Shown piece by piece: positions 1 through 64,000 of a stretch of 64,000 bases of DNA. This DNA is from Candidatus Heimdallarchaeum endolithica (GTDB lineage: Archaea > Asgardarchaeota > Heimdallarchaeia > Heimdallarchaeales > Heimdallarchaeaceae). The translations under genes and the position numbers were made by a program. The stretch spans positions 658,117 through 722,116 of the forward strand of contig CP084167.1 in the NCBI GenBank assembly GCA_021513715.1. Reading direction: 5' to 3'. A model generated the notes under the pieces. The model saw only the letters and a list, made by a program, of their open reading frames with translations. It had not been told where the DNA came from and did no database searches. How positions within the stretch are numbered: the first letter of the stretch is position 1; each line of letters opens with the position of its first letter.

Positions 1-1539
1 AGTTGTTTCATTCCAATAATTACCATATATTCCATTATCAAAATAACTATTAGAAGAATAAAATGTGAATTTAGTATTATAAAAATTGTTTAGAAGAAAA
101 GTCGCGTTAGGATAATTTACTACTATATTAGAGTTAATAAAATTACAACCAAGTATAAGTGCATGTTCAAGAGAAGATGGAAAGTTCAAATTGTCATCTG
201 AAAAAGAAGAATTCGAGATTCTTAATTGTTTTAGTTTTGAAAAACCATAACCAAAAGGTACTCCCCTAAAAGTATACCCATTCTTCATAAAAGAACAATT
301 TTCTATAAATAAATTATTCCCCCATGCTATAATTCCCCAACTGTTTCCACTTATTATAGACGAAGTTATTTTCAATTTCGATGTTTCAGAAACAGAAACT
401 CCAACATCGCCATCTTTGATAATACTGTCAGTCAAAGTAATATTATTACTTTGATATACAGAGATCGGGCATGTAAAATCTTTAAGTATTACATTTTCGC
501 TATTAATTAGTACTAATTCTCCTTCAATAGTTGTTGATTCTATAAGAACATCTTTTTGTGATAAAACAAATCTTATATCTTTTCCATTTACTTTATTGTT
601 AATGGAATTAAAGTTAGTAAAATCTCCACCAAAGACTCGAATGGTCTCATTAAACAGTTCATTTTCGTGCAGATATAAATTCGAACCCCCATAAATCTCA
701 AAACCACAAGAGTTTCTATATAATTTATTTCCAAAAATACTAATATTATTTCCATCCCAAATTTCAATACTCCACCTACCATCATAGATATAATTGTAAG
801 ACACTTGTGAATCTTGAAGATTACCAAAGAGAGAAATTGCATCACCAAAATTGTTAAAAGTATTAGAAGATATAACACAATTTGTTCCACTTCCTAGTTT
901 AAGTCCAGAATATGAATAACTATAAGCTGTAAAAACATTATTTGTTATAAATAATCTATCAACACTGCAATCTACACGAATAGCAGCATAATATTCGTTA
1001 TTATTACCATCACTAATGAAACTATTATTTGTAATAGTAATTCCACTTAATACTTCACTTGAATAAAGACGAATTGCTATGAAATAATTAGTAAAAGTAG
1101 TATTTCTTATTAAAGCTGAATCTGTTTGGATTACTAGTCCATGCGTAAGCTTAGTGAAGTCAGATGTTCTATAGCCCAAATCACTTAAGTAACTATTTTC
1201 GATTCTAATTTCTGAGCCTTTTTCAGCGATAATAACATATTTAAGTGTTGGATCAATTGATTTGATTGTGGAATTATTAATATACAAATGACCACCTGAT
1301 TCAACGTGAATACTATATTGTCCATTATCTGTCAAGTTAAAAGAAAGAATAGAATTGTAAATATAACATTCTTCTCCATCTTGAATAACAATATCATTAT
1401 CAAGAAGTATAGACGTATTAACATAGTCAGTTAATTGATAGGAAGGAAATGTATCATCATTAATGAATCCTAAAACATCTTGATTTGAGGAAATCCTTTT
1501 ATTTGGATTACTTGTTCTGATAATTAATACAACCAACAT
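1..1539 (-). CDS. Secreted right-handed beta-helix repeat protein (NosD/CASH-like), 3' end beyond window start
   Basis: Open minus-strand frame reads from ATG at 1539 through position 1 with no stop; N-terminal hydrophobic segment (MLVVLIIRTS); repeated N-x-F/I-x-x-N-x-x-G-I motifs typical of parallel beta-helix repeats. Not in ORF track because it has no stop inside the window. Alternative TTG start at 1584. Confidence 0.6.
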   Translation of the reverse strand, partial: MLVVLIIRTSNPNKRISSNQDVLGFINDDTFPSYQLTDYVNTSILLDNDIVIQDGEECYIYNSILSFNLTDNGQYSIHVESGGHLYINNSTIKSIDPTLKYVIIAEKGSEIRIENSYLSDLGYRTSDFTKLTHGLVIQTDSALIRNTTFTNYFIAIRLYSSEVLSGITITNNSFISDGNNNEYYAAIRVDCSVDRLFITNNVFTAYSYSYSGLKLGSGTNCVISSNTFNNFGDAISLFGNLQDSQVSYNYIYDGRWSIEIWDGNNISIFGNKLYRNSCGFEIYGGSNLYLHENELFNETIRVFGGDFTNFNSINNKVNGKDIRFVLSQKDVLIESTTIEGELVLINSENVILKDFTCPISVYQSNNITLTDSIIKDGDVGVSVSETSKLKITSSIISGNSWGIIAWGNNLFIENCSFMKNGYTFRGVPFGYGFSKLKQLRISNSSFSDDNLNFPSSLEHALILGCNFINSNIVVNYPNATFLLNNFYNTKFTFYSSNSYFDNGIYGNYWNETT

Positions 1540-1960
1540 TAGAAGTAATATTGATCTAACAAGATTCTTATTAAATCTAATCAAATAAACACCAAATTTT
1601 TAACTAATTTTTTTCTTTAAAAAGATTATCTAAGTATCACTAGCAATCATAAAAACATGACTTTTATAAAACTTATTTTTATAAGTAATAATGTTTTGCT
1701 AATTATATACAGATTTAGTTTTGAAATTTATTTGTTTGACAATGATATAGTAATTCAGCAAAAGTAACTTTCACCGCTATATAATAAACTTAATTCCCGA
1801 TATTTTATTGGTGCTAAAGACTATAGTTACCAAATAAAGAAAAACATATGTTTTTACTTTTGTTCAACAAATAATTTTATATTGGGTTATAACCCATAAT
1901 CCTCTAGAAGTCTAAAACGAGAAAAAAGAGGCGATAAAAATAGGATATGGTTCAGGAAGA

Positions 1961-2362
1961 ATGCGTGGTGGAGGGAGAGGAAGGGGAGGAGGATTTGGAT
2001 TAGGAGCAGGAGGAGCCTGTATTTGTCCAGTGTGTGGTACAAAAGCTGCTCATGCAAGAGGGGTACCTTGTTTTCAATCTCGATGCCCACAATGTGGAGC
2101 ACCAATGACTAGAGCAGAAGCTTATGCCGGTCCCCAACCACAGTATAGTAAAAACGTACAAGAAGAGAAAGAATACAAATTTACTACAGCAGCAAAACCA
2201 CATATAGATCAATCTAGATGTAAGGGGTGTGCTTTATGCATAAATAGTTGTCCTTTTAATGTTATTAGAATGGAAAATGGTCATGCAATTATTGATTCTT
2301 CACGCTGCAGAAGTTGCGGAGTATGTATTTCTTCTTGTCCTGAAGGAGCAATAGTTTATTAG
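1961..2362 (+). CDS. Ferredoxin, 2x[4Fe-4S], with Gly/Arg-rich N-terminus and Cys4 zinc-ribbon-like motif
   Basis: C-terminal CKGCALCINSCP and CRSCGVCISSCP motifs; N-terminal GGGRGRGGGFG followed by CxCPVC...CPQC. Confidence 0.75.
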   Translation: MRGGGRGRGGGFGLGAGGACICPVCGTKAAHARGVPCFQSRCPQCGAPMTRAEAYAGPQPQYSKNVQEEKEYKFTTAAKPHIDQSRCKGCALCINSCPFNVIRMENGHAIIDSSRCRSCGVCISSCPEGAIVY

Positions 2363-2404
2363 AAAATGTAGAAAAAAATTAAAAATAGTTGAAAAAAATT
2401 CTTT

Positions 2405-2782
2405 TTATATTTTTAGTGGTTCAATGATTATACTATCTTTATCAAAAGTTGCCAAGTAAAAGTCTTCTGTTAAAATGAGACAACCAGTTGGACAAATATC
2501 TTGACATAATGCACAGAAGCAGCACTTTCCTAAATCTATTTGTGGATAAGTTTTTGGGTATTTTTCTTTATATTCTTTTTTTACTTCTACCATCTTTATT
2601 GCTTTATTTAAGCATATTTTGGCACATGATCCACAAGAGATGCAGTTATCGATGTCAAACTTATGTTTTGCTCTCTCTCTTTCTGGTATCTCTACTTTCT
2701 CCATTGGAAAAAGAACAGTCATTGGTCTTTTGAACAGATTCTTGAATATTTCTGAAATAACACTTAGTTTCATTGTTATCAC
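2405..2782 (-). CDS. NuoI-like 2x[4Fe-4S] subunit of a complex-I-like module
   Basis: Two Cys clusters CISCGSCAKIC and CCFCALCQDICP; last gene of the B-C-D-I operon, 2 nt after NuoD-like gene. Confidence 0.75.
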   Translation of the reverse strand: MITMKLSVISEIFKNLFKRPMTVLFPMEKVEIPERERAKHKFDIDNCISCGSCAKICLNKAIKMVEVKKEYKEKYPKTYPQIDLGKCCFCALCQDICPTGCLILTEDFYLATFDKDSIIIEPLKI

Positions 2783-2783
2783 C

Positions 2784-3896
2784 TCATCTATCTACATCAG
2801 CAGGACATTGGTTTAAACTCCAATAAATAGCAGGGACGTCAGCATAATAAGAATCAGTAAGTAAATGCTTTAAAATAGGTATCATATGAGTAAAAGAAGG
2901 ACCTCTGATCTTAACTCTATAAGGAGTCTTTTTTCCTGTAGCAATCATATAAATAGCGCCTTCTCCTCTTGATAGTTCATTACGTGTATAGGTTTCTCCT
3001 TTAGCTTTGCGGAAGTGAACAATAGGTTTCATATTAGGCGTTTTTACTTCCCCTTTTGGCATTCTGTCAATTGCTTGCTTAACTATCTTCTTGCTTTCTT
3101 CTATTTCTTGCATAGCTATCAAATATCTTGAATAAGCATCTCCTTCATCAAGAACTGGAATTTCAAACTCCAATTCATCATAAATTTCATAAGGATCATC
3201 TCTTCTAACATCTGAAGCAACCCCGCTAGCCCTTAAAATAGGTCCTGTTGCACCTAGTTTAATAGCTTCTTCTTTCGTTAACACTCCTACTTCTTTGAAT
3301 CTTTCCAACCATGCAGGATTTTCTTTTTTTGCGAATTTATGCATATAGTCAATCTTTTCAAATAAAGTAAGAATCTTTTTTTCTGCTTTCTCTGGTAAAT
3401 CTTTTCTTACTCCTCCAGGGCAGATATATCCAGCTGGATAAAGTCTTCCTCCAGTAATATAATCGAACACATCTAGCATATAGTCTCTGTATCCCATTGC
3501 AACATTAAATCCAGTAGTAAATCCTGTTCCCATTGACATCACAGCGTACCATATAAAGTGCGATTGTATTCTTGACAGTTCTGCAAGTATAACTCTGATG
3601 TATTTAGCTCTTTCTGGGATATCATAACCCATTAAAGTATCAACAGCTTCTGCATGGAGAAGATTCCACTGAAGAGGTTCTAAAACACATATTCTATCTG
3701 ATAATACGGAGTTTTGCATAGGTTCTCTATATTCCATTAACTTTTCAAAACCTCTATGTAAATATCCTGGATCTACTACAGCTTTCATCACTCTTTCTCC
3801 ACGAAGTTGAACTCTCACTGAAAAGTTTCCTGAACCAGGGTGAGCTGGTCCAAAGTACATTTCAAAATCTCCTTGTTTTTCTTCTATTTCAGTCAT
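2784..3896 (-). CDS. NuoD-like 49-kDa subunit (complex I / group 4 hydrogenase large-subunit fold, no NiFe-ligand Cys pairs)
   Basis: N-terminal FGPAHPGSGNF and C-terminal ...CPADVDR resemble NuoD; the N- and C-terminal CxxC pairs of [NiFe] hydrogenase large subunits are absent. Confidence 0.8.
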   Translation of the reverse strand: MTEIEEKQGDFEMYFGPAHPGSGNFSVRVQLRGERVMKAVVDPGYLHRGFEKLMEYREPMQNSVLSDRICVLEPLQWNLLHAEAVDTLMGYDIPERAKYIRVILAELSRIQSHFIWYAVMSMGTGFTTGFNVAMGYRDYMLDVFDYITGGRLYPAGYICPGGVRKDLPEKAEKKILTLFEKIDYMHKFAKKENPAWLERFKEVGVLTKEEAIKLGATGPILRASGVASDVRRDDPYEIYDELEFEIPVLDEGDAYSRYLIAMQEIEESKKIVKQAIDRMPKGEVKTPNMKPIVHFRKAKGETYTRNELSRGEGAIYMIATGKKTPYRVKIRGPSFTHMIPILKHLLTDSYYADVPAIYWSLNQCPADVDR

Positions 3897-4438
3897 TTTT
3901 TCACCTCAAAATAATTATCTTCTCTGGGATTACTTTCATTATAATATTCTTGTTGTACATATTTTCGCCAGTCGAAGTCCTTTCTAAACGGAGGAGGGCC
4001 ATCCCAGTCTTCCAACATTAGTGGAGTAAGATTAATGTTTCCTTTAAAAATCACGCCATAAAACTCATGGCATTCTCTTTCACATAATTCTGCATTTTTA
4101 CTCCATAGAGAAGTAACAGAAGATATTGTAGGATTTTCTCTATTTATCCTTGCTTTTATCGTTAAAAGCATTTTTTCTTTATAGGACCATAAATGGTAAG
4201 CAATTTCAAAATTATTCTTTTCAATCCAATCTGTAACACTTATTGTAGAAAGATGTTCAAAACCCATATCATAAGCAATCGAACAAGCATCTACTATTTC
4301 TTTAGGTTCAATAGATACCCAAAGTCTTTTTTTTCTTTGGATATTAACCTTCTTGTTTAATTTCTTACTTAAAGCCGTTACAATTTTTTCTTCTTTATAA
4401 TTATTCTTCTCTTTCTCTACTACACTCATTTTACTCAC
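3893..4438 (-). CDS. NuoC-like 30-kDa subunit
   Basis: ERECHEFYGVIFKGN signature; 4-bp overlap with NuoD-like and NuoB-like genes. Confidence 0.75.
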   Translation of the reverse strand: MSKMSVVEKEKNNYKEEKIVTALSKKLNKKVNIQRKKRLWVSIEPKEIVDACSIAYDMGFEHLSTISVTDWIEKNNFEIAYHLWSYKEKMLLTIKARINRENPTISSVTSLWSKNAELCERECHEFYGVIFKGNINLTPLMLEDWDGPPPFRKDFDWRKYVQQEYYNESNPREDNYFEVKK

Positions 4439-4875
4439 TCATCCGGCATTCCATGAACATGTTGAACTATTTTGAAAACAGCATCAAAAACAGCTTCAGG
4501 TCTGGGAGGACAACCAGGAATATACATGGTTACAGGAAGATAATCTTCAAGCTTCTTAACAGTGTTATATGAATCCCAATACATCCCACCTGTTATTGGA
4601 CATGAACCCAATGCTAAGACAAACTTTGGATCAGGCATTTGCTCATAAATCTTTTGTGCTCTCTTCATTGATTTTGGTGTCTGAAAACCAGCAATAAACA
4701 ACACATCAGCCTTTCTTGGTGAATTAACTGTTATCATTCCAAAACGTTCCATATCCCACCTTGAACCTACAACTGGGACAAGTTCAGTAAATCCACAAGA
4801 GTTAAACCAATTAAAAACCCAAATAGCTTTTACAAAATATTTCATCACAGTTTTCTTCTTAACCATCCTTTCCAC
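4435..4875 (-). CDS. NuoB-like 20-kDa subunit (hydrogenase small-subunit fold)
   Basis: GSCPITGG and GCPPRPE motifs; first motif is SC rather than the usual CC. Confidence 0.8.
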   Translation of the reverse strand: MERMVKKKTVMKYFVKAIWVFNWFNSCGFTELVPVVGSRWDMERFGMITVNSPRKADVLFIAGFQTPKSMKRAQKIYEQMPDPKFVLALGSCPITGGMYWDSYNTVKKLEDYLPVTMYIPGCPPRPEAVFDAVFKIVQHVHGMPDE

Positions 4876-5274
4876 TTTCTTCTCTTTTGTTTAGAAACAC
4901 AATACACAAATTCTTGCTATAATTATTTAAAAAAAAATCTACTTACATATATCTTTTAGGGTAAGGATTTAATCGTTTTGCTATACTTACAAGCCCAAAA
5001 ATGATAAAATAGGTCAATGACTTTTCGGATAACCGAACATTAATCAGTATAAACACCTGTCTAATCGTGTGAATAATTACGCACATGTTCAAAATGGTGA
5101 ATAACTGCGAATTAATTAACAATATATGTGTTTAAGAAAAAGCACATCTGCATTTAAGAATAGAAATTAATCAAACTATTAAATCTAAGAATTTGAGGAA
5201 ATAGATAAAAAAGTAAAAAAAAAGGAAAATAAAGAGACATCTACATTTATAACTTATAATACTCAAATAAATAA

Positions 5275-5400
5275 AAAAATTGTTATAAATGTGAAGGAAA
5301 ATTTGGTTAAGGTGTTCAGGAAAATAAACATTTGTAACGTGGTTCCCGTATGGGTAAGTTAATAACGTACAATCTGTTCTCCAATAAGCAAATAAATTTT
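5275..5400 (-). pseudogene. C-terminal fragment of an alpha/beta-hydrolase paralog
   Basis: Minus-strand translation ENLFAYWRTDCTLLTYPYGNHVTNVYFPEHLNQIFL aligns with the C-terminus of the esterase at 12161-13915 (ETYLNYGRKDCALLTFPYGSHAADIYFPGHFNQIFL); no upstream body or start. Confidence 0.5.
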
Positions 5401-5459
5401 CTTATCAAATCTTTTAAACTGTTAAATAAAAGAAAGAAGAAAAAAAAAGAGTGTAAAAA

Positions 5460-6020
5460 CTATTTTGATAATAGCTCAATAAAATTAGAAACAAATTTTT
5501 CGACTTTTTCCCAATCTCGTAAATCGATTACTTTATTCTTTGTATCATCATATTGTTTGGAAATAATTTCGACCATCTTTTTATCTAACCAGGTCATTTT
5601 GCTTTCAGGAGACAAATCAAGTTTTCCTCCAAATGCTTCAACTAAATTAAAGTTTAATCCGTATTTTTGTAGTCTAGAGAATATATATTCATTCTTTATG
5701 CTCTCATATTTCTCAGGATCTGCTGCAAAGGCAGAAGAAACAAAAAAAGCTTTAATTCCAATGTATTTTTTTAATGCTTCCTTTTCGTTTTTTACGAATT
5801 TTTTCACACTTTTTACCCACATAGACATCTTAATTCCAGTTCCAATAATAAGACCAGAATAATTGTTTATTTTTGGAAGTTCTTGTTTTTGAATTTGACC
5901 TAAGTCAATAATTTCAACATAAAAGTTATTTTTTTCCAATAATTCTTTAATTCTTTTAGTTACCTCTTCTTTGGCACCGTATCTAGAGCCAAAGACAATT
6001 AAAATTTTTTTATCATTCAT
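5460..6020 (-). CDS. Flavodoxin-like protein
   Basis: N-terminal KILIVFGSRYGAKEE flavodoxin-type FMN-binding loop; about 186 aa. Confidence 0.6.
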   Translation of the reverse strand: MNDKKILIVFGSRYGAKEEVTKRIKELLEKNNFYVEIIDLGQIQKQELPKINNYSGLIIGTGIKMSMWVKSVKKFVKNEKEALKKYIGIKAFFVSSAFAADPEKYESIKNEYIFSRLQKYGLNFNLVEAFGGKLDLSPESKMTWLDKKMVEIISKQYDDTKNKVIDLRDWEKVEKFVSNFIELLSK

Positions 6021-6097
6021 AAAAAAAGCAATGCTTGGTTATATTAAAATCTAGTGAAATATAATAATTGAAGAAAATTGTAAAAAAAAGAAAAAAA

Positions 6098-7777
6098 TTA
6101 TAATCTAATTCCGAATGTGGATAATTTCACACTAAACAAGAAAACAAAGAATACAATTGACCACACAGATCCTATAATACTGAGAATCAAAGCTTTTTTG
6201 TTTATTCCATTTTTCATTTCTGTTTTTTGAGCTTCTTTTGAAATAAAGTAAGAAATAAGAGAAAATGGAAAGATAAATAAACCTATTTTCGAAAGTTTAA
6301 GTGCAAAACTCGATTCAGTATGTTTTTCTCTATTGTTTCTATTAAGATCTACCCAGTCGACATTGTAAAAGTTCCCTTGAACATTCAATATATCTTTCTT
6401 CCACCACCTTTTTTCTGTTTCTTGTTTAGGTTCCTTTATGAAAAGATTGCGTAGAAAAACAATTATCCACTTCATGCTACCAAAATAGCCTATTTTCTCC
6501 CAGAAATAAGTCAAAACGTGGTAAAAAGCAAGCGACAATATTATCACAATAATTGTTCCACTCCAAGGAAGTCTTACATATGTGTCAGTCATTACTAAGC
6601 TAACAATAAAGTAGAACAAATTGTAGAAGTATTGCATGTTGTAAATAGTAAAAGGAATAAAACCTAATCGTCTAATGAATTTAGTGTGGTTAGCAAAAAT
6701 AGCACCTTTTCCTCTGAATTCAACTATTCGAAACATTACAGAGATTAAACAAAAGGAAAAACCATTTAAACTCAAAAATTGGAAAAGCCATCCAACTACT
6801 GGAACACCATTCTCTGTTGTCCAATATCTATGTTCACTTATATGTAAATACAAGTTTAGCCCTGCATCCATTCCTTGATTATTGATAACTAAGAATACGT
6901 TTAGAAAGACACCTATTATTCCAATAACAAACATTGCAATACTTATGAAAAAGAACTTTTTTAGAAAAGAAAGTTTAATTTTCTCTTCTTTTTGAGAGAT
7001 ATAAATTCCAAAAATACTCCCAGCGAAACTTGCAGTTAAATAAGGAAAGACTGGTTCCCACATTGCAGCTAATGGACCAAGGAAAAAGCGTAAAACAAAC
7101 TGTCCGAAGGAAGTTATACCAATTACACCAAATTCTACATTTTTTCCTGTAGCAGGATCAATAGCATAGGGATAACCAGGAACTAATTTATCTGATATAA
7201 ACCACATTAGAGGAGTAAAAGCAAGAGCTAACACAGCAAATAAGCTATAGAAAATAATTAAAGTAGAAGGCTTTCTCCATTTTTCGTTTCGTATAAGAAG
7301 CGCATGAACGATACCATTTATAATAATGCACCACGCAATTGTATGAACAGTCTCAAAAAATAAGAAACGCCATAAGGCTTGATCATATGTTCCTGCTTTT
7401 AAGTTGTTTAAATGAAGAAAAACTTCACCAATTGTTCCGTGATAACCTAAAATAGATTCAGATAACATCGCAAAAAAGAGAAGAAAAGAACCAGTAATTA
7501 CTTGACGAAGCATAATCTGTTTCCAATTATCCCCTCTTGCTAATTGTCTTTGCATAGAAATCATATTTCCTATAGCTGAAATAATTAGAAAAAGACCTGC
7601 AAGTCCGCCTAGAAAAGGAAGAACAACCAGTAATAAAACTTGAAATAAAGGTAATTGATCTAATTTAGCAACTAAGGAATCAATATCAAGGGTATCACTT
7701 ATTATATGAAGCACAATCATAAGAAAGATAGATATTCCTCTCAAGAAATCAATAGTAAAAAATCGTTTTTTAATCAT
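6098..7777 (-). CDS. Polytopic membrane protein, acyltransferase-3/DUF1624-like
   Basis: RFFTIDFLRGISIFLMIVLHI N-terminal motif; many predicted TM helices. Start taken at internal ATG 7777 rather than the track start 7894, which lies beyond a 14-nt homopolymer. Confidence 0.45.
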   Translation of the reverse strand: MIKKRFFTIDFLRGISIFLMIVLHIISDTLDIDSLVAKLDQLPLFQVLLLVVLPFLGGLAGLFLIISAIGNMISMQRQLARGDNWKQIMLRQVITGSFLLFFAMLSESILGYHGTIGEVFLHLNNLKAGTYDQALWRFLFFETVHTIAWCIIINGIVHALLIRNEKWRKPSTLIIFYSLFAVLALAFTPLMWFISDKLVPGYPYAIDPATGKNVEFGVIGITSFGQFVLRFFLGPLAAMWEPVFPYLTASFAGSIFGIYISQKEEKIKLSFLKKFFFISIAMFVIGIIGVFLNVFLVINNQGMDAGLNLYLHISEHRYWTTENGVPVVGWLFQFLSLNGFSFCLISVMFRIVEFRGKGAIFANHTKFIRRLGFIPFTIYNMQYFYNLFYFIVSLVMTDTYVRLPWSGTIIVIILSLAFYHVLTYFWEKIGYFGSMKWIIVFLRNLFIKEPKQETEKRWWKKDILNVQGNFYNVDWVDLNRNNREKHTESSFALKLSKIGLFIFPFSLISYFISKEAQKTEMKNGINKKALILSIIGSVWSIVFFVFLFSVKLSTFGIRL

Positions 7778-8203
7778 TAAACAAAAAAAAAAAAAATCTT
7801 TGTTAAAAGTTTTTCCTAATGCTGAAAAAGCGTTTAACTGCAATAAAAAAGTAAAAATTTGTTGGAAATTTAGGTTGTGAATAAATAGTATCATAGAAAT
7901 GAAAAATCAGATTAAAACCATCACTCCCAAGAAAAGATTAAATTTTGGAGTTAGAATCAAAAAGTCATTATAACAAGAAAAAGGATTTTTTGGGATTTAC
8001 TAATTATTATCATCAACTTTGTTTTTGTAAGATTATACTCTTTCTACTGTTATTTTAAAAGCTTATCCAATAAAGTGTAAAAACAGTTCTTGTTAGTGAA
8101 TTTGTTAATAAGAAACAAATAAATGCTCTTTTTTTTCATTAATCACTAATATTCAATTTTAAAATGTTGAAAAATGGAAAAAAAAGGTAAGAATCAGCTT
8201 TTA

Positions 8204-10579
8204 TTATTCTATTTCTTCTTTTGTAACTTTGGGCATTTTCTTTGGCCACCAGTTCCATTTCTGAGCTAATGACATTATTGCTGGAACCAATATTGTTCTA
8301 ATAAAGAAAGTGTCAACTAATACTGAAATACACAAGATAAAACCTATTTGATTCAATATCATCTCTGAGCTAATTAACAACCCTGAGAAGGCTATTGCCA
8401 TTATTATTCCTGCAGCTGTAATTATTGTTCCTGTTTTTTCTACTCCTTTTATTATTGCTGATCTATCAGAATAACCTTTTTTCCTATATTCGCTTATCCT
8501 ACTTAGAAGGAATATATCATAATCAAGTCCTAAACCCAGAACTATTGAAAAGCTAATTATAGGAACAATCCAGTAAAGAGAGTTCACCCCATTTAATACA
8601 TTTGGGAATAACCAGTCTAACACATTTTGCTCAAAAACAAGAACTGCTAAACCAAAAATCCAACTTAAGGTTAAGCCTATTGTTATTAGCAATCTCAAGG
8701 GAATAAAGAGTGAACGAAACATAATTACTATTAGAACGTATACAATCAAAACTACTGTTAAGATCATATAAGGAAAAAGGCTTATTGTTGTTTCTAGGGA
8801 ATCAATCCAAAATATTGCTCCTCCGGCAAGAAAGATCTTATATCCAAACTCTTCTTCAAAATCCTCCATTAATTCTCTTGTGTGTTTCACCCAATCCAGA
8901 GCTTCTTTTCCTTGAGGGTCAAAAGGAGTAATGATTTCAAAGAGTGCAGAAGAATTGTCTGATGTAGCATAATTAATCCACATTTGTTTATAAAGAACAG
9001 AATCACCATCTGATACTGATGGATTCAAAAGCATAGAGGCATAAAACCAAGGAATTGCTTGACCATTCAACCAAGATATACCAGTAATAGATTCATTCGT
9101 CAACATCGTTTCTTGAGATAGATTTGCAATGATCTTCTGACTATTAGTAAAAAAATCTGGTGTTCTTACTCCATTAGTTTCATTAGTTTGAAAAATTAAA
9201 TAATAGGGAAGTAACTGACCAGCTTTAAAATCGTCCTCTAAAAGAGCATAAGCATCCCATGTTTGAGTATTTCTAGGTAAAAGATGTTTGTTCTCCAAAC
9301 TAAGATCCATTTTCATTACATTTATAGATATTGGAATAGCAATAACTAAAACTAGTAAAATTATTGCAATTGCATATTTTTGAGAAAACTTTGTAATAGT
9401 GACCCAATTTATTTTCTTTTTTATTTTTTTGATATTTTGTTTAATTCTCTTATTTTTTCCATTATTCTGCATTTTCTCGATTTTCTTTTCTATTTTCTTG
9501 ATATATTTTTCATTATAGAAGAATTTACCAAAAGTAAGCAATGCTGCAGGAGTAAAAGTCAGATTTGTAAACAAAGTAACAACCACAGTAACGCCAGCTG
9601 ATAATCCCAAAGAAGCAATAGCATTAACAGGAAAGAACATCAATCCTAGAAAACATACTGCAAGAGTTAAACCAGAAACAAGTATTGTATGACCGGAATG
9701 CTCATTCATTAATGAAACAGCAGTATAATTATCTTTACCCTTTTCTACTTCTTCTCTATATCTCGTAAGTAAAAACAAACTATAGTCAATAGATATTGCT
9801 ATGACTAAAGACATCACAATACTCGGAGCAAAGGAAAGAATAGTATATATGTATGTAAATCCGTAAAGAATAAGAAAAGTTGTAAAAATACTAATTGCAA
9901 TGCTAACTAAAGGAAGAATCATAAGTTTAAGTCTTCTAATAACCAACGCTAAAACAATTAGAGCTATAGGTAAAATAAATGAATCCATTCGTTTTAAATT
10001 ATCTATAATTGCAATACTAAAATCTCTGTCCATTACAGCTAATCCTGTAAGAAATATTGTGTATTCTTCATGATTCAAATTTATTTCAGAAACAGTCTCT
10101 TCTACATAATCAATAAGATCAGCTTCCACTTTCTTATCTTCTACTTCATAAATAACAATAATCAATGTTGAAGTTAAATTCTCTGAAACAAATGATTGTG
10201 CTATATCAGATTGATTAATAGCTTGTAGACCATAATAACTGTAAACACCCTTAATTATTTGACTATCCTCAAATTTATCCAATTTATCCATTAGAGCAAA
10301 AGTATAATTTTGAACCTCTGTATTGAGAATAGACCTATTACTCTCTGATTTAATAATAATAATCAAACTTGTACTATTCGCTCTTTCAGGGAATTCTTGC
10401 TCTAAAAACTGTTGAGCCTTATATCCATCAGTATATAGCGGAGGTTCAACCACATTTTCTGTCCTATCAAAAAAATTAAACCCAAATGTTATCCCCAAAA
10501 CAAGTATAATTATCCAAAATACTAGTATTGGTATTTTAAATTTCTTTATGTATTTGTTATATATATCAACAATCCCCAT
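8204..10579 (-). CDS. MMPL-family (RND superfamily) membrane transporter
   Basis: Two repeated halves each with a TM bundle and a large loop domain; motifs LLTRYREEV and LSRISEYRKKG. Start taken at ATG 10579 (MGIVDIYNKY) rather than track start 10675. Confidence 0.7.
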   Translation of the reverse strand: MGIVDIYNKYIKKFKIPILVFWIIILVLGITFGFNFFDRTENVVEPPLYTDGYKAQQFLEQEFPERANSTSLIIIIKSESNRSILNTEVQNYTFALMDKLDKFEDSQIIKGVYSYYGLQAINQSDIAQSFVSENLTSTLIIVIYEVEDKKVEADLIDYVEETVSEINLNHEEYTIFLTGLAVMDRDFSIAIIDNLKRMDSFILPIALIVLALVIRRLKLMILPLVSIAISIFTTFLILYGFTYIYTILSFAPSIVMSLVIAISIDYSLFLLTRYREEVEKGKDNYTAVSLMNEHSGHTILVSGLTLAVCFLGLMFFPVNAIASLGLSAGVTVVVTLFTNLTFTPAALLTFGKFFYNEKYIKKIEKKIEKMQNNGKNKRIKQNIKKIKKKINWVTITKFSQKYAIAIILLVLVIAIPISINVMKMDLSLENKHLLPRNTQTWDAYALLEDDFKAGQLLPYYLIFQTNETNGVRTPDFFTNSQKIIANLSQETMLTNESITGISWLNGQAIPWFYASMLLNPSVSDGDSVLYKQMWINYATSDNSSALFEIITPFDPQGKEALDWVKHTRELMEDFEEEFGYKIFLAGGAIFWIDSLETTISLFPYMILTVVLIVYVLIVIMFRSLFIPLRLLITIGLTLSWIFGLAVLVFEQNVLDWLFPNVLNGVNSLYWIVPIISFSIVLGLGLDYDIFLLSRISEYRKKGYSDRSAIIKGVEKTGTIITAAGIIMAIAFSGLLISSEMILNQIGFILCISVLVDTFFIRTILVPAIMSLAQKWNWWPKKMPKVTKEEIE

Positions 10580-10649
10580 TTCAACCACCCAAAATATGTT
10601 TATTGTATTGGCAATTTTTATTGTCGGCACTCTAAACATAACAACACCC

Positions 10650-10657
10650 TTATATAA
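10650..10657 (+). promoter_or_regulatory. Candidate archaeal TATA box for the TetR-like gene
   Basis: TTATATAA about 30 nt upstream of the ATG at 10687, inside the 107-bp divergent intergenic region. Confidence 0.3.
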
Positions 10658-10686
10658 ACATAACCTTAAAACCATTCAGAAGAGAA

Positions 10687-11376
10687 ATGAATAATGGTTT
10701 CAGGATGAGAAAAGATCAAAGAAAAGAGTTGATTAAGCGAGTAACGATACAAAAAATGATTGAAGTGGGTATAGAAAATGTAAGTATGAAATCAATAGCT
10801 GAAGAAGCAAAGATATCAGACACATTACTTTATCGCTATTATCCCAGTAAATATGTGATTTTGTATGACTTTTTTCTGCATGAATTTGATAGAATTGATG
10901 ATAGGATTGAAGAAATCTTTGAAACAATAAAAATAATGATTACTGATCTTTATCAATCAATACCAATTTTAGTTAAAATATTGAAAAAATTGCTAAAAGA
11001 ATTCAAGTATGGGTTATTATTATTGATAAATGAAGAAGAAAAATTGTTTACTTACTTAGAAGAAGGAAGAAAAATTTGGGAAGAGAAAGGAGAGAAAGTC
11101 CCCACTCTTTCTGTAGAATACTTTCTAAATAAACAAGCAGTAGAAGTTATTGCAGAGTATTTTTCCAGATGTAAAAAAGACGGATTCTTCAAAGAATCAA
11201 TAGACCCAAAAGTTGCTTCAATGATGCTTATTACAATAATCTGGCAAACAATAATAAAAAGACCATACAAGTTCTTAGAACCAGAGATGACTGAAGAAGA
11301 ATACGACAAATTGCTTGATGGACAAATAGATATAATAATCAAGGCTTTGACTCCAAAGTCTAAAAGTGAAAAATAG
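10687..11376 (+). CDS. TetR-family transcriptional regulator
   Basis: N-terminal HTH (MSMKSIAEEAKISDTLLYRYYPSKYVIL); divergent from the MMPL transporter, the classic regulator/efflux arrangement. Confidence 0.7.
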   Translation: MNNGFRMRKDQRKELIKRVTIQKMIEVGIENVSMKSIAEEAKISDTLLYRYYPSKYVILYDFFLHEFDRIDDRIEEIFETIKIMITDLYQSIPILVKILKKLLKEFKYGLLLLINEEEKLFTYLEEGRKIWEEKGEKVPTLSVEYFLNKQAVEVIAEYFSRCKKDGFFKESIDPKVASMMLITIIWQTIIKRPYKFLEPEMTEEEYDKLLDGQIDIIIKALTPKSKSEK

Positions 11377-11420
11377 AATTAAAACTTAAGAAATAAAAAA
11401 GAAGTAGATCCATTATTAAG

Positions 11421-11837
11421 TTAATCTCTGATAAGTTCAATGAAATCGTTGGCAAATTTTTCTACTTTTTTCCAATCTCTGAAGTCAACAATATTGTTTT
11501 TCAAATCTGGTTCATAAACCCATTTTTCTGGAAATACAGGTTGAACATCATACATGCTGTAAAAGAGAATAGTAGGTCTAGTTTCATCTTGAATTATTTC
11601 CCCATAAACTATTGGATGACCAAATTCTCCTTTTGTTAAATCAACCAAATGAACGTTTTCTCCTCCTAAATGGACAATTTTTTTCATTAACATTTCCGTC
11701 ATTTTTTCTATTCCGTTTCCATCAGCGGATACGGAAGGTTGGCGGATAAATCGTCTAATTTCTTCAATATGTTTTGTTTCAAAATCTTCCCTTATTTTTG
11801 AGTAAATTTTCTCAATATTCAATTTAATCACAAACAA
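11421..11837 (-). pseudogene. Truncated M20-peptidase N-terminal fragment fused to a flavodoxin-type C-terminal tail
   Basis: N-terminal IRQPSVSADGNG...YSMYDVQPV resembles an M20/ArgE/DapE N-terminus, but the ORF is only 138 aa; last 20 aa (VDFRDWKKVEKFANDFIELIRD) match the flavodoxin C-terminus at 5460-5520. Confidence 0.45.
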
Positions 11838-12160
11838 GTCATATTGTTTATATAAATAGCTTTTAAGACTCTTTGCTAAAAGTACAACTATTTTATTCTA
11901 CTGTATTGGAGAAAAAGCTATCTTTGACTAAAAAAAACATATTTGTAAATTGAAATATGTGAGGTTATTGGCTTTTTTCTCTTATCTCCGTTCTTTATAC
12001 CAATATTATTAATATTTTCAATTATCTCAAAATTCGAAATATTAACACAGAAAACTTTTGCATAAGCTTTTTCATCGATTTGCTAAAATCAAAGATTTAT
12101 TTGTTGAAATATTATTTAAAAAAATAAAAAGAGAAAATAAAGGAATAAAAAAATAATATT

Positions 12161-13915
12161 TTAAGAATTATAAAGTATTAGGAAACGCTCCATGTAGTAA
12201 AGAAAAATTTGATTGAAATGTCCTGGAAAATAGATATCTGCAGCATGGCTTCCATATGGGAAAGTTAACAACGCACAATCTTTTCTTCCGTAATTTAAGT
12301 AAGTTTCTTTTATCAATTCTGATTCTTCTATTAACCTATCTTTCTCACCTTGAAAGATCAAACATGGAGGAGAATTTTGGTTAATTAATAAACTTGGGTT
12401 GACCCACTCTTCTTTACTTCTTGTTGCAAATTCATACTGAACATTATTTGCTGGATAATAAGGGATTAACCCTTTTATTGTTAGTTTATCTGAAAAAATA
12501 TTTGTATAATTTTCTGAAACTATAGATAACGCTGTTGCACAAGCGAGTTGACCTCCCGCTGATCCTCCTGAAATAAAAACAGAAGATAAGTTAGCTCCAT
12601 ATTTAGCAGCATTCTTTTCTAAATATAAAGTGAAATTTCCTATATGTCTCAACATATCATCGATTATAAAATCTCCATAGACATATTCGGGTCCTGATTG
12701 AAGAGAACCAAAGACTTGTGTATTATTATTTAAGCCATACTGGATATCAAAAACGATGTAGCCCTGAGCGGCTAGATATCTATTCATCATTTGAACATTC
12801 ATCATTCCTTTATCTCCAATAACCCATCCTCCACCATGGATTCTGATAATTGTAGCGTTTCTTCCTGGTAAATCATTTGTAGGTTTTTTTGGTAAATAAG
12901 CATCGAAGTAAAGTTTAATGTTTTTATCAACCAAATAATTACTTTCACTCCCATCAAAGAAAAGAACGTTAGATATTGTTTCGCATTCCGGATTACCAGT
13001 TCCTAGAAAATAACCAGTTAGCTGAAAAGGTGTTTCTAATAGATAATCTTCATAACCTGAATCTTCTATGATTTTTCTCCAATCACCGTCGAAATAAGAA
13101 TTGAACGCGTTACTAAATTCTTTGTCTGTAGAACTAATCGTAGAGGGAATATAGCCCATAGGAATAAAAGATATGGAACTAAATGCCAATCCTAAAACAA
13201 TAATAGTTGTAGCAGTGAATTTCATTTCGCTTATTTTTTTCTTTATTGTGTAAAGAAGGAAGAAAGTAGAATTGTAGATAACTATCCCCAGTATTAAAGC
13301 TCCTGGAATAAAAAAAACGTTCATGAAGAAAAAGAGCGTGTTTTGAATTCTTGGAGCAAAGAAGATTATTATAGCAAATAAACCCATAATCATACCAAAT
13401 AAAGCTTCTATTGTCAAGAGTATTTTCAAAAATTTGTAAAGGATCTTCTTTTTATTTGCTCTTACATCAACTTTGTTTCTGTTTTCCTCTTTCTTTTTTG
13501 AATCTAAAAAGAAAAACAGCAATATCACTAAGGGAATAAAAAAGAGGAGAATAAAGGTTAATAGAATGACTGAACTAAATAAAGCATTAACTACTTTATC
13601 GGGAGTGTAGCCTACAAAATTAATGAAAAAGAGAACAAGAACACTCAGATTTGTATATAGATAAAATATATAAGTTAATATCCTCACCCTTTTGAGCTCA
13701 GTTCCTTCTTTTTCTCTCACTTTGCCTATTAATGCAAAAAACAAACTGTTCAAGAAAATTGTGAGAATAATCAGTAAACCATTAATGTTCCAAACAAACA
13801 AATTTGAGGGAAAAATGAAATAAATTGTTCCTGTAATAATGTTAAGAAGATTTAAAGCAAATAAAACCGAACAAATATAGAAACTCAATGATTTCATAAA
13901 AAAATAAAATTTCAA
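12161..13915 (-). CDS. Membrane-anchored alpha/beta-hydrolase (hormone-sensitive-lipase-type esterase)
   Basis: N-terminal multi-TM region followed by HGGGW oxyanion-hole motif and GGSAGG nucleophile elbow. Confidence 0.7.
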   Translation of the reverse strand: MKFYFFMKSLSFYICSVLFALNLLNIITGTIYFIFPSNLFVWNINGLLIILTIFLNSLFFALIGKVREKEGTELKRVRILTYIFYLYTNLSVLVLFFINFVGYTPDKVVNALFSSVILLTFILLFFIPLVILLFFFLDSKKKEENRNKVDVRANKKKILYKFLKILLTIEALFGMIMGLFAIIIFFAPRIQNTLFFFMNVFFIPGALILGIVIYNSTFFLLYTIKKKISEMKFTATTIIVLGLAFSSISFIPMGYIPSTISSTDKEFSNAFNSYFDGDWRKIIEDSGYEDYLLETPFQLTGYFLGTGNPECETISNVLFFDGSESNYLVDKNIKLYFDAYLPKKPTNDLPGRNATIIRIHGGGWVIGDKGMMNVQMMNRYLAAQGYIVFDIQYGLNNNTQVFGSLQSGPEYVYGDFIIDDMLRHIGNFTLYLEKNAAKYGANLSSVFISGGSAGGQLACATALSIVSENYTNIFSDKLTIKGLIPYYPANNVQYEFATRSKEEWVNPSLLINQNSPPCLIFQGEKDRLIEESELIKETYLNYGRKDCALLTFPYGSHAADIYFPGHFNQIFLYYMERFLILYNS

Positions 13916-14121
13916 TCTATTTATTTATTTTTTGTGTGGAAAATAACAAAAACATTTATTTTCAAATAAATAAATTTGAAGGAAAATATCTGATTATTGG
14001 AAAATATTTATCAAACTTACAAAGCCAAAAATCATAAAAAAACATATTCAAATTCTCATAAATAATATTACACTATTTTTTATTTATGAATATTTAAATA
14101 TGTAAATAGCCGCAAATTTTT

Positions 14122-14466
14122 ATGGAAATCGGATATATTTACCTAATAATATTTGTTGTTTTCCTTGTTTTAGGGGTATTAACACATTTTGGTTATTTGA
14201 ACATAATAATTGAACGTTATTCTGCTTTTCAACATCTTATTAGAAAGAAGAACTTTAAAGTTGATAAAAAGAAGGTATCAAAGTACTATGAGACTCATTT
14301 CTATTTCTTTAGTGTTTTATTCCTTATTTCTGGCATAATAGCCCTAGTTAATTTCACCAATGCTACTCAAGTAGCTTTTTGGATAGTTATTGGTACAATT
14401 ATAATTGGTGTTTTGGCTTTTCTTTTCCTAAACATTTTGAAGAGATTTTTAATTTTTAAAGAATAA
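14122..14466 (+). CDS. Small hypothetical membrane protein
   Basis: 114-aa ORF with three hydrophobic segments; no recognisable motif. Confidence 0.35.
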   Translation: MEIGYIYLIIFVVFLVLGVLTHFGYLNIIIERYSAFQHLIRKKNFKVDKKKVSKYYETHFYFFSVLFLISGIIALVNFTNATQVAFWIVIGTIIIGVLAFLFLNILKRFLIFKE

Positions 14467-14526
14467 ACCTGTAATCTACCAATTATATTTTTTTTCCTAA
14501 AGACTATGTTGCAAACTTATTAGAAA

Positions 14527-14575
14527 TTTTTTCTACTTTTTTTCAATCTCTTAAGTCAATTATTTTGTTTTAATA
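14527..14575 (-). pseudogene. Orphan remnant of the flavodoxin-type C-terminal module
   Basis: Minus-strand KIIDLRD*KKVEK; nucleotide similarity to 5487-5540 and 11449-11500, with TGA where the other copies have TGG (Trp). Confidence 0.4.
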
Positions 14576-14786
14576 TTTTAATATTGTTTAGAAACTATTT
14601 CTGCAATTTCTTATTCCACCATCAACTTAAATCTTTATGAATACCGATTTGCTGGATAATAAGAAAATGGACAAAAGTAAAAAGAAGAAAACATTTTGAA
14701 GATTAAAAAGTAAACTAAGGAAACAGGAATGTTACCAAATTTTTATAACCAAAAAACGAATAGATGGAGTAAATTTCTAATTTTCA

Positions 14787-15161
14787 TTATTCTAAGTATG
14801 GAATCACACAAAGAAAAACAACTTTCTCGCTTCCAATATTTTTATACCCATGAGGTTCATTAGGTGGAACGTACAACACATCATTAGCTTTAACTTCTAT
14901 CTCTTCTTCTTCATTAAAGACCACACAAGTGCCTTGAAGAAAGTAGATTTCGTGTTCTTGAGGATGATGGTGTAAACCTATTTGTCCTTTTGATTCAATT
15001 TCGAACCTTCGCATGGCAAATCTTGGAGCTCCATCTTCTTTACTAATCAACCATCTAATTGTTGTACCAGTTGACCCATAATCATCAACATTCTTTTTTT
15101 CAACTTCTTCAAAATATTTCTTAATCATTTTATTCACAGTTACAATCAAGAATTCAACCAT
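14787..15161 (-). CDS. Cupin-domain protein
   Basis: GLHHHPQEHEIYFLQG ... YVPPNEPHGYKN cupin motifs. Confidence 0.65.
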   Translation of the reverse strand: MVEFLIVTVNKMIKKYFEEVEKKNVDDYGSTGTTIRWLISKEDGAPRFAMRRFEIESKGQIGLHHHPQEHEIYFLQGTCVVFNEEEEIEVKANDVLYVPPNEPHGYKNIGSEKVVFLCVIPYLE

Positions 15162-15386
15162 TTTTTAATTTTTCTCAAATTAATACTGTTTCAATTAATT
15201 TCAATATTCAAATAAAAAAGTAGGTCTGAAGATTGTTTATATCAAATAACTTTTTGGAATGTTGTTAAGCAATTCATTTTATAATTGAATGATATAAGCT
15301 TTATCACATAATTTTTATCAAAAAAATCACACATTAATAATTTTAAAATAGAAAAACCTTAAATTTACTTCGTTTATACATAATTT

Positions 15387-16172
15387 ATGGGAAAAGCTGA
15401 AAAAGATTATATTGATCAACTAGATGCCCAGTACAAACGTCAATCTGTATGGACAAAAGATTATAGAAATAGGATCTATCGTCAGATTGGGATTAAAGGA
15501 GCTAGAAGAGTACTTGAAGTTGGTTGTGGAACAGGAACAATAACCAAAGAAATACGTGAAAAAACTTCTGCCCAAATAACTGCAATAGATAGAGATCATT
15601 TAGTTATTGCCACTGCACAAGAAAATATTACAGATGTAGAATTTTATCGTATGAGCGTTGAAAAGATGTCTTTTCGAGACGAAACTTTTAATATTGTTTT
15701 GTGCAACTATTTCTTTATGTGGCTTGATAAACCTTTCAAGTCTCTTATGGAAATGGTTAGGGTTTGTAAAACAGGGGGATACATAGTCGCTCTTGCAGAA
15801 CCTGATTATGGAGGGTGGATAGAACACCCTGATTTTGGTTTAGGAAAGCAACACATTGAAGGAATTAAAAAACAAGGTGCGGACCCTTTTGTGGGAAGAA
15901 AAATTCTTTCTCTGTTTGAATCTGCAGGATTAGAAACAAATATCTCTGTTGTGGCAAATGTGTGGGAAAAGGAAAGGTTATTAGAACAAATCAAGAATGA
16001 GTGGAAACTTGTTTTAGAAACAGAACAGATAACTGATGAAGAGTACCAAGAGATAATGAAAAAAGAAGTAAAAACGATAGAAGAGAACATGAGAATGATT
16101 TTCTTACCTATATTTTCTGCGGTAGGCAAAAAAGTAAGATGTGTACAAGAACCAAAAACCACTTCTTCATAA
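15387..16172 (+). CDS. Class I SAM-dependent methyltransferase
   Basis: VLEVGCGTGT motif I. Confidence 0.7.
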   Translation: MGKAEKDYIDQLDAQYKRQSVWTKDYRNRIYRQIGIKGARRVLEVGCGTGTITKEIREKTSAQITAIDRDHLVIATAQENITDVEFYRMSVEKMSFRDETFNIVLCNYFFMWLDKPFKSLMEMVRVCKTGGYIVALAEPDYGGWIEHPDFGLGKQHIEGIKKQGADPFVGRKILSLFESAGLETNISVVANVWEKERLLEQIKNEWKLVLETEQITDEEYQEIMKKEVKTIEENMRMIFLPIFSAVGKKVRCVQEPKTTSS

Positions 16173-16251
16173 ATTCTTTTTTTTTCAAATCATATTTAAC
16201 TACAACTTGATTACAAAGGATTTTTTAATAATAAATATAATTAGAAGTTAA

Positions 16252-16941
16252 ATGGATAATATTTCACTATTCTTCTTAATTTTATTTGCTGTAGTGTCGA
16301 TTTTGCATATTATCGGAGAGTTTACAATTGATCTAAAGAACAAACGAAATACTATTTTGAACTCAATTACCAAACTTCTTATTATCCCATCGTTATTAGT
16401 TTTTTACATCATTTCAGTAATTTCAATATATCCCTTTATAGTCTCTGCTTTAGTTTCAGGGTTCTTGGGAGATTTATTTTTACTTTTACAAAGAATATAT
16501 AGAAAAGAACGATTCTTCTATTTAGGACTAGGTTCTTTTGGTCTTGGACATATTTTCTACACTTCTAACTTCATTATTTTATCTTCTTTCCACGATTTTA
16601 GATGCTATTCTATTTTTCTTACATTTCCATTTCTTTTAGCAGGAATAACAATAGCTAAAATTCTATTATCACATATTGAAAAGAAAAAAGAGAAGATTTC
16701 AGTAGTTATTTACATTTTACTAACAGTTATTCTAGGAATTGGTTCTTCCTTACTTTTGGCTTCAAGTTATCTAACAGGTGAGTTACTAATCTATATTGGA
16801 ACTATATTTTTTGCTATTTCAGATGGAATGAATGGATATTGCAGATTTGTTAAACAGATAAAATACAAAGAAACTATAATTATGAGCACTTATATTGTAG
16901 CTCAATTTTTAATTATTTATAATATTATAAAAATTGTTTGA
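16252..16941 (+). CDS. Hypothetical polytopic membrane protein
   Basis: 229 aa, about 7 hydrophobic helices; no confident family assignment. Confidence 0.4.
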   Translation: MDNISLFFLILFAVVSILHIIGEFTIDLKNKRNTILNSITKLLIIPSLLVFYIISVISIYPFIVSALVSGFLGDLFLLLQRIYRKERFFYLGLGSFGLGHIFYTSNFIILSSFHDFRCYSIFLTFPFLLAGITIAKILLSHIEKKKEKISVVIYILLTVILGIGSSLLLASSYLTGELLIYIGTIFFAISDGMNGYCRFVKQIKYKETIIMSTYIVAQFLIIYNIIKIV

Positions 16942-17432
16942 CAAAAATGAATATCTCTATTTAAAAATAATTATTATAATATTTACTACAAAAAATTGAA
17001 TTTAGGAATGAGTTAGAGAAAAGAAAGTATATTCGACTGGAAAAGAAAAAGGATCAAAATATTTTATAATAATAAGGAGTTTTTTCACTTTCTTTTTCTG
17101 ATTAACATTTCTGGTTCTCACAATTATCTATCTTGTGATTGTGAAAAACTTGAAAAATTCTATTCATAAAAACCTTTAGTAATAGAAACATAATGTACAA
17201 AAAGTTTATTGAAAATTCTTACAATAATATCAGTCTTTCTTTCGATATAGTCTACTTTATTTTCTTCACCTAATTTTTTGTTTACTTTCAAAAATAAAAA
17301 AATAGAAAAAAATAATTTTAAGTTATTAGAAAAAAAGTAATTGTTTCTTTGACTTATTACTTTTAATTAACCCTATCTTATTTTAATAATAACTTTATAT
17401 ATTAAAATCTTCTACCTACTAGAAATCACAAG

Positions 17433-18587
17433 GTGAAAAAGGTGTCAACCAAAAGTAATGAAAATCAAGTTGTATCCACTCAAACCAGTGAGAATACAAA
17501 CATTTTGCGTTTACCAGCAGAAAAGAAGTACGAAAAAGAGTTAGAGTTTCTTCATTCTATTGATAAAGGCAAGAAGCCAACAAATTGGTACCTTTCTCCT
17601 CAGATGTTACGAACTTTTATTTTGGGTTCAAATGAACACAATATGAAAATAGAAAAAAAGTTTTACGGCGATCAGAGTTTAGTAGAAAGAGCAATAGTTA
17701 CATTAGCGAGTGATAGGGGATTATTACTTATAGGTGATCCTGGTACAGGAAAATCTTGGTTAGCAGAACTTCTTGCAGCAGGAATAAGTAGAAATTCTAC
17801 TCTTGTTGTACAAGGGACTGCTGCTACTACAGAAGACCAAATAAAATACTCATGGAATATCGCTTCAGTAATAGCTTCTGGCCAATCTCTTGAAACTCTT
17901 ATTCCATCTCCAATAATGCAAGCTATGGAAAAAGGATGTATTGGACGTTTTGAGGAACTTACTCGTTGTACTTCAGATGTACAGGATTCTCTTATTTCTA
18001 TTCTTTCAGAAAAATATATTTCTATTCCTGAACTTTCTGAGCAAATTGTCCATGCAAAAGAAGGGTTCAATGTTATTGCAACTGCTAACAGTAGAGATAA
18101 AGGAGTAAATGATCTTTCCTCTGCATTAAAACGGAGATTCAATTTTGTAACAATACCGATAGTAACGGATACAAAAACTGAGAAAAACATAATCAACTTC
18201 CGAATCAAGGATCTAATGGAAAAGAAAGGTCTAAGTACATCAGTTCCACAACCACTAATTGATATTTTATTAGAAACTTTCAACGCTCTTCGAGATACAA
18301 ATAAATCAAAAAAGAATGAAAATGAAAGACTTGAATCTTCTCTCTCAACAGCAGAACAAATAGGTATCTTAGAAGATGCGCTCTTACAATCGATATTTTT
18401 CACGGAGTACACTCAAGAGCAAGCACTAGCTCGTTCAATAATTGGAGGTTTAACTAGACGTTTGCCTGAAGATCTTACGCTCATGAACAAGTTTTGGCAT
18501 TCTGTTGTCAAAGAAAAAAGTCAAAAGTCTGAAAACTGGAAAAAGTATTTCTCTGAAGGAAAGAAAACAATAAAGACTTTTACATGA
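17433..18587 (+). CDS. MoxR/AAA_5-like AAA+ ATPase (operon gene 1)
   Basis: Walker A GDPGTGKS, Walker B-like IGRFEEL, sensor ATANS, RRF arginine; GTG start. Confidence 0.7.
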   Translation: MKKVSTKSNENQVVSTQTSENTNILRLPAEKKYEKELEFLHSIDKGKKPTNWYLSPQMLRTFILGSNEHNMKIEKKFYGDQSLVERAIVTLASDRGLLLIGDPGTGKSWLAELLAAGISRNSTLVVQGTAATTEDQIKYSWNIASVIASGQSLETLIPSPIMQAMEKGCIGRFEELTRCTSDVQDSLISILSEKYISIPELSEQIVHAKEGFNVIATANSRDKGVNDLSSALKRRFNFVTIPIVTDTKTEKNIINFRIKDLMEKKGLSTSVPQPLIDILLETFNALRDTNKSKKNENERLESSLSTAEQIGILEDALLQSIFFTEYTQEQALARSIIGGLTRRLPEDLTLMNKFWHSVVKEKSQKSENWKKYFSEGKKTIKTFT

Positions 18588-18603
18588 ACAGAGGTAGGTA
18601 TTA

Positions 18604-21537
18604 ATGGCAACAAGTGGCTCCTCTTCAATTTCGGAACAACTTGATACAAATAAAAGTCTCTTAAAGCAACTGATAGAGGTGTCAAAGGAAATTGAGAAAG
18701 AAAAACAATCAAATTCTGTTGAAATTTTTTTAAAGACAATAATCAAAGATATCAAAAGAGTAGAAAATGAAACATTAGAGATTATTCCTGTTTCACATTA
18801 CTCTCTTTCTTCTGCTGTTCATGTATGGCAGAGATTATCAGAAAAAAAACCTAAGGTTATATTTCTTGAAGCACCAGAGGATTTTGAGAGAGAATTGGAA
18901 AATATAAAATATTGCACCCCTCCTGTAGCTTTTCAAGGAATATTAGTCAAAACAGAAGAAATTGACCATGTGTTCTTGCCTATTAACTCTTATACAATCG
19001 TTTCAGAAGCTTCTGCAGAATATCAAGCAATAAAATATGCTTTTGAAAACCCAGGAACAGAGCTAATTTTTGTTGATGCTCCTTGTACTAATCGTGTAAA
19101 ATGGGAGCAAAAATATCTTGCAACTAAAAAATATAAAGCAAAAAAAGAAGAGATTAATGCTAATAACTACAATTTCATTATTGGAAACACGATTCCAACA
19201 AAAAAGGAATTTCTAATCACACTTCTTGAAAAAACAAATTTCGATGATTATAGTCTTTGGTGGGAACAAGTAGCTGAAAATGCACTTTTAGATCTCTCTT
19301 ATGATAATTATAGATATGTAATGGTTTTATTAGGGAGTGTTTTTCGTCGCTCTGGTTCTGATGATAAATTAGAAATAATTAGTTCTCTAAGAGATAAATT
19401 CATGTGGAATAAAATTAAAAGTGTGATAAATTCAAAAAAACTTCAACCAGAAGACTGTGTTTTTATTTGTGGAGCAGCACATGCAATTGCAACAGTTGAA
19501 GAATGGGGAATGAAAGGAATAAAGAAAAAAAATAGACGCAGTAGAAAATCAGAATGGAAATACGGAATAAATCAAGTCGACTACAATTTAATAGATCAAA
19601 TTGCTAATAAAACTCCTGGTTCCACTTCTGAAATACATGCGAAGTGGGATGCAATAAAGAGATCTGTTTACAAAAATAAAAAAGAAGAAATAACTTTAGA
19701 ACTAGACAAGTATAATCAAGCTGTTCATGATAAAATACTCACTTGGGCTTCTGAAACAGTGAAAAAAGCGAGAAAAGCAGGTTATATTACTAGCCCTGCA
19801 GACAGTATTGCAATTGTAGAGCTTACATACGCTCTTAAAGAAATTAGAAATAGAGCACGAATCACACCACGAGAATTTATTGATGCGGCAGTTACAAGTA
19901 TTCAAAAAAACGATTTATATCTTCAACCAGTAGAGGAACTAATTGATGAATACATATTTCCTAATGTTTTAGGAAAAGTAGGGTATAAAGCCTTGCCAAG
20001 CTTGGCAAAAGATGTTTTTGATCGACTTTCTATCTTAAAAATTTCAAGAGATTCAAACAGAGTTCAAAGAGTGCTATTAGATTTAGATAAACAACCAGAA
20101 CTCAAACCTGTTTCTGATTTACTCTGGATGTTAAAACACATGAATATTAATGTTGTTCCAATTGCTGGAAAAAAAACCCTTGGAAAACATATTAAACAAG
20201 AATCATGGGATTTATACATCTACAAAAACAAAAACCCTCTGATTTGGCTTTCATTAGAAGGAATATCAGTAGAAGAAGTTTTTCGTTCCCGAATAACGAA
20301 AAAAGTGAAAAAAGATCCTTCAATTTTATCTATTTTAGAAGCTATAAAATCGGTACTTACTTATTTGAATTATAAGGATATATTATTATTCACTCTCTCT
20401 AATTTACTATTTTCTAATCTTGAAGGTATAATATTTGAAGATCAAAAAAAACTATATTCTTTAACTTTAGAGCTTTTAAACTACTTAAGAACTCTCAAAG
20501 AAGGTATCCCAAAATGGTTTATCTATTACATTGTTAGTTCTTACAGACAATATTGTCAAGAGCTAGTTAAAGCAGCAGCAGATAACTCAATCTCTGCAGA
20601 ACAGTTTTCCATGATTTTCTCTTTCATTTTCAAAATCGAAGGAATAGCCCTAACAGAAGGAGCAAGTAGAGAAGAATTAGAAATAGCAATCAAACTAACT
20701 CTTGACTTGGATGAAATTCCTGAAAATAAGAAAATTATAGCTTTAGCTGCTAATAGTTTGCTTAAGCAAGAAAATGAAAAAGAACTAAGACAAATTATAT
20801 CAAAGGTCTTCTGGAATCCACAAATTATTCAATCAGCTTCAGAAATTGTTTTAGCTTTAGTATATTCTTCAAATTTTGCTCCCAACCTAATATTTCTTTT
20901 TATAGAATTCTTAGACCAATGTTTTCGAAGATTGAGCGATAATCTTATCTCTCAGTGGTTACCACTATTGACTTCACAAATGAAAAAGTTAGATCAAAAC
21001 TATGTTATACAAATCGCTCAAATAGTCAAGAGGTATTATAATCGAGATCTCAAACAAATTGAAGTAATGAATGTTTGGTACGATGAAAGTTTATATGCCA
21101 CGATAACAGACAGAAGAGAAAGAGAAACAGAGATAGCAATTGAAACTGAAAATATTATTATATCTACTAACTTTATTCATAATTTTATTTATGCTTTTCC
21201 AGAAACACTTAACCAACTTTGCTTACTATTAGGTTTTGAACAAATAAAACAATTTCCACTATTTAGTCAATCAACTACTTCAATTAGTTCAATTGAAAAA
21301 ACAGTAGAAAAAGAGATTCCACTTATTACAAGAATTCTAATTAAGAATCCTGCAACAATAATCAATATTAAAAAAATTTTTGAGATAAAAAAAGAGTTCA
21401 CTATCACTAAACAAGATTTGGAAAAATCTAATAAAATTGACAAAGAAAAAGAAGATCTAAAGACATGTGACTCTCCATTTTCTATTTTAAAATCTCATTC
21501 TCAAACCCTTGAGAAAACTAGTGAATTATTAAGGTGA
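18604..21537 (+). CDS. Large uncharacterised protein, possibly DUF5682-like (operon gene 2)
   Basis: 977 aa; N-terminal IPVSHYS...VIFLEAPED...PPVAF resembles, from memory, the N-terminal motif of DUF5682-type proteins; otherwise alpha-helical with no catalytic motif recognised. Confidence 0.5.
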   Translation: MATSGSSSISEQLDTNKSLLKQLIEVSKEIEKEKQSNSVEIFLKTIIKDIKRVENETLEIIPVSHYSLSSAVHVWQRLSEKKPKVIFLEAPEDFERELENIKYCTPPVAFQGILVKTEEIDHVFLPINSYTIVSEASAEYQAIKYAFENPGTELIFVDAPCTNRVKWEQKYLATKKYKAKKEEINANNYNFIIGNTIPTKKEFLITLLEKTNFDDYSLWWEQVAENALLDLSYDNYRYVMVLLGSVFRRSGSDDKLEIISSLRDKFMWNKIKSVINSKKLQPEDCVFICGAAHAIATVEEWGMKGIKKKNRRSRKSEWKYGINQVDYNLIDQIANKTPGSTSEIHAKWDAIKRSVYKNKKEEITLELDKYNQAVHDKILTWASETVKKARKAGYITSPADSIAIVELTYALKEIRNRARITPREFIDAAVTSIQKNDLYLQPVEELIDEYIFPNVLGKVGYKALPSLAKDVFDRLSILKISRDSNRVQRVLLDLDKQPELKPVSDLLWMLKHMNINVVPIAGKKTLGKHIKQESWDLYIYKNKNPLIWLSLEGISVEEVFRSRITKKVKKDPSILSILEAIKSVLTYLNYKDILLFTLSNLLFSNLEGIIFEDQKKLYSLTLELLNYLRTLKEGIPKWFIYYIVSSYRQYCQELVKAAADNSISAEQFSMIFSFIFKIEGIALTEGASREELEIAIKLTLDLDEIPENKKIIALAANSLLKQENEKELRQIISKVFWNPQIIQSASEIVLALVYSSNFAPNLIFLFIEFLDQCFRRLSDNLISQWLPLLTSQMKKLDQNYVIQIAQIVKRYYNRDLKQIEVMNVWYDESLYATITDRRERETEIAIETENIIISTNFIHNFIYAFPETLNQLCLLLGFEQIKQFPLFSQSTTSISSIEKTVEKEIPLITRILIKNPATIINIKKIFEIKKEFTITKQDLEKSNKIDKEKEDLKTCDSPFSILKSHSQTLEKTSELLR

Positions 21538-21544
21538 AAAAATA

Positions 21545-22024
21545 ATGGGTAATAAAATAATAGAAGAAAAAGAAGAAAAAAACAATTTTTATCTTTCTAT
21601 TATCCCTAGAAATACACCTCCTAGAAGAAATTATAAAATCAAAAAAGTCCCTTTTATGGAGTTTAGAGATAACAAAATTCAAGGAGTAGTTTCTAGCGGA
21701 AGTAGTTTTGAACGAGTATATGTTTGTGTTATAAATCTAGAAGACAAAACATTTACATGCCACACAAACAACAATCGTCCTTGTGGAGGACTAAGAGAAA
21801 GAATGTGTAGTCACATCAAAGCTCTACTTGATGTAGCACTACGCAATCAGGAAACTGAATTACTGTTTATGCAATACGATTTTGACTTTTTTGACCCTGA
21901 TGGAAGTAGACGCTATTCTGATGTTTTTACTCGCTTTCAAGAACAATTACATTTTCTAGAAATTAAAATGGATGAGAAAGAAAATTTTCCTGAAATGAAT
22001 TGGTTTGTAGGTGATTTATCATGA
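21545..22024 (+). CDS. SWIM-like zinc-finger protein (operon gene 3)
   Basis: FTCHTNNNRPCGGLRERMCSHIKALL fits the SWIM pattern with the usual second Cys replaced by His. Confidence 0.5.
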   Translation: MGNKIIEEKEEKNNFYLSIIPRNTPPRRNYKIKKVPFMEFRDNKIQGVVSSGSSFERVYVCVINLEDKTFTCHTNNNRPCGGLRERMCSHIKALLDVALRNQETELLFMQYDFDFFDPDGSRRYSDVFTRFQEQLHFLEIKMDEKENFPEMNWFVGDLS

Positions 22025-23331
22025 ACCAAATAATTATTGAAGAAAAGACTCTTGATGAAATAAGAAAAGTTCAATCTGTTTTGCAAGAACTTAGCGAGAT
22101 CTTCATGATAGGGCTAGGTAAACTTACCAAGAAAGAAAAAGAAATTTTCGATAAAGTTAATGAAGGTTTTTCGCATACTCCTCTCTCTGAAGTTCTTGCA
22201 AATAGTTTTTCCAAACTCAAAAACTCTGATTTTTCTGAAGATGTTATTACTCCCCTTGTTTATGCTATCTTATCTCTTCAAGGAGCAATATATGATGCTT
22301 TATTCACTACTGTAGGTGAAGAAAGAACATTTACAGAAATAGGTAAAGTAGAATATTACGATTTTTCACAAGAAAAAGCTGTTCTTATGGAAAATATAAG
22401 AAAATGGTTAATTAGCTTACTCATTAGCGGATTTAAAGATTTACAACTAGATAATATAGATTCGTTTTCCTCTGTGCTTGAAACAATTTCCTCATATCCT
22501 GAATTAACCCGATTAAATGTCTTGTTGCGAGGATTAATCTGCGATTTTAAATTTACACAGAATAAAAAAGAACTAAAAAAATATGCTATTCGATTTCTGG
22601 ATCTTTGGACAAAAAGTTATTTTCTCACTTTAATGGAAATAAAAACTAAAAATAAACGAATTGAAAATGCTAAATTCTATCCCATAGCCTATCAACACTT
22701 CATCCACGAACAATTCTTTGTAGGAATAATTAGAGGAATTGTACAAACAAAGGATAACAGTCTATTTGTTAATTTAGAATTTCCTAGTTTTGTATCACCT
22801 CTTATTCCATCAAAAGAGTTTTACAGCTTAATCTATAAAAACAATGAAGAACTTTTTACTGCTCTTAAGCAATCCAAGGTTGTGATTATTGAAGAAGCTT
22901 CTCTAAGTCCTCAAGGAGTAATGCACATAGAAAAATTTACAGTTTCTGATAAATCATTCAATATTAAAGAAGTTTATGAGAATACAAATAATTTCAAAGA
23001 TATCTATTTAATAAAAAAACCTTCTTTGGATAGACATCATGTACATTACTTTCTACCATTTTTTATCGAAGAAAAACTGCCAAAATTGAGTACCACAGAG
23101 GACACTAAAATTAAATTTAGAAACAATAAATTCAAAAAAAATTCAAAACATTTTAAAAAACCTAAATTTGTTGAACTTCGTTACGATAACGATTTCTATT
23201 GGAATATAATTCAATTTTATTTACCAAAGTTTCCAGAAGAAATTTTGTATTTTGAAACAAAAAATATCAAAATTAAAACAGAAACTTATGAGCTTATGAA
23301 AGAAAAAAGTAGTAAAATACTTAGGAAGTGA
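22021..23331 (+). CDS. Uncharacterised protein (operon gene 4)
   Basis: 436 aa; 4-bp overlap with the SWIM gene; no motif recognised. Confidence 0.5.
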   Translation: MNQIIIEEKTLDEIRKVQSVLQELSEIFMIGLGKLTKKEKEIFDKVNEGFSHTPLSEVLANSFSKLKNSDFSEDVITPLVYAILSLQGAIYDALFTTVGEERTFTEIGKVEYYDFSQEKAVLMENIRKWLISLLISGFKDLQLDNIDSFSSVLETISSYPELTRLNVLLRGLICDFKFTQNKKELKKYAIRFLDLWTKSYFLTLMEIKTKNKRIENAKFYPIAYQHFIHEQFFVGIIRGIVQTKDNSLFVNLEFPSFVSPLIPSKEFYSLIYKNNEELFTALKQSKVVIIEEASLSPQGVMHIEKFTVSDKSFNIKEVYENTNNFKDIYLIKKPSLDRHHVHYFLPFFIEEKLPKLSTTEDTKIKFRNNKFKKNSKHFKKPKFVELRYDNDFYWNIIQFYLPKFPEEILYFETKNIKIKTETYELMKEKSSKILRK

Positions 23332-23335
23332 ATAA

Positions 23336-24946
23336 ATGTCTTTAAAGAGCCATAATATAAAAGCTGCAACATATTGGAATACACTATTAAGTTCGATTAA
23401 CAGCAAAAATAAATTAGAAAATATTATCCCTAAACTTTGCAAAGAAAACGGGCTTCCTCAAAACTTTCTAGAACAAAACTTTGATTTTAAAGATCTTACT
23501 CTTCCTGAAGAAAAACAATCAGAAGAAATTCAACAATTTCAAAAGCTTCTTGAAGAAAAACGAATAGATTTCAAGAATTCTTCTCTAAATCAAATTATTA
23601 AGCAAATTATGACGATGAGAGAAGAACAAAATCCAGAGGATAAAAAAACAAGTTCTTCCTCTTCCAACTTTACGAATCTTCAACGTCTTGTTTTTTCTAA
23701 AGTATTTCAAGAAATTTTTCAACCTGTACAAAAATCTAAAGTAACAGCAAATGATTTTTCAGAATGGAAAGAAAATAAACAACTTTGTCAAGAAGCATTC
23801 GAAGAAATTACTCAAATAGAAGTAGAATTAGAAAAACAAAAACATTCAAAGAAAGATTTGGAAACAACGATTGATGATATTTCACTTTCTGAAAAAGAAA
23901 AAGAAAAATTAACTGATGAATCACCTATTCCTCTAATTGAAGGAGAAAAAGCCAAAGTTTCATCTAAAAAAGGAAAAGGAAAACAAAAGTCTTTAGAGAA
24001 ATCACCTATTGGAGGAACAGAAAAAGGGCAAGGTTTTTTTGTCGATAGAAGAGAGTTGGAAGAAGTTTTTGATCTTATTGAGAATGAAATGATTTCAAAG
24101 ATGAAAATCATTGAATTATTACAAGACGATGAATTGGCAAAAAAAGTCAGTCCTTCAATAGGTATAGTTGAACAACTTCTTCATTTAAAAAAGAGTTTAC
24201 CTGCTTCTGCCATGACAAATGCTAAAATGATTATAAAAAAATATGTACGAGAAGTATCAGATCTATTTAAAACCAGATTTGATAAATCGATCAAAAAAGT
24301 ACCGAATCCTGATATTGTGCCAAAGAAAGTTTTTAGAAATCTAGATCTTCAAAGAACAATCTGGAAGAATTTGCCAAATTATGACATACAAGAAAGAAAA
24401 TTGTACGTAGACCGACTCTATTATCATCGTGCAGGAAAAAAAGAATTACCCTCTAAAGTAGTGATAGTAGTTGACCAAAGCGGTTCAATGGTAGAAGCAA
24501 TGGTACAAACTGTCATTCTTGCATCAATATTTGCTCAGTTACCTAAAGTAAATGTAGATTTGCTAGCTTTTGACACAAAAGTAATTGATCTAACAAAATA
24601 TGTTAATGATCCCTTAGAAGCTTTATTAAAAACTAATCTAGGAGGAGGAACATCAATAACTTATGCTTTAAAGGAAGCACAAAAGAAAATACAAAATCCA
24701 TCAAAAACAGCTCTAGTATTGATCACTGATTATTATGAAGGAGGAAACGCATATGAAAAACTGTTTAATACAATTAAAGATATCAAAGATAATGGAACGA
24801 AATTCATTTCTATTGCTTCTATGACAAGAAAAGGTTATGTCGACGTCAATAGTAATTTTGTACATGCGTTAAAGAAAGAAGGAATAGAGACAATTATGGG
24901 AAATTTCGACAGATTAATAGAGTTGTTAAGAAAATATCTGTTGTAA
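23336..24946 (+). CDS. vWA-domain protein with complete MIDAS motif (operon gene 5)
   Basis: C-terminal vWA fold with DQSGS ... GGGTS ... ITDYYEG; acidic/lysine-rich coiled N-terminal half. Confidence 0.7.
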   Translation: MSLKSHNIKAATYWNTLLSSINSKNKLENIIPKLCKENGLPQNFLEQNFDFKDLTLPEEKQSEEIQQFQKLLEEKRIDFKNSSLNQIIKQIMTMREEQNPEDKKTSSSSSNFTNLQRLVFSKVFQEIFQPVQKSKVTANDFSEWKENKQLCQEAFEEITQIEVELEKQKHSKKDLETTIDDISLSEKEKEKLTDESPIPLIEGEKAKVSSKKGKGKQKSLEKSPIGGTEKGQGFFVDRRELEEVFDLIENEMISKMKIIELLQDDELAKKVSPSIGIVEQLLHLKKSLPASAMTNAKMIIKKYVREVSDLFKTRFDKSIKKVPNPDIVPKKVFRNLDLQRTIWKNLPNYDIQERKLYVDRLYYHRAGKKELPSKVVIVVDQSGSMVEAMVQTVILASIFAQLPKVNVDLLAFDTKVIDLTKYVNDPLEALLKTNLGGGTSITYALKEAQKKIQNPSKTALVLITDYYEGGNAYEKLFNTIKDIKDNGTKFISIASMTRKGYVDVNSNFVHALKKEGIETIMGNFDRLIELLRKYLL

Positions 24947-25058
24947 ATTGAGTTTGCAAACGTTCTCTTTTTTTGTTCAATTTATAATAAAGAAAAATCA
25001 ATAACATTTCTTTTTTCATTCTAACAACTTTAAATAATACCTTTTTTCGCACAATTCT

Positions 25059-25433
25059 ATGAAAGATCTTGATGAATTTAAAAAATTCAGACAAAAAATG
25101 AATGAAAAAATCTTTTTCTATGGAAACAAGCAAATAAACAGATTTTTCTCTTTAGACTCTCAATCTTATCGCGAAGGAGCTTTAACTGAAAAAGTGAAAG
25201 AACTTTTAGGTTTAGCTACATCTACTGTTTTAAGATGTGAAGATTGTATTACATATCATATTATTCGTGCTGTTCAAGTTGGATGTTCAGACGAAGAGAT
25301 AATAGAAACACTAGAAATAGCTTTGATCGTTGGAGGTTCAATAGTTATACCTGAACTACGAAGAGCAGTATCTACGTTAGAAGAACTAAGAGAAAGACAA
25401 AAGAAAGGAATAAACATTGATGAACTTGTTTAA
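25059..25433 (+). CDS. Carboxymuconolactone decarboxylase (CMD/AhpD-like) family protein
   Basis: RCEDCITYH motif in a 124-aa helical protein. Confidence 0.6.
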   Translation: MKDLDEFKKFRQKMNEKIFFYGNKQINRFFSLDSQSYREGALTEKVKELLGLATSTVLRCEDCITYHIIRAVQVGCSDEEIIETLEIALIVGGSIVIPELRRAVSTLEELRERQKKGINIDELV

Positions 25434-25501
25434 TAATTTTCCATTTTTTGTCTAATTTCTTTTGTTAAAATTAAGAACAATACAAGTAATAGTAGCTTTA
25501 G

Positions 25502-26032
25502 TTAACTATAAGTTTTTAACTTATCTAACTCTTGATGTAACAAAGTTTTAGCTTCTAGATTTTTTGAATTGATTCTTAAAGCTTTTTGAAAACATCTAAT
25601 AGCTTCTTCTCCAGCAAGAACTTTACCCAGGCTTATCCAATCGCTCTCAGATTGGGGTTTTTGGTCACCTAACACGAATTTTAAACCTTCTTGAGGTTTA
25701 CCAAAATCAACAAAGACTACATGTTGTTGGATAAGTCCTGTAGATTGGACATTAGGTAATATTGTTTTCAGCAGTGTTTCTTTGTAAGTTGGCTCTTGAT
25801 GTTTCTTAGAAACTAACCAATACCACTCAGTGACTTCATCTTTTATCTTAGTAACTAGAATATGAGATTTGTATTTTACTTCAGTTTTGCATTTTGGGCA
25901 CTTGTAGACATTTATTTTTCCATTCAAGATCTGCTTTAATCTAAATGGTTCCTCGTTCAAATTTATAGATGAGCAAGCTCGAATTTCAAACTCTTTCGAG
26001 CAATTTGGACAAATGATAACCTCTTTTTCCAT
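25502..26032 (-). CDS. CpXC-like zinc-ribbon protein with helical C-terminus
   Basis: CPNC ... CPKC pairs at the N-terminus. Confidence 0.4.
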   Translation of the reverse strand: MEKEVIICPNCSKEFEIRACSSINLNEEPFRLKQILNGKINVYKCPKCKTEVKYKSHILVTKIKDEVTEWYWLVSKKHQEPTYKETLLKTILPNVQSTGLIQQHVVFVDFGKPQEGLKFVLGDQKPQSESDWISLGKVLAGEEAIRCFQKALRINSKNLEAKTLLHQELDKLKTYS

Positions 26033-26390
26033 TGAGCCCCCCTTTTTCAGACTCTAAATATAACATATATAGATTAAGTTTATAAATCTACTTATTTACA
26101 AAAAACCAGTTAGTTTATTGCAAAAATATGGCTTCTTAAGACTTATAGCAGCCATATTTTAAATTTGATATCTTTCTTTTGTCTATTTTTTCTTCGACAG
26201 AAAAAAAAAATGTCTATATTTTTCATAGACACATTTTTTTCTCACATTTTTTTCTCACATTTTTTTCAAAGAGTAATTACGCATTTGATTACCATTTTTG
26301 TATTTTAAATATGTATTAAGTTTTCTTGAAATAAAAAACAATATTTCTGTTACAGAAAAAATCTTTTTATACTGAAAAGTCTCTTTTAAA

Positions 26391-27020
26391 ATGAATTCAA
26401 TGATTCCGCGAACTTCAATGCTCAAACCTAAATTAATTAAGAAGATGATGGCAGAAAGCGAAAAAAAAATCAGAGTCGAAAAAGAATCTATTAATGCTAT
26501 TAATGTTTTTCCTGTTCCAGATGGAGATACAGGAGCTAATATGTATTTTACTATAAAGAAAATTGTTGAAGAAGTTCAAAATGTTACTGATGAAGAAAAA
26601 ATTCTTTCAGCTATCAACAGAGGAGCTTTTTTAGGTGCTAAAGGCAACTCTGGTGTAATCTATTCTCAATTTTTAATAGGTGTAGTTGAAAGTCTTGAAG
26701 AACAACAAAAAATAACTATCTCTTCTTTCTCTAAAGGATTTGCTCAAGGAGTAGAATATGCTTACGATGCAGTTATGAACCCTGTTGAAGGAACAATATT
26801 GACAGTGATTAGAAAAGTATCTGAAAAAGCAGCTGAAATAGCTGACAGAAATGAAGAAATTGGTTGGATAGAGTTTTTTGATGCTTTAATAGAAACAGCT
26901 TACAAGGCTCTAAAAGAAACACAAGATCAACTTGAAGTATTAAAAGATGCAGGAGTAGTAGATGCAGGTGCAAAAGGTTTTGTTCATATACTAGAATCAT
27001 GGAGAAAAGCTTTAGAGTAA
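26391..27020 (+). CDS. DAK2-domain protein (DhaL-like)
   Basis: DGDTGANM signature and GAKGNSG loop. Confidence 0.6.
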   Translation: MNSMIPRTSMLKPKLIKKMMAESEKKIRVEKESINAINVFPVPDGDTGANMYFTIKKIVEEVQNVTDEEKILSAINRGAFLGAKGNSGVIYSQFLIGVVESLEEQQKITISSFSKGFAQGVEYAYDAVMNPVEGTILTVIRKVSEKAAEIADRNEEIGWIEFFDALIETAYKALKETQDQLEVLKDAGVVDAGAKGFVHILESWRKALE

Positions 27021-27088
27021 CAAAATTTACTAAAATAATGTCTTTTTATTTAATTACCTTTAAATAATATTAACATCCTTTTTTTGAT

Positions 27089-28414
27089 ATGACTACTTCC
27101 GAGGAGTCAATACCAAGTGATAAATTTCTGAACATAGAAAAAAATAAGATAGCAAATGAAGAGATATATAAAGAAACAGATAAGGAAAAAGTAATTATAA
27201 CCCCCAAAACAATGAAAAAAAGGAGTAAATTAGATTTATATTACTTTAGCACTGAAATAATACTTATGATTGCAGGTATTGTTATACTATTTTTAGTTTC
27301 AATTAAACCTTCTCTTTTCTTTGAGCATGATTTGATAATAAATAGAGATGAGTATGGAACAGTAATTAGCACATATATGTATTTTGGTGATTTATCCCCA
27401 TTGGCATTAGGACTTACAGCTGTATGTTTGATGTTTCCTCTGTTAAACAACTATCTGTACATTTTTGTACTAGAAAGTGAAAAAAGGTTAAAAGCTTACA
27501 TAATTCGAGCTGCCATAAATGCAATAGCTTTTGCAGTAATACTAGCCATAAATGCAAATGGAATTTATTTTGACAATAATTATTCACTTGCTGTTTTTAT
27601 TGCTTTCTATACTCTTTTTGGGGACTTTTACTTAAGAACACTTTTATTATTTACAAGGAAGCAATCTAAAAGCATTTTATTCAGCAAACTAGAGTCAGCT
27701 TCACCAGCAGAAATAGAATGGAAAAAATACAACAAAATTTCAGGTTACCTAGCTTTAATTTTAGGAATATTCATGCTGCAATTTATCTGGTTGATTTACC
27801 ATCTTGTAATTAGGCCTGTAAAAATTAACAGAACTAAGGATCAACTAATCATTGAATTTTTGGAATTTGGTCAAGAGGTAAATTGTAGTAAAATTGCCCT
27901 AGAATTAGCTATATCATTGGAAGAAACAATTTATAGAATAAAGAGGCTAGTATTTAAAGAGCAAATAACTGGAGAGTTTACCCGTTATGGGTTTATTTTA
28001 CATGAGATAAAAAATCCAAAATGGTTCTCAAATAAAGTATCAGAGAAATACGAATTGTTTATGCTAACTGTGGAAATGTCGGAAAAAGAAAAGCATGTTA
28101 ACAGATTCTTTGATATTGCAGAAAGAAAAAAGATGAACGTAGACGAGTTAAGAAGAATTTTTAAGATAAAAGAAGACTATATTATAAGAGATTTCATTTT
28201 GTTACTACCTCCTAATACAGTTAAATTAAAACGGAATATAGTATCAGGAAAACAGTTTATACTCTTTAACTACGAGCTAATCTTAATGAAAAGAAAGCAA
28301 ATAAAAGAGAGCTTGCTCTATCATTTTGACGAAGTATTCAAACTGAAAATTGCTGATAAAACTCTTACAAAAACAAAAGCAAAAGCAAAAACAAAAGCAA
28401 AAGAAAAAAAATAA
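27089..28414 (+). CDS. Membrane protein with cytoplasmic winged-helix-like domain
   Basis: N-terminal TM helices; central region with HTH-like pattern; lysine-rich C-terminal tail. Confidence 0.4.
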   Translation: MTTSEESIPSDKFLNIEKNKIANEEIYKETDKEKVIITPKTMKKRSKLDLYYFSTEIILMIAGIVILFLVSIKPSLFFEHDLIINRDEYGTVISTYMYFGDLSPLALGLTAVCLMFPLLNNYLYIFVLESEKRLKAYIIRAAINAIAFAVILAINANGIYFDNNYSLAVFIAFYTLFGDFYLRTLLLFTRKQSKSILFSKLESASPAEIEWKKYNKISGYLALILGIFMLQFIWLIYHLVIRPVKINRTKDQLIIEFLEFGQEVNCSKIALELAISLEETIYRIKRLVFKEQITGEFTRYGFILHEIKNPKWFSNKVSEKYELFMLTVEMSEKEKHVNRFFDIAERKKMNVDELRRIFKIKEDYIIRDFILLLPPNTVKLKRNIVSGKQFILFNYELILMKRKQIKESLLYHFDEVFKLKIADKTLTKTKAKAKTKAKEKK

Positions 28415-28557
28415 TCTTTAGTTTTTTTTCTTCTTTTAATATCTCTCTTATATGCTTTACTTACTTATAATTGAACATTTAGTAAATTTGAACATTTTCT
28501 ACTACCCTTTGTGATTTTTAGAGAAAATTTATTTAGTAGCGTGACAATCAATTTTCT

Positions 28558-29628
28558 ATGATATGGCTTTCTTTATTTTATTCAATTCTCTCCTTGGTAA
28601 TCCTAATTGCTTTTCTTGCAGTTATTATTATAAAACAACTTGAACTTCGATGTACAGCTGTTTATTTTCTAATAATCGTTATTGTTTCAATTATTGGATG
28701 GGTTTTAGGAGATATGTTACAGATAGTTTTTAGTAGTTTGGAAAATAGAGGATTAGTGCTTATATTTTCTCGTTTAGCAACAATAAGTAGTATGATTGCT
28801 ATGATTAGTACAGTTTTATTTGCAAGAGTCTTAACTGCTAGACAAACATTAAACTCTACAACTGTAATTATTGCATTTGTTATGTTTAGTGCTGTTGTTG
28901 CACTAACTTTAAGCTCAAGCTATAGAGTAATTGACCCACCAAAGGAAGTTGAGTTTTATAAAACAGAAGCAGAACTCTTATGGGTTATATTAGACGGAGG
29001 TATGGTGATTTTTGCCGGTTCCATTTTCCTCTACTATCTTGTTAGACAAAGAAAAATAGTACAAAACAAGTATTTACCAGTTTTGACTTTAATGAGCGTG
29101 GGAGTAATCATTGCTTTCTACGTAAGTACCATCCTTTACACAATTTATGCAATATGGTTTATAGTTCCTTTATTGCATTTAGAACTAGTAAGTGCAAGTA
29201 TAGGGGCATTAATTATAGGAATCGCTATGATTAAAGGAGGAAAAGAAGCAATCTATTATTCTTCTAGAGTTTTTTCACTACATATTTTTGATGATGTGGG
29301 AATAAGCTACTATGCTAGTGTATTTCAGTCAGGATATATTGTGGATGAACAACTGATCTCAGGAATAGCCTCTGCGATTATAAGCTTTGCAAAAGAGCTA
29401 GTAGGAAAAGATGTTTTTCCAAGAGAAATAGATTTAGATGACTACTCACTCTTACTAGCTAAAAAAGAGAATACCATAATCCTAATTAGTGTTGAATACC
29501 CAACAGCTCACTTAAGACAAACTATGAACAATATTATTGAAAACTTTAGGATGGATATGAGTGATGATGAAATAGGGGAACTTGTTGAAAATTACATTTG
29601 TTTTGAACCAAGAAAACTAGTGCATTAA
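28558..29628 (+). CDS. Polytopic membrane protein with C-terminal roadblock/LC7-like domain
   Basis: About 7 TM helices, then a C-terminal domain (GISYYASVF...LISGIASAIISFAKELVGK...ILISVEY) that aligns with the C-terminus of the 53976-55976 protein and with MglB-type roadblock domains. Confidence 0.45.
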   Translation: MIWLSLFYSILSLVILIAFLAVIIIKQLELRCTAVYFLIIVIVSIIGWVLGDMLQIVFSSLENRGLVLIFSRLATISSMIAMISTVLFARVLTARQTLNSTTVIIAFVMFSAVVALTLSSSYRVIDPPKEVEFYKTEAELLWVILDGGMVIFAGSIFLYYLVRQRKIVQNKYLPVLTLMSVGVIIAFYVSTILYTIYAIWFIVPLLHLELVSASIGALIIGIAMIKGGKEAIYYSSRVFSLHIFDDVGISYYASVFQSGYIVDEQLISGIASAIISFAKELVGKDVFPREIDLDDYSLLLAKKENTIILISVEYPTAHLRQTMNNIIENFRMDMSDDEIGELVENYICFEPRKLVH

Positions 29629-29893
29629 AAGTCTATGCTTGTAAAACAATAGTAAGTTCCTTCAAACAACATTACTTCTTTTTTTTTAAACCATTCAAGT
29701 GGATAACAAATTTTTTGTTTAATGAACTTCAATAAAAATGAAGATAAAATTTTTCAAACTTTATTTAATTACAAAAAAAAGAAGGTTATTAATATCAAAA
29801 AAAGTCTTAAAAAGACCAAACTTGTAAGGTTATCATAAAAGCTAGTAAATTCAATTATAGTATGAAAAAGCAAGCAAAAATAGAGGATAAATA

Positions 29894-30340
29894 ATGAGTA
29901 CTAATTCAAAGTTAATTAAACTTTCAACAATTGTAGCATTAATCGGTTTTCTAATTTCTCTTTTCCTTTTGTATTCTGAAATAACAAATTCATTTTATTG
30001 TATAGTTGAAGAGCATTTTTTTGACTGTTCAAAAGTTAATAAGAGTTCTTATGCAAGTATTCTTGGCGTTCCAATAAGTCTTATAGGTGTTATCTACTAT
30101 TTGTCAATAATAATAGCAGCAATAATGATCAGTAAACAAATTAAGGATAAGATTTTGCTTGATTTTGTACTTCCTGTTGTTACAACTTTAGGATTATTCT
30201 TTTCAATTTATTTAACTTTAATAGAAGCGATTGTAATACAAAAATTCTGTGAATACTGTTTAGTTTCAGCAATATGTAGTACTTCCTTGGCCGTAATTTA
30301 CTTGATAAACCCCATTTCTAAACTCAAAGAAAAAAAATAG
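29894..30340 (+). CDS. VKOR-family (vitamin K epoxide reductase-like) membrane thiol oxidoreductase
   Basis: Loop Cys pair and CEYC motif in a TM helix; four hydrophobic segments. Confidence 0.5.
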   Translation: MSTNSKLIKLSTIVALIGFLISLFLLYSEITNSFYCIVEEHFFDCSKVNKSSYASILGVPISLIGVIYYLSIIIAAIMISKQIKDKILLDFVLPVVTTLGLFFSIYLTLIEAIVIQKFCEYCLVSAICSTSLAVIYLINPISKLKEKK

Positions 30341-30702
30341 AAAGTTAAACAATAACTAAAAATAATCTAGTAGAAATAATCAAAAACTTAAAATAAGCTA
30401 AAAATTTTTATTTATATGGCTGAAGCAATAATATATTTTTGTATTTCCGCTTCAGCCCTCCCTCCCTCAATTTTCCGTTATAATAATGCATTTACCCCCT
30501 ACTCTTTTAAATTTAGACTTAAGAATGTCTTTAAAGAATTTAAAATAAAAAAGATGAAATTTAGTTAAGTAATATTCCTTTTTTCTCTTTTATTTCACTC
30601 CAGATCATTTCATCTTCAAAAAATAATCAAGACTCATTTCCTCTTTTAAACCATCTAATAGAAAGAGGTCATTAAAATAGAAAAAGAAAAAAATAATTTA
30701 AC

Positions 30703-32802
30703 TTACAAAATAGGAATTAATCCTGCTCCACCATTGATGAGCATTAATATTCCCATGAAGATGGATGATGTAAGACTCATTACTACTAGTAGAGTGTTTA
30801 TTGATGGTCCTGCTGTATCTTTGAATGGATCACCTACTGTATCTCCAGTTATAGCAGATTTATGTGTATGTGTTCCTTTTCCTCCTAGGTTTCCGTCTTC
30901 TATCCATTTCTTTGCATTATCCCAAGCTCCTCCTGCATTACTCATAAATATAGCAAACACAAAACCAGAGAGTATTGATCCTGCTAGAAATGCACCTAAG
31001 GAAGCTACTCCAAAGAATATTCCTACAAGTAGTGGTAACAGAATTGATATTAAACTTGGTAGTATTAACTGTTTTAATGATCCTTTTGTTGCAATCGAGA
31101 TCGTTTTTGAGAAATCTGCTGGTTCTTCTCCTGTCAGAATCTTTGGATTTTCTTTAAACTGTCTTCTTATCTCATCAACCATTTTTGCTGCGTTTTTCTG
31201 TACTCCTAAAATCAGTACTGCACTAAACAATGCTGGAGCCATAACTCCAAAGAATGCACCTATTAACACATTTACTGATAGCAAGTTTATTCCACTTTCT
31301 ATTATTCCAGCTTCTTGAGCATATGAGAACATTAGTGCTACAACAGCTAGATTTGCAGCTCCAATTGCAAAACCTTTGGTAATTGCTTTGGCTGTGTTTC
31401 CTGCAGAGTCTAATCTATCAGCAATGCGAATAGTTTCTTCTCCTAAACCACCTTGTTCAGCGATAGCTCTTGAATTGTCTACAATTGGGCCATAGGCATC
31501 ATTTGAAACAATAGTTCCTACAATAGCTAACATTCCTACTGCAGCCATTGCTACTCCAAATTGAGCATCAAGTAAGTAAGCTAAAAACATAGCTATAATT
31601 ATGCCTACTCCTGGAGGAACAACACTTATAAGACCATAGGAAAATCCAGAAAGGATTACTAGTGCATCTCCTTCTTCTGCTGCTTTAGCGATGTTTCTTG
31701 TTGGTGGAAGATCATCCCTAGTAAAGTAGTCACTTGTCCAACCAATGACAATTCCGCTAGCAAGACCTAAGATAACAGCAAAGTAATTTCTCCACAGACG
31801 ACTGATCTCTCCTTCAGTTAATGATTTATTCAAAGTCATTAACCAGACAATTAAAGCACCTAATGCTGCAAATATTAAAGTCGCAAGATAAGTTCCAAGA
31901 TTTAAAGAACGCCCAGGATTATCAGAACTTATGAGTTTAATTATAAATATTCCAATCAATGAAGCAATAAGACCTATTCCAGAGAGAACAAGAGGATAAA
32001 CAATAAAAGTTTCTTTAGCAGCAGTTAATATTAGTGAATTTGCCAGAATCATTGCAGCAACAATTGAAGCAACATAAGAGTCAAATAGATCAGAACCCAT
32101 TCCTGCTAAATCTCCTACATTGTCGCCTACATTATCAGCAATTGTAGCAGGATTTCTTACATCATCTTCAGGTAGATCAAACTCACTTTTTCCTACTAAA
32201 TCTGCTCCCACATCAGCTGTTTTAGTATATATTCCTCCTCCACATTTCATGAATAGAGCGATTGTACTAGCTCCAAAACTGAAACCCAGTACTACATAAG
32301 GTGATTGGAATATCCAGTACAAACCTGAAACACCTATTAGCGCAGCTCCTACTACAGCCAATCCCATCACAGCTCCACCAAAGAAAGCAATGTCAAAACC
32401 TTTCTTTGTTCCTACAGTACAACCTTGCGCAGCTCTTGTATTTGCTTTGACTCCAACCATCATTCCTAACCAACCAGCGATCATGCTTGCTGCAGAACCT
32501 ATAAGGTAAGCTATCGCTTGTTCCCAATTCAGATCTCCAGAAACTACAGGTACTTTATGGTTAGTCATATCTGAAGGTAAGAATAGTAGGATTACTAAGA
32601 ATAGTATAAATACAAAGATGCTAAGCACTGTGTATTGAACCTTCAAGTAAGTTTCTGCCCCTTTTTCTATATAGCCTGAAACTTCTTGCATTTTTTCATT
32701 TCCAGGGTCTTCTTTCATAACTAAGAAAGCGAAGAAAACCGCCATTCCTATCGAAATTACACCTGCTATCAGCGATACAAGTAAAATTAACGGTACAGCC
32801 AT
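30703..32802 (-). CDS. hppA: Membrane-bound H+/Na+-translocating pyrophosphatase
   Basis: 699 aa with GGG(I)YTKTADVGADLVGK and DNVGDNVGD signature motifs; 15-16 TM helices. Confidence 0.9.
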   Translation of the reverse strand: MAVPLILLVSLIAGVISIGMAVFFAFLVMKEDPGNEKMQEVSGYIEKGAETYLKVQYTVLSIFVFILFLVILLFLPSDMTNHKVPVVSGDLNWEQAIAYLIGSAASMIAGWLGMMVGVKANTRAAQGCTVGTKKGFDIAFFGGAVMGLAVVGAALIGVSGLYWIFQSPYVVLGFSFGASTIALFMKCGGGIYTKTADVGADLVGKSEFDLPEDDVRNPATIADNVGDNVGDLAGMGSDLFDSYVASIVAAMILANSLILTAAKETFIVYPLVLSGIGLIASLIGIFIIKLISSDNPGRSLNLGTYLATLIFAALGALIVWLMTLNKSLTEGEISRLWRNYFAVILGLASGIVIGWTSDYFTRDDLPPTRNIAKAAEEGDALVILSGFSYGLISVVPPGVGIIIAMFLAYLLDAQFGVAMAAVGMLAIVGTIVSNDAYGPIVDNSRAIAEQGGLGEETIRIADRLDSAGNTAKAITKGFAIGAANLAVVALMFSYAQEAGIIESGINLLSVNVLIGAFFGVMAPALFSAVLILGVQKNAAKMVDEIRRQFKENPKILTGEEPADFSKTISIATKGSLKQLILPSLISILLPLLVGIFFGVASLGAFLAGSILSGFVFAIFMSNAGGAWDNAKKWIEDGNLGGKGTHTHKSAITGDTVGDPFKDTAGPSINTLLVVMSLTSSIFMGILMLINGGAGLIPIL

Positions 32803-32949
32803 TTTTTTATACTCCTATTTTTTTCTTCTTTTCCGTATCATACACCCGTATTTAAAATTTGTGCAAATTAAAGTTAATAAGTTTAACAATTTTTTTAATA
32901 AAATAATTTATGTTAAATAGTTCAACGATGAAGAAAAATGAGTTTAGGG

Positions 32950-33235
32950 CATACAAAAAGAAAAAATTCATTTCATTTTTTTTAACTCTCTTCCAAATAA
33001 AAATACAGTTAAGATTGTAGCCCCCAAAGCAAGTAAAAACAAATAAATTAAAGTTATTTCGAATGGAGAATTATCCAGAAATTAGCCAAAAGACCAAGGA
33101 AAGACAGCTGCTAATGTGTTGGGTATTGCAAACAAGAAACCAAGTGCTGTTGACCTATTTCCTGATGCACTTCTTCTCTTACATATCTTGTACTTGCTAC
33201 ACTACTAAAGTGTAAAAAGGCTATGAAAGCAAAAT
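32950..33235 (-). pseudogene. C-terminal fragment of an MFS-transporter paralog
   Basis: Minus-strand RSTALGFLFAIPNTLAAVFPWSFG* matches the MFS protein at 35968-37221 (KSRSTALGFLFAIPNTLAAIFPWSFGY); in-frame TAA and an upstream frameshift. Confidence 0.5.
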
Positions 33236-33237
33236 AA

Positions 33238-33660
33238 AATATTATTATTCCACATGTTCGAGAAGGTAAAGGAAAAGGAAAAAGTACTCGTAAGTTTCGC
33301 AGGAAACTTCATCAGTGGAACTTTTCTCTTGTCCTTGCTCTTCTCCGTCGGACACTAATATTAAGAGGTTTTGACCCTCATCGAATATTAACAATAGAAG
33401 AAAGAGGGACATCTTCTCACTGTGCTCGTTACGGGAAGAAAGTTATCCGTCCAGTAAGAGGTTTAGTTCATTGTTCTTCTTGCAATTACACTTTCCACTC
33501 TGACCTCACAGGGGCAATAAATATCGCTCGTAAGTTCCTTGGGGCTCTTTTCCGTCCTCGAGGAACAACTATCACTGATTACCTCACTGGTCAAAGGTTC
33601 AGTTCTACCCATTTCACTGTTTGCCGAGGGCTCAGCCATTGGTTGCAGTCCCAGTAGATG
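33238..33660 (+). pseudogene. 5'-truncated TnpB-like nuclease gene (zinc finger plus RuvC-III)
   Basis: No start codon; translation ...IRPVRGLVHCSSCNYTFHSDLTGAINIARKFLGALFRPRGTTITDYLTGQRF... aligns with the C-terminal ~120 aa of the intact gene at 51095-52609. Confidence 0.65.
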
Positions 33661-33720
33661 AAAAAGGACTTAACTAATTCTATCCTCTTATATTTGAGGT
33701 TTAGTTCTTTCTTTTTTGTC

Positions 33721-33800
33721 TCTCGTGGAGTGAAGAAAGATAGAAAGAAAAACTTTCTTTTCTTCTTTATGATTCCCACGATTCGTGTATGATGTCTGTC
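33721..33800 (+). ncRNA. Degenerate copy of the TnpB-associated structured 3' element
   Basis: CTCGTGGAGTGAAGA...hairpin...CTTTATGATTCCCACGATTC matches 52649-52710; the inner stem differs in sequence but stays complementary. Confidence 0.35.
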
Positions 33801-34017
33801 TCAACTCTTCATAGCATTGTATGACTTGGTTGAGTTCAAGAGATTAAACTTTTACTTGTTTTTTCTCTTGCAAGACAGAGTGCGAAAAACTTTACGTAAA
33901 AAAGTAAATCATGACAAAATACTGCATCTTCTGGTGTTTTTGATCCACATTTTGTACAATATTTCATAAACATTCACCCATATTACTACCATAGTAGTAA
34001 TACTATCTTATATAAAT

Positions 34018-34572
34018 CTATTCAAATCTTTTAGAAGTGAAAGTGAACACATGTTGAATAAAGGATTTGGGGGTGAACCCTCTCCTAAAGTAAAGAATTG
34101 AAAGAAATACTAAACTTAAGAAACCTCCAATTTCATTATAATAGACATAAGGTTGTAAAAGAAACTGAAAGTATGTTTGTGTTTTTGGTTGAAAAGTATA
34201 GTTTACAAAGGGGAAAAACCAAGGAATAAATCCTGCTGTATCTAAAATGATATGCATTATCCAACCCAGAATCAATGCAGAATAAACAGTGGGTTTTTTC
34301 CTGAAAACAACTATGAATAAAATGAACATCAGTATAGCAAATGGAATTGAATGACCAATGTATCTTCCATAACCTGTTATAGGCTCTGAAATGAGTTTAT
34401 CAATAATATCTGGTCCAAGAGCTCCAATTATTAGGGGAATAAAAGCAAAATGAACTATCCCCCAACTATCTGTAGGTTCTAAATTTTTCTTTTTTAGAAG
34501 TAACCAATAATAAAGATGAGCTATAATTTCTGCTGTTAATAATGTGTATCCAATGTGGGCAATTAAGAACAT
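34018..34572 (-). CDS. Membrane-bound metal-dependent hydrolase-like protein (DUF457/YdjM-like)
   Basis: GALGPDIIDK and conserved His residues across TM helices. Confidence 0.45.
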   Translation of the reverse strand: MFLIAHIGYTLLTAEIIAHLYYWLLLKKKNLEPTDSWGIVHFAFIPLIIGALGPDIIDKLISEPITGYGRYIGHSIPFAILMFILFIVVFRKKPTVYSALILGWIMHIILDTAGFIPWFFPFVNYTFQPKTQTYFQFLLQPYVYYNEIGGFLSLVFLSILYFRRGFTPKSFIQHVFTFTSKRFE

Positions 34573-34604
34573 TCAAATCTTTTCTCCGAGTTGAGTTATA
34601 GTTT

Positions 34605-35171
34605 CTATTTTTTTGCTTTATGATGTTTATAAATATTTTTAGTTAATGCATCAAGTAATTGAGTTAACCCTTTACCTGAAATTGCTGAGACTTCAAAGAA
34701 TTCATTGTTAATGTTCTCTCTAGCTGATGTACGGTTTAATCTAAGACAAAAAGCTTGTGCGTCTATAGGATTTAATGTTCTATTTCTTACATTAGGGTTA
34801 TTTCGAAGATCAATTTTATTTCCTACTAGAACTATTGGAATCTTCCCTTTTCTATTGTAATTGATCAATTGCTCTAACCAGAATGTTACTCTTCTAAATG
34901 TCTCTGCTTTTGTAATATCAAAAACTATAAACGCTCCATCAGCTCCTAAATACCATTTAGTTCTTTGAGGAGAGGATAATAGTTCTCTTGCAGGTAAATC
35001 ATAAAGGTCAAAAGCTACTTCTTCTCCTTGTATTGTGCGAAAAACTTTTACAATCTCCGCTTTTAGAGAAGGAACCTTCTCTTTATTTTTTTCATTTTGA
35101 ACTATTTTCTTAAATAAAGTAGTTTTACCTACGCTGTTATCACCTATAAAAAGAATCTTAAATGTGAGCAT
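34605..35171 (-). CDS. Divergent Ras-superfamily small GTPase
   Basis: G1 GDNSVGKTT, G4 GNKIDL, G5 SAISG; G3 is YDLPARE, lacking the Gly and Gln of DxxGQ. Confidence 0.7.
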   Translation of the reverse strand: MLTFKILFIGDNSVGKTTLFKKIVQNEKNKEKVPSLKAEIVKVFRTIQGEEVAFDLYDLPARELLSSPQRTKWYLGADGAFIVFDITKAETFRRVTFWLEQLINYNRKGKIPIVLVGNKIDLRNNPNVRNRTLNPIDAQAFCLRLNRTSARENINNEFFEVSAISGKGLTQLLDALTKNIYKHHKAKK

Positions 35172-35257
35172 TGTTTTTCCTCAGAAACATTCATTTATTA
35201 GTATATACTTAAAAGAATCACTTAAAGTATAAAAAATTAATGTATTAGCTACTTTAC

Positions 35258-35827
35258 TTACTTTTGATTTGATTTATCTCTGATACTTCTTCCAAGAATT
35301 TCAAAGGCTCTATCGATATTTAATCCAGTCTTTGCGCTTGTTTCTAAACAATAATTAATTACACCATACCTCTGTGTACGAAGATTTAGTTCAGTAACAT
35401 ACTTTTGAACTTGTTTGAACTTAACACTCTTTCTATCTCTTAAATCACTTTTATTTGCAAGAACGACAACAGGTACCACTCCTGAACCGTTGAATTTGTA
35501 AAGTTCATTTAACCACATTGGTAGATTTTGAAAAGAAGAAGGACGAGTTATATCAAAGACAAGTAAGGCACCTTGTGCTCCTTTATAAAAACGTGCTCTA
35601 ACTTGCTCAAACATCTGTTGTCCTGCAAGATCCCAAATTTGAAATTTCCACTTCTCATTAGGAATGATTTCTTTGTCTATTGTTGAAAAATCTGCCCCAA
35701 GTGTCATAAGATGACTGGTATTAAATCCGTATCCCATATATTGCATTCTAATAGAAGTTTTTCCTACTGCACCATCACCAATAAGAACGATTTTGAAAAT
35801 AAACAGTTTTTCTGTCATGAAGTTCAA
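35258..35827 (-). CDS. Ras/Rab-like small GTPase
   Basis: G1 GDGAVGKTS, switch I TLGADF, G3 WDLAGQQ, G4 NKSD, G5 ETSAK. Confidence 0.8.
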   Translation of the reverse strand: MNFMTEKLFIFKIVLIGDGAVGKTSIRMQYMGYGFNTSHLMTLGADFSTIDKEIIPNEKWKFQIWDLAGQQMFEQVRARFYKGAQGALLVFDITRPSSFQNLPMWLNELYKFNGSGVVPVVVLANKSDLRDRKSVKFKQVQKYVTELNLRTQRYGVINYCLETSAKTGLNIDRAFEILGRSIRDKSNQK

Positions 35828-35967
35828 CCAATATCTCTGTTAATCTTTTTTTCCTAATATATTCTCCTTATTCCATGTTTAAATTTTTTTATCTAGGAAA
35901 CTTCGTTCAAAAAAAAGTTTAAAAATAACATTTAAAAATAAACATCAAAAAGAGCAGAAGAGAAAGA

Positions 35968-37221
35968 ATGTCGAGGATACATAGTAAAAATCCTATTGCT
36001 TCATTAAGTATTTTGATTTTTGGTCATTTTCTCAACCATTTCTATGCTTATGTGTTTGGTGCAGCAATGTTTGTGATAAGAAATGATATAGTTATGAACA
36101 ATAAACAAATTGGATTATTAGCAACTATTCAAATGGTAGTTTTTGCACTTTGCACTTTTATTGTAGGAGTGTTGGGAGATAAATGGTTAGCAAGTAAAAA
36201 ACTGTTTGTACCCGTAGGTATTTTCTTTATGGCACTACATCTGATAGTTGCATCAATAGCTCAAAGATATATCGTTCTTGCAATTGCAGCAGCGATTGTA
36301 GGTTTTGGTGCTTCTTTTTATCATCCTGTAGCCTATGCAGCAATAGCAGATCTCTATGAAGATAAAAAAGGATTGACTATGGCTCTAAATGCTGCTTTAG
36401 GAATGATTGGAACAGCTCTTACACCAGGAATAATTGCTTCATTTAGCGAGTGGATTGGATGGAGAAAATTCTTTCTATACTTTGGTCTGGGCGCAATAGT
36501 TTTAACTTTTCTAATGTTTATAGGATTTAATAGACTAATAGACTATAGCTTTGAAAAAGAAGAATTAGAACAAATAGAAAAAAGAAGAAATTCAATGACA
36601 ATGAAAGAAAGAATAATCTATTGGCTAAAATTTGAATTTCTAGCTATTCTAACTTTAGCTGTAATAACATGCTTGGCCTATTCTTCGCTTAGATCTGGCT
36701 TATACAAAATAGTGACACAGTTTTTAAGTATTATATTTGTAGATTACTATGATTATAACATATTAAATGCTGGTTGGTTATCATCAGTAATGCTGATAAT
36801 AGGTGGATTAACTGCCATTTTTGGAGGAATATTGAGCGATAAGAAAAATACTCCGTTAACTATGTTTATTTCTTTATTTGGTTCTACAATATCGATTTTG
36901 CTTATTTTTCTATTAGGCAAAAATACAGGAACTTGGGGAATAATAATTCTTTATTTTTCATTTATAGCTTTCTTACACTTCAGTAGTGCTGCAAGTACAA
37001 AATTTGTAACAGAGGAAGTACATCAAAAAAGTAGATCTACAGCTCTCGGTTTCTTGTTTGCGATTCCTAATACACTTGCAGCTATATTTCCTTGGTCATT
37101 TGGATACTTTATGGATAACTCACCGTTTGATATAACACTAATCTATCTGTTCTTCATTGCCTTAGTTGCAACAATGTTAACAATTATATTATTTGCGCGA
37201 GAGCTAAAAAAGAAAAAATAA
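35968..37221 (+). CDS. MFS transporter
   Basis: 12 predicted TM helices in two 6-helix halves. Confidence 0.7.
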   Translation: MSRIHSKNPIASLSILIFGHFLNHFYAYVFGAAMFVIRNDIVMNNKQIGLLATIQMVVFALCTFIVGVLGDKWLASKKLFVPVGIFFMALHLIVASIAQRYIVLAIAAAIVGFGASFYHPVAYAAIADLYEDKKGLTMALNAALGMIGTALTPGIIASFSEWIGWRKFFLYFGLGAIVLTFLMFIGFNRLIDYSFEKEELEQIEKRRNSMTMKERIIYWLKFEFLAILTLAVITCLAYSSLRSGLYKIVTQFLSIIFVDYYDYNILNAGWLSSVMLIIGGLTAIFGGILSDKKNTPLTMFISLFGSTISILLIFLLGKNTGTWGIIILYFSFIAFLHFSSAASTKFVTEEVHQKSRSTALGFLFAIPNTLAAIFPWSFGYFMDNSPFDITLIYLFFIALVATMLTIILFARELKKKK

Positions 37222-37355
37222 TGTGAATTTCGAATTACTTTTATTTTTTTTTATAATAATAATATTCAACCAAGCTGTCTTATTTCTATGTTGAATAAAA
37301 CAAAAAAGACTAATAAAAAAGAATATTAGTAAAAAAAGAAGAAAAATTAAGCTAA

Positions 37356-40300
37356 CTATAATTTTCCTTCATTTGAGCGCTCAAAAGATGAGAATTCATT
37401 AAGAAGGCGGTCAATAGCTTCTGTGATTTCTTCTTTACTACCTGATGCAAAAGTGAAAATAACCATTTCTCCATCTATCACAAGGAGATCTTCAGGAAGG
37501 GTAACTAACCATCTATACAATGCCCCACGATTAGTGAATTCTAATGCATCCACTAAATCTTGAATAGACACTTTTTTAGCTCTTTTTGCTAGTCCTCCTA
37601 AAGTATTTCTTCTTTTAATAGACATTTGCCATTCAGCAAAAGAATCAAATCCTTCATTTAACGCTTGTTGATATGTAGGATAATCTGGAAAACCATTTTT
37701 ACTTGCTTTGCTTGCAGAAGTAAAATCAGGAGCTTTCATTTTCTTAACAAAAATTAACCCATTTTTATTTTCAGCGCCTAGTTTTTGAGCTTCTTCATAT
37801 TCTTCATAATTAGAAAAACCACCATCTTTTATCTTTTTAGCAATATCATAACTAGGAGCCCCTAACTTCTTCGTTAGTTCAAATCTTTCTTTATTTTCAG
37901 CGCCTAGTTTTTGAGCTTCTTCATATTCTTCATAATTAGAAAAACCACCATCTTTTATCTTTTTAGCAATATCATAACTAGGAGCATTAGTTTGTAAAAT
38001 TTCTAAATTCATTTTTCTTTTATTTAAACGGTAGCGAATGAAAAATACCAAGCCAACTATAAATAATAAAAATAATGATCCGATAGGAATAATGTAAAAT
38101 TTTAAAGGGTTAGAACTTGATTTTAAGGGATTTGTATTAAATATTAACTCTATTTTATCGGAAAATCCATCGTTGTCTGTGTCTGTGTCTGTAGGGTCAG
38201 TATAATAAGTATTTACTTCTTCTTCATCAGTTAACCCATCGTTGTCTGTGTCTGTGTCTGTAGGGTCAGTATAATAAGTATATTCTTCTATGTTAGTTAG
38301 CCCATCATTATCATCATCTTCGTTTGCGTTACTTGTTAATGGGTCTAAATTGTAAAGTACTTCCCACCCATCTGGCATTCCATCATTGTCTGTGTCTGTG
38401 TCTGTAGGGTCAGTATAATAAGTATATTCTTCTATGTTAGTTAGCCCATCATTATCATCATCTTCGTTTGCGTTACTTGTTAATGGGTCTAAATTATAAA
38501 GTACTTCCCATCCATCTGGCATTCCATCATTGTCTGTGTCTGTGTCTGTAGGGTCAGTATAATAAGTATATTCTTCTATGTTAGTTAGCCCATCATTATC
38601 ATCATCTTCGTTTGCGTTACTTGTTAATGGGTCTAAATTATAAAGTACTTCCCATCCATCTGGCATTCCATCATTGTCTGTGTCTGTGTCTGTAGGGTCA
38701 GTATAATAAGTATATTCTTCTATGTTAGTTAGCCCATCATTATCATCATCTTCGTTTGCGTTACTTGTTAATGGGTCTAAATTGTAAAGTACTTCCCATC
38801 CATCTGGCATTCCATCATTGTCTGTGTCTGTGTCTGTAGGGTCAGTATAATAAGTATATTCTTCTATGTTAGTTAGCCCATCATTATCATCATCTTCGTT
38901 TGCGTTACTTGTTAATGGGTCTAAATTGTAAAGTACTTCCCATCCATCTGACATTCCATCTTCATCAGTATCAGCTTTTTTGGGATTTGTACCTAAGTAA
39001 TCTTCCAAAAAGGAGGATAAACTATCATTGTCAGGGTCTACATCTGCTAAATTATTTGTTCTGGAAAAGTTTCCTGTTCCACTTAAACCCTGCCAAAAAA
39101 CATTAATACCTGAAGGTTCAAATTCTAAAGCATAAATACTATAGTCAAAACTGCCTATTAATAAATCTAGTTTTCCATCCCCATTTATATCTGCGATAGC
39201 AGGAGAAGAGTCGATATCTCCACCTGTTGTGTATGACCATATTACTGTCCCATTTTGCCCATTAAGAACATAAATCCTGTCATCTTTACTTCCTATTATT
39301 ACATCTAGTTTTCTATCCCCATTTATATCTGCGATAGCAGGAGAAGAGTCGATATCTCCACCTGTTGTGTATGACCATATTACTGTCCCATTTTGCCCAT
39401 TAAGAACATAAATCCTGTCATCTCTACTTCCTATTATTACATCTAGTTTTCTATCTCCATTTATATCTGCGATAGCAGGTGAAGAGTAAATAACTCCACC
39501 TGTTGTGTATGACCATATTACTGTCCCATTTTCCCCATTAAGAGCATAGACTAAGCTATCATAACTTCCTATTATTACATCTAGTTTTCCATCCCCATTT
39601 ATATCTGCGATAGCAGGAGAAGCGCAGATATCATATCCTGTTATATATGACCATATTACTGTCCCATTTTCCCCATTAAGAACATAAATCCTGTCATCTC
39701 TACTTCCTATTATTACATCTAGTTTTCCATCCCCATTTATATCTGCGATAGCAGGAGAAGAGTCGATATCTCCACCTGTTGTGTATGACCATATTACTGT
39801 CCCATTTTGCCCATTAAGAACATAAATCCTGTCATCTTTACTTCCTATTATTACATCTAGTTTTCCATCCCCATTTATATCTGCGATAGCAGGAGAAGAG
39901 TCGATATCATATCCTGTTGTGTATGACCATATTACTGTCCCATTTTCCCCATTAAGAACATAAATCCTGTCATCTCTACTTCCTATTATTACATCTAGTT
40001 TTCCATCCCCATTTATATCTGCGATAGCAGGAGAAGAGTGAATAGCAGCACCTGTTGTGTATGACCATTCTAATAAACCAAATTTTCCTATAACATATAT
40101 TGTATTATCAACGCTACCTACAATTACTTCTGTAACTCCATCATTGTCTATATCCGCTGCAGAACATGAAGAAACAATATAATTGTTAGTTTTGTAGTAC
40201 CAAAGTCGATTAGAAGTCAATGAATTTACCGAACTAGAGAGAGATATCTGCTGTTCTGATAATGGTAAGGAATAACTAAAACTTGGTAAATAAAATGAAT

Positions 40301-40481
40301 CTGTGGACTGTTTAACTGAGGTCAAATTATCTTGTGAATTTGTTGTTGTAATATCTTGATAATTTGATAACACTAATAATACAATAAGCGTTGTAGATAA
40401 AATTATTCTCTTTTTTATAATAAAATTGAATAGCTCATCAAAAATATGACGCCATATTTCATTTTTTTTTGAATTAATCAT
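37356..40481 (-). CDS. Large surface-anchored repeat protein: beta-propeller (FG-GAP/PQQ-like) blades plus thrombospondin-type-3-like calcium-binding repeats
   Basis: N-terminal signal/anchor; 8 copies of YTTGGDIDSSPAIADINGDGKLDVIIGS..DDRIYVLNGENGTVIWS; 5 copies of DTDTDNDGMPDGWEVLYNLDPLTSNANEDDDNDGLTNIEEYTYYTDPT; TM helix; cytoplasmic tail with a duplicated 32-aa unit. Confidence 0.75.
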   Translation of the reverse strand: MINSKKNEIWRHIFDELFNFIIKKRIILSTTLIVLLVLSNYQDITTTNSQDNLTSVKQSTDSFYLPSFSYSLPLSEQQISLSSSVNSLTSNRLWYYKTNNYIVSSCSAADIDNDGVTEVIVGSVDNTIYVIGKFGLLEWSYTTGAAIHSSPAIADINGDGKLDVIIGSRDDRIYVLNGENGTVIWSYTTGYDIDSSPAIADINGDGKLDVIIGSKDDRIYVLNGQNGTVIWSYTTGGDIDSSPAIADINGDGKLDVIIGSRDDRIYVLNGENGTVIWSYITGYDICASPAIADINGDGKLDVIIGSYDSLVYALNGENGTVIWSYTTGGVIYSSPAIADINGDRKLDVIIGSRDDRIYVLNGQNGTVIWSYTTGGDIDSSPAIADINGDRKLDVIIGSKDDRIYVLNGQNGTVIWSYTTGGDIDSSPAIADINGDGKLDLLIGSFDYSIYALEFEPSGINVFWQGLSGTGNFSRTNNLADVDPDNDSLSSFLEDYLGTNPKKADTDEDGMSDGWEVLYNLDPLTSNANEDDDNDGLTNIEEYTYYTDPTDTDTDNDGMPDGWEVLYNLDPLTSNANEDDDNDGLTNIEEYTYYTDPTDTDTDNDGMPDGWEVLYNLDPLTSNANEDDDNDGLTNIEEYTYYTDPTDTDTDNDGMPDGWEVLYNLDPLTSNANEDDDNDGLTNIEEYTYYTDPTDTDTDNDGMPDGWEVLYNLDPLTSNANEDDDNDGLTNIEEYTYYTDPTDTDTDNDGLTDEEEVNTYYTDPTDTDTDNDGFSDKIELIFNTNPLKSSSNPLKFYIIPIGSLFLLFIVGLVFFIRYRLNKRKMNLEILQTNAPSYDIAKKIKDGGFSNYEEYEEAQKLGAENKERFELTKKLGAPSYDIAKKIKDGGFSNYEEYEEAQKLGAENKNGLIFVKKMKAPDFTSASKASKNGFPDYPTYQQALNEGFDSFAEWQMSIKRRNTLGGLAKRAKKVSIQDLVDALEFTNRGALYRWLVTLPEDLLVIDGEMVIFTFASGSKEEITEAIDRLLNEFSSFERSNEGKL
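38150..38960 (-). repeat. Intragenic tandem repeat, 144-bp unit, about 5.5 near-identical copies
   Basis: Unit recurs at 38371, 38515, 38659, 38803, 38947 (period exactly 144 bp); encodes the 48-aa Asp-rich repeat. Confidence 0.85.
39100..40080 (-). repeat. Intragenic tandem repeat, 138-bp unit, 7-8 near-identical copies
   Basis: ATCTGCGATAGCAGG recurs at 39189, 39327, 39465, 39603, 39741, 39879, 40017 (period exactly 138 bp); encodes the 46-aa propeller blade. Confidence 0.85.
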
Positions 40482-40596
40482 ATTTATAACCTTTACATTT
40501 ATATATTACAGATTCTCTGTTAAGAACTGCTTATTTATAAGTTGTAAATAATAAAGTGAAAACAAATATAAATAATTTACTTAATTTTTTCTCGGT

Positions 40597-40700
40597 TCTT
40601 TGTTCACTCAATAGACTTGGATTACACTTTTGGGCACTAGAGAAACATAGGGGTGATTCATAAATTTTTCTCCAGGAGTAAGGAGGTTAAGAGACTAATG
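40597..40700 (-). pseudogene. 3'-terminal fragment of an IS481-like transposase gene
   Basis: Reverse complement of 40621-40700 is near-identical to 44540-44627 (…TPGERFMNHPYVSLVPKSVTQVY*). Confidence 0.6.
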
Positions 40701-40729
40701 AGGTCAACTAAAATTGTAGTAAAAAAGTA

Positions 40730-41270
40730 AATCATGTCTAAAAAGTCTATTTCTTGACTTACACTGCCTGAAGGAGCAAAAGGTAATTGTAGCAGATTAG
40801 AGGACTGTAGAAAGTATTAAGGACACAAGAAGGTAAACGATCAAGGATAGGGGAAGAGAGATTTTGAGGAAACCGAAAACATGTTCAACACTACTACGAT
40901 ATTCAGGGTGATGATTATAGTTATTGAGACCAGAATAAAGACGATGAGCATGGTCTTATCCCTATTATTTATCCTAAAACTAACGCTCGTTATTCTGGTT
41001 ATCCACCATTTGTATCTATAGTCCATGAGTTGAAATTTTACGTAATTTCTTCAGGACTCTCCCCAACCAATCAACAAACTTAGCGAAAGTTGTGAAGACT
41101 GGCTTAAGAGAACATGAAAGACACAGTCTTAATTAAGTTCTCTAAGGGGTTCATCTCCTTATCCCGGGCACTCATAACTCCCAAAGGGAAGACCGGGTGT
41201 CGTAGGAGTGAAACCTACGTCTTTAAGCATATAGCTCAAGACACTAGATAAATTAGAATTAAATATATAA
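40730..41270 (-). pseudogene. 5'-truncated, indel-bearing copy of the IS4/IS5-like DDE transposase gene
   Basis: Minus-strand AHRLYSGLNNYNHHPEYRSSVEHVFGFLKISLP... aligns with the C-terminal half of the transposase at 48491-49435; degenerate right inverted repeat at about 40729-40747. Confidence 0.6.
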
Positions 41271-41286
41271 AGATAGCTGAAAAGTT

Positions 41287-41892
41287 GTGACACTCCCTAA
41301 TATCGTGTATGTATTCTTTATTTTTGCAAATGTGTTTCAGGTTGTTATTGGTCTGATAACTCCACAAACTAAAAATTTAGTTTATTACGTAAAAAAGTAT
41401 CTCATGGACATAGTAGGTCCTACAGCTGAAATTAATGAATTAAGTGTTATTACAAAAACAGGTGATATTAGTGTTAATTCACACACTACTGAAAATGTTA
41501 CAATTAACAACATTATGCTTATTTCAACTACAGGTATTATTCATTTTAGTTTAAGTGATGAAGGAATAAATTATATAAGCAATGCTCTTTCAACCACTAC
41601 TACAGGAAAGATAGAGTTCGATTTTGGAAATAATTGCACTTACAACGGAACAGAAATTAACCTTTCAACAACAACAGGAAAAATAGTTGTTTATTGTACA
41701 AATATGAATTACTTAGTCAATGTATCGTGGTTAATTTCTACAACTACTGGTTCTGTTTATGCAAATATTACTCAAGATTTTATTATTGAAAATCAATTAC
41801 AAGTTTCGTTTTTCATTACAGTAAATACTGGTTCAATAGAAGTATTAACTACTTTTCATGAAGAGCTTTTTTGTACATTTTTGTCAAATTAA
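41287..41892 (+). CDS. Hypothetical protein with STTTGKI repeats (DUF4097/adhesin-like)
   Basis: Three to four repeats of STTTG(K/S)I in a beta-rich sequence; GTG start, so the true start is uncertain. Confidence 0.35.
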   Translation: MTLPNIVYVFFIFANVFQVVIGLITPQTKNLVYYVKKYLMDIVGPTAEINELSVITKTGDISVNSHTTENVTINNIMLISTTGIIHFSLSDEGINYISNALSTTTTGKIEFDFGNNCTYNGTEINLSTTTGKIVVYCTNMNYLVNVSWLISTTTGSVYANITQDFIIENQLQVSFFITVNTGSIEVLTTFHEELFCTFLSN

Positions 41893-42430
41893 AAAATTGG
41901 TGTTTAAATAGTGAAAAGACATTATTAATGTAGAGAGTGAAAAAAAAAGATAGATGTTAAGAAAAATACTTACTCTCTAAGCTGGCACGGCGTGTCAGGA
42001 TAAAAAAAACATGCGCATAAAGAAAGAAATCAAAGAAAATTTGAATACGACTTAACTTTCCCGTGTGAGAGGATTTATTCATCCAGTTTCCACGGTGGAG
42101 GAGTGCTCAACCTTCTCCTCTGGCTCAATGAGTGTTTAGATCTCCCTCCTAGACAGATCTTTCCGAGAGCAAGATTGGCGTACAAAAATATTGTACAAAA
42201 ATTAAGTTGATGAAGATATAGGCTACCTTTTTGAAGCAAATACAGCTACAGGTACAATAAGCATTCCTAGTCAATCAACAAACTATGATACAGCTCTTAA
42301 CAAATACTATTTCTCTCTGCACACCAGTACTGGAGACATAAAAGCAGAGGTATAATCTACTACTTCTTTTTTTTGTTTTTTCTTTTCTAACTTACAATAA
42401 ATTAAAAAATGAACAAATAATTTTTTTTCT

Positions 42431-43576
42431 ATGAACGAAAAATACATCGATCAAATCAGAGCAAATTCTCCGACTTTAAATCAAGTAACTTTTTTAAATC
42501 ATGCAAGTACAGCACCCTTACACGGTAGAACACAGCAAGCGTTTCATGATTATTTGAATCAGTGGTCTAAGTATGATTTTGCTGAATCCAAAGAAAAGAG
42601 TCAACTAGCTCGTGAGGAATTTGCTAAACTAATTGGTGCTTCAAAGGAAGAAATACTTTTTACTTCTGATGTTACTCAAGGTACCAATCTTGCCGTTCAT
42701 ATGTTAGATTATGATGAAAAAAGTAACATTGTATGTTATTGGAATGATTATGCAGGACAAGTACATAGTGCTCTTTTCTTAAATAAAAAGAAAAAAATAG
42801 AATATCGTCCAGTCCCAGATCGTGAAGGTTACATTTATCCTGATGACTTTGCTGAAAAAATAGATAAGAATACTAAAATTGTTCTTTTGTCTCATGTTCA
42901 ATGGATTACTGGGTTTAAATCTGATATCAAAGAAATAACTAAAATTGCTCATGAAAATGGTGCCATGATTCTTGTAGATGTTATTCAGAGTTCAGGTGTG
43001 CTCGAGATTGATGTTAAAGACTGGGATGTTGATTTTCTTACTTCAGGAGTAGCTAAATGGCTTTTAGGACCAAATCAAGCAGGTTTCTTTTACATGAAAA
43101 AAAAGTTAATTGATGAATACGATCCACCTTTACCTGGTTACCAAGGAGCTGATTACGGCTCGATTGACTCACCTTATTGGAATGTTAAACAGATAGAATA
43201 TAGAGAAGGTATTGACAAGTTTCAAATTGCAAATATTGGACCAATGATGTATCAGATTGCATATGAAGGTATGAAAATAATCACTGAATATGGAATAAAA
43301 AAGGTGGAAAAAAGAGTTTTAGATTTAACTTCTTACCTTATCGAGAGAATTCAAGAACTTGGCAATTATGAGTTTTTAAGTCCTATTGAAGATAAATACA
43401 GAGCTGGAATTGTTAATTTCAAAGTTGAAAACAACATTGAGATAGCTAAAAAACTTTCTGAAGAAAAAGTAGTTGTTTCTTCAAGATATGGAGGAATCAG
43501 GATTAGTCCTCATTTTTATAATACCAAAGAAGACTTAGACAAATTTATAGAATTATTTAAGGCAATCAAAAAATAG
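42431..43576 (+). CDS. PLP-dependent class V aminotransferase / cysteine-desulfurase-fold enzyme
   Basis: SHVQWITGF ... ILVDVIQSSG ... SGVAKWLLGP with candidate PLP-binding Lys. Confidence 0.65.
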   Translation: MNEKYIDQIRANSPTLNQVTFLNHASTAPLHGRTQQAFHDYLNQWSKYDFAESKEKSQLAREEFAKLIGASKEEILFTSDVTQGTNLAVHMLDYDEKSNIVCYWNDYAGQVHSALFLNKKKKIEYRPVPDREGYIYPDDFAEKIDKNTKIVLLSHVQWITGFKSDIKEITKIAHENGAMILVDVIQSSGVLEIDVKDWDVDFLTSGVAKWLLGPNQAGFFYMKKKLIDEYDPPLPGYQGADYGSIDSPYWNVKQIEYREGIDKFQIANIGPMMYQIAYEGMKIITEYGIKKVEKRVLDLTSYLIERIQELGNYEFLSPIEDKYRAGIVNFKVENNIEIAKKLSEEKVVVSSRYGGIRISPHFYNTKEDLDKFIELFKAIKK

Positions 43577-43688
43577 ACTTAAATTCGCTCTATCTTACTT
43601 TTTTTGAACTCACTTATTTCTCTGTGTATACTCCACTCACATTGGTAACAAATAAATAGAAGTGGGTTACGTGGGTAAGTGATTAAAT

Positions 43689-44627
43689 ATGAATAAGACC
43701 GAACGTAACCTGGAGAAACTAAGAAAAATTGTAGTTAAAAAAGCTTTGGAAGGAGAGAAGATAAAAGAGATAGCTCACAAGTATATGGTGAGTAGGAAGT
43801 TTGTGTATAAGTGGTTGAAGAGGTTCAGAGAGAACCCTGAAGGAGAATGGTGGAAAGATAGATCCTCCAGACCAAAAACTATACACAGGAAAGTGGATGA
43901 GGAGTTAAAAGAGAGGATAAGGGAGTTAAGAATAAAACAAGGAATGAATGTGGAGAAGATAGCTTATTTGTTGAAGAGAGAAGGAAAAGCACTCTCTCAG
44001 ACGACAGTGACGAAAGTAATAAAAGAGTTAGGTCTTCCTTTATGGGTCAATAGAAAAAAGAGGAAGAGACCTCGATACAAGAGTTTTGAACGTCAAAAAC
44101 CTAACGAACTCTGGCAAATAGATGTGAAAGGACCATTCTGGGTAGAAGAACAGGGACAACATCTCCATCTCATAACCTTGATAGACGACCACTCACGATT
44201 CTGTCTGGGAGCTAAATTCCACCCTTTTGCACCAAAAAAAGAGCAGATAATAAATCTACTAGAGGAAGCAATAAAAGAGTACGGTTACCCCGAGTCTATC
44301 CTCACGGACAATGGAGCACTCTTCTCTTCCGTTAGAGGAGGAACAAGTACCTTCTCCCGTTGGTGTCAAACAGAAGGAATAAAACACATCAGAGCTAGAG
44401 TTTTTCACCCCGAAACATGTGGAAAAGTAGAAAGACTACATGGGACAATCATCCGTGAGATGGAAAGATTAGGTCTAAAATACTGCAACCCCGACCTCTC
44501 CTACTACCGCTCTTACTACAATTTTAGTCGTCCTCACCAATCTCTTAACTTCCTCACCCCAGGAGAAAGATTTATGAATCACCCCTATGTTTCTCTAGTA
44601 CCCAAAAGTGTAACCCAAGTCTATTGA
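43689..44627 (+). CDS. IS481-family-like transposase (HTH plus rve integrase core, DDE)
   Basis: N-terminal HTH; WQIDVKGPF...LIDDHSR...LTDNGALF...HPETCGKVER; GC content higher than flanking DNA. Confidence 0.75.
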   Translation: MNKTERNLEKLRKIVVKKALEGEKIKEIAHKYMVSRKFVYKWLKRFRENPEGEWWKDRSSRPKTIHRKVDEELKERIRELRIKQGMNVEKIAYLLKREGKALSQTTVTKVIKELGLPLWVNRKKRKRPRYKSFERQKPNELWQIDVKGPFWVEEQGQHLHLITLIDDHSRFCLGAKFHPFAPKKEQIINLLEEAIKEYGYPESILTDNGALFSSVRGGTSTFSRWCQTEGIKHIRARVFHPETCGKVERLHGTIIREMERLGLKYCNPDLSYYRSYYNFSRPHQSLNFLTPGERFMNHPYVSLVPKSVTQVY

Positions 44628-44722
44628 GTAAACACTCACTTATTTCTCTGCCTAAATTTTATATAGTAGTACCTTTTTATCCTCTTAATACAAATACATA
44701 TGACCAATACGGGTGATTTAAA

Positions 44723-47593
44723 TTGAAAAAAAAGAAACTTGTAGAGCCTGAGGAAGTAAAAGAAGAAGTTTATTGGCATGCGTTGAAAAAAGAAGAAATT
44801 TTTGAACGCTTAAATACTTCTGAGAATGGTCTTAGCTCTGAAGAAGTCACAAAAAGACACGAAATATACGGTTTAAATAAGATAATAATCAAAGAACGTT
44901 TTAAAATTCTAAAAATGATTATTGAACAATTTCAAGATTTCCTTGTACTGTTACTAGTTGTAGCTGGGACTATAAGTTTAGGTGTAGGTATTTCTTATTC
45001 TAGTCCTGGAAACATTTCTACTGAGATTTATGATGCAATAGCTATTTTTGCAATAGTATTTCTAAATGCAGGAATAGGATTTGCTCAAGACTATAAATCT
45101 AATCAAGCGTTAGAAAAGCTCAAAGAGTATTTTGAACAAGATGTTGTTACTATAAGAAATGGAAAGGAGTTTATTGTTCCTTCTTCAGACCTTGCTCCTG
45201 GGGATATTATAGTAATAGAAGCAGGAGATAAGGTTCCAGCGGATTGTAGAATATTGGAATTGAACAATTTGAAGATAGATGAAGCTCCTCTCACTGGAGA
45301 ATCAAAATCTATAACCAAAAACTTGGAACTTGTTAAAAAAGATGCGAGGATACATGATAGAAAAAATATGGTCTTTATGGGAACAACTTGTGTTTACGGA
45401 AGAGCTAAACTTGTAGTAGTTAAGATAGGAATGGAAACAGAGATGGGTGAAATCGCTAAGTTAACCCAAGTTAAAACAGAGATGACACCTTTACAAAAAT
45501 CTCTTGACAGATTTGGTAAAAGTCTAGGAGCAGTAATTCTGGCTTTATCTGCCGTTATAATGATAGTAGAAATTATTTCAGAGATTCATTTTTACGGTTC
45601 AGAAAAAACTGTTTTTGCGATCATTTTTGAAAGCTTTGAAACAGCGATTGCACTAGCTATTTCAGCTGTTCCAGAGGGATTAGCAGCAGCGATAGTAATC
45701 ACATTAGCTATAGGAGTATCACGTATGGCAAAAAAACGAACAATTGTTTCGAGATTACCTGCCGTTGAAACTTTAGGAAGTGTCAATTACATATGCTCTG
45801 ATAAGACTGGAACCTTAACAAGAAATGAGATGACTGTTAAAGAGATATGGACAGCTGATGATAAAAATATTGAAGTGGAGGGAAGTGGGTATCTAAAAGA
45901 GGGTAGATTTATGCAAGGAGAAAAAGAGTTTGAACCCTCAAAATCTCCTGCACTTATGAAAGTGCTAGAAATATCTTATCACTGTAATAACTCTTCTTTA
46001 ATAAGAAATGGTAATTCCATACAAGTTAGAGGAGACCCCACTGAAGCAGCTCTTTTGGTTGTAGCAGAGAAAGGTGGATTAACTGAAGCTGACAAAAAGG
46101 AAAGAATCCACGAATTGTTCTTTGATAGCGATAGAAAAAGAATGACCACAATTCACAGAGATGGAGATAAAAATATCGCTTTAATGAAAGGTTCTCCTCC
46201 TATTGTTTTACAAAGGTGTAAATACATACTAGTCAATGGAAAAGTTGAACCATTAACTGCAGAGAAACAAAAAACTATAGAAGAAGCAAATATAAATATG
46301 TCATCAAAAGCTCTTCGAGTTCTTGCTATGGCTTACCGTGAAGTTCCTGAAGAATTTGATAGAGATGACTATGACTCTATAGAAGTAGATATGATTTTTG
46401 TAGGATTAACAGGAATGATAGACCCTGCAAGACCTAATGTAAAAGAAGCAATTCAAGAATGTAAAGATGCTGGAATAACTACAATAATGATTACTGGAGA
46501 TCAAAAAGAAACAGCTGTAGCTGTAGCTAAAGAGATTGGAATTCTCACATCTGAAGAAGATCTTGTCGTAAATGGTGAAGAATTAGATTTAATGACTGAA
46601 GAAGAGTTAATAGAAAAAATAGAGAAAATAAAAGTTTACAGCAGAATGAGCCCCAAAGATAAGTACAGAGTTGTTGAAACTTTACAAAAACTGGATAACT
46701 TTGTAGCTGTAACTGGAGATGGAGTTAATGATGCACCAGCACTAAAGAAAGCAGATATAGGTGTAGCCATGGGTATTACTGGAACAGATGTTACTAAAGA
46801 AGTTGCAGATATGGTTATTACAGATGATGCTTTTAATACGATAGTCGATGCAGTAGAAGAGGGACGTAATATCTTTGCTAATATGAAGAGATTTATCAGA
46901 TATACTCTAAGTAGTAATTTTGACGAACTATTTGCAGTATTGCTTATTACCTCATGGTTAGGAGTTTTACCTTTTACTCCCCTACAGATTCTATTCCTTA
47001 ACTTGCTAACAGACGCATTACCAGCTTTAAGTTTATCTTTTGAGCCATATGATCCTAAGTTAATGAAAAAACCTCCAAGAGGAAAGCATGATTCATTCCT
47101 TCGAGAAATGTATTCTTTTGCAGCGATATCAGGTATAGTTGCTTTCTTTGCTTCTGTTTCAATGTTCTTGCTGGTTTATAACCATTTGGGACCACAAAAA
47201 TTCGGTTCGATAAGTATTCCAGAGAATAAAGAACAAATAGTAGCATATGCACAATTTATGGCTTTCATTGTAACCCTTACATTTGAGCTAGTTTTTGTAT
47301 TCATTGCAAGAAATGATAATGATGTTAAAGTATATGAAACTAATCCTTTCAAGAATATGATGCTTATCTGGGCAGTTCTTAGTTCATTTGTATTACTTGG
47401 ACTAGTAATTTTTGTTCCTGTCCTTCAACAAATATTTACATCATTCAACAACTACTACTACGTTCCTGATATAGTTGATTGGGGATGGATCTTACTTTTC
47501 ACAGTAGGATTTAATATTCTAATTGAACTTTTCAGAGAACTCATGATGACTAAAAGAATGAAGAAATTTGCTCACAAAATTGGGTTTGCTTAA
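44723..47593 (+). CDS. P2-type cation-transporting P-type ATPase
   Basis: DKTGTLT phosphorylation site, PEGL in TM4, TGDGVNDAPALKKADIGVAMG hinge; 956 aa. Start appears to be TTG at 44723; the first in-frame ATG is 65 codons downstream. Confidence 0.85.
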   Translation: MKKKKLVEPEEVKEEVYWHALKKEEIFERLNTSENGLSSEEVTKRHEIYGLNKIIIKERFKILKMIIEQFQDFLVLLLVVAGTISLGVGISYSSPGNISTEIYDAIAIFAIVFLNAGIGFAQDYKSNQALEKLKEYFEQDVVTIRNGKEFIVPSSDLAPGDIIVIEAGDKVPADCRILELNNLKIDEAPLTGESKSITKNLELVKKDARIHDRKNMVFMGTTCVYGRAKLVVVKIGMETEMGEIAKLTQVKTEMTPLQKSLDRFGKSLGAVILALSAVIMIVEIISEIHFYGSEKTVFAIIFESFETAIALAISAVPEGLAAAIVITLAIGVSRMAKKRTIVSRLPAVETLGSVNYICSDKTGTLTRNEMTVKEIWTADDKNIEVEGSGYLKEGRFMQGEKEFEPSKSPALMKVLEISYHCNNSSLIRNGNSIQVRGDPTEAALLVVAEKGGLTEADKKERIHELFFDSDRKRMTTIHRDGDKNIALMKGSPPIVLQRCKYILVNGKVEPLTAEKQKTIEEANINMSSKALRVLAMAYREVPEEFDRDDYDSIEVDMIFVGLTGMIDPARPNVKEAIQECKDAGITTIMITGDQKETAVAVAKEIGILTSEEDLVVNGEELDLMTEEELIEKIEKIKVYSRMSPKDKYRVVETLQKLDNFVAVTGDGVNDAPALKKADIGVAMGITGTDVTKEVADMVITDDAFNTIVDAVEEGRNIFANMKRFIRYTLSSNFDELFAVLLITSWLGVLPFTPLQILFLNLLTDALPALSLSFEPYDPKLMKKPPRGKHDSFLREMYSFAAISGIVAFFASVSMFLLVYNHLGPQKFGSISIPENKEQIVAYAQFMAFIVTLTFELVFVFIARNDNDVKVYETNPFKNMMLIWAVLSSFVLLGLVIFVPVLQQIFTSFNNYYYVPDIVDWGWILLFTVGFNILIELFRELMMTKRMKKFAHKIGFA

Positions 47594-47711
47594 TTTTTTT
47601 TTCATTTTATTTTGTTATTTTTCTATTAATAAATGGTTTAATGCTATTCAATAATGTAAAAAAGAAAGACTTAGTTGATTAAACTTTGTCTCACTATTAA
47701 TCCCATTTATC

Positions 47712-48296
47712 TTATTTGTCAAATAGTATTTTGATTTTATCATCTATTTCTTTAGCTTCTTGTTTTTTTCCCATTTGTGATAAAACTCTAGAAAGTAATG
47801 ATAAAATTTCCTTAGAACTTGGATTTATTTCAATTGCTTTCTTTAACAAATCTTCTGCTTCCTCCAACTTGTTTTTTTCAGCTTTTAGTTTAGCTAATTC
47901 AAAAAGAGCAGAACTATTAGTACTATCACTTTCTATTGCTTTAGTAAAAGCATTCTCTGCTTGTTCAATATTATCAAGTTTCAAGTAACACACGCCCAAA
48001 TTAAACCAAGTTATAGTGTCAGAATTGTTAATAGCTAACGCCTTATTGTAAAGTTCTAATGCTTTTTCTAAATCACCTTTTTTTTCTGTTAAAACACCTA
48101 AGTTGGTTAAACATTGAACATAATTTGGGTCATACTCCAACGCAGTCTTATATGCATTAATGGCTTCATCTATTTCTCCTTTTGACTCAAGAATCGCGCC
48201 TAGATTAAACCAACCAAAAGGGTCTGATGGATTTTCCCTTATATATTCTTTAAGATCTTCTATTATTTCAGATATTTCTTCACCCATTTTTATCAC
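47712..48296 (-). CDS. TPR-repeat protein
   Basis: Five to six canonical 34-aa TPR units (W-LG-Y-A-F-A-P pattern). Confidence 0.7.
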   Translation of the reverse strand: MIKMGEEISEIIEDLKEYIRENPSDPFGWFNLGAILESKGEIDEAINAYKTALEYDPNYVQCLTNLGVLTEKKGDLEKALELYNKALAINNSDTITWFNLGVCYLKLDNIEQAENAFTKAIESDSTNSSALFELAKLKAEKNKLEEAEDLLKKAIEINPSSKEILSLLSRVLSQMGKKQEAKEIDDKIKILFDK

Positions 48297-48460
48297 TGTA
48301 ATTATTGAACTAGAATCATTCCTTTTTTTCTTTTATATATTTTGCCTAAATAAATTTAAGAAGTAGCATTATAGTAAGATTTTTTTTTAAAATATTACCT
48401 TTTTTTTTAATGAACAATACATTTACAATAACAATTAAATATCAAATGTAATTCTAGTAT

Positions 48461-49464
48461 AAGCATGTCCAAAAATTAATTTTTATTAATGTGGGGGTTT
48501 ATGTCGGAAGTATGAATTTCTTTCAGATCATAGACCCCCACAAAGCAAGAGAATTCATAATCATTAATGAACCTTTCCTTAAGAAACTGGTGAAAGAGGA
48601 ACCGAGAGAAAGCAAGAGAGGGAGAAAGAGAATAGCAGAAAGATGGGTGATACTGGCTTTAGCAATCATTGCTAGAATAGAAGGGATAGCTTGGAGGAAG
48701 TTAGAGGAAAAGTTGTCTTTATGCGATTTTTTGATAGAAGAGGGGTGGATGAAGAAGATTCCTTCTAAATCTACTTTTCATGCAGTGTGGAGAGCGACAG
48801 AAAGTAAAATCTTAGAGCAGTGGATAATAGATTTAGGTAGGGAAATAGTGAGGAAAAAAGGCTTGAAAGCTATGGCAGTGGATAGTTCAGGGTTTAAAAT
48901 CCGTCAAGCTTCTGTTTGGCGTTTTCTCAAATGGTCAAGAGGGACACTAAAGAAAACCTCTAAACTTTTCTGGAAGATACACCTTATAGTTGGTTTACCC
49001 TCTCGAGCTATAGTCTCTCTCGCTCATTCTGCTAGTAACACTCACGATAGTAAAGTCTTCGGTTTACTCTGGCAGAAACTTCCTTCTGCACTCTTGAGAC
49101 CTTTCTTGCGATTTTATGGAGACTGTGCCTACTGGACAGAAAATATCGTTGGACTTCTTAGCCAACATTCCTTTTTCCCTGTTATTCCCCCAAAAAGTAA
49201 TGCTCGTTATCCCTCTCCTCCTCCCCTCGGACCAATAGTTCAAGCTCATCGTCTCTACCCTGGTCTGTATCGTCGTAATCATCATCCCGAGTATCGTAGT
49301 AGTATTGAACACGTCTTTGGTCTCCTTAAACTCTCTCTTCCCCCAATCCTTGATCGTTTACCCTCCACCATCCTCTCTACCTTGTACAGTTCTCTTCTCT
49401 GTTACAACTACCTTTTACTCCTTCGGACCGTTTAGTTGGTGAAAAAGAATTTTTGGACATGCTT
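48461..49464 (+). mobile_element. IS4/IS5-family-like insertion sequence (1004 bp) with perfect 17-bp terminal inverted repeats
   Basis: Left IR AAGCATGTCCAAAAATT at 48461-48477; right IR is its exact reverse complement at 49448-49464; flanked by direct repeat TAGTAT at 48455-48460 and 49465-49470. Confidence 0.8.
48491..49435 (+). CDS. DDE transposase (IS4/IS5-like)
   Basis: AVDSSGF, YGDCAY and IEHVFG...K motifs; the ATG at 48512 may be the true start. Confidence 0.75.
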   Translation: MGVYVGSMNFFQIIDPHKAREFIIINEPFLKKLVKEEPRESKRGRKRIAERWVILALAIIARIEGIAWRKLEEKLSLCDFLIEEGWMKKIPSKSTFHAVWRATESKILEQWIIDLGREIVRKKGLKAMAVDSSGFKIRQASVWRFLKWSRGTLKKTSKLFWKIHLIVGLPSRAIVSLAHSASNTHDSKVFGLLWQKLPSALLRPFLRFYGDCAYWTENIVGLLSQHSFFPVIPPKSNARYPSPPPLGPIVQAHRLYPGLYRRNHHPEYRSSIEHVFGLLKLSLPPILDRLPSTILSTLYSSLLCYNYLLLLRTV

Positions 49465-49491
49465 TAGTATATTTGGGAAAAAGAGGTAAAA

Positions 49492-50838
49492 ATGACTCCA
49501 AAAGATTCTAAAAAACCTTCAGAACTAGAAAAAGCTATTTTAGAAGCAAAAGCAAAGTTACAAAATGTAGTTGCTAAAAAAGAAGGTAAATATATAAGAA
49601 AAACAGAGCTAGAGAATGCTATAAATGAAGCGTTAAAAAGCTTAAAGCCTGTTTCTGAAGAATTAATAAAGAAGAAAATAAAAACCAGTTCATTTAAAGA
49701 TGAACTAGTAAAGGCAAAGTCAGAACTAAAGCAAGTAAAACAAGAAAAAAAGAGAGTTACAAAAAACGATATGGAATTAGCTATTAAAGAAGCTATTAAA
49801 AATCTAAAACCATTAACTGAAAAAGGGAAAAAGCAAGTTTCTTCAAAAGGAGAATTAGAATTAGCTATTTTAGATGCTTTTTCAAAGCTAATTGAAGTTT
49901 CAGATGAACAGAAAAATTATGCTTTAACAAAGAAAGAACTAAAAATTATAATTAAGGATGCTAAAAATAGATTAAAGAAAGTACCAGAAAAAGAACTCAA
50001 ACATGCATTAACAAAGAAAGAACTAGAGCACGAGCTGAGAGACTTAAAAGGAAAACTAAAACCAGTCCCAGAACAAGTAAAAGTACCAGAACTTTCGATT
50101 AAACAACTTAGAACTGCCATTAAAGAAGCAAAAGTAAGATTAAAACCTGTTCCAGAGAATTTAAAGAGTATAAGTTCTATCTCAGTTGGTAGATCAATAA
50201 AAAAAGAAGGAGAAAAAATAAAAAGGAAACTATTGCCTATTCCAGGAGATGCTAAAACTTTCGAAATTCAGAACATAGAGCACATTAAACTCTTTTCTGC
50301 AGAAAGGTTGGATTTTAATAAATTCATTTCAAAACTAGAAAAACAAAAACAACAACCACTGCGTAAAATAATAATTAATCCAAAAACAAAGTTTTGTAAA
50401 ATAGAGTTAATGAACAAAGATAACCCTAATTCTCCGTATAACATTACAGGAGGAGGAGATATTTTAGAATTCACTTCAACTTACCGTTTCTTGTTTAAAC
50501 ATGGGTATATAAAAATAGAGAATAACTATCCCTTACTCTTTTCAGATAAACAATGGATTGTCTGGTATTTAAGAGAAAAAATAGAATTAACTTTCGTGGA
50601 CATAGCTTTTGCAATGAATGAAACAGTTAGAAACGTTAGAAACCTGTTTAATGAAGCTGAAAAAAGAATAAATCAAATATTAGATTTTGTTGTAGATGAA
50701 GAGCATTACCAATTAGTAGCAGCACATGCAATGAAAAGAAAAGGAGTACGTATCCAACAGATTGGAGATACTATAATTGAGCCTAAAATTACAGAAAAAT
50801 ATCTCATTGAACAACAACAACTAGAAGAATTAACTTAA
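49492..50838 (+). CDS. Lysine-rich repeat protein with C-terminal HTH-like segment
   Basis: At least six repeats of EL..AI.EA...LKPV in the N-terminal 250 aa; C-terminal LTFVDIAFAMNETVRNVRNLFNEAEKRI resembles a sigma-region-4/LuxR-type HTH. Confidence 0.45.
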   Translation: MTPKDSKKPSELEKAILEAKAKLQNVVAKKEGKYIRKTELENAINEALKSLKPVSEELIKKKIKTSSFKDELVKAKSELKQVKQEKKRVTKNDMELAIKEAIKNLKPLTEKGKKQVSSKGELELAILDAFSKLIEVSDEQKNYALTKKELKIIIKDAKNRLKKVPEKELKHALTKKELEHELRDLKGKLKPVPEQVKVPELSIKQLRTAIKEAKVRLKPVPENLKSISSISVGRSIKKEGEKIKRKLLPIPGDAKTFEIQNIEHIKLFSAERLDFNKFISKLEKQKQQPLRKIIINPKTKFCKIELMNKDNPNSPYNITGGGDILEFTSTYRFLFKHGYIKIENNYPLLFSDKQWIVWYLREKIELTFVDIAFAMNETVRNVRNLFNEAEKRINQILDFVVDEEHYQLVAAHAMKRKGVRIQQIGDTIIEPKITEKYLIEQQQLEELT

Positions 50839-51094
50839 ATTGAAGAACTTGAAAAGAAAGTAGAAATACCAAGAGAGTGGGTTATAAAAACAGCTTATAA
50901 AATAGAAACTCTGGAAGGAGGTTATTATCTATGGAAAGAGTTTCTAGGAGCATTAAACAAGGATTCTCTACTGATGATAGAAAACGACAGTTTACCCCAT
51001 GAAAAAATTTTTTGTATAAATTCTTTAGGTTTTTAAATAAATTGCTTAATTAATAAATAGAGAAAAGAAAGTGAAGAAGAAAAAGGATTAGAAA

Positions 51095-52609
51095 ATGGAG
51101 AAAATAGTGAGAACATTAAGAGTAAGAGTAAAAACAGAAAAATTAACGAAGTTCAAAAAAGATAGAATGAGAAAGATAACAGGAAGAGATACTAGAATAA
51201 TAGAAGAATATGTAAAAATAATAAGAAAAGAAGAAGAAAAAGTAATAAGAAAAATAAGCAAACAAGGAGAGATAAGACTAAAAGTGCATAAAGGCAAGTT
51301 AGATGAACTAACACTAACAACAACAAAGAAAACAAATAAGAAAAAAAGGACAGTTGTACCCTATGATCTCAAAAAAAAGTTTCCTAATTGTTCTCACGAT
51401 GAATTTCAAGAGTGTAGAGATGTAGCAGTACAACTTTATGAACAAGGATATAACAAAAAAAAGAACAAAAAAAGAAAAAAAGGATATATTTTACCACCAG
51501 TAAAACGAGCAAGAAAACAACTAATCAATAAAAATAGATTTATCATAAAACATTTGCCTAAAGGGAAAAACACTCTTTCTCGTTGGTGGGTAGGGATAAG
51601 AGACTCATTAGACACACAAAAAAGAAAAAAACGAACACATCGAAGACTATGGATACCACTAGAAATGAGTGAATATCACCAAAAAGAAATAAGAAAAGGA
51701 CAAGTAAAAAGTCTAGAATTAAAATATAACTCACAAAAAAACAGTTGGTGGGTAAATTTTCAGATAACAATTATTCCTCAAGCAGATCTCTACAAGAAAA
51801 AAAAAGTTGACTCTTCTCTTCTTCCTCCAGCTGTGCTGGGAATAGATCTGGGAGAAAAAATACCTGGAGCAGGAGTGTTATTAACATCAACAGGTAAAAT
51901 ATCTCCCAATCATATTTTCTTCTGGAAAATGAAAGAATGGAAAAAAAGGAAGTATATCTATCAACAGAAAATAAGAAGATTGCAACGAAAACTTGCAAAA
52001 AAGAAGAATACATGTAAAGACAAAAGAAGCAATAAAGGATATCAAACATTAAAAAAATTAAGAAAAAGATATCAGACGCTCTCTCATGCTTATTTATATG
52101 CTTTTATCAATGAGTTGTGGAAAGATATTGTTGAACTTACACAGGATTATAATTTAGTCGTTGTTGTTGGTTACCCCAAGGGAGTACACTCGAAATTAAG
52201 AAAAAAAGTAATGAATCAAGACTACAGACCACAGAACTCTTCTACTCGTTTTACTCGTAAAAAGGTTCACCCGTGGAATTACTACCAAATAGTTACTCTT
52301 CTTCGACGAATGTGTCTTCTAAATGGGTTAGAACCCGAACGTATCCTCACCTTACAGGAATATCTTACCTCTTCTCTTTGCTCAAAATGTGGACGAAAGA
52401 CTATTCGACCTGTTAGAGGTCTTGTTTATTGTTCTCATTGTCATTATACTCTTCACTCTGACCTTACCGGTGCAATCAACATCGGGAAATTGTTTCTTCG
52501 TTTTCTTTTTCGCCCCCGAGCATCTACACTAGTTGATTATCTTACTGGACAACACTTTAGTCTCACCTTTTATACTTCCTTCAGGGGTCTCAACCAGTGG
52601 TTGAAATAG
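51095..52609 (+). CDS. tnpB: TnpB-like RuvC nuclease (IS200/IS605 OrfB, Cas12/Fanzor-related)
   Basis: RuvC-I LGIDLG, RuvC-II region around FINELW, zinc finger CSKCG...CSHCH, RuvC-III HSDLTGAINIG; lysine/arginine-rich N-terminal half. Confidence 0.8.
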   Translation: MEKIVRTLRVRVKTEKLTKFKKDRMRKITGRDTRIIEEYVKIIRKEEEKVIRKISKQGEIRLKVHKGKLDELTLTTTKKTNKKKRTVVPYDLKKKFPNCSHDEFQECRDVAVQLYEQGYNKKKNKKRKKGYILPPVKRARKQLINKNRFIIKHLPKGKNTLSRWWVGIRDSLDTQKRKKRTHRRLWIPLEMSEYHQKEIRKGQVKSLELKYNSQKNSWWVNFQITIIPQADLYKKKKVDSSLLPPAVLGIDLGEKIPGAGVLLTSTGKISPNHIFFWKMKEWKKRKYIYQQKIRRLQRKLAKKKNTCKDKRSNKGYQTLKKLRKRYQTLSHAYLYAFINELWKDIVELTQDYNLVVVVGYPKGVHSKLRKKVMNQDYRPQNSSTRFTRKKVHPWNYYQIVTLLRRMCLLNGLEPERILTLQEYLTSSLCSKCGRKTIRPVRGLVYCSHCHYTLHSDLTGAINIGKLFLRFLFRPRASTLVDYLTGQHFSLTFYTSFRGLNQWLK

Positions 52610-52775
52610 ACCTATGTACTATTATACCATAATGGTAGAATACTTAGTACTCGTGGAGTGAAGAGTTCTACTCTTCTTTATGCGTCCCACGATTCCTAGA
52701 TGATGTCAGTATGCTCAAACATCTGTTTCAGCGTTTGTATTCTTCCACTGACGTAGTAGGAGAAAATTGTACAAA
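52610..52775 (+). ncRNA. Candidate TnpB-associated guide-RNA scaffold (omega-RNA/reRNA-like) and element right end
   Basis: Immediately after the tnpB stop: near-palindrome TACCATAATGGTA (52625-52638), nested stems CGTGG...GAAGAG-loop-CTCTTC...CCACG (52649-52700), ending near palindromic TTGTACAA (52767-52774); core conserved with compensatory changes at 33721-33800. Confidence 0.4.
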
Positions 52776-53849
52776 AAATTAACTCATGAAGAAGAATACT
52801 TGATAAACGCTATAGGATTAGGAGGAGAAATAATACCTGACATCAAGAGCAATTTCAAAAAACTAATTGAAATATTCGCAGAAGCTCCTGACGATCTTGT
52901 AAAAATAGGAGATACAGCCTTTTTCATGGGTTATATGGATAATATTTATTCTAGCCAGTTTTGGACAATAAAAAACTTCGTTAAAGGAAACAAAAAAAAT
53001 TGGAAAAAAGATTTTATAAAAATAGCAATAAAAGCATATTCAAAAGCTCTAGATAATATTATTCCATCAGTTAACCCAGTAAAGTACGGTTTGCTAATAA
53101 ACGATTTAGGAGTATTTTACTTATTTCTGTCAGAATTAGAGCAAACTAAAAAACACACTATAGAAGCAATCAAAAATTTACTTGATGCAAAAAAAGCATT
53201 ACCTTTAGAGTTCTTTAAAACAAAACATAGTGATATTTGTTATAATTTAGGACTGGCTCATTTATTTTTGTCTAAAATAGAAGAAAAAGAAGAAAATATT
53301 AAACAAGCTATTCTAAACTTTAACGTTGCTCTGCAAGGAAGAACGTTAAGAATGTATCCATTGAAACATGCTATAACACAAGTCAATCTAGGAATTGTCT
53401 ACCAAAAATTAGCTGAAATCGAAGAAACCTCTTTAAATTGTACATTAAGTATAGAATCTTATAACAATGCTTTGAGATCCAACACTCTAGACGTCATGCC
53501 AACAGAAGCAGCGATGATATATAACAACATAGGTCTATCTTATTGCACTTTATCTGATGTACAGGAAACAGAATACAATATTTCACAAGCTTTAATTGTT
53601 TTAAATGATGCTTTGACCATCAGAAATGAAGCACAGTTTCCTGTTGAATATGCAATTACAACAAGTATTTTAGGAAAAGCTTATACAATTCTAGCAACAG
53701 TAAAAGAAAAAAAAGAATATTATGAAAAGGCAATATCAGCATTTAATAAAACAATTAAGATATTCATCAAGAAATATGAAGACTTCTACCAAGCAATAAT
53801 ACAAGAAAAAGAAAAAGTAGAAGAGAAACTAAAAGAAATAGCGCAATAA
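52767..53849 (+). CDS. TPR-like helical repeat protein
   Basis: Recurrent (N/Y)N(L/I)G..Y..L...E pattern every ~40 aa; start ambiguous (TTG at 52767, TTG at 52800 or a downstream ATG). Confidence 0.5.
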   Translation: MYKKLTHEEEYLINAIGLGGEIIPDIKSNFKKLIEIFAEAPDDLVKIGDTAFFMGYMDNIYSSQFWTIKNFVKGNKKNWKKDFIKIAIKAYSKALDNIIPSVNPVKYGLLINDLGVFYLFLSELEQTKKHTIEAIKNLLDAKKALPLEFFKTKHSDICYNLGLAHLFLSKIEEKEENIKQAILNFNVALQGRTLRMYPLKHAITQVNLGIVYQKLAEIEETSLNCTLSIESYNNALRSNTLDVMPTEAAMIYNNIGLSYCTLSDVQETEYNISQALIVLNDALTIRNEAQFPVEYAITTSILGKAYTILATVKEKKEYYEKAISAFNKTIKIFIKKYEDFYQAIIQEKEKVEEKLKEIAQ

Positions 53850-53975
53850 TTTTCTTTTTTTTAATTACTAAACCCTTCTAGAAAAATCATTTATCTTATT
53901 TGAATCCTACCTAATTTTCTATGTTAATTTTTACTTATATTTATAAATAAAAACATACTATATTTTATTGCTAAA

Positions 53976-55976
53976 ATGAAAAGTTTTTTACCAAAATTTG
54001 TTCTCAATGAAATTGATATATATTTAGAAGATTCTCAAAAGACTATTTTAGAAGAGAAAATAGAAAATATTGTTAGTAATGTTTCAGATTATGATTCAAT
54101 TGCTAAAGATGTTACTTCTTTTCTTTTAGAAATGGATATCAGTGATTTAACAATATATGACAAAATGCTTGTAATTACTTCTGTACTATTGAATTATTGG
54201 AAAAAAGATTATTCTTTTATTTTAAAAATTTATGAGAAGTTTCATTCTACAGACTTACCACTCAGTGTAAAAATTTGTTTTCTTCTAATTTTCCAAGAAT
54301 CTTTTGATTTAGACAATTTTAACTTTTGGAGAGAGGAAATAGAGGAACATATAGAAAATATAACTAATACTGCTGAAAAAGAATTTCTTAGCACTGCTAT
54401 TGAACAATTTGCTTCTAAGCTTGAGCAGAGACCCGAGGTTGGTTATCGTTCAATGAACCAGCTTATTCGTTCTCTTGAGGAGAATGAGCAAATCTCTTAT
54501 CAGTATCCTTTTGTTTTTGAAGCTTTAGAGCTTGAACTTATTCAGTATTCTAACATTTTAGCTGATGAAGTTTTTTCTGAAATCTGGGTAGAATCTGCTA
54601 GAAGAAGAGCTGAAGTAATGGAAAACTATGGTATGTTAGTTCAAGTCAACAGCCTTATTGCTAGTATTTTAGTTAAAGAGTATCATCTAGAAAAAGCTAA
54701 AGAAAAGATTGAAGAAGGGTTGGAGATCGCTAAGAAGATCAATTCACCTATTTTAGCTGCTCAGATTGAATTAAGCAATGCTTTACTATTGAAAATGGAA
54801 GGTAAATTGAATGAAGCTTTAAAGCTGTATGAAGAAATAGCCAAAGTCAAGAATCTTCCTCAAACTTTTCAATTGGATATTTATAGCAAAATAGGTGAGA
54901 TTTATCTTAACAAAGATGAGATAATTAAGGCTGAAGAATACTATCTTAAAGCTCACAAGATTAATAAGAAACTTAATTATTTCAATCCTCTTGTTGAAAT
55001 AGTTATAGGTTACATAAATTTGCTTTTGGAGAAAGATGAAGGAGAAGCTTTAGACAAAGGGCTGAAAATAGCAGAGGAACAGTTTGATTTTTCTTCAATC
55101 CCTTACTACTATTTTTACAAGGGTATTTATGAACAACAAAGGGTCAATCTGACCTTATCTATCGAATATCTTGAAAAAGCATTAAACTCTTTTGAGCACC
55201 AAAAGAACTTTGAAGGTATTGTTTATACTAATGGTGCATTAGCAGAGTCTTATCTTCAAATTTACAAACTCCTTCATGATGACAAATATTCTTCTCAATT
55301 TCTTTACTATATTGACAACCTTATTGAAATATTAAAGGAATTAAACAATCCTCTATATGTTGAAGCTATAAAGACTAAAGCTGGTTATTATTTGGATAAA
55401 GGTTTAATTAAAAATGCTGAAGATTTATTTATTGATGGAATAGAATTTGCTAAAATTCGCAGGTTAAAAGAGGAAGAAGAAGAATTAAAGGAATCACTTA
55501 CTAATAAAAAGAATTTATCGAAAATAACTTTAGAAGGAACACAAATTCTCTTTAGGAAAATCAGAATGTTTAGTTTTGGCAAACATAAAACTGTACCTAC
55601 TAAATTATACTTACTTTTAGTAATAAATGAAGCAGGTATTCCTCTTATTTCTCACTCATTTACTGAAGAGGAAATGATAGATAAGGTATTAGTTTCAGGT
55701 CTAATTTCAGCTATAATTAACTTTTCTTCTGAAGTTTTAGGAAAAGGAGAAGAAACACTGAGATCTATTAATCATGAAGGAAAAGCAGTTATTGTCGAAA
55801 AAAGAGGAAATGTGATGGGTATTTTAGTTGCTGAAGATGAAAATTTTGAGATGAGACTTGAACTTAGACAATTTCTACAGAGAGCTTTAGATAAACTGGT
55901 TTCTGAGCAACCTATTGTTAGAGAAAACGATAGTGAAATAATATCTATTATAGAAGAGGTTTTTGAGAAAAAATAA
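53976..55976 (+). CDS. TPR-like repeat protein with C-terminal roadblock/LC7-like domain
   Basis: Helical repeat body; last ~110 aa (LYLLLVINEAGIPLISH...LVSGLISAIINFSSEVLGKG...MGILVAEDEN) align with MglB/roadblock-type domains and with the C-terminus of the 28558-29628 protein. Confidence 0.5.
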   Translation: MKSFLPKFVLNEIDIYLEDSQKTILEEKIENIVSNVSDYDSIAKDVTSFLLEMDISDLTIYDKMLVITSVLLNYWKKDYSFILKIYEKFHSTDLPLSVKICFLLIFQESFDLDNFNFWREEIEEHIENITNTAEKEFLSTAIEQFASKLEQRPEVGYRSMNQLIRSLEENEQISYQYPFVFEALELELIQYSNILADEVFSEIWVESARRRAEVMENYGMLVQVNSLIASILVKEYHLEKAKEKIEEGLEIAKKINSPILAAQIELSNALLLKMEGKLNEALKLYEEIAKVKNLPQTFQLDIYSKIGEIYLNKDEIIKAEEYYLKAHKINKKLNYFNPLVEIVIGYINLLLEKDEGEALDKGLKIAEEQFDFSSIPYYYFYKGIYEQQRVNLTLSIEYLEKALNSFEHQKNFEGIVYTNGALAESYLQIYKLLHDDKYSSQFLYYIDNLIEILKELNNPLYVEAIKTKAGYYLDKGLIKNAEDLFIDGIEFAKIRRLKEEEEELKESLTNKKNLSKITLEGTQILFRKIRMFSFGKHKTVPTKLYLLLVINEAGIPLISHSFTEEEMIDKVLVSGLISAIINFSSEVLGKGEETLRSINHEGKAVIVEKRGNVMGILVAEDENFEMRLELRQFLQRALDKLVSEQPIVRENDSEIISIIEEVFEKK

Positions 55977-55982
55977 ATGAAA

Positions 55983-57953
55983 TTATGAAACTAGTGGTCT
56001 AATTTGGTATTTTAGACCTATAATTTTCATTATATCCACAGCATCTTCAATTGTGTTTGCTGATATTTCTAGTTCCTCAATAATTTGGTCTATATAGAGT
56101 ATTTCTACTGTACTCATTTTTTCTGTTTCAGGGAGAAGTCTTTCTAAAGCATTGTGATTGTTAATATCTAACTCATGTTCTATAGCATGTACATCGTTAA
56201 ATATTGGATGAGAAGCAAGAGGTTGAATACACACAACTTCCAAAACTTCTACTGATTTGTCAATTAAATCACAAAGTAAATCACACTCTTTTATCAAGTA
56301 TTGAGAAAAATAGTCATCTATTTTCTTTCTGGGAATGTATAGAATCTTTCTTAGAGAGCGCAAGATATAACCTATAGCTTTATCGAGTGTAGTAGTAAGT
56401 TTATAGAAATGGTAATCATCAGGAGCAGGTCTAACACTACTATACATTACCTGGGTGACTTTAAAAACAAGGTCATCAGCAAGCCTTTCCTCTTTTTTTG
56501 CTGCCATCATGAGTTTAATTGCTTGTTCTTTATCGCCATCCAAATATCTCTTAAATGATTGAGCTAACAAATGTATTGTTTTTTGAACTTTCTCTGCATG
56601 CTTTATAGAATGAGAGGCTTGTACCCATCCAGGTCTGGTTTCTATAGCTAAGATAGAAAAAGAAAAACCAAGAATGATTAATAGAGTTCCTGCAAACAAG
56701 AATGGAAATTTGAAAACATTACTGACTAAACTATCGCCTAAAAATTGTAGAACATCAATATTTACAACAAGACCAGCCAAACCAAGAACAATTAAAGGTC
56801 CAGTAAAGTAACCAGAATCTAAAGACGATCGATAAATACCTATACTTTTTTCTCTTTTTATTATAGGAACAACATCTTTTGTAATACTTGGAAGTGAAGG
56901 ATAATAAAGAGATGTTCCTAGTCCAGCAAGTAAAGTTAATAATACTACAACTCCAAAAAGGTCAGTAAAAACGATTAATATAATGCTTGTTCCTGCTAAT
57001 AAAAAACCAAGAATCATTGGTGTTTTTCTTCCTATTCTATCACTCAATTTTCCAGTAAAAGGCATCGTAGTTGACCAAGCTAAAGTAAAAACTGAAGTAG
57101 CTATTCCTATCTGGACATTAGAAAAACCATAAACAGTTGATAATAGTAGAGGAAAAATCAAAACCAGAATACTGTCAGTAATTCTAGATATGTGACCTCC
57201 TAAATTAGCCAATATTAAAGTTGGTACTCTAAAAATATTTTTTGTACTCCATCGACTTTCGACTTTTGTAGCGTCTAAAAGTACTGAATCTTTTGTTCCT
57301 GCAACTAAATCAGTTGTTTCTACTTTCTTAATAAATATGAAACCAAAAGCTAGAGCAATTCCTGCAATTATTAAAGCAAAAATAAAAGTCTCTGCAAACC
57401 CCAGGTTATTTGCTATTACACCTGCTAAGAAAGAACCAAGACTTGAACCTAAATAAACAGAGAATTCCATTGAACCAACAGAAAAAGCTGCTCCTTCATA
57501 TCCTGCTATATCAGTAAGAGCTGACATTGTAGAAGTAAAGAGTAAACCTAATCCTCCTCCAATAAATGCATTTCCAAGGGGTAAGGCCCACAAGTTTCTT
57601 GAAAAAGCTAAAGCAAAAGATCCACAAAGTACTAAAATCAATCCAATCCTAATTGTCCACTTTCGTTGATATTTACTACTTATTGTAGCACTAAAGAAAC
57701 CAGCTATTCCTTTAAAAAGCCCATAAGCTATAACTGCTGAGGAAATTTGGAGGAAAACAATGAAACTTCTTTGAAAATTTTCTTGTGATTCAAATAGAGG
57801 AAAATTTGTAAATGATTCTCCAAAAAGAGATAGTGAAGTTCTTTGTACTCCATAAGCAATACCAGCAAAAAGTAAAACTGTAATAATTGGTCCCCATTTA
57901 GAAATACTGCGTAAGAATGAGAAAGATTCTAGCTTTTTTTCTTTTAGTTCCAT
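55983..57953 (-). CDS. MFS transporter fused to a cytoplasmic PhoU/DUF47-like helical domain
   Basis: About 12 TM helices followed by ~230 aa of helical cytoplasmic domain. Start taken at ATG 57953 (MELKEKK) rather than track start 58118. Confidence 0.55.
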   Translation of the reverse strand: MELKEKKLESFSFLRSISKWGPIITVLLFAGIAYGVQRTSLSLFGESFTNFPLFESQENFQRSFIVFLQISSAVIAYGLFKGIAGFFSATISSKYQRKWTIRIGLILVLCGSFALAFSRNLWALPLGNAFIGGGLGLLFTSTMSALTDIAGYEGAAFSVGSMEFSVYLGSSLGSFLAGVIANNLGFAETFIFALIIAGIALAFGFIFIKKVETTDLVAGTKDSVLLDATKVESRWSTKNIFRVPTLILANLGGHISRITDSILVLIFPLLLSTVYGFSNVQIGIATSVFTLAWSTTMPFTGKLSDRIGRKTPMILGFLLAGTSIILIVFTDLFGVVVLLTLLAGLGTSLYYPSLPSITKDVVPIIKREKSIGIYRSSLDSGYFTGPLIVLGLAGLVVNIDVLQFLGDSLVSNVFKFPFLFAGTLLIILGFSFSILAIETRPGWVQASHSIKHAEKVQKTIHLLAQSFKRYLDGDKEQAIKLMMAAKKEERLADDLVFKVTQVMYSSVRPAPDDYHFYKLTTTLDKAIGYILRSLRKILYIPRKKIDDYFSQYLIKECDLLCDLIDKSVEVLEVVCIQPLASHPIFNDVHAIEHELDINNHNALERLLPETEKMSTVEILYIDQIIEELEISANTIEDAVDIMKIIGLKYQIRPLVS

Positions 57954-58058
57954 AAAATTATTCAGGAAAAATGAATAATAAAGGTTGTTATTTGAATTAA
58001 ATAAAGTACACAATATTACAATAAATTTAAATTTACCCAAGAGTTTGCCAAACAGAAA

Positions 58059-58886
58059 ATGATTAAACAAAAGAAGAAAAAAGACTATTTTGTGAGAAAA
58101 TTCTCTCTTAGCAGACAAATTCTGGCTGATTATAATGATGTTGCAGCTACTTTTCCTAGAGTTAGAGGGCAGTTAGAATATGACATAACAAACGCAAAAA
58201 GAAGAATAGAAGAAATAAAAAAAATAGATAAGTATGATGTTTCTTACACTGCTTGGATTGCAAAATGTATTAGCAGAGCAGTAAAGGAAGATTTAAGGTT
58301 TAATTCCTATAGAAAAGGTAGAAAGATAATCGTTTTCAAAACTGTAGATATTAGTATAATCGTAGAGATTACAACTAAAGAAGGAAAAAAAGTACCTTTT
58401 AATTATGTTATTAGAGACGTAGAAAATAAGAGTGTAAAAGAAATTACAGAAGAAATTCGTGCAGTACAAAAAAGAAAAATAGAAGAAACTGAACAACTAA
58501 CAAGAGATAGTTCAAGTAATTTTTCTTCTCTCTACTTGTTGATTCCACGCTTTATAAGAAAAATGGTAATTAAATCAATATTGAAAAACCCATTTAAACT
58601 AAGAAAACTAATAGGAACTGTAGGAATAACTTCTTTAGGGATGTTTGTTCAAAATTTTGCAGGATGGGCGATTCCTTTTGCTGATAAGACCTTAAATGTA
58701 GCAGTTGGAGGCATGAAGAATTCTGTAGAACTAGTAGAAGGAGAATTAAAAGAAAAAACACTACTGTGTGTAACCTTTCTTGTTGATCATAATCTTATAG
58801 ATGGAGCCCCAATAGCTAGATTTGTTGCTAGGGTGGGAAATTTAATGAAAGATGCTTCTTTTCTTGAAGATATAAATAAACCCTAA
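58059..58886 (+). CDS. Stand-alone 2-oxoacid-dehydrogenase E2-type acyltransferase catalytic-domain protein
   Basis: C-terminal VDHNLIDGAPIARF matches the DHRxxDG active-site motif of E2/CAT-fold acyltransferases; no lipoyl domain. Confidence 0.5.
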   Translation: MIKQKKKKDYFVRKFSLSRQILADYNDVAATFPRVRGQLEYDITNAKRRIEEIKKIDKYDVSYTAWIAKCISRAVKEDLRFNSYRKGRKIIVFKTVDISIIVEITTKEGKKVPFNYVIRDVENKSVKEITEEIRAVQKRKIEETEQLTRDSSSNFSSLYLLIPRFIRKMVIKSILKNPFKLRKLIGTVGITSLGMFVQNFAGWAIPFADKTLNVAVGGMKNSVELVEGELKEKTLLCVTFLVDHNLIDGAPIARFVARVGNLMKDASFLEDINKP

Positions 58887-59088
58887 CTTCAATTGATAAT
58901 ATATTAAATCTATTCTTTTCTCTTCTTTTTCATTTTTGTTCTTCATTTAGGACTTCTTCAGCTAATTGATTTTCTTAAAAACTAAGATTTTCATCTTATT
59001 TTTTTAACGTCAAGTATTTGTAAAAAAGAAACTTTAATATAATGATTACTGGATAAAGTTACAATAACAAACTTGTTAGGAGAACATA

Positions 59089-59766
59089 ATGAATAAAAAG
59101 TACGAAGACGTTTTACATTTCAATCAGAAACAAATAATGGTTTTAAACGAGAAACAGACAGAATTAATTCGAGACCCCCAATATTCTCCAATAACAAGAG
59201 TTCTTCGTTCTGGCCCATTAACTGTTCAAGAAATAACAGAAGAATATAACAAACTTATTCTATTGAATTGTCAAATCGATACAGAAAATAATGGTGATTT
59301 TGAGAAATTAAAAAGGTCTGAGAAATCTATATACAGATATCTTCGTGATCTTGAAGAATCAGGATTAGTAACAGTAGCAGGTCAAAGAGTTATTTTTGGT
59401 CAAACTGCTACACAAAAACTATGGTCGAGAACAGCTAAAATTTTTGTTTTTAAAACACAAACAGTAAATTTCTGGAAAACAGAAGAAGGATTAAAATTTG
59501 CAGAGAAAATTAATGATTTATTGCATATTATTTTTGAAGATTATGATAAAGAGTGCAAATATACTCAAGAATTATTAATAAAATTGAATAAAATAGCTGA
59601 AGAATCTATTTTAGAGATTTTTACTAAAAATCCAGAAAGAATCGATGAAATAATTGGAAGTTGTGATTTCGAAGATCTGAATCATATTCTCAAAGAACTT
59701 CATCTATTAATTTTATTGTTGAAAAAAGATGAGGTTGAAGCTTTGTTACAAAGTTGTTTTGATTAA
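59089..59766 (+). CDS. Hypothetical protein with winged-helix-like segment
   Basis: 225 aa; IYRYLRDLEESGLVTVAGQRVIF resembles a wHTH recognition helix and wing. Confidence 0.35.
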   Translation: MNKKYEDVLHFNQKQIMVLNEKQTELIRDPQYSPITRVLRSGPLTVQEITEEYNKLILLNCQIDTENNGDFEKLKRSEKSIYRYLRDLEESGLVTVAGQRVIFGQTATQKLWSRTAKIFVFKTQTVNFWKTEEGLKFAEKINDLLHIIFEDYDKECKYTQELLIKLNKIAEESILEIFTKNPERIDEIIGSCDFEDLNHILKELHLLILLLKKDEVEALLQSCFD

Positions 59767-59777
59767 TTTAAACGATT

Positions 59778-62000
59778 TTAACCTAGAACAAGTTCTTTTT
59801 TTGGTTTTGATTTTTGTTTAACCTTTTTTACTTCAATAGTTTTTTTCTCTGCTTTATTATCTTTTTTTTCTTTCAAATCTTCTCTTTCTTTATTTAGGAC
59901 TGGTTTTACTGTTTCTTCCTTTTCTTTAACAACGGAAACTTCTTCTTTTTTTGTTTTACATTCTTCTTCTGTCTGTATTTTCTTTATTTTAGTTTCTTTT
60001 TTATCAAGAACAAGCTTTTCTGATTTTTTCTCTTTTTCAAGGTCTTTTGTTTTTATTAATTCTTTCTTTTCTTTAGCCTTTAAGACTTCTTTCTCCATTT
60101 CTTTCTTTTCTTTTTTCTTAACTTTTTTTTCTACCTCTTCAACTACCCTAATATGCATTTTTTCTTTTACTTTTTGATAGAGTTTAGTTGACCAAGGTAA
60201 TGCCTTTTGAATTGAAACACTAGAGAGAGAACGAAGTATTTCTGTAACAAATTTTTTTTGTATTTCTTTATTTCCTGCAAGCTTGTTATATGCATTTAGT
60301 AAAACTGAATAAATATATTCTTCATCATCATAAAGAAACAAAATATCTCTAATAACATTTGAAAGATTTTCGTTTTTTTCAAATTGAAAAATATTTTTAC
60401 AAATTATATCCTCAAAAGATTTTTTAAGAGCTAAACGGTTTGTTTTCTCTGTTTTTAGATCAAAGCATAATTGAATGCTTTCTATAGTTAAATCTTGTAA
60501 TGAATTCGAAATGAATCCTTTTTTTTGACTTAAAACAGAGTTAACAGCATTCAGGAAGTTTGAACTTAAAGTTTCTGAACTAATCGACATTAATTCATTT
60601 CTTTGTTTGTTAAAAACTAATTCACTTTTTAAATTCTGTAGTATTACTATTACTTCTTCTACATCAAAGTTTTTTGCTATTTTGCTCTTAATTGATTCTT
60701 CTGAAAAAAATAGTGAATATTGATAAAATTTTTCGCTTAACTCTAGCAATTTAGAATCTTGATTTTTGTTCATATCTTTTAGATTCATTGAAATAGCTAC
60801 TAACAATCCTTGAATAGTTTTTTCTGTTTTTTTCTTTTCTTCATCTTTTGAAACTTGAAGCTTTAGTAGCATAACAATTAGCTTTTTAATTTGTAAAACT
60901 ACTAGCTCTTTCTCCTCTAATGATAAATCTGACAACTCTGTATCTACTGCAATTAATGATTTGTCTAACAATAAGTTTAAGTTTTCCTTTGTTTTTGAAC
61001 TAACTTGATTTTCCTTATCTAAAGTATGAAAATAAGCAAAAACACTTATTGAAAATAAATCTACTTTTTCTTCTAGTCTATTCAGGAAAACTTCAAAGTT
61101 GTTTATTATTTTTTCTAATTTTTCTTCAGGTTTATCTTGTTGTTCTAAACCTATTTTAAAACTATTTAAGTAATCCTTAGAGCATTTTGAAGAAAAAACA
61201 TACATAATAGTTGGATAAAAAGTAAGATATCTAAGTAGATCTTTCTTAACCATCCTAATATCAAAAAAATATTCAGATTTACTCATAGAAAGTGAAAAAT
61301 TGGTAAGAAATTGTGCTTTTTCTATAGGTAAAAATCTTAAAAGATCATTTTCTAGATGCTCAAATCGTATAAGTTTTCTTCCACAAGAAGGACATTTATC
61401 TTCGATTGTTATTTTTTGTCCACAGATTGAACATAAAACAGTCTTTTTTCTTAATTGCACTCCACATTGATTACAATAATTACTGTCTGGATGATTAGAA
61501 GAACCACAATTTAAACATTTAACAACTTTAAAGGCTGGTTTTTCTTTTTGTTCAAAATGTTGCTCTTTCTGCATTTGTTCATTACTATTACTTATCTTTA
61601 GAATGCTAAATTTTAATCCACAATATTTACAAAAGCGAGCATTGGGAGGGTTAACAGTCCCACAGTTCGAGCATATCAATACGTTTGGTTCAGTTTTTTT
61701 CTCACCTATCTTTGCTCCACATTGTGTACAAAAAACAGCGTTGATTTTTTGTTTTGACCTACAAGAAGGGCACTCTTTTGTTTGTAAAACAGCTATATTA
61801 TTTGTGTTTCTTTCGTTTTTAAAATTAAAACCACATTTAGAGCAAAACAGAGCCTCTTTACGAACATATTTCTGACAAATAGGACATTGTTTAAGAAGTG
61901 TATATTCAGAAGGAATGTCAATCTTATGTCCACAATGAGTACAATAAGAAACTTCTTGTTTATTGAGCAACCCACAACTATTACACATCTTTTTTATCAT
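59778..62000 (-). CDS. Multi-zinc-ribbon protein with long helical body and Lys/Glu-rich tail
   Basis: At least ten CxxC pairs arranged as five double-zinc-ribbon units in the N-terminal 215 aa; C-terminal ~110 aa low-complexity K/E-rich. Confidence 0.5.
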   Translation of the reverse strand: MIKKMCNSCGLLNKQEVSYCTHCGHKIDIPSEYTLLKQCPICQKYVRKEALFCSKCGFNFKNERNTNNIAVLQTKECPSCRSKQKINAVFCTQCGAKIGEKKTEPNVLICSNCGTVNPPNARFCKYCGLKFSILKISNSNEQMQKEQHFEQKEKPAFKVVKCLNCGSSNHPDSNYCNQCGVQLRKKTVLCSICGQKITIEDKCPSCGRKLIRFEHLENDLLRFLPIEKAQFLTNFSLSMSKSEYFFDIRMVKKDLLRYLTFYPTIMYVFSSKCSKDYLNSFKIGLEQQDKPEEKLEKIINNFEVFLNRLEEKVDLFSISVFAYFHTLDKENQVSSKTKENLNLLLDKSLIAVDTELSDLSLEEKELVVLQIKKLIVMLLKLQVSKDEEKKKTEKTIQGLLVAISMNLKDMNKNQDSKLLELSEKFYQYSLFFSEESIKSKIAKNFDVEEVIVILQNLKSELVFNKQRNELMSISSETLSSNFLNAVNSVLSQKKGFISNSLQDLTIESIQLCFDLKTEKTNRLALKKSFEDIICKNIFQFEKNENLSNVIRDILFLYDDEEYIYSVLLNAYNKLAGNKEIQKKFVTEILRSLSSVSIQKALPWSTKLYQKVKEKMHIRVVEEVEKKVKKKEKKEMEKEVLKAKEKKELIKTKDLEKEKKSEKLVLDKKETKIKKIQTEEECKTKKEEVSVVKEKEETVKPVLNKEREDLKEKKDNKAEKKTIEVKKVKQKSKPKKELVLG

Positions 62001-62168
62001 ATAGACCCAGCACTAATTTCTATTTAGAATAAAACATGCAAGTATATATAACTAGTTTTTTTATAATTATTCAAAAATTAAAATTCTTATTGTACAGCTG
62101 TTTGTACAGTCCTTTTTTCTCTCTGTACAAAGTCTTTATATAAATACAATGAAAATCCAAGACAAAAT

Positions 62169-64000
62169 ATGAAAAATAGAATTGAAACAAAAAATAGAAA
62201 TTTCATTTTGATTTTGGTAATGATATTTTTACTCAGTTTTTCAAGTGAACACATTTTAGTTAGCGCATCAATTACTATTTACTCAGAAAGCAATATACAC
62301 TTCTCTGATGAAACTGCGGAAATCATAATAAATTCAGATGATGATTTTGTAAAATATGGATTTCCTGGTAATGGTTCAGTAGATAATCCATATATTATAA
62401 GCAATTTAACTCTCAACACTTCGAAAATGTACGGTTTTGTTATTACTAACATAAGCTCTTATTTTATCATTGAAAACTGTTTTATTAGATCTGCACATTA
62501 TGGAATATTTATTGGTCATATTAAAGGAAATCATACAATTATTAGAAATAATACCTTTTATAAAAATCCAGTAGCTATTGAAATCTCTCACGTACCTGGT
62601 ATTTCTATTATAAACAACACTTTCAATGAAAATATAGATTTTGGAATATTTATTGAATACTCTCCCAATTCTACTATTAGCTCGAATAATTTCTACAAAA
62701 ACGGTGTTGGTTATACAGGAAATGGTTTGATAATCAAAAGTTCTAAAGATTCAATTATATTAAACAACTCATTTGTTAGTGATGGTCTGGCTATTGATCC
62801 TTCTAATTCAGGAAATGAATTAAATTTATTCAATAATACTGTTAATAATAAAGAAATAGGTTACTTTTTAAGAAAAAACAACTTGAATATAGATCAATCT
62901 GTTTATGGCCAAATAATTATTACAGATTGTTATAATGTTAGTATTTCAAATCAACAAATTTCAGAAACAGATGTAGCTATTTCTATTTATTATTCAACTA
63001 ATGTATACATTTCTAACAATAATCTTAAGGTTAATGACAAGGGTATTTTCCTATTTCAAACATATAATTTTACAATAGAAGGCAATTCACTTGAAAATAA
63101 CTCTTTGTATGGTTTAGGAATTAATGATTGTACTAAATTTAACATTATAAATAATGATATTATCAAAAATAGAAAAGGAATAGAACTTTTTATCATCGAT
63201 GGATTTCTAAGTTCCAATATTACTAAAAATAGAATCAAAGAGAATTTAGAACAAGGAATAGCATTAAGTAGTGTAAATAAGGTAAACATAAGCGAGAATG
63301 TCATATTTAAGAACTTAGTTGGATTATATGCCTATTATTCTTCTGATGTTTATATAGTTTCAAATTATTTTGAGTCTAATTCACTCTATGCGATAATTTT
63401 AATGGATAGTACAAGTGAATTCCATATTTACTATAACTATTTTACAGCAAATAACTATGAAAACGAAAATGAAAGCCAATGTTTAGATGATGGCATAGAC
63501 AACCTTTGGTACAATCCTGAAACAAAGAAAGGGAATTATTGGTCAGACCTTTATCATGAAAAAGAATACATAATAGATGGTTTTGCAGAAAGTGTAGATC
63601 AATATCCAATAGACCTATTTATTATAGATTACCCCAATTTATTTAGTTGGAAACGTATAACAATTTTTCTTTTAGTTACAGTGGCCCTTATAGGAGGAGG
63701 AATTTATTTCTTAAGTAGAATAATTAAAAGAAACAATTCTTATCTTTCTGACAAAAAGAAAGAATCAAAGAATGAGGAAAAATTGATTTATGATCCTAAA
63801 AAAGAAAAAAAAGATAAGCACTTAAGTTCTCCAACTGCTACTTTGAATAAGCAAATCAAAAAACATTTAGCAAAGAGCTTTTCTAAATGGTTTATAGTGG
63901 GTTCATTTTCTGTTCTTCTCATCAGTTCTGGTTTTCTCGCATACAAAATTTCTGTTTCTCCTGATAACAATAATTCTAATATTATCGTAAATTATGCACA
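62169..64000 (+). CDS. Secreted right-handed beta-helix repeat protein with C-terminal TM anchor, 3' end beyond window
   Basis: ATG at 62169, open frame to the window end; signal-like N-terminus; repeated N-N-x-F/I-x-x-N beta-helix units; TM helix (ITIFLLVTVALIGGGIYFL) followed by a Lys-rich segment. Confidence 0.6.
   Translation, partial: MKNRIETKNRNFILILVMIFLLSFSSEHILVSASITIYSESNIHFSDETAEIIINSDDDFVKYGFPGNGSVDNPYIISNLTLNTSKMYGFVITNISSYFIIENCFIRSAHYGIFIGHIKGNHTIIRNNTFYKNPVAIEISHVPGISIINNTFNENIDFGIFIEYSPNSTISSNNFYKNGVGYTGNGLIIKSSKDSIILNNSFVSDGLAIDPSNSGNELNLFNNTVNNKEIGYFLRKNNLNIDQSVYGQIIITDCYNVSISNQQISETDVAISIYYSTNVYISNNNLKVNDKGIFLFQTYNFTIEGNSLENNSLYGLGINDCTKFNIINNDIIKNRKGIELFIIDGFLSSNITKNRIKENLEQGIALSSVNKVNISENVIFKNLVGLYAYYSSDVYIVSNYFESNSLYAIILMDSTSEFHIYYNYFTANNYENENESQCLDDGIDNLWYNPETKKGNYWSDLYHEKEYIIDGFAESVDQYPIDLFIIDYPNLFSWKRITIFLLVTVALIGGGIYFLSRIIKRNNSYLSDKKKESKNEEKLIYDPKKEKKDKHLSSPTATLNKQIKKHLAKSFSKWFIVGSFSVLLISSGFLAYKISVSPDNNNSNIIVNYA

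What the first reader, a model, noticed from the sequence alone, without database searches (positions are those of the whole stretch)
40597..41270. Nested IS graveyard: IS4/IS5-like remnant abutting the 3' end of an IS481-like transposase gene
Read on the minus strand, a 5'-truncated, indel-bearing copy of the IS4/IS5-like transposase is followed within ~30 bp of its degenerate right end by the last ~100 nt of an IS481-like transposase gene, near-identical to 44540-44627. This records an insertion of one IS into another followed by deletion. I first took this GC-rich stretch for a structured RNA before recognising the homology.
Basis: seen in the sequence. Interest (0 to 1): 0.4.

Follow-up and report, generated by a model that had tools for sequence, protein, structure and literature searches.

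The report
Transposon scrapyard hiding a small mobile element
This stretch of a Heimdallarchaeum genome is a pile of broken transposon pieces inside a wrecked host gene, which is ordinary, except that its GC-rich part is an undescribed 383-bp gene-less mobile element that may carry a guide-RNA-like transcript.

Summary
40601-40722 is the reverse complement of the last 122 nt of the IS481-family element at 43625-44634 (89%, E 1e-41). 40728-40952 is the reverse complement of the last 226 nt of the IS5-like element at 48460-49464 (76.5%, one 1-nt deletion, E 1e-42).

The rest of the interval is not IS5-like:
- 40953-41023 is a further 70 nt of the IS5-like gene, but flipped.
- 41024-41270, which holds the GC-rich stretch, is the left two thirds of a separate 383-bp repeat, "X" (41024-41406).

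X occurs at 84-95% identity in about 11 other loci with unrelated flanks, in Ca. Heimdallarchaeum aukensis and in metagenomes. Its ends have the same design as three TnpB (IS200/IS605-type) elements nearby. It always sits at an NCAT/YATG motif, and I found no target duplication beyond that motif. So it is a non-autonomous IS200/IS605-type element (a PATE).

An 18-nt vestige of one more such element lies exactly at the IS481/IS5 junction, so "IS5 inserted into IS481" is not shown.

A relative with intact sites shows the whole cluster lies inside a disrupted zinc-ribbon membrane-protein gene.

Verdict: an ordinary insertion-sequence (IS) scrapyard with one new member of a known kind. A guide-RNA role for X is untested.

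The parts
40601..40722 (-). 3' fragment of an IS481-family element: last 37 codons of the transposase plus the right terminal repeat. The outer end is intact at 40601.
   Evidence: blastn 89.3%/122 nt to 44513-44634, E 1e-41. tblastn aa 276-312, E 2e-15. The reference copy passes the NCBIfam IS481 cutoff (232 vs 224 bits).
40719..40736 (+). 18-nt vestige of the end of an IS200/IS605-type (tnpB-2-type) element. It bridges the IS481 and IS5-like fragments and includes the otherwise unexplained 5-nt filler at 40723-40727.
   Evidence: The exact 18-mer GTAAAAAAGTAAATCATG occurs only here and at 33896-33913, the end of the tnpB remnant. The identity stops at the centre of the ACGT hairpin loop. GTAA is shared with the IS481 sequence, a 4-nt microhomology.
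40728..40952 (-). 3' fragment of an IS5-like element: transposase aa 251-314 plus the right terminal repeat, with a frameshift from a 1-nt deletion.
   Evidence: blastn 76.5%/226 nt to 49241-49466, E 1e-42. tblastn hits fall in two frames. The reference ORF has Pfam DDE_Tnp_1 (3e-11); its best NCBIfam match, IS5_2, is below cutoff.
40953..41023 (+). About 70 nt of the same IS5-like gene (aa ~224-250), inverted relative to the previous part. Its breakpoint is contiguous with that part (49242 against 49241).
   Evidence: Sensitive blastn 40956-41025 = 49173-49242, 68.6%, E 2e-5. tblastn aa 224-256 on the + strand, E 0.003. Translation.
41024..41406 (-). Element X: a 383-bp non-autonomous IS200/IS605-type element (PATE). 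On the minus strand, which I infer is the top strand: left end at 41403-41380 (GAGATAC-T6-ACGT-A run); invariant TTTATATA box at about 41258-41251; conserved GC-rich segment at about 41235-41140; right end at 41049-41025 (hairpin plus AACTCAT).
   Evidence: 84-95% identical copies in 8 metagenome contigs and 5 H. aukensis loci, with unrelated flanks. Junctions. Alignment and conservation. It interrupts a DUF1028 gene in L013. No ORF and no TnpB coding remnant.
41407..41859 (+). Remnant of the host zinc-ribbon membrane-protein gene (residues ~211-367 of the 411-aa orthologue). The mechanical ORF 41287-41892 is a composite of X, this fragment and the next element.
   Evidence: tblastn of the L016 411-aa protein: residues 211-367 = 41398-41868, 70%, E 1e-67. 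Pfam Zn_Ribbon_1 on the orthologue.
41860..42211 (+). Element Y: a 352-bp internally deleted, non-autonomous derivative of a tnpB-only IS (TnpB-1 type). It keeps the left end, the 3' end of tnpB and the right end, inserted without target duplication.
   Evidence: 42056-42211 matches the 3' end plus right end of the L013 TnpB element at 76%. Empty site in L016...TTCCACG|ATGATATTGG against window ...TTTCATG|[Y]|AAGATATAGG. The Logan contig L001 starts at 42187, about 25 nt inside this right end.
43625..44634 (+). Reference full-length IS481-family element with a 16-bp target duplication CTCACTTATTTCTCTG.
   Evidence: Direct repeat. L016 has a single copy of the site. Pfam HTH/rve. NCBIfam IS481 equivalog.
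48460..49464 (+). Reference full-length IS5-like element, with 21/23 terminal inverted repeats and TAGTA on both sides.
   Evidence: Inverted repeats. Sequence. Absent from L016.
33274..33913 (+). 5'-truncated tnpB remnant (TnpB-2) with its end ...CTTTACGTAAAAAAGTAAATCATG. It abuts the first 19 codons (minus strand, 33967-33911) of the same host zinc-ribbon gene.
   Evidence: tblastn E 8e-8. Pfam Cas12f1-like_TNB 2e-8. 58% identical to the C-terminus of TnpB-3. Host residues 1-19. Sequence.
51001..52787 (+). Full-length tnpB-only IS200/IS605-type element (TnpB-3, 504-aa ORF 51095-52609). It serves as the in-window reference for end architecture and insertion signature.
   Evidence: tblastn E 1e-11. 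Pfam Cas12f1-like_TNB 3.8e-10. Empty site in L016...CCCCACG|AAGAAGAATAC, with no target duplication.

Best explanation
The interval is a patchwork of dead or gene-less mobile-element pieces inside one destroyed host gene of Candidatus Heimdallarchaeum endolithica. From left to right on the + strand:
1. The last 122 nt of an IS481-family element (reverse complement).
2. An 18-nt scrap of the end of an IS200/IS605-type tnpB element.
3. The last ~225 nt of an IS5-like element (reverse complement, frameshifted).
4. A further ~70 nt of that IS5-like gene, flipped.
5. Element X (41024-41406), a 383-bp non-autonomous IS200/IS605-type element.

What is shown directly:
- The homologies and their coordinates.
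- X is a dispersed repeat with unrelated flanks, and it interrupts a gene elsewhere.
- The related tnpB elements in this window insert without target duplication, next to a CAT(G) motif.

What is inferred:
- X moves by the single-strand 'peel-and-paste' route. A Y1 (HUH) TnpA supplied in trans would recognise its subterminal T-run/ACGT/A-run hairpins. It would insert the element 3' of an NCAT motif, with an element-borne TCAT at the other end.
- The window's minus strand is X's top strand.
- X inserted into the IS5-like copy just after that copy's GCAT. Later rearrangements with breakpoints exactly at X's termini gave today's order. These were an inversion of X plus 70 nt, or recombination between two X copies.

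What is only a hypothesis: the conserved TATA box and the ~225 nt downstream of it form a guide-RNA-like (omega-RNA-like) transcript. It would run out through X's right end into flanking DNA, for use by a TnpB made elsewhere.
For: Repeats: searches give E 1e-41, 1e-42 and 2e-5.

X is a separate dispersed repeat:
- A 21-mer from the GC-rich part hit 8 metagenome contigs. A second 26-mer hit 5 loci of H. aukensis CP084166.1.
- All share only 41022/25-41406/08, at 84-95%. Flanks are mutually unrelated apart from three orthologous pairs, which leaves about 11 independent loci.
- In L013, X interrupts a DUF1028 gene at profile position 49 of 193.

X belongs with the IS200/IS605-type elements:
- Empty sites in the related MAG contig L016 show that TnpB-3 (51001-52787) and Y (41860-42211) inserted with no target duplication. 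Each has CAT(G) on the left and an element-borne (T)CAT(G)/TGAT(G) on the right.
- X has the same end design. Its minus-strand left end CATG-AGATAC-TTTTTT-ACGT-AA compares with the TnpB-1 left end CATG-AATAAC-TTTTTT-GTAC-AAAA. Its last 8 nt, AACTCATG, are identical to those of TnpB-3.
- In that orientation the flanking motif is CCAT in 7 of 10 loci (the rest are GCAT, TGAT, ACAT). The terminal motif is TCAT in 9 of 9.
- No direct repeat of the flanks beyond the shared ATG motif.

No coding capacity.

Conservation pattern: the TATA box is invariant. The region from the TATA box to the right end is far better conserved than the other 135 nt, which are replaced in the L011/L005 variant.

Host context: L016 synteny places residues 1-19, 211-367 and 365-411 of one 411-aa gene at 33967-33911, 41398-41868 and 42212-42352.

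Literature: gene-less PATEs that 'often encode omega RNAs' used in trans are described for IS200/IS605 (PMC10055086).
Against: - No Y1 TnpA gene was found in the window among the ten small ORFs scanned. I could not search the whole genome, so the mobilising enzyme is unidentified.
- Because the flanking motif and the element's terminal motif share (C/T)ATG, a 2-4-bp target duplication cannot be formally excluded. No empty site for any X copy was obtained.
- X's ends are near-inverted repeats (18/23), so orientation rests on modest differences in motif consistency.
- No tnpB element with an X-like 3' region was found.
- RNA support is weak. Folding z-scores are only -1.9 to -2.7 and similar on both strands. 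The core is invariant, so only 2 of 60 predicted pairs show compensatory change. Rfam gives nothing.
- The order of rearrangement events is a reconstruction, not an observation.
Confidence: 0.75

Rival explanations
1. All of 40728-41270 is one 5'-truncated, indel-bearing IS4/IS5-like transposase copy that had inserted into an IS481-like element, followed by deletion.
For: The 3' fragments of both elements are real and only 5 nt apart. The IS481 sequence at the junction contains TACTA, the reverse complement of the TAGTA that flanks the intact IS5-like copy. So an IS5 insertion there is conceivable.
Against: 41026-41270 has no DNA or protein similarity to the IS5-like element. It is part of a 383-bp repeat found in about 11 other places. 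40953-41023 is on the wrong strand. The junction carries an exact 18-mer of a third element, so it is not a terminus-to-interior insertion junction.
Confidence: 0.1
2. X is a conventional DDE-type MITE. It would have 23-bp imperfect terminal inverted repeats (CATGAGTTGAAATTTTACGTAAT / CATGAGATACTTTTTTACGTAAT), be mobilised by a cut-and-paste transposase, and make a 2-4-bp duplication of an (C)AT(G) target.
For: The ends match 18/23 as inverted repeats. ATG is present on both sides in all but one copy. The tetranucleotides are identical on both sides in 4 of 8 loci.
Against: The tetranucleotides differ in the other 4 of 8 loci. The 'inverted repeat' is largely a self-complementary hairpin, TTACGTAA with T/A runs, of the same design as the ends of three tnpB elements. 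Two of those are shown by empty sites to insert without duplication. The flank preference is one-sided: CCAT in 7/10 on one side and none on the other. Neither DDE element in the window shares these ends.
Confidence: 0.15
3. The GC-rich segment (about 41140-41235) is a stand-alone structured cellular RNA gene or regulatory leader, conserved for the host's benefit, and its spread is by gene duplication rather than transposition.
For: GC is 0.40-0.42 against 0.19-0.30 around it. There are local hairpins with z about -2.7. The core is invariant across copies and a conserved TATA box sits beside it. In two loci the element's end coincides with the ATG of a long ORF.
Against: Copies have sharply defined common ends and unrelated flanks. 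One interrupts a DUF1028 gene and one is itself interrupted by a tnpB element. There is no Rfam or tRNA match. In most loci the junction ATG opens only a 1-32-codon frame.
Confidence: 0.05
4. The juxtapositions are assembly artefacts: repeats mis-joined in a metagenome-derived genome.
For: The genome is repeat-rich, and short-read Logan contigs break at IS ends (L001 = 42187-43653; L002 is bounded by the IS481 and IS5-like copies).
Against: The fragments are 11-24% diverged from the intact copies, so they are not mis-placed reads of those copies. Junctions show biological signatures: motif-precise ends and microhomology. The source genome was published as circularised, with repeats deliberately retained (PMC8813620). 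Unique flanks match independent assemblies at 100%.
Confidence: 0.03

Closest known systems
PATEs, the gene-less derivatives of IS200/IS605 elements (first named in Haloquadratum walsbyi, PMC3119063; PATE-like elements that often encode omega RNAs in Geobacillus stearothermophilus, PMC10055086)
   Same: X is short (383 bp) and has no ORF. It has subterminal palindromic hairpins at both ends and a fixed short motif on one flank, with a similar element-borne motif at the other end. No target duplication was detected beyond the shared ATG motif (not formally excluded). It shares its end design with tnpB-bearing elements in the same genome. It has a conserved internal non-coding segment placed next to the right end.
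   Different: The hairpin loop is ACGT rather than the GTAC of the neighbouring TnpB-1/TnpB-3 elements. The internal 225-nt conserved segment matches no tnpB 3' region available here, and it has its own TATA box. No cognate TnpA or TnpB was identified. The host is an Asgard archaeon.
IS1341-type (tnpB-only) IS200/IS605 elements, such as ISDra2 and IS608, and their omega/right-end RNAs
   Same: The window's TnpB-3 element, the tnpB-2 remnant, Y and L013's TnpB-1 element have RNA-guided-nuclease-type ORFs (NCBIfam guided_TnpB; Pfam Cas12f1-like_TNB). For TnpB-3 and Y, empty sites show insertion next to a 4-5-nt motif without duplication. X has the same end layout.
   Different: X lacks tnpB and any trace of it. 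Whether its transcript exists or binds a TnpB is untested.
IS481 family
   Same: The intact copy has HTH plus rve domains and passes the NCBIfam equivalog cutoff. Its terminal repeats start TGT. The fragment at 40601-40722 is its 3' end.
   Different: The target duplication of the intact copy is 16 bp. From memory of ISfinder, the usual range is 4-15 bp.
IS5 family (IS4/IS5 DDE_Tnp_1 superfamily)
   Same: The ORF has a DDE_Tnp_1 domain. The element is about 1 kb, with 21/23 terminal inverted repeats and a short TAGTA duplication.
   Different: It is only a distant member. Its best NCBIfam model, IS5_2, scores 70.9 bits against a cutoff of 140. IS4_1 scores much lower (27.5).

Membership tests
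IS481 family (fragment 40601-40722 and reference 43625-44634) | Transposase with N-terminal HTH and an rve (DDE) integrase core that reaches the curated family threshold | tested here: met
   NCBIfam transpos_IS481 scores 232.4 bits against a cutoff of 224. Pfam rve 1.2e-17, HTH_28/HTH_32. The fragment matches aa 276-312 at 86%.
IS481 family (fragment 40601-40722 and reference 43625-44634) | Terminal inverted repeats and a target-site duplication | tested here: met
   About 14/21 terminal repeats starting TGT (read). The 16-bp direct repeat is single-copy in the empty site of L016.
IS5 family (fragments 40728-41023 and reference 48460-49464) | DDE_Tnp_1 transposase that reaches a curated IS5 model threshold | tested here: not met
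   Pfam DDE_Tnp_1 passes (43.9 vs 23 bits). The best NCBIfam model, IS5_2, reaches only 70.9 of 140 bits. So this is IS5-like, not a certified member.
IS5 family (fragments 40728-41023 and reference 48460-49464) | Terminal inverted repeats with a short target duplication | tested here: met
   21/23 inverted repeats at 48461-48483 / 49442-49464. TAGTA lies on both sides, against one TAGTT in L016.
IS200/IS605 non-autonomous element (PATE), for X 41024-41406 | Dispersed copies with common ends and unrelated flanks, showing mobility | tested here: met
   About 11 independent loci. One copy interrupts a DUF1028 gene.
IS200/IS605 non-autonomous element (PATE), for X 41024-41406 | Subterminal hairpins at both ends, resembling those of tnpA/tnpB-bearing elements in the same genome | tested here: met
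   T-run/ACGT/A-run palindromes lie 6-7 nt from one end and 8-10 nt from the other. The layout parallels the ends of TnpB-1, Y, TnpB-3 and the tnpB-2 remnant.
IS200/IS605 non-autonomous element (PATE), for X 41024-41406 | Insertion 3' of a fixed short motif with no target-site duplication | tested here: inconclusive
   The motif is present in all copies (CCAT 7/10; TCAT terminal 9/9) and the flanks show no direct repeat. No empty site for X itself was obtained, and the shared ATG could hide a 2-4-bp duplication. Absence of duplication is proven only for the sister elements TnpB-3 and Y.
IS200/IS605 non-autonomous element (PATE), for X 41024-41406 | A Y1 (HUH) TnpA in the genome able to act in trans | not testable with these tools
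   None was found among the window's small ORFs scanned.
TnpB omega RNA (right-end guide RNA), for the conserved segment of X | Transcript ending at the element's right end and continuing into flanking DNA | not testable with these tools
   Only positional evidence: an invariant TTTATATA about 25 nt upstream of the conserved 225-nt block, which ends at the right end. No expression data.
TnpB omega RNA (right-end guide RNA), for the conserved segment of X | Conserved secondary structure, or similarity to a known omega RNA or to a tnpB 3' region | tested here: not met
   No Rfam match even at E 10. No nhmmer/blast similarity to the 3' regions of the three tnpB elements beyond the last ~22 nt. 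Only 2 of 60 pairs are compensatory. Folding z is -1.9.

The most novel reading that the evidence does not exclude
X would be a free-standing, self-promoted guide-RNA cassette that hitch-hikes as an IS200/IS605-type mini-element in Heimdallarchaeia. Its archaeal TATA box would drive a ~225-nt structured RNA through the right end into whatever DNA flanks each copy. That would give a TnpB-type nuclease made elsewhere a different guide at each of a dozen or more loci. The inversions and deletions whose breakpoints fall exactly on X's termini (this window and L010) would then be scars of that activity.
Probability: 0.3. Interest if true: 0.5.

Novelty: new member of a known kind. Interest (0 to 1): 0.3.

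Why it matters
IS fragments pile up in IS-rich genomes, and the Heimdallarchaeum genomes are already reported to be about 3% non-tandem repeats, with 11 transposase/integrase families (PMC8813620).

Three things are worth keeping:
- A third of the interval would be mis-annotated as IS5 debris. It is really an undescribed gene-less IS200/IS605-type element, with at least a dozen copies in the genus. The mechanical 201-aa ORF at 41287-41892 is an artefact stitched from three different things.
- The locus gives clean filled-site/empty-site pairs that define the insertion motif (NCAT) of Heimdallarchaeum TnpB elements. That motif would be these nucleases' expected target-adjacent motif.
- If X's conserved transcript is a trans-acting guide RNA, it would document modular TnpB/guide-RNA biology in the archaeal lineage reported as closest to eukaryotes (PMC8813620).

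Tried and rejected
- tRNA (ARAGORN) and Rfam searches, at gathering thresholds and at E up to 10, gave nothing for the GC-rich stretch. I read the sequence by eye for a tRNA-like T-arm and rejected it because the loop is non-canonical.
- I first suspected that X's terminal ATG marks gene starts, making X a mobile promoter. The ATG opens a long ORF only in the window and in L011/L005, and the window's ORF is a truncated host gene. Rejected.
- I looked for homology between X and the 3' region of the tnpB-2 remnant beyond the last 22 nt. The shared TCGTGTATG depends on a window-specific 4-nt duplication, so I treated it as chance.
- I looked for TnpB coding remnants in X and found none.
- nhmmer with the X profile found no diverged copy in the window or in any locus.
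- X has no match in IMG/VR, INPHARED phages or PLSDB plasmids.
- Exact-protein look-ups for ORFs in and next to the interval, intended to recover independent contigs across the junctions, all failed.
- I searched for a Y1 TnpA among the window's small ORFs and found none.
- I tried to reconstruct the full order of rearrangements, including the inversion that separates codons 1-19 of the host gene from the rest. I could not settle it, because the reference contig L016 ends at the equivalent of window 37195.
Full report
**Source.** The window is about 30% GC. Its aminotransferase (42431-43576) is 100% identical to a protein that NCBI names from Candidatus Heimdallarchaeum endolithica, on a 3,326,783-bp contig. 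This is the circularised Asgard genome of Wu et al. 2022. That paper reports ~3% non-tandem repeats and 11 transposase/integrase families, and does not mention MITEs (PMC8813620).

**Checking the observation.** A blastn of 40400-41400 against the window gives two strong hits.
- 40601-40722 is the reverse complement of 44513-44634: 89.3% over 122 nt, E 1e-41.
- 40728-40952 is the reverse complement of 49241-49466: 76.5% over 226 nt, E 1e-42.

The reference elements are intact.
- 43625-44634 encodes a 312-aa protein with HTH plus rve domains. It passes the NCBIfam IS481 equivalog cutoff (232 vs 224 bits).
- 48460-49464 encodes a 314-aa DDE_Tnp_1 protein. Its best curated match is IS5_2, but below cutoff (70.9 of 140 bits; IS4_1 only 27.5). 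I therefore call it IS5-like.

Global alignments show that the IS481 fragment runs to that element's outer terminus. They also show that the IS5-like fragment has a single 1-nt deletion that shifts the frame, consistent with the two-frame tblastn hits. The fragments are 5 nt apart.

Past 40952 the only further IS5-like sequence is 40956-41025. It lies on the other strand and matches 49173-49242 at 68.6%, E 2e-5. The peptide LIPIIYPKTNARYSGYPPFVSIVHE matches aa 224-249. Its breakpoint (49242) is contiguous with that of the main fragment (49241), so one piece is flipped relative to the other.

From 41026 to 41270 nothing matches either IS, at DNA or protein level. This is the GC-richer part (0.40-0.42 against 0.19-0.30 around it). 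It has no tRNA or Rfam match and a modest folding z of -2.7 on both strands.

**What the GC-rich part is.**
- A 21-mer from it (GGGAAGACCGGGTGTCGTAGG) found eight JGI metagenome contigs.
- A different 26-mer found five loci, all in Ca. H. aukensis CP084166.1.
- Every one shares with the window only 41022/25 to 41406/08, at 84-95% identity.
- Flanks are unrelated among loci, except for three metagenome/genome orthologous pairs (L012=L006, L014=L004, L011=L005). That leaves about 11 independent sites.
- In L013 the copy interrupts a DUF1028 gene at profile position 49 of 193.

So 41024-41406 is a 383-bp mobile repeat, which I call X. It has no ORF of note and no trace of a transposase or TnpB. 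It also supplies the first 39 codons of the mechanical ORF 41287-41892.

**Which kind of element X is.** The neighbourhood supplied the key.
- L013's copy of X is itself interrupted by a 1.6-kb element. That element encodes a 448-aa TnpB (NCBIfam guided_TnpB 128 vs 100 bits; Pfam Cas12f1-like_TNB).
- The 3' end and right end of that element match window 42056-42211 (76%).
- tblastn with this TnpB found two more in the window: a full-length one (ORF 51095-52609; TNB domain) and a 5'-truncated one (33274-33645; TNB domain; 58% identical to the former).

A related Heimdallarchaeaceae MAG contig, L016, has an aminotransferase 89% identical to the window's. It lacks all these elements and gives empty sites.
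- TnpB-3 element. L016 reads ...TTACCCCACG|AAGAAGAATAC. The window reads ...TTACCCCATG|AAAAAATTTTTTGTA...AATTAACTCATG|AAGAAGAATAC.
- The 352-bp derivative Y (41860-42211). L016 reads ...TTCCACG|ATGATATTGG. The window reads ...TTTCATG|AAGAGCTTTTTTGTACA...AAGTTGATG|AAGATATAGG.

Neither insertion duplicates the target. Both sit just after CAT(G) and end in an element-borne (T)CAT(G) or TGAT(G). That is the IS200/IS605 signature of a flanking motif plus a transposon-encoded motif, as described in PMC10055086.

By contrast, the same comparison confirms classical duplications for the IS481 copy (16 bp) and the IS5-like copy (TAGTA).

X's ends have the same design as these tnpB elements: a short spacer, then a T-run/4-nt palindrome/A-run hairpin.
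- Read on the window's minus strand, X's left end is CATG-AGATAC-TTTTTT-ACGT-AA. TnpB-1's is CATG-AATAAC-TTTTTT-GTAC-AAAA.
- Its last eight bases, AACTCATG, equal those of TnpB-3.
- In that orientation the flanking motif is CCAT in 7 of 10 loci (others GCAT, TGAT, ACAT), and the terminal motif is TCAT in 9 of 9.
- In the other orientation the flank motif is much less consistent.
- No direct repeat of the flanks is seen.

I therefore file X as a non-autonomous IS200/IS605-type element, a PATE (PMC3119063, PMC10055086), with three caveats:
- No empty site for X itself was available.
- The shared ATG could conceal a very short duplication.
- No Y1 TnpA was found in the window.

**The conserved interior.** In the alignment of 12 copies, a TTTATATA box on the minus strand (about 41258-41251) is invariant. 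The ~225 nt from there to the minus-strand right end (41025) are far better conserved than the 135 nt on the other side. That other side is largely replaced in the shorter L011/L005 variant. The layout is promoter, then structured GC-rich segment, then right-end hairpin, then flank. That is where TnpB elements carry their guide (omega) RNA, and PATEs are said to 'often encode' such RNAs.

The evidence stops at position and conservation.
- The core is invariant, so only 2 of 60 predicted pairs show compensatory change.
- The folding z is -1.9.
- Nothing similar is found in Rfam or in the 3' regions of the three tnpB elements.

I treat the guide-RNA reading as a hypothesis with about 30% probability.

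**The IS481/IS5 junction.** The five 'filler' bases, with their neighbours, form GTAAAAAAGTAAATCATG (40719-40736). This is an exact copy of the last 18 nt of the tnpB-2 remnant (33896-33913). No other exact copy exists in the window. X's own end at 41389-41406 differs at 2 positions. The identity ends at the centre of the ACGT hairpin loop, and GTAA is shared with the IS481 sequence.

The IS5-like terminal repeat contains GCAT, a suitable insertion motif. The simplest reading has two steps. First, a tnpB-2-type element had inserted into the terminal repeat of the IS5-like copy. Second, a later microhomology-mediated deletion fused the last 14-18 nt of that element to the interior of an IS481 copy. 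On that reading the IS481 breakpoint at 44513 is a deletion endpoint. 'IS5 inserted into IS481' is possible but not demonstrated.

**X and the IS5-like copy.** The flipped 70-nt piece ends ...ATAGTCC, directly against X's minus-strand right end. The main fragment ends, on the complementary strand, ...GAGCAT. Together they reconstruct ...GAGCAT|GGACTAT..., an NCAT site with X's right end joined exactly where an insertion would put it.

X's other end abuts CCAT on the antisense strand of the host gene. That too looks like a genuine insertion junction, but at a different site. Either of two events would give this arrangement:
- X plus the adjacent 70 nt was inverted, with one break exactly at X's left end.
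- Two X copies recombined.

In L010 the first 152 nt of X are likewise inverted in place. One break is at X's terminus. The other is at the internal CTCAT where the TnpB-1 element sits in L013. These are inferences from junction sequences.

**Host context.** L016's 411-aa Zn_Ribbon_1 membrane protein maps to the window in three places:
- residues 1-19 at 33967-33911 (minus strand, against the tnpB-2 remnant);
- residues 211-367 at 41398-41868;
- residues 365-411 at 42212-42352.

Residues 20-210 are gone. At least 3.3 kb (33910-37195, up to the end of the reference contig) is inverted relative to L016. The scrapyard therefore lies inside one destroyed gene at the edge of a larger rearrangement.

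**Assembly.** Independent short-read Logan contigs from SRR15988960/61 match the unique flanks at 100%. They stop ~25-30 nt inside repeats, as expected for real multi-copy elements: L001 = 42187-43653, and L002 is bounded by the IS481 and IS5-like copies. I could not recover contigs across the internal junctions.

**Verdict.** The repeats are real and the general idea of an IS scrapyard is right and ordinary. The GC-rich third of the interval is a new, gene-less member of the IS200/IS605 family, not IS5 debris. Its possible guide RNA is the only feature of more than routine interest.

Noticed in passing
window 33910-37195 versus L016 5-3287; window 33967-33911, 41398-41868, 42212-42352: Relative to a related MAG, at least 3.3 kb (MFS transporter, two small GTPases, YdjM, first 19 codons of the zinc-ribbon gene) is inverted. 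This splits one 411-aa host gene into pieces 7.4 kb apart, with residues 20-210 lost. The reference contig ends at the equivalent of 37195, so the far breakpoint is unknown. It may be at ~40600.
   Followed up: partly
window 43609-43624 and 44635-44650: The intact IS481-family element is flanked by a 16-bp target duplication. A single copy of the site in L016 confirms it. From memory of ISfinder, this is at or just above the upper end of what is usual for the family.
   Followed up: yes
window 51001-52787: A full-length tnpB-only IS200/IS605-type element (504-aa TnpB-like ORF). It is inserted, without target duplication, inside a gene that in L016 is an uninterrupted 625-aa TPR-like protein. 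The window ORF 49492-50838 is the truncated 5' part of that gene.
   Followed up: partly
window 41860-42211: Y is a 352-bp internally deleted derivative of a TnpB-1-type element. It keeps both ends and the 3' (guide-RNA) region, so it is a second gene-less IS200/IS605 element within 500 bp of X.
   Followed up: yes
window 47623/47644 versus L016 8705-11628: About 2.9 kb that encodes an ABC transporter (ATPase plus two permeases) in the related MAG is absent from the window, between the P-type ATPase and the TPR gene.
   Followed up: no
window 32970-33259 and 36929-37219: Two inverted copies of the 3' end of the MFS transporter gene, 77% identical to each other. The orphan copy next to the tnpB-2 remnant is closer to L016 (88%) than the copy inside the complete gene (84%).
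   Followed up: no
L010 1778-2155: This copy of X has its first 152 nt inverted in place. One breakpoint is at X's terminus. The other is at the internal GGCACTCAT, the same site where a TnpB element is inserted in L013. Rearrangements with breaks at X's cleavage-type motifs therefore recur.
   Followed up: partly
window 37356-40481: A 1041-aa FG-GAP / bacterial TSP3-repeat surface protein gene with long near-perfect internal tandem repeats (up to 99% over 581 nt). It is probably why short-read assemblies and the reference MAG contig break here.
   Followed up: no
L016 13980-13986 and 4312-4318 versus window 50995-51001 and 41854-41860: At both tnpB-element insertion sites the related MAG has CACG where the window has CATG. 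In each case it is a synonymous His-codon third position. So the empty allele lacks the insertion motif.
   Followed up: partly
L011 6524-7684 and L005 53-1257: A shorter variant of X (~323 bp) ends exactly at the ATG of a 279-aa membrane protein with a C-terminal zinc ribbon. L012's copy also lies upstream of a membrane protein with a zinc ribbon. This may be coincidence or a target preference.
   Followed up: no

Follow-up and report, generated by a model that had tools for sequence, protein, structure and literature searches.

The GC-rich non-coding island upstream of an aminotransferase gene in a 64,000-nucleotide stretch of the Candidatus Heimdallarchaeum endolithica genome (the window) is a discrete 352-nt insertion (41862-42213) within a zinc-ribbon/beta-helix gene, as defined by the empty site of a relative. 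Both of its ends are shared with a tnpB-only element at 51003-52789, and CATG(A) or its one-base variant GATGA lies at its junctions. We conclude that the island is very probably a non-autonomous element of the MITE/PATE type at a CATGA site, with ends of the same family as those of the TnpB element.

Results

The island interrupts a gene that is intact in a close relative

Empty sites were obtained from a close relative (a Heimdallarchaeaceae genome, contigs L003-L006), with L003 as the reference contig, which is collinear with the window apart from discrete differences. The relative has an uninterrupted 411-aa zinc-ribbon/beta-helix gene directly upstream of its aminotransferase gene, the ortholog (89% identical) of the window gene at 42431-43576, whose product is 100% identical to a Ca. 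H. endolithica protein. In the window, the zinc-ribbon gene is found in three fragments:

33911..33967, − strand: 5′ fragment, amino acids 1-19 (MKYCTKCGSKTPEDAVFCH); tblastn 89% identity
about 41398-41868 (41408..41861), + strand: middle fragment, amino acids about 211-367; tblastn 70% identity, E=1e-67
42214..42355, + strand: 3′ fragment, amino acids 367-411 and the stop codon; tblastn 77% identity, E=6e-17 (amino acids 365-411 at 42212-42352)

By blastn, L003 3884-4303 corresponds to window 41422-41841 and L003 4322-5729 to window 42212-43624, so that the island was inserted between 41841 and 42212; the 3′ fragment (∼140 nt) separates it from the aminotransferase gene. At the left junction (marked here and below by a slash), the relative reads ..TTCCACGATGATATTGG.. 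and the window ..TTTTCATGAAGAG/CTTTTTT.., and the CATGA at this junction is host gene sequence (codons ..CAT GAA..). The right junction has GATGA instead of CATGA and a spacer one base longer, and the direct repeat that flanks the island is ATGAAGA. The original prediction had described the island as GC-rich and non-coding, with no TnpB gene nearby, and each of these points held: the core (42050-42180) has 48% GC compared with 30.5% for the window, which places it in the top 0.3% of 130-nt windows, all of its ORFs are short (≤54 aa), and no tnpB lies within 8 kb. The features of the island and its junctions are as follows:

41857..41861, + strand: CATGA of the left junction, target or transposon-adjacent motif
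41857-41885: CATGA/AGAGCTTTTTTGTACATTTTTGTC, family-type left end of the island
41862..41890, + strand: left terminal repeat AGAGCTTTTTTGTACATTTTTGTCAAATT, which aligns with the left end of the TnpB element and fits the architecture pattern described below
41903..41910, + strand (rightward): TTTAAATA, archaeal-type TATA-box-like sequence inside the island
41971..42180, + strand: GC-rich interior, 44% GC overall and 48% in the core
42180..42208, + strand: right terminal repeat GTACAAAAATATTGTACAAAAATTAAGTTG, which matches the right end of the TnpB element; the relative resumes at 42212
42190-42208: first 19 nt of the 27-nt motif discussed below, the portion within the right end
42209..42213, + strand: GATGA of the right junction, a degenerate version of the CATGA with which most of the examined family members close
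Empty site in the relative: ..GAATTCCACGATGATATTGG..
Left junction in the window: ..ACTTTTCATGAAGAG/CTTTTTTGTACATTTTTGTC..
Right junction in the window: ..GTACAAAAATATTGTACAAAAATTAAGTTG/ATGAAGATATAGG..

The left and right arms are 71% complementary across 28 nt. The right end can form a 6-bp hairpin (GTACAA-AAATA-TTGTAC, 42180-42196); apart from this hairpin there are only end palindromes of 8-10 nt, with a stability no better than that of shuffled sequences. The box TTTAAATA is the one found 5′ of window genes, where boxes of this type lie ∼30 nt 5′ of start codons in an archaeal promoter pattern, and the TnpB element carries this box too, as GGTTTTTAAATAAAT in its left end; the copy at 41903-41910 may act as a promoter.

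The insertion also accounts for the listed 201-aa ORF at 41287-41892, which is a chimera of the end of a second miniature element (see below), the middle gene fragment and eight island codons. A decayed gene unrelated to TnpB elements had been named as an outcome that would speak against a link to these elements. Around the island there is indeed a decayed gene, into which the island itself was inserted. The island is present in a single copy in the window, whereas several copies would be the hallmark of a mobile family, and it is absent from 300 kb of the relatives' loci. A Logan contig identical to the window covers 42187-43653, its right end reaching 29 nt into an IS481-like element; given a k=31 assembly, its start at 42187 places a repeat or polymorphism boundary at ∼42216. 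This break hints at a repeated island, and low coverage or a local variant explains it equally well.

Island and TnpB element share their ends

The 27-mer ATTGTACAAAAATTAAGTTGATGAAGA (42190-42216) was originally noted for its close match to a counterpart, ATTGTACAAAAAATTAACTCATGAAGA, which was taken to mark the 3′ boundary of a TnpB-associated element. The empty site of the relative places that boundary at 52784/52789 and confirms this assignment. The TnpB element has the following parts:

51003..52789, + strand: tnpB-only element, inserted in a TPR gene; empty site in the relative
50998-51002: target CATGA
51003-51030: left end
51095-52609: tnpB gene (504-aa product), Pfam Cas12f1-like_TNB
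52638-52758: ωRNA core
52766-52792: counterpart ATTGTACAAAAAATTAACTCATGAAGA, which straddles the 3′ boundary
52785-52789: CATGA that closes the right end ..GAAAATTGTACAAAAAATTAACTC
Empty site in the relative: CCCCACGAAGAAGAATAC; longer stretch ..TTACCCCACGAAGAAGAATAC..
Left junction: CCCCATGAA/AAAATTTTTTGTAT..; longer stretch ..TTACCCCATGAA/AAAATTTTTTGTATAAATTC..
Right junction: ..TTAACTC/ATGAAGAAGAATAC; longer stretch ..GAAAATTGTACAAAAAATTAACTC/ATGAAGAAGAATAC..

In the comparison with L003, the insertion that holds tnpB lies between 51032 and 52779, and a metagenomic contig with 98.7% identity to the TnpB element stops at 52781, which is practically the boundary. The two flanks of the element share the bases CATGAA. 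Both empty sites have a single CA(C/T)GA, whereas both filled sites have one at each insertion end. The tnpB gene and ωRNA are present in 51003-52789; the island has neither and is linked to the TnpB element through its ends only.

The two copies of the motif agree at 24 positions when two 1-nt indels are allowed, with two substitutions. Blastn of 40400-42430 against the window recovered this match, but at E=0.15 and as one of many equal-scoring AT-rich hits, and TTGTACAA, which the motif contains, occurs six times in the window compared with ∼2 expected. The likeness of the motif copies without further evidence is therefore not above chance, and its meaning needed independent evidence. When the ends were compared directly, the right ends of the island and the TnpB element were alike at z=6.2 (0 of 500 shuffles reached the score) and the left ends (50998-51070 of the TnpB element) at z=3.0 (4 of 500 shuffles). 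The predicted match is thus present, and it exceeds chance only in this end-to-end comparison. The motif itself consists of ∼20 nt of element right end, the junction (C/G)ATGA and AGA; the closing AGA is host coding sequence at both loci, and its agreement between them is a coincidence. A third, weaker copy proposed at 33952 did not survive: TTGTACAA at this position represents the codons TAT TGT ACA AAA (Y-C-T-K) of the CxxC motif that the 5′ zinc-ribbon gene fragment encodes on the minus strand, and is therefore unrelated to the 27-nt motif.

A common end architecture across Heimdallarchaeaceae TnpB elements

The left ends of the island and the TnpB element consist of CATGA, 5-6 nt, a T-run and GTA(C/T)A, and the right ends of TTGTACA, an A-run, TTAA(G/C)T.. 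and (C/G)ATGA. The same architecture was found at the TnpB elements of ∼15 metagenomic Heimdallarchaeaceae loci (TnpB homolog loci L009-L040), where left ends have CATG(A), 5-6 variable bases, a T-run and a short palindrome (ACGTA, GCGTA or GTACA), and right ends have the palindrome, an A-run, (G/T)TAA(A/C)T and CATG(A). CATG(A) or GATGA lies directly 5′ of the left end in all 15 members examined. TCATGA closes the right ends of winA, winB, L010, L017 and L019; the corresponding sequences are TCATGC in L012 and TCATTA in L014. From CATG onward, the left end can be aligned for ∼25 nt with the reverse-complemented right end, for example GATGACTTATTTTTTTACGTAAGTTT and CATGATTTACTTTTTTACGTAAGTTT in L010, and the ends are therefore true terminal inverted repeats.

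The identical bases that flank an element are ATGA in L010 and CATG in both L012 and the second miniature element. Such identity is consistent with two situations: a target motif that recurs as the right-boundary motif, or a short duplication centred on CATG. Because its length ranges from 4 to 7 nt and it always falls on CATG, CATG may be a specific target or core and not part of a fixed-length duplication.

A pattern built on this architecture, devised after the sequences had been seen, matches the window six times compared with 0.11 times in shuffles. Each match falls on an element end: the left one of the island, the two of the TnpB element, the right one of the truncated second TnpB element described below (33893-33913) and the two of the element at 41024-41407. 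With position-weight matrices of the left and right ends built from external loci alone, the island ends are not among the top ten matches in the window; the loci in these matrices mostly have ACGTA-type palindromes, whereas the island and the TnpB element have GTACA.

Alternative origins of the shared ends

One alternative is an unrelated origin of the island, as some other insertion or indel, in which case the likeness of its ends is an AT-rich coincidence. The window-wide E-value of the motif match, the ranking by the external-loci matrices and an interior unrelated to any TnpB element would all agree with such an origin. We nonetheless consider it improbable, since both island ends match TnpB element ends at boundaries set independently by the empty sites, both insertions occurred at CATGA, and the left ends share a TATA-like box at a similar offset.

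The original prediction offered a solo right end as one possibility, that is, a relic of a TnpB element whose body had been deleted and which lacked a functional left end. The lack of a tnpB gene nearby and of homology between the interior and the body of the TnpB element are consistent with such a relic. However, a family-type left end lies exactly at the other insertion boundary, the insertion is discrete with collinear gene sequence on both sides, and the left 100 nt of the island are not host sequence in the relative, making a relic very improbable. The assignment of a right end to the family of the TnpB element therefore stands, but this end belongs to a complete element.

Least credible, and contradicted by the data, is a promoter or leader shared by the aminotransferase gene (42431) and the TPR gene (52767), despite the AT-rich composition of the motif, which resembles archaeal promoters, and the position of both copies upstream of + strand ORFs: the aminotransferase gene keeps its own short upstream region, a 70-nt spacer in the relative, which has no island there, conserved and collinear in the window at 42356-42430; the 52767 ORF is the 3′ part of the TPR gene cut by the TnpB element and thus not a gene start; the local TATA consensus TTTAAATA is absent from the motif; and the motif does not recur at other genes. 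This last point rests on searches of the window and of genome and metagenome contig collections (both without the H. endolithica genome), in which the degenerate motif had one chance match among genome contigs (a Bacteroidota genome) and the exact 26-mer had no match among metagenome contigs. Viral contigs gave no match to the island core and one chance match to the motif, in a viral promoter region. Two further identities for the motif were rejected by eye: an archaeal C/D-box RNA, as the second copy has no C box, and a BRE/TATA promoter, as the local TATA consensus differs.

A second miniature element and the GC-rich interior

Another element without tnpB lies 450 nt upstream of the island, adjoining the zinc-ribbon gene fragment:

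41024..41407, − strand: second miniature element (384 nt), of the same superfamily as the island, with a TATA-like box and an ωRNA core, without tnpB

It ends in a 26-nt inverted repeat (CATGAGTTGAAATTTTACGTAAT and ATTACGTAAAAAAGTATCTCATG), and its minus strand resembles the TnpB elements of L017/L019 in their ωRNA region (z=9.3, 0 of 200 shuffles). From the left end, an AT-rich part that contains a promoter-like box leads to a GC-rich RNA part and the right end. Because the ωRNA core is kept without tnpB, this looks like a stand-alone guide-RNA element, judged by its sequence.

We considered the possibility that the GC-rich interior of the island is likewise a stand-alone ωRNA-like guide-RNA gene that uses TnpB in trans, with a guide taken from the flank after 42213; such a guide would help the island to persist. 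The layout of the island is that of its neighbour (left end, TATA box, GC-rich part, right end), whose GC-rich part is an ωRNA core, and the island has the TATA-like box at 41903-41910 and a GC content like that of ωRNA regions. However, a covariance model of nine ωRNA cores, run with filters off, did not match the island, and local alignment to eight ωRNA regions revealed likeness (z=4.1) only at the right terminus that the island and the TnpB element have in common, and none in the interior. Folding of 41960-42230 gave ordinary energies on both strands compared with shuffles (z of −0.4 and −1.1). We therefore propose an ωRNA-like interior only tentatively, as possible but not the expected outcome.

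Other searches also gave no match for the interior. Rfam 15 had nothing at the gathering score in the whole window, and at E≤10 over 40400-42500 returned a lone spurious snoRNA match outside the island; no tRNA or tmRNA was found by scanning. There was no DNA relative of the island elsewhere in the window by blastn, no DNA homolog in 300 kb of related loci, no match of the region to the rest of the window by six-frame tblastn, and no real alignment in a three-way MAFFT comparison of the island with both TnpB 3′ regions. A TnpB profile HMM searched against six-frame pieces of the window found only the two known tnpB loci and no remnant in the island. Exact-protein look-ups with the island and flanking ORFs returned no record, and a protein search with the 54-aa island ORF gave no candidates. 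A bacterial promoter/terminator scan was uninformative because the organism is archaeal.

Other mobile elements and rearrangements in the region

A truncated second TnpB element (33238-33914) terminates in CATGA (33910-33914), which adjoins the 5′ fragment of the zinc-ribbon gene. This element retains only the last ∼135 aa of tnpB (33238-33654) and an ωRNA core (33710-33844), and its right end closes in that CATGA; it was inserted at a CATG at about codon 20 and is oriented opposite to the zinc-ribbon gene. Next to the element, part of the 3′ end of the MFS gene is present as a duplicate (32990-33257). Compared with L003 5-3287, the segment 33910-37195 is inverted; it carries the genes for the MFS transporter, YdjM and two small GTPases as well as the beginning of the zinc-ribbon gene. 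Both ends of the inversion lie at ends of TnpB-family elements, which suggests that it arose by recombination between element copies.

Two rve-type insertion sequences are absent from the relative. One is an IS481-like element with an rve integrase (43625-44634) and a 16-bp target duplication CTCACTTATTTCTCTG; the other, at about 48443-49457 by the L003 gap (48464-49461 from CATG to CATG), has inverted ends starting CATGTCCAAAAATT, so that CATG is found at its ends too. Upstream of the second miniature element, decayed IS fragments form a patchwork at 40590-41025. One of them, 40601-40722, shares 89% identity with the end of the intact IS481-like element (44513-44634) in inverted orientation, and another, 40721-40952, shares 76% identity with the end of the other rve-type IS (49241-49473); at 40721-40737, between the two, the family-B right end TAAAAAAGTAAATCATG is found as an exact 17-nt copy. 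A three-gene ABC-transporter block of the relative (L003 8705-11628) is missing at ∼47623-47644, where ∼20 nt are left. The gene at 37356-40481 (minus strand), absent from the syntenic region of the relative, encodes a 1041-aa protein and contains two long in-frame tandem arrays with units of 138 nt and 144 nt (83-96% identical) that encode FG-GAP/PQQ-like and thrombospondin-type-3-like repeats. In a metagenomic relative (L018 ∼2720-2760), a TnpB element has its ωRNA core interrupted by an IS481-like element, which was inserted immediately 3′ of CTCGTGGAGTG. In this lineage, mobile elements insert into each other.

Discussion

MITE/PATE-like derivatives of tnpB elements are a known kind of element, and the end architecture in Heimdallarchaeaceae is the only mildly unusual aspect of the island. 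PATEs, described in Haloquadratum (PMC3119063), derive from IS200/IS605-type (IS1341-type, tnpB-only) elements and encode no protein, and PATE-like elements of Geobacillus share ends with TnpB elements (PMC10055086). Like PATEs, the island is small and non-coding, shares its ends with tnpB-carrying elements of the same genome, has short palindromes near both termini, is inserted beside a short specific motif and has a similar motif at its right boundary, as with the TAM and TEM of IS200/IS605. Motifs in these two positions are found across the island family (CATG(A)/GATGA on the left, mostly TCATGA on the right). In contrast to IS605-type elements and PATEs, which are defined as lacking terminal inverted repeats, the family has ∼25-nt true inverted repeats that start at CATG, and not the asymmetric ends with subterminal hairpins and no inverted repeats of IS200/IS605. 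It also differs from PATEs in that the left-flank and right-boundary motifs are identical (CATGA) and that no Y1 TnpA was found in the data at hand.

The island resembles a MITE in its size (352 nt), the lack of any ORF longer than 54 aa, its location in a gene, its flanking direct repeat and its imperfect terminal inverted repeats, which are related to those of the larger TnpB element. Unlike the situation for MITEs, the larger relative has tnpB only, with no recognized transposase, and the flanking repeat of the family is built on CATG with an identity that varies from 4 to 7 nt. TnpBs have also been linked to DDE transposases in an IS630-type branch with symmetric ends, and Asgard Cas1-linked TnpBs are reported to be flanked by repeats (PMC10691335). 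The elements described here are similar in having tnpB ≤250 bp from the element end, inverted-repeat ends and an Asgard host, but differ in that no DDE transposase or Cas1 gene was seen in or next to the Heimdallarchaeaceae elements; moreover, IS630-type elements duplicate TA, whereas the island family has CATG.

In the mechanism that we propose for the island as a miniature element, the 352-nt sequence was inserted at CATGA inside the zinc-ribbon/beta-helix gene of Ca. Heimdallarchaeum endolithica. Since it has neither transposase nor tnpB, it must be mobilised in trans, presumably by an enzyme that recognizes the family ends; solo TnpBs are known to be mobilised in trans (PMC10691335). The TTTAAATA box would drive a transcript through the GC-rich interior toward the right end, and by analogy with the neighbouring miniature element, the interior may be an ωRNA-like scaffold from an unsampled TnpB lineage.

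Two routes of mobilisation fit the data. An IS200/IS605-type route with a Y1 TnpA is consistent with the constant CATG(A) at the left flank followed by variable bases. Against it are the inverted-repeat ends with weak hairpins and the identity of the left and right motifs, owing to which TnpB could cut its own right junction; in addition, the available data contain no Y1 TnpA, and tblastn with an approximate IS608 TnpA query had no match in the window or in 300 kb of related loci. Alternatively, a transposase or recombinase could act on symmetric ends, with CATG as a specific target or crossover core. The symmetry of the element ends agrees with this route, although no such gene was seen inside or next to the elements. 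An extension of the latter idea, to which we give a low probability, is that the tnpB-only elements of Heimdallarchaeaceae and their miniatures constitute a distinct group of CATG-specific inverted-repeat transposons moved by a non-Y1 transposase. The mover may then be a DDE enzyme, an Asgard Cas1 or a site-specific recombinase, the last of which may act on the palindromic joined ends ..AAAAAAGTAAAT-CATG-ATTTACTTTTTT... If such a group exists, its miniature members would act as guide-RNA satellites and use TnpB supplied in trans, and the group could bear on how TnpB came to inverted-repeat transposons, as with Fanzor in eukaryotes.

For the annotation of this genome, the insertion explains the GC-rich non-coding island and the chimeric 201-aa ORF, and three element insertions together with a rearrangement explain why the zinc-ribbon gene is in three pieces. 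For transposon biology, the empty sites verify exactly where TnpB elements begin and end in a complete Asgard genome. Symmetric ends with an identical CATGA on each side depart from the textbook picture of IS200/IS605, raising the question of which enzyme moves these elements and how TnpB avoids cutting its own right junction. Finally, the TnpB elements of Heimdallarchaeum have protein-less derivatives, one of which has only a promoter-like box and an ωRNA core.

Follow-up and report, generated by a model that had tools for sequence, protein, structure and literature searches.

A Recently Inserted IS5-like Insertion Sequence in the Chromosome of Candidatus Heimdallarchaeum endolithica

Layout of the Element

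The window, i.e., the 64-kb stretch of Candidatus Heimdallarchaeum endolithica DNA analyzed here, carries a complete insertion sequence at positions 48461–49464 (plus strand). The element is 1,004 bp long and has a GC content of 40.9%, versus 30.5% for the window. Its ends are terminal inverted repeats. The left repeat, AAGCATGTCCAAAAATT, occupies 48461–48477 on the plus strand and was found by direct reading, by a repeat search, and by a 17-mer scan. The right repeat, at 49448–49464 on the minus strand, is the reverse complement of the left one, with 17 of 17 bp matching. In the repeat search, the inverted repeat could be extended to 23 nt at 91%. Without mismatch, the 17-mer end is found at just its two terminal sites in the whole window. 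Two copies of the hexamer TAGTAT, both read directly, flank the element at 48455–48460 and 49465–49470. Given the high AT content, two flanking hexamers would be identical by chance with a probability of ~6e-4, as estimated from base composition.

The element has a single long, intact ORF. This is the transposase gene, extending from 48512 to 49435 on the plus strand and encoding 307 residues from its ATG. An in-frame GTG at 48491 provides a 314-residue alternative (ORF 48491–49435), and the reading frame is open from the first base of the element. An initial annotation of this DNA had reported perfect 17-bp inverted repeats, an intact transposase ORF, and a GC content above that of the host, and each of these descriptions holds. 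The GC skew flips inside the ORF (window 48600–49400), from +0.39 in the first half to −0.36 in the second. The flip probably reflects an N-terminal half rich in Lys, Glu, and Arg and a C-terminal half rich in Pro, Ser, and Leu.

The insertion point is intergenic. A TPR gene lies on one side, and on the other lies a gene that is itself now disrupted further downstream. The next ORF begins with an ATG at 49492, 22 bp downstream of the right TAGTAT. This ATG is the start codon of the already disrupted gene, the N-terminus of which is intact in comparison with P0064.

The host, Ca. H. endolithica, belongs to the Asgard archaea, and its closed genome of 3.33 Mb appeared in 2022 (PMC8813620). Seven other proteins encoded in the window are identical to Ca. 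H. endolithica proteins (UJG44110–UJG44132). The genome paper reports 11 transposase/integrase families, of which seven are multiplied, and a maximum of 27 copies of a family in one genome; the families are counted there, and no element-level description is offered (PMC8813620).

The Transposase

The protein matches Pfam DDE_Tnp_1 (PF01609) over residues 126–280, scoring 43.9 bits (E = 3e-11), above the gathering score of 23. The sole other Pfam match at E ≤ 1 is a weak one to DUF4096. No NCBIfam IS model passes its curated cut-off with this transposase. The best model is transpos_IS5_2 (NF033579), at 70.9 bits and a cut-off of 140, followed by weaker matches to IS1182, IS5_3 (30.4 vs. 110), IS4_1 (27.5 vs. 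115), and IS5_4 (26.4 vs. 140). transpos_IS5_2 is also the best NCBIfam model for 34 of 34 diverse homologues, with a best E-value of 1.9e-27.

The catalytic residues are D124, D204, and E266 in the 307-residue numbering, which correspond to D131, D211, and E273 counted from the GTG. The glutamate is part of the motif R262-x3-E266-x6-K273 (R269-x3-E273-x6-K280 from the GTG). D131, D211, E273, R269, and K280 are invariant in alignment A1, and D124, D204, R262, and E266 are invariant among the 34 homologues (alignment A3). An AF2 model based on the 34-sequence alignment (pLDDT 85.2, pTM 0.86) positions D124 on a strand, D204 just past a strand, and E266 on a helix. The distance from the second D to the E is 62 residues, and in the model this segment contains helixes and one short strand, with no large inserted domain. 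Foldseek retrieved distant DDE enzymes only from the PDB, i.e., piggyBac, piggyBat, Mu, Mos1, and retroviral integrases, with E ~1e-3, and a sequence-profile search of PDB sequences found no solved relative. Among 49 database homologues, all those with a source name are from Heimdallarchaeota; one member of a homologue cluster is labelled Helarchaeota.

IS5-family elements are expected to be ~0.8–1.5 kb long and to have short terminal inverted repeats around a single transposase ORF (or a pair joined by frameshift). With 1,004 bp, one ORF, and perfect 17-bp inverted repeats, the element has an IS5-type architecture. The classical IS5 subgroups have fixed duplication lengths, of 2–4, 8, or 9 bp per ISfinder. 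As these subgroups are generally described, none is fitted by the duplication lengths of 5–8 bp found here (see below). Given the sub-cut-off NCBIfam scores and the 28% identity to the nearest named element, the subgroup, and even strict family membership, is not established. The transposase works like those of the IS5 family and is best filed with it, as a divergent lineage. The element had initially been described as IS4/IS5-like. The intact DDE_Tnp_1 insertion sequence is upheld in that description, and the NCBIfam models refine it to IS5-like rather than IS4-like.

Other Copies and the Length of the Target Duplication

A scan of one genome per species yielded nine copies (L001–L009), which belong to Ca. 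H. aukensis. Together with L027, on a JGI metagenome contig, they make ten full-length copies outside the window, at 90.7–96.5% identity. Eight of the nine aukensis copies align over bases 1–1004, and the alignment of the ninth, a more decayed copy, begins at base 7 (91.4–96.5% identity for the nine). All of the aukensis copies start AAG...TTCAAAAATT and finish ...GGACATGCTT, and their flanks are unrelated. The initial annotation had raised the prospect of copies with different termini. Since the ten further copies align to the same ends, the 17-bp repeats are terminal, not internal, and its claim stands.

Perfect duplications flank 10 of the 11 full copies, which lie in complete genomes or longer contigs, and the length ranges from 5 to 8 bp. 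The duplication is 5 bp at L001 (TTTTA) and L008 (TAATA); 6 bp at the window copy (TAGTAT), L003 (CTTAAG), L009 (TGTTAA), and L005 (TATATA); 7 bp at L002 (AGTTAAC), L004 (TTTGAAT), and L027 (AATTAAG); and 8 bp at L006 (TTTTCTTA). L007 has an imperfect 5-bp repeat, TATTC on one side and TATTA on the other. A repeat of a given length must abut the element on both sides, so a longer repeat is not a chance extension of a shorter one. Thus, the duplication length is truly variable. No duplication is visible at L010 and L019, two short metagenome contigs, where its absence may reflect chimeric assembly or recombination between copies.

The metagenome contigs sharing the 30-bp left end are mostly relatives of ~74% identity on short contigs. 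A search of viral contigs for the IS end gave no match. L010 (JGI contig Ga0190360_1099645) carries, at 413–828, a related IS that has lost its interior: 416 bp remain, in which positions 1–244 are joined to positions 850–1004 and both inverted repeats are retained. It looks like a miniature non-autonomous copy. In Ca. H. aukensis, L001 and L008 (CP084166.1, ~904346–905349 and ~911465–912469) lie ~6 kb apart in the same orientation, one copy being intact and the other frameshifted. The pair is a possible composite-transposon arrangement.

Empty Sites and Recent Mobility

The same locus is found without the element in two sets of relatives. L021–L024 are syntenic contigs of Heimdallarchaeaceae MAGs, reached via P0065, a homologue of the downstream gene. 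Their flanks are 82–85% identical to those of the window, and in them the segment corresponding to window 47644–48442 runs straight into that corresponding to 49458–51032. Both TAGTAT copies of the window align to one TAGTTT in L021, L022, and L024. L028 (GCA_054387635.1), a contig of a conspecific strain, was reached via the 666-residue neighbour. It is 98.4% identical to window 44634–48461 and 96.6% identical to window 49465–51032, and its junction has one TAGTAT, to which the duplication aligns, and lacks the element. An empty site with a single hexamer proves the insertion and its 6-bp duplication. The absence from L028 makes the insertion younger than the divergence of the two conspecific strains. 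The empty-site 23-mer had no match in JGI metagenomes. Elsewhere at this locus, L021–L024 carry a 2.9-kb cluster of three ABC-transporter genes between the P-type ATPase gene and the TPR gene (L021 539–3460); the cluster is absent from the window (47623–47644) and from L028.

The contigs L022 and L021, with 99.94% identity over 6,986 bp, are set apart by one copy of the element. The L022 copy is 94.8% identical to the window copy, and L021 is uninterrupted at that place. This difference is an insertion polymorphism between nearly identical genomes. Within the Ca. H. endolithica genome, the window transposase is 100% identical to P0057, which has at least four accessions there, and it is 99% identical to P0001. 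The TAGTAT target-site duplication that had initially been proposed is thus confirmed by the single hexamer of L028, and the proposed recency of the insertion is borne out by the empty L028 site, with its 96–98% identical flanks, and by the accessions of the identical protein.

When the window copy is compared with two intact aukensis copies, dN/dS is 0.06–0.10, with dS of 0.13–0.22. The transposase is under strong purifying selection. The 307-residue ORF is kept in two of the nine aukensis copies; the other seven are frameshifted and are still 92–95% identical. Copies of the two species share 91–96.5% identity, versus an average nucleotide identity of 88% for the two Heimdallarchaeum species (PMC8813620). 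This comparison suggests that the insertions post-date the split or that the element has been exchanged.

The Left End

The first 30 bp of the element are identical even in relatives that are ~74% identical overall. Those contigs were retrieved by that exact 30-mer, so the information lies solely in how this segment contrasts with the remainder of the element. The 30-bp segment includes the inverted repeat and a TATA-box-like stretch, TTTTTATTAAT, at 48480–48490 (plus strand). This stretch lies ~27 nt upstream of the ATG and is invariant in 17 of 17 aligned copies and relatives. By archaeal promoter geometry, it is a putative promoter that would produce a leaderless or near-leaderless mRNA.

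A potential RNA hairpin extends from 48490 to 48542 on the plus strand (element positions 30–82), and its upper part encloses the ATG at 48512. The hairpin has an energy of −28.9 kcal/mol (z = −6.0), and 90.7% of its cells are paired across 17 sequences. A covariation test on the 17 sequences gave no support. Rfam has no match at the gathering threshold over the window and none at E ≤ 0.1 over 40400–53000. By analogy with known elements (see the last section), the element's own transcript would start near the ATG and lack the 5′ arm of the hairpin, and in read-through transcripts the folding may conceal the start codon. The annotation of another MAG has a MASE3-domain gene that continues into the transposase frame (P0049).

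A Relic of a Related Element and Neighbouring Rearrangements

The element had initially been considered the likely active parent of a degraded copy at 40730–41270. This parentage is not supported. Only the segment 40730–40952 (minus strand) is homologous to the element. It is a ~224-bp terminal part that corresponds to element positions 781–1004 (76% identity); its inverted repeat, AATCATGTCTAAAAAGT, is decayed, and its coding remnant is split over two frames. It is nearer to another subfamily, that of the metagenome contig L019, to which it is 81.6% identical. Since the homology is partial, at 76%, and the L019 subfamily is closer, the relic, judged by sequence similarity, does not descend from the window copy and represents another, older member of that clade. 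The remainder, 40953–41270, has no significant similarity except for a weak 33-residue plus-strand match at 40943–41041. The adjacent segment 40601–40722 is an inverted fragment, 89% identical to the end of an IS481-family element at 43625–44633.

Beyond the element studied here, the window differs from L028 by three insertions and an inversion. The insertions are the IS481-family element, a TnpB-only element, and a 342-bp insert. The IS481-family element has an ORF at 43689–44627 (plus strand) with rve integrase core and HTH domains; its product is identical to an H. endolithica protein named 'IS481 family transposase'. The GC bump at 43800–44600 is due to this element. A 17-bp direct repeat, ACTCACTTATTTCTCTG, bounds it at 43608–43624 and 44634–44650. 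As ACTCACTTATTTCTCTG is single-copy in L028 (3453–3469), the repeat represents an unusually long target duplication.

The TnpB-only element (Cas12f/OrfB_IS605-like, 504 residues) extends over ~1.75 kb, from ~51033 to 52778, with its ORF at 51095–52609 on the plus strand. The insertion follows ...CCCCATGAA, and the right end of the element likewise finishes ...CTCATGAA. The gene split by this insertion, the one whose start codon at 49492 lies next to the IS5-like element, is intact as an 856-residue ORF in L028, and in the window it also bears an in-frame TAA at 50836–50838. Thus, the 448- and 360-residue ORFs of the window are pseudogene pieces. Remnants of a TnpB element are found at 33434–33799. 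The 342-bp insert, at 41865–42206, is GC-richer and absent from L028, and its end, ...TTGTACAAAAATTAAGTTGATGAAG, resembles the right end of the TnpB element. Derivation from the TnpB element was rejected, as the insert has no significant similarity to it or to anything else in the window; it has no Rfam match either. It may be a small non-autonomous element.

The inversion relative to L028 involves window 33910–41403. L028 1–1025 corresponds to window 34934–33910 on the minus strand, and L028 1600–2061 corresponds to window 41403–41864. About 570 bp of a zinc-ribbon gene are missing, and one of the breakpoints adjoins relics (40601–40952 and 33434–33913). The sequence GTAAAAAAGTA, followed by an inverted-repeat-like AATCATG or TCTCATG, is found at 33892–33909, 40719–40736, and 41388–41405.

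Proposed Explanation and Alternatives

We conclude, with high confidence, that the Ca. H. endolithica chromosome contains here an IS5-family-type insertion sequence that is autonomous and has transposed recently. The conclusion draws on what is shown above: the layout and termini of the element, its target duplication, the empty site, the polymorphic insertion, and the purifying selection on the transposase. A plausible course of transposition is as follows. The single gene would supply the 307-residue DDE transposase, with a predicted RNase-H-like fold. If it acts as in other DDE insertion sequences, this transposase would bind both 17-bp terminal inverted repeats and cleave the ends, and the freed ends would be joined to target DNA opened by a staggered cut. 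Once repaired, the stagger would leave the 6-bp TAGTAT duplication at this site, and staggers of 5–8 bp would account for the other copies. The conserved left end would carry the element's own TATA-like promoter, and the hairpin could hide the start codon in transcripts entering from outside, as in the protection of IS10 and IS50. We infer the chemistry (cut-and-paste or copy-out), the presence of the promoter, and the function of the hairpin.

A more far-reaching proposal is tentative, and we regard it as possible but doubtful. According to it, the element would stand for a deep lineage within the IS5 superfamily that is essentially confined to Heimdallarchaeia. Its target duplication varies from 5 to 8 bp, and its left end would combine the transposase binding site, the promoter, and a hairpin hiding the start codon. 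The element would be currently active and would have moved between sympatric Heimdallarchaeum species after their divergence.

The weightiest objection to an active element is that the copy could be structurally intact and yet immobile, i.e., a young, silent copy, the multiple copies being left from a past burst. The seven frameshifted copies among the nine in Ca. H. aukensis are in keeping with such a history. We consider it rather improbable, in view of the perfect inverted repeats and duplication, the four or more accessions of the identical protein in this genome, the absence of the insertion from a strain with 96.6–98.4% identical flanks, the 99.94%-identical contigs that differ by one insertion, and the strong purifying selection on the ORF. 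There is next to no chance that the repeats and the hexamer are coincidental and that the ORF is a stationary (domesticated) transposase-derived gene. The AT-rich flanks speak for coincidence, and nothing more does, whereas the same ends recur in ten further full copies at unrelated sites, and the whole 1,004 bp is precisely missing at orthologous sites, where one hexamer is left; the latter refutes this reading.

Two other readings concern the affiliation of the element. IS4-family elements are typically 1.3–1.6 kb long, make 9–12 bp duplications (ISfinder descriptions), and have a long D-to-E spacer with an inserted domain. DDE_Tnp_1 is common to IS4 and IS5, and the weak transpos_IS4_1 match, at 27.5 bits, likewise allows an IS4-family element (Tn5/IS10/IS4-like). 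However, that match is far below both its cut-off of 115 and the IS5_2 score, and just 7 of the 34 homologues show it. Moreover, the D-to-E spacer of 62 residues has no large inserted domain in the model, and both the 1.0-kb length and the 5–8 bp duplication are shorter than the values usually given for IS4. An IS4 affiliation is therefore very unlikely. An archaeal relative of the eukaryotic PIF/Harbinger transposons would be of special interest in an Asgard host. PIF/Harbinger transposases are distantly related to IS5 and make up a eukaryotic branch; Harbinger elements have a 3-bp TWA duplication and usually a second, Myb-like gene. This distant kinship is in favour of the idea, to which we nonetheless give scant credence. 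The element's duplication is 5–8 bp, not the 3-bp TWA, its single ORF leaves no second Myb-like gene, and no Harbinger-type Pfam match appears even at E ≤ 1. Also in its favour, a 2026 survey assigns to Ca. H. endolithica the most 'eukaryotic-like transposon' calls among Asgard genomes, but the calls were made by homology with RepeatClassifier and are not linked to the element described here (PMC13343696).

Significance

The preferred reading, an autonomous IS5-type element, makes this an ordinary mobile element of known type, apparently unnamed and recently active. Its peculiarities are minor: the variable duplication length, the lineage-restricted, divergent transposase, and the conserved hairpin at the start codon. 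What is gained is the exact boundaries, the duplication, and proof of recent mobility for one multi-copy family that was merely counted in the genome paper. The stretch differs from its sister strain almost entirely by mobile-element insertions and the inversion. The results should be of use in the curation of Asgard genomes and in strain typing, and the element is a possible starting point for an Asgard genetic tool. Beyond annotation they carry little weight, and no current view is challenged.

Comparison with Named Elements

The closest family is IS5, transpos_IS5_2 being the nearest model. The element shares with it a length of ~1 kb, a single DDE_Tnp_1 transposase of ~300 residues, short inverted repeats, the D..D..E residues, the R-x3-E-x6-K motif, and a short D-to-E spacing. 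It differs in its duplication, which varies from 5 to 8 bp, and in that the sampled clade is almost entirely from Heimdallarchaeota.

Among named elements in the searched collections, the nearest is ISAae1 of the Aquifex aeolicus plasmid ece1, the protein of which is annotated as 'IS5-like element ISAae1 family transposase'. The layout is similar, with a 321-residue transposase and ~1.04 kb between imperfect inverted repeats of ~30 nt. The two proteins align from the N-terminal region up to and including the E motif, with 28% identity over 246 columns; in ISfinder, elements count as one and the same IS from ≥95% amino-acid or ≥90% nucleotide identity. In contrast, the end sequences are unrelated, and the host is a bacterium. 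ISH1-type elements, an archaeal IS5 subgroup, are 0.9–1.15 kb long and have a single ORF and an 8-bp duplication, longer than that of most IS5 subgroups. By this general description, the element resembles them in its archaeal host, size, and single ORF, but its duplication is not fixed at 8 bp.

The left end invites comparison with IS10 and IS50, in which the fold-back of read-through transcripts protects the element from outside activation. These belong to other families and another domain of life, and the hairpin described here is without covariation support. As in IS10 and IS50, a stable hairpin is possible in which sequence near the left end pairs with the first codons and the start codon is enclosed. 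The putative internal promoter is likewise placed so that the element's own transcript would omit the 5′ arm.

Follow-up and report, generated by a model that had tools for sequence, protein, structure and literature searches.

The window analysed here, a stretch of 64,000 nt from Candidatus Heimdallarchaeum endolithica, carries on its forward strand a mobile element of 1,789 bp (50999-52787, counted ATG...CAT), whose limits were fixed from empty insertion sites and from the ends of related elements. The sole gene inside the element is tnpB (51095-52609, forward strand), recognized from its open reading frame, from profile matches and from a structure model. The reading frame is intact across 504 codons; the element begins 96 nt upstream of the start codon and ends 178 nt past the stop codon. 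Both ends consist of 21-bp terminal inverted repeats, ATGAAAAAATTTTTTGTATAA on the left (50999-51019) and TTGTACAAAAAATTAACTCAT on the right (52767-52787). The left repeat matches the reverse complement of the right end at 17 of 21 positions, and the pattern of the window element can be written as ATG......TTTTTTACGTAA. Equivalent inverted repeats of 21-25 bp occur in related elements, and an end comparison showed that the ends of the window element coincide with those of its multi-copy relatives. An A/T-rich TATA-like box, GGTTTTTAAATAAATTGC, was read from the sequence upstream of tnpB (51028-51045, forward strand); relatives carry a conserved TTTTTATAGG box at the equivalent position, and the box is a possible archaeal promoter.

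The insertion point of the element is codon 9 of a TPR gene. The empty site was recovered in four syntenic contigs of related MAGs (L077-L080), where the TPR gene is intact, and reads CCCC-AC-GAAGAAG, compared with CCCC-[ATG...CAT]-GAAGAAG in the window. AT thus flanks the element on the left and on the right, against one dinucleotide at the empty site, and this repetition of AT leaves the breakpoint uncertain by 2 nt. Three breakpoint models were compared, namely no duplication with ATG...CAT ends, duplication of AT, and insertion 3' of CAT. Plain insertion of the full 1,789 nt without the two shared nucleotides was ruled out by the empty site, and the readings with and without AT duplication may be equivalent parsings within the 2-nt ambiguity. 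The element is a discrete and recent insertion interrupting the TPR gene, and the copy number of its relatives together with the empty site points to its mobility. A further candidate pair of occupied and empty sites, in a polyprenyl synthase gene (L075/L076), was discarded; at the junction the two contigs disagree by a single base or an indel, and the left one is absent.

No Y1 (HUH) tnpA gene was found in the element or in the neighbouring ORFs, in agreement with the preliminary description of this DNA, which had reported none adjacent; the DDE gene found at 48491-49435 is part of another insertion sequence, an IS5-like one bounded by inverted repeats of its own. A regular-expression search of the window and of the related loci returned no candidate autonomous partner with the same inverted-repeat ends, nor was a DDE gene with such ends detected in them. 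Around the Thorarchaeota relatives L055, L059 and L072, inspected for Cas1 or other transposases, the flanking ORFs gave no informative Pfam matches. Because of its inverted-repeat ends and AT duplication, the element differs from the classical IS200/IS605 type.

The TnpB Protein and Its Active Site

The protein matched the Pfam Cas12f1-like_TNB profile with 40.2 bits, above the cutoff of 26.3, and the TNB domain was located at residues 396-463. The NCBIfam guided_TnpB match (residues 88-464) reached 54.5 bits with a model cutoff of 100, and the Pfam OrfB_IS605 match 17.7 bits with a cutoff of 30.5; scores under these two curated cutoffs indicate a divergent lineage. A search of the PDB with the single protein sequence was nearly empty and a family profile was needed. 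In Foldseek the whole AlphaFold model (pLDDT 79) aligned with the structures of Cas12f and ISDra2 TnpB, with E values of 1e-13 to 3e-11 and TMq of 0.49-0.55, and on this model the overall WED-REC-RuvC fold is present.

Invariance of residues was evaluated on an alignment of 23 Asgard homologues of the protein. The RuvC-I aspartate D251 in the motif GIDLG (51845-51847), the glutamate E422 (52358-52360), the zinc-finger cysteines C429, C432, C446 and C449 arranged as CxxC..CxxC (52379-52441) and the RuvC-III aspartate D456 in HSDLTGAINIG (52460-52462) are all invariant; L252 is nearly so, and the RuvC-I motif therefore reads D-L-G. The motif around D456 aligns with 'naDlNgA.NI' of solved Cas12f/TnpB proteins. 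The canonical RuvC-II glutamate, located about 50 residues before the zinc finger, is absent, its column being occupied by G359 (VVVVGYPKG, 52169-52171), which is nearly invariant in the family and in profile-to-PDB alignments faces the E of 'iqmEdL' in Cas12f proteins. E422 precedes the first CxxC by six residues and closes strand 417-422 of the AlphaFold model; judging from the alignment, it takes the place of the canonical glutamate in an "alternative-E" arrangement. The order RuvC-I, RuvC-II, zinc finger and RuvC-III originally read from this protein, with its catalytic residues, was thus retained for D251, the zinc finger and D456 and had to be revised at RuvC-II, where the canonical glutamate is replaced by G359 and the invariant glutamate is E422.

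The spacing between the RuvC-I aspartate and the alternative glutamate is 168 in the window copy and about 158 in relatives, because of a 10-residue insertion in a low-confidence loop of the window protein. When tnpB was compared with a relative that is 98.5% identical (L071), the differences amounted to 11 non-synonymous and 8 synonymous codons, a ratio which suggests that the window copy may be under weak constraint.

Structure and Conservation of the 3' Region

The candidate omega-RNA scaffold (52610-52787, forward strand) was delimited from its fold, from homologues and from a covariance model. It comprises the 3' UTR and the right end, 178 nt lying wholly downstream of the tnpB stop codon, with a fold energy of -44 kcal/mol and a z score of -2.8 against shuffles. 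Stem 1 (52616-52650) is formed by GTACTA/TAGTAC with an inner hairpin TACCA/TGGTA, and relatives have a variable stem at this place. The nested complementary segments already recognized in the preliminary description correspond to stem 2 (52651-52692), whose outer helix TCGTGG/CCACGA (52651-56 with 52687-92) encloses GAAGAGT/ACTCTTC; the inner hairpin measures about 7 bp in the window copy against roughly 30-40 bp in a related copy, L035. Stem 3 (52694-52761) is a multi-stem domain with the closing stem UCCUA/UAGGA, a conserved GAUGAU motif at 52699-52704 and inner stems at 52703-52710/52747-52754 and 52711-52720/52725-52734. All these features lie on the forward strand, and as the helices contain many G-U pairs the structure is specific to the sense strand.

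The scaffold architecture is common to four sequence groups, and dozens of related Asgard loci show compensatory changes. A covariation test carried out on the homologous 3' regions of the most diverse group only, in an alignment with 95% of cells paired, returned 22 compensated pairs against 8.9 +/- 2.1 in shuffled alignments (0/500 shuffles) and 1-9 in slid controls, so that structural conservation across homologues, on which the initial proposal depended, was borne out. For the closing stem of stem 3, defined by pairing-independent anchors, 4.56 of 5 positions were paired over 34 copies, against 1.89 with a slid partner, and at least nine complementary strand combinations were counted among these copies.

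A long-range, pseudoknot-type pairing connects the internal motif AUGCGU (52680-52685), as its 5' strand, with the terminal six nucleotides ACUCAU (52782-52787) of the right inverted repeat. The pairing is AUGAGU:ACUCAU in 28 copies and AUGAUU:AAUCAU in 12, the guide-adjacent pairing switching between subfamilies from G to U with a compensating C-to-A change; in the window copy the helix has five of six pairs and one C.U mismatch. In the omega RNAs of ISDra2 and IS607, guide-flanking nucleotides form a pseudoknot with a loop (PMC10711439). On the strength of this pattern of substitutions, ACUCAU at the scaffold 3' end together with the internal AUGNNU motif is the predicted guide-adjacent pseudoknot typical of omega RNAs.

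A covariance model built from distant group-2a relatives only found all three scaffolds of the window, each match ending exactly at a right end. The match to the window copy, at 52652-52787, reached just 9.6 bits, which for the whole window corresponds to an E value of about 0.06; this copy is the most reduced scaffold variant. Rfam returned no gathering-score match in the whole window and only chance-level matches in 52300-52900 at permissive thresholds. In comparison with L071, an independent metagenome contig, the scaffold shows no substitution in 172 nt, against 22 substitutions in the ORF. Taken with the full-length fold of the protein, the covariation and the covariance-model matches uphold the original reading of a TnpB gene followed by a conserved, structured 3' element.

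Other Copies and Relatives

A second copy, assigned to the H. aukensis-type subfamily from its match to L001, tblastn and the covariance model, lies at 33254-33912 on the forward strand. It is 5'-truncated, is 88% identical to positions 1213-1862 of the L001 element, and retains the last 122 codons or so, the full scaffold and the right end. Amino-acid identity to the window protein is 59% over the last 122 residues (tblastn, residues 383-504), DNA identity across the 45-nt scaffold core is 82%, and the covariance model matched it at 33724-33912 with 22.6 bits. The existence of this copy had been noted earlier; it had been taken for a decayed one, and is instead a truncated member of another subfamily rather than a decayed twin. 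The third scaffold belongs to a tnpB-less MITE on the minus strand (41025-41405) with similar inverted repeats and an omega-like scaffold whose ACUCAU ends at 41025. This scaffold was detected by nhmmer (E 1e-6) and by the covariance model at 41025-41197 (37.8 bits, E 1e-11).

Relatives of the element are multi-copy with unrelated flanks, and H. aukensis contains at least nine copies with shared sharp ends and inverted repeats. Of the subfamily of the window element, a single full copy lies in the window and one further sequence is known; scanning metagenomes with a gapped stem-2 pattern gave four contigs and no new copies of this subfamily beyond L071/L074.

Predicted Guide, Flanks and Candidate TAM

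As the scaffold ends at 52787, the predicted guide starts at 52788, immediately past the mapped right end, and not at about 52775 as proposed in the preliminary description. With a guide length assumed by analogy to be 16-20 nt, the predicted guide is GAAGAAGAAUACUUGAUAAA (52788-52807, forward strand). This sequence is unique in the window, is identical at the empty orthologous sites and belongs to the 5' end of the ORF that follows, the TPR gene. The right flanks of more than 40 related copies diverge immediately after ...CAT.

On the left, the flank CCCC (50995-50998) with the following AT provides the candidate transposon-adjacent motif VCAT. Left flanks of 21 independent insertions were read by eye: C precedes AT in 19 of them, and the second base before AT is never T, which is the base found there at the right end. 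The motif next to the target is thus probably VCAT, and the predicted cleavage target would be VCAT-GAAGAAGAATACTTGATAAA. The '2b' subfamily (L016-L032) was left out of these flank statistics, since in a search for its left end homology ran about 430-640 nt upstream and no inverted repeat corresponding to the right end was found.

Discussion

One of the closest known systems is that of ISDra2, an element of the IS200/IS605 family. As in the window element, a single compact RuvC nuclease carries a zinc finger and a scaffold is encoded at the 3' end of the gene up to the right end; as predicted for the window element, the guide is taken from the flank and guide-adjacent nucleotides form a pseudoknot with an internal loop. 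Its TnpB is matched by fold (8h1j, E 3e-11, Foldseek), while in sequence the two are weakly similar, the family profile giving 34.7 bits. Unlike ISDra2 TnpB, the window protein has an alternative glutamate, exceeds it in length by about 100 residues and has an N-terminal part rich in lysine; its scaffold lies wholly 3' of the stop codon. ISDra2 has asymmetric hairpin ends inserted 3' of the TAM, whereas the window element is bounded by inverted repeats of 21 bp flanked by AT on either side; no Y1 TnpA was found in it or nearby. IS607 (ISXfa1) may resemble the window element as a double-strand transposon with the same dinucleotide at both junctions, a pseudoknot and a scaffold that takes in fixed flanking bases; however, IS607 has a GG core, a serine recombinase gene upstream of tnpB and no long inverted repeats, whereas the window element has an AT core, no recombinase gene and clear inverted repeats.

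As regards the active site, an alternative RuvC-II glutamate with a D-hydrophobic-G RuvC-I motif has been described for 'Ealt' TnpBs (Yoon et al. 2023, PMC10711439), and a rearranged RuvC-II site for the 'RIIr' branches (Altae-Tran et al. 2023, PMC10691335). The window protein is like both in having G for the canonical E, an invariant E exactly six residues before CxxC and D-L-G in RuvC-I, and the published Ealt regular expression fits it except for the D-to-E spacing of 168. Assignment to the 'pro-Fanzor' DPG clade was rejected, the RuvC-I motif being D-L-G; it is the DPG motif that separates the pro-Fanzor/Fanzor proteins from the window protein, in which the alternative glutamate is present. 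With the family profile, Fanzor2 scored 51 bits, below the Cas12f proteins (up to 91 bits). The transposon ends are like those of Fanzor2* and DDE-associated TnpBs, which are TnpB-family nucleases on cut-and-paste transposons, with symmetrical inverted repeats around a solo nuclease gene that would be mobilized in trans, and as in these a short duplication would form the last bases of the scaffold; the host, however, is an archaeon, and the duplication is AT instead of the TA of IS630/mariner.

Asgard hosts are also those of the 'Cas1H-Asgard' TnpB groups (Altae-Tran et al. 2023), downstream of whose tnpB genes a (G/A)TTCACTCA-type motif has been reported (PMC10691335). Thorarchaeota relatives of the window protein (about 30% identity) have right ends finishing in (G/A)TTCACTCA, and this end motif supplies the 3' side of that same long-range helix (GAGUGA:UCACUC), while Heimdall elements end in AACTCAT or AAATCAT. 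The GTTCACTCA-type motif downstream of Asgard tnpB genes would thereby be explained as the guide-adjacent strand of the pseudoknot. In contrast to the 'Cas1H-Asgard' groups, no Cas1 homologue was found beside the relatives examined, and membership of the lineage in these groups is offered as a lead.

We consider it probable, with good confidence, that the region is a non-autonomous element of an Asgard-specific TnpB lineage with a predicted omega RNA and a homing role. A peel-and-paste or homing role is established for the TnpB of IS200/IS605. By comparison with known relatives, the window TnpB would be a nuclease performing RNA-guided, TAM-dependent cleavage. The 3' region would give rise to a sense transcript, an omega RNA whose scaffold binds TnpB. 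As the scaffold ends at the right end of the transposon, flanking DNA would supply the guide, read-through into the flank giving 16-20 nt from 52788. The complex would recognize the same sequence beside a short motif, probably VCAT, at an element-free site and cut it, and repair from the occupied copy would then restore or spread the element. Transposition itself would occur in trans, through a transposase acting on the inverted-repeat ends with AT duplication or AT crossover.

The 3' element might instead be the right end of the transposon and nothing else, that is transposase-binding DNA, possibly with DNA hairpins, next to an ordinary 3' UTR without a guide scaffold. The terminal 21 nt are indeed an inverted repeat, so that some of the conservation concerns the DNA itself, IS200/IS605 ends make use of DNA hairpins, and covariation alone does not separate RNA from single-stranded DNA. 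We nevertheless judge this very improbable. The conserved structure reaches about 140-250 nt inside the inverted repeat, far beyond an end-binding site, the left end has the same repeat without any such structure, and inverted-repeat ends point to a double-strand transposase, for which hairpins are unneeded. Moreover, the G-U pairs of the helices would be A.C mismatches on the opposite strand, and the pairing of the terminal 6 nt with the internal loop motif agrees with the known omega-RNA pseudoknot.

Loss or repurposing of function was considered at two levels. It is unlikely, although less so than a bare transposon end, that the window copy is a decaying relic of a family which is itself a real TnpB/omega system: its ORF is whole over 504 codons with all catalytic and zinc-binding residues, neither inverted repeat is damaged, stem 3 shows full compensation and the 3' region is identical across 172 nt in an independent metagenome contig. 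Decay would nonetheless account for the mismatch in the long-range helix, absent from 41 of 42 other copies, for the reduced scaffold with its low covariance-model score, for the 11:8 ratio of non-synonymous to synonymous differences from L071 and for the 10-residue loop insertion, and truncated and MITE derivatives lie nearby. We give hardly any credence to a domesticated, inactive TnpB acting as a TldR-like RNA-guided repressor of the neighbouring TPR gene with its guide over the gene start, a reading suggested by the missing canonical RuvC-II glutamate, by the position of the predicted guide at the 5' end of the downstream ORF and by a subfamily of one full window copy and one other known sequence. 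Known TldRs have lost their catalytic residues and are immobile (PMC10691335), whereas here the family as a whole keeps the alternative glutamate, the two aspartates and the zinc finger without variation, the relatives are multi-copy with unrelated flanks, and the window copy was recently inserted, breaking a TPR gene that is intact in four related MAGs.

A mobile TnpB element with a predicted omega RNA, as preferred here, would add to the compact RNA-guided nucleases an Asgard-restricted branch whose scaffold, guide start and probable TAM are defined well enough to design constructs as genome-editing candidates. The basic logic of the TnpB/omega RNA system is already known, and what is new is the lineage, with the kind of transposon end as its unusual trait. 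An alternative-active-site TnpB travels in archaea on inverted-repeat elements with AT duplication, and since the TnpB-less miniature derivatives keep only the RNA scaffold, the question of the moving transposase is raised.

A more speculative proposal, which we regard as unlikely in its entirety, is that the alternative-glutamate TnpB of Heimdall and Thor Asgard archaea moved from IS200/IS605- or IS607-type ends onto cut-and-paste-like inverted-repeat elements, with the AT duplicate as the end of the scaffold, VCAT as a means of self-protection and, as possible transposase, an Asgard Cas1 homologue or an unrecognized DDE enzyme. If so, the absence of T at position -2 of the left flank (VCAT) would keep the nuclease off its own right-end junction (TCAT), and the transposase mobilizing the element would be of a kind so far without a link to TnpB. 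The lineage would then represent a prokaryotic counterpart of the Fanzor2*/Fanzor1 shift, in the archaeal group closest to eukaryotes.

The TnpB Protein and Its Catalytic Site

The tnpB ORF (51095-52609, + strand) encodes a protein of 504 residues within an AT-rich window (30.5% G+C), and both its closest proteins and the syntenic contigs all derived from Heimdallarchaeaceae MAGs. The protein exceeded the threshold of the Pfam Cas12f1-like TNB (zinc-ribbon) domain, and the NCBIfam TnpB model matched residues 88-464 with 54.5 bits, below the model cutoff of 100. An AlphaFold model calculated with 23 homologues as input (pLDDT 79) matched Cas12f and ISDra2 TnpB structures over the whole length (Foldseek E 1e-13 to 3e-11). 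The 36 detectable homologues all belonged to Heimdall or Thor Asgard MAGs or metagenomes, and the alignment of 23 of them returned D251 (GIDLG), E422, C429, C432, C446, C449 and D456 among the invariant residues.

The preliminary description had assigned to the protein the RuvC-I / RuvC-II / zinc finger / RuvC-III order of TnpB, which held in outline but not for RuvC-II. The position of the RuvC-II glutamate of TnpB/Cas12f ('iqmEdL') is filled by a nearly invariant glycine, G359 ('VVVVGYPKG'), and a glutamate is instead found at E422, in a position exactly six residues ahead of the first CxxC that is D, N or P in canonical proteins. An alternative-glutamate arrangement was defined by Yoon et al. 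(PMC10711439), and Altae-Tran et al. (PMC10691335) described a rearranged RuvC-II site whose compensating glutamate is on beta-5 rather than beta-4; G359/E422 corresponds to both. In the structural model G359 lies within strand 353-361 and E422 terminates strand 417-422, predicted positions that are consistent with the beta-4 to beta-5 shift. Membership of the pro-Fanzor/Fanzor clade was rejected, since the RuvC-I motif reads D-L-G instead of D-P-G.

Element Ends and Insertion Site

Candidatus Heimdallarchaeum aukensis harbours at least 9 copies of a related 1.86-kb element, whose homology extends from about 165 nt before the start codon to about 250 nt past the stop codon and which has ATG......TTTTTTACGTAA at one end and the reverse complement at the other. 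Another group of relatives bears 25-bp inverted repeats of other sequence but with identical ATG...CAT termini. By the same logic, the window element begins with ATGAAAAAATTTTTTGTATAA at 50999 and ends with TTGTACAAAAAATTAACTCAT terminating at 52787. When left flank, AT and right flank were joined, one reading frame was restored, and related MAGs encode an 89% identical protein with exactly the joined junction (…NDSLPHEEEYLINAIG…). The empty site on four syntenic contigs reads …GACAGCTTACCCC-AC-GAAGAAGAATACTTG…, and the occupied site in the window …GACAGTTTACCCC-[ATG…CAT]-GAAGAAGAATACTTG…; AT stands at both sides of the element versus a single dinucleotide at the empty site, the breakpoints being precise to those two bases. 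The empty-site contigs and the restored frame thus demonstrate that the window element has inserted into a TPR gene, at codon 9. Two origins are compatible with its junction: a 2-bp duplication, or a crossover at an AT core. The IS200/IS605 pattern was rejected, as inverted repeats and an AT junction do not match it, and a search of the window and the related loci for a transposase with ends matching the window element found none.

The interrupted TPR gene (50836-50998 and 52767-53849 in the window) is a single 625-aa ORF in related MAGs (protein P0037), which also spans the C-terminal half of window ORF 49492-50838; in the window, a TAA stop (50836-50838) stands where those MAGs have a His codon. 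The last 21 nt of the element right end supply an in-frame TTG start, so that the downstream TPR part (MYKKLTHEEEY…) may still be translated.

Structure and Covariation of the Candidate 3' Scaffold

Between the stop codon and the right end lie 178 nt, which folded with -44 kcal/mol (z = -2.8) and comprise stem 1 (52616-52650), stem 2 (52651-52692), a multi-stem domain (52694-52761) closed by UCCUA/UAGGA and, as the last part, the inverted repeat. The nested segments CGTGG…GAAGAG-loop-CTCTTC…CCACG already recognised in the preliminary description were recovered as stem 2. The order of these parts is common to three other sequence groups despite their differing sequences. The inner hairpin of stem 2 grows from about 7 bp in the window copy to roughly 30-40 bp at the related locus L035 on a fixed base, and two single-stranded motifs are shared by the groups, namely AUGNNU with CC after it, and GAUGA.

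The stem immediately 5' of GAUGA occurs in at least 9 complementary versions among the copies, including GAGGA/UCCUC, UCGUG/UGCGA, CAAGA/UCUUG, CAGGA/UCCUG and UCCUA/UAGGA. With both strands placed by pairing-independent anchors, 4.56 of 5 positions were paired, against 1.89 when the partner was slid (34 copies). In the most diverse group (14 sequences), 95% of cells were paired in the RNAalifold structure, with 22 compensatory pairs versus 8.9 +/- 2.1 in column shuffles (0 of 500 shuffles) and 1-9 in slid controls, which correct for shared ancestry whereas column shuffles do not. Since G-U pairs are frequent, the structure is specific to the sense strand. L071, a near-identical relative, differs from the window copy by 22 substitutions in the ORF, and 172 nt of the 3' region are free of any; as only about 2.5 would be expected there at the ORF rate, this may lend weak support to conservation.

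Other Copies of the Candidate Scaffold

The entire window was searched, filters off, with a covariance model built on 12 sequences of one distant group only, none from the window or of the H. aukensis type. The model matched a tnpB-less miniature element (41025-41197, - strand; 37.8 bits, E 1e-11), the scaffold of a 5'-truncated copy (33724-33912; 22.6 bits, E 2e-6) and, at rank 5, the scaffold of the window element (52652-52787; 9.6 bits, E ~0.06). All three matches terminate on the base already mapped as a right end. For the window element the score is by itself marginal, and the weight of the match comes from the agreement between match end and mapped right end.

The region 33254-33912, previously taken for a second, decayed copy, shares 88% identity with the 3' third of the H. 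aukensis elements and proved to be a 5'-truncated member of another subfamily rather than a decayed twin. Similar scaffold-keeping copies were found at loci L003 (4238-4932) and L076 (~650-1153). Such copies retain only the last 500-700 bp (C-terminal coding part, scaffold and right end) and may be abortive copies or a continuing source of guide RNA.

The 381-bp miniature element (41025-41405, - strand) has no ORF. It carries the inverted repeats of the family and a complete omega-like scaffold with AUGAGU, GAUGA and terminal ACUCAU, and could be an extra guide source for TnpB made elsewhere. Its target site reads as a 10-bp palindrome, GTCC-AT-GGAC. At 40710-41024, a 27-nt stub resembling the right end of a TnpB element (…TAAAAAAGTAAATCAT) abuts a reversed IS5-like fragment (CATGTCTAAAAAG…), which also abuts the miniature element in a small nest of mobile-element debris. 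In group 2b (L016-L032) a strong hairpin (GGTTCCTCTACTGG…CTAGAAGAGGAACC) belongs to a long 5' stretch of conservation that reaches ~430-640 nt upstream of tnpB; a left inverted repeat matching the right end was sought in this group and not found.

Guide-Adjacent Pairing, Predicted Guide and Candidate TAM

The internal AUGNNU motif has its complement in the six bases that close the right end, the pairing being AUGAGU:ACUCAU in 28 copies, AUGAUU:AAUCAU, a two-sided change, in 12, and AUGAGU:ACUCGU in one; the window copy reads AUGCGU:ACUCAU with one C.U mismatch. In the Thorarchaeota relatives (L038-L068; e.g. L043, ~4250-4265) the equivalent pairing is GAGUGA:UCACUC, the right end terminating in (G/A)TTCACTCA with a complementary internal GAGUGA motif; (G/A)TTCACTCA has been reported downstream of Asgard Cas1-linked tnpB genes (PMC10691335). 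The ORFs of these relatives bear a C-terminal extension of ~100 residues overlapping the scaffold region. Downstream of a Thor tnpB at locus L072 (7211-7554), two GTTCACTCA motifs lie 335 nt apart, with what looks like a tRNA gene on the opposite strand between them. The terminal pairing and absorbed flank bases of the window family have the same arrangement as the ISDra2 and IS607 omega RNAs, where guide-flanking nucleotides pair with a loop in a pseudoknot and fixed flanking or duplicated bases become part of the scaffold (Yoon et al., PMC10711439).

As the right flanks of more than 40 copies differ directly after …CAT, the guide would start at 52788 (GAAGAAGAAUACUUGAUAAA), 13 nt further downstream than the start at about 52775 proposed previously. 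Within the window this predicted 20-mer is found a single time, and the empty orthologous sites carry it unchanged, as the homing model requires.

For 21 independent insertions whose two ends are both defined, the flanks were tabulated by eye. C preceded the left AT in 19 of them, and one base further out stood C, G or A, never T; given ~35% T in these genomes, the absence of T from all 21 has a chance probability of roughly 1e-4. The corresponding position at the right end is always T (…CTCAT or …ATCAT). These frequencies lead us to hypothesise a transposon-adjacent motif (TAM) such as VCAT.

Neighbouring Genes

The ORFs adjoining tnpB encode TPR proteins, an unannotated lysine-rich protein and an MFS transporter. 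The sole transposase gene nearby, an IS5-like DDE gene (48491-49435), lies inside its own 996-bp insertion sequence (48466-49461) with separate 17-bp inverted repeats (AAGCATGTCCAAAAATT) and an apparent 6-bp duplication, TAGTAT, confirming that no TnpA gene is adjacent to tnpB; this insertion sequence is missing from the orthologous locus L077. Highly regular repeats of roughly 150 nt each (…ATATCTGCGATAGCAGGAGAAG…) at 39500-40100 probably lie within a minus-strand gene for a repeat-domain protein. Small Ras/Rab-like GTPases are typical eukaryote-like signature proteins of Asgard archaea, and two neighbouring genes of this type (34605-35827, - strand) agree with the Asgard assignment.

Discussion

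The best-supported reading of these data is a TnpB/omega-RNA module that would act in an IS200/IS605-like manner on a non-autonomous element. Were the 3' element end DNA only, strand-specific covariation would not be expected, and a dead, repressor-type TnpB sits poorly with the invariant triad, the multi-copy relatives and the recent insertion; both explanations are therefore disfavoured. The window copy itself may be individually decaying, an alternative retained on account of the C.U mismatch in its guide-adjacent pairing, its low covariance model score and a non-synonymous to synonymous ratio of 11:8.

Alternative-glutamate TnpB, TnpBs on inverted-repeat transposons and Asgard-specific TnpB groups have already been described (PMC10711439, PMC10691335). 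Wu et al. reported multi-copy 'transposases' in Heimdallarchaeum genomes, and a search of their text for TnpB, OrfB, IS605 and IS200 found no mention. The mapped element, with its AT junction and empty-site support, and the scaffold-only miniature element are new, as are, for this lineage, the scaffold architecture and the predicted guide start; likewise new is the proposal that the GTTCACTCA-type motif forms one strand of a pseudoknot.

In the TnpB/omega-RNA reading, a transposase would act in trans on the inverted repeats, the nuclease would cut the element-free site and repair of the cut site would restore the element. If the VCAT TAM is true, the empty site would be cuttable and the element's own right-end junction would be spared.
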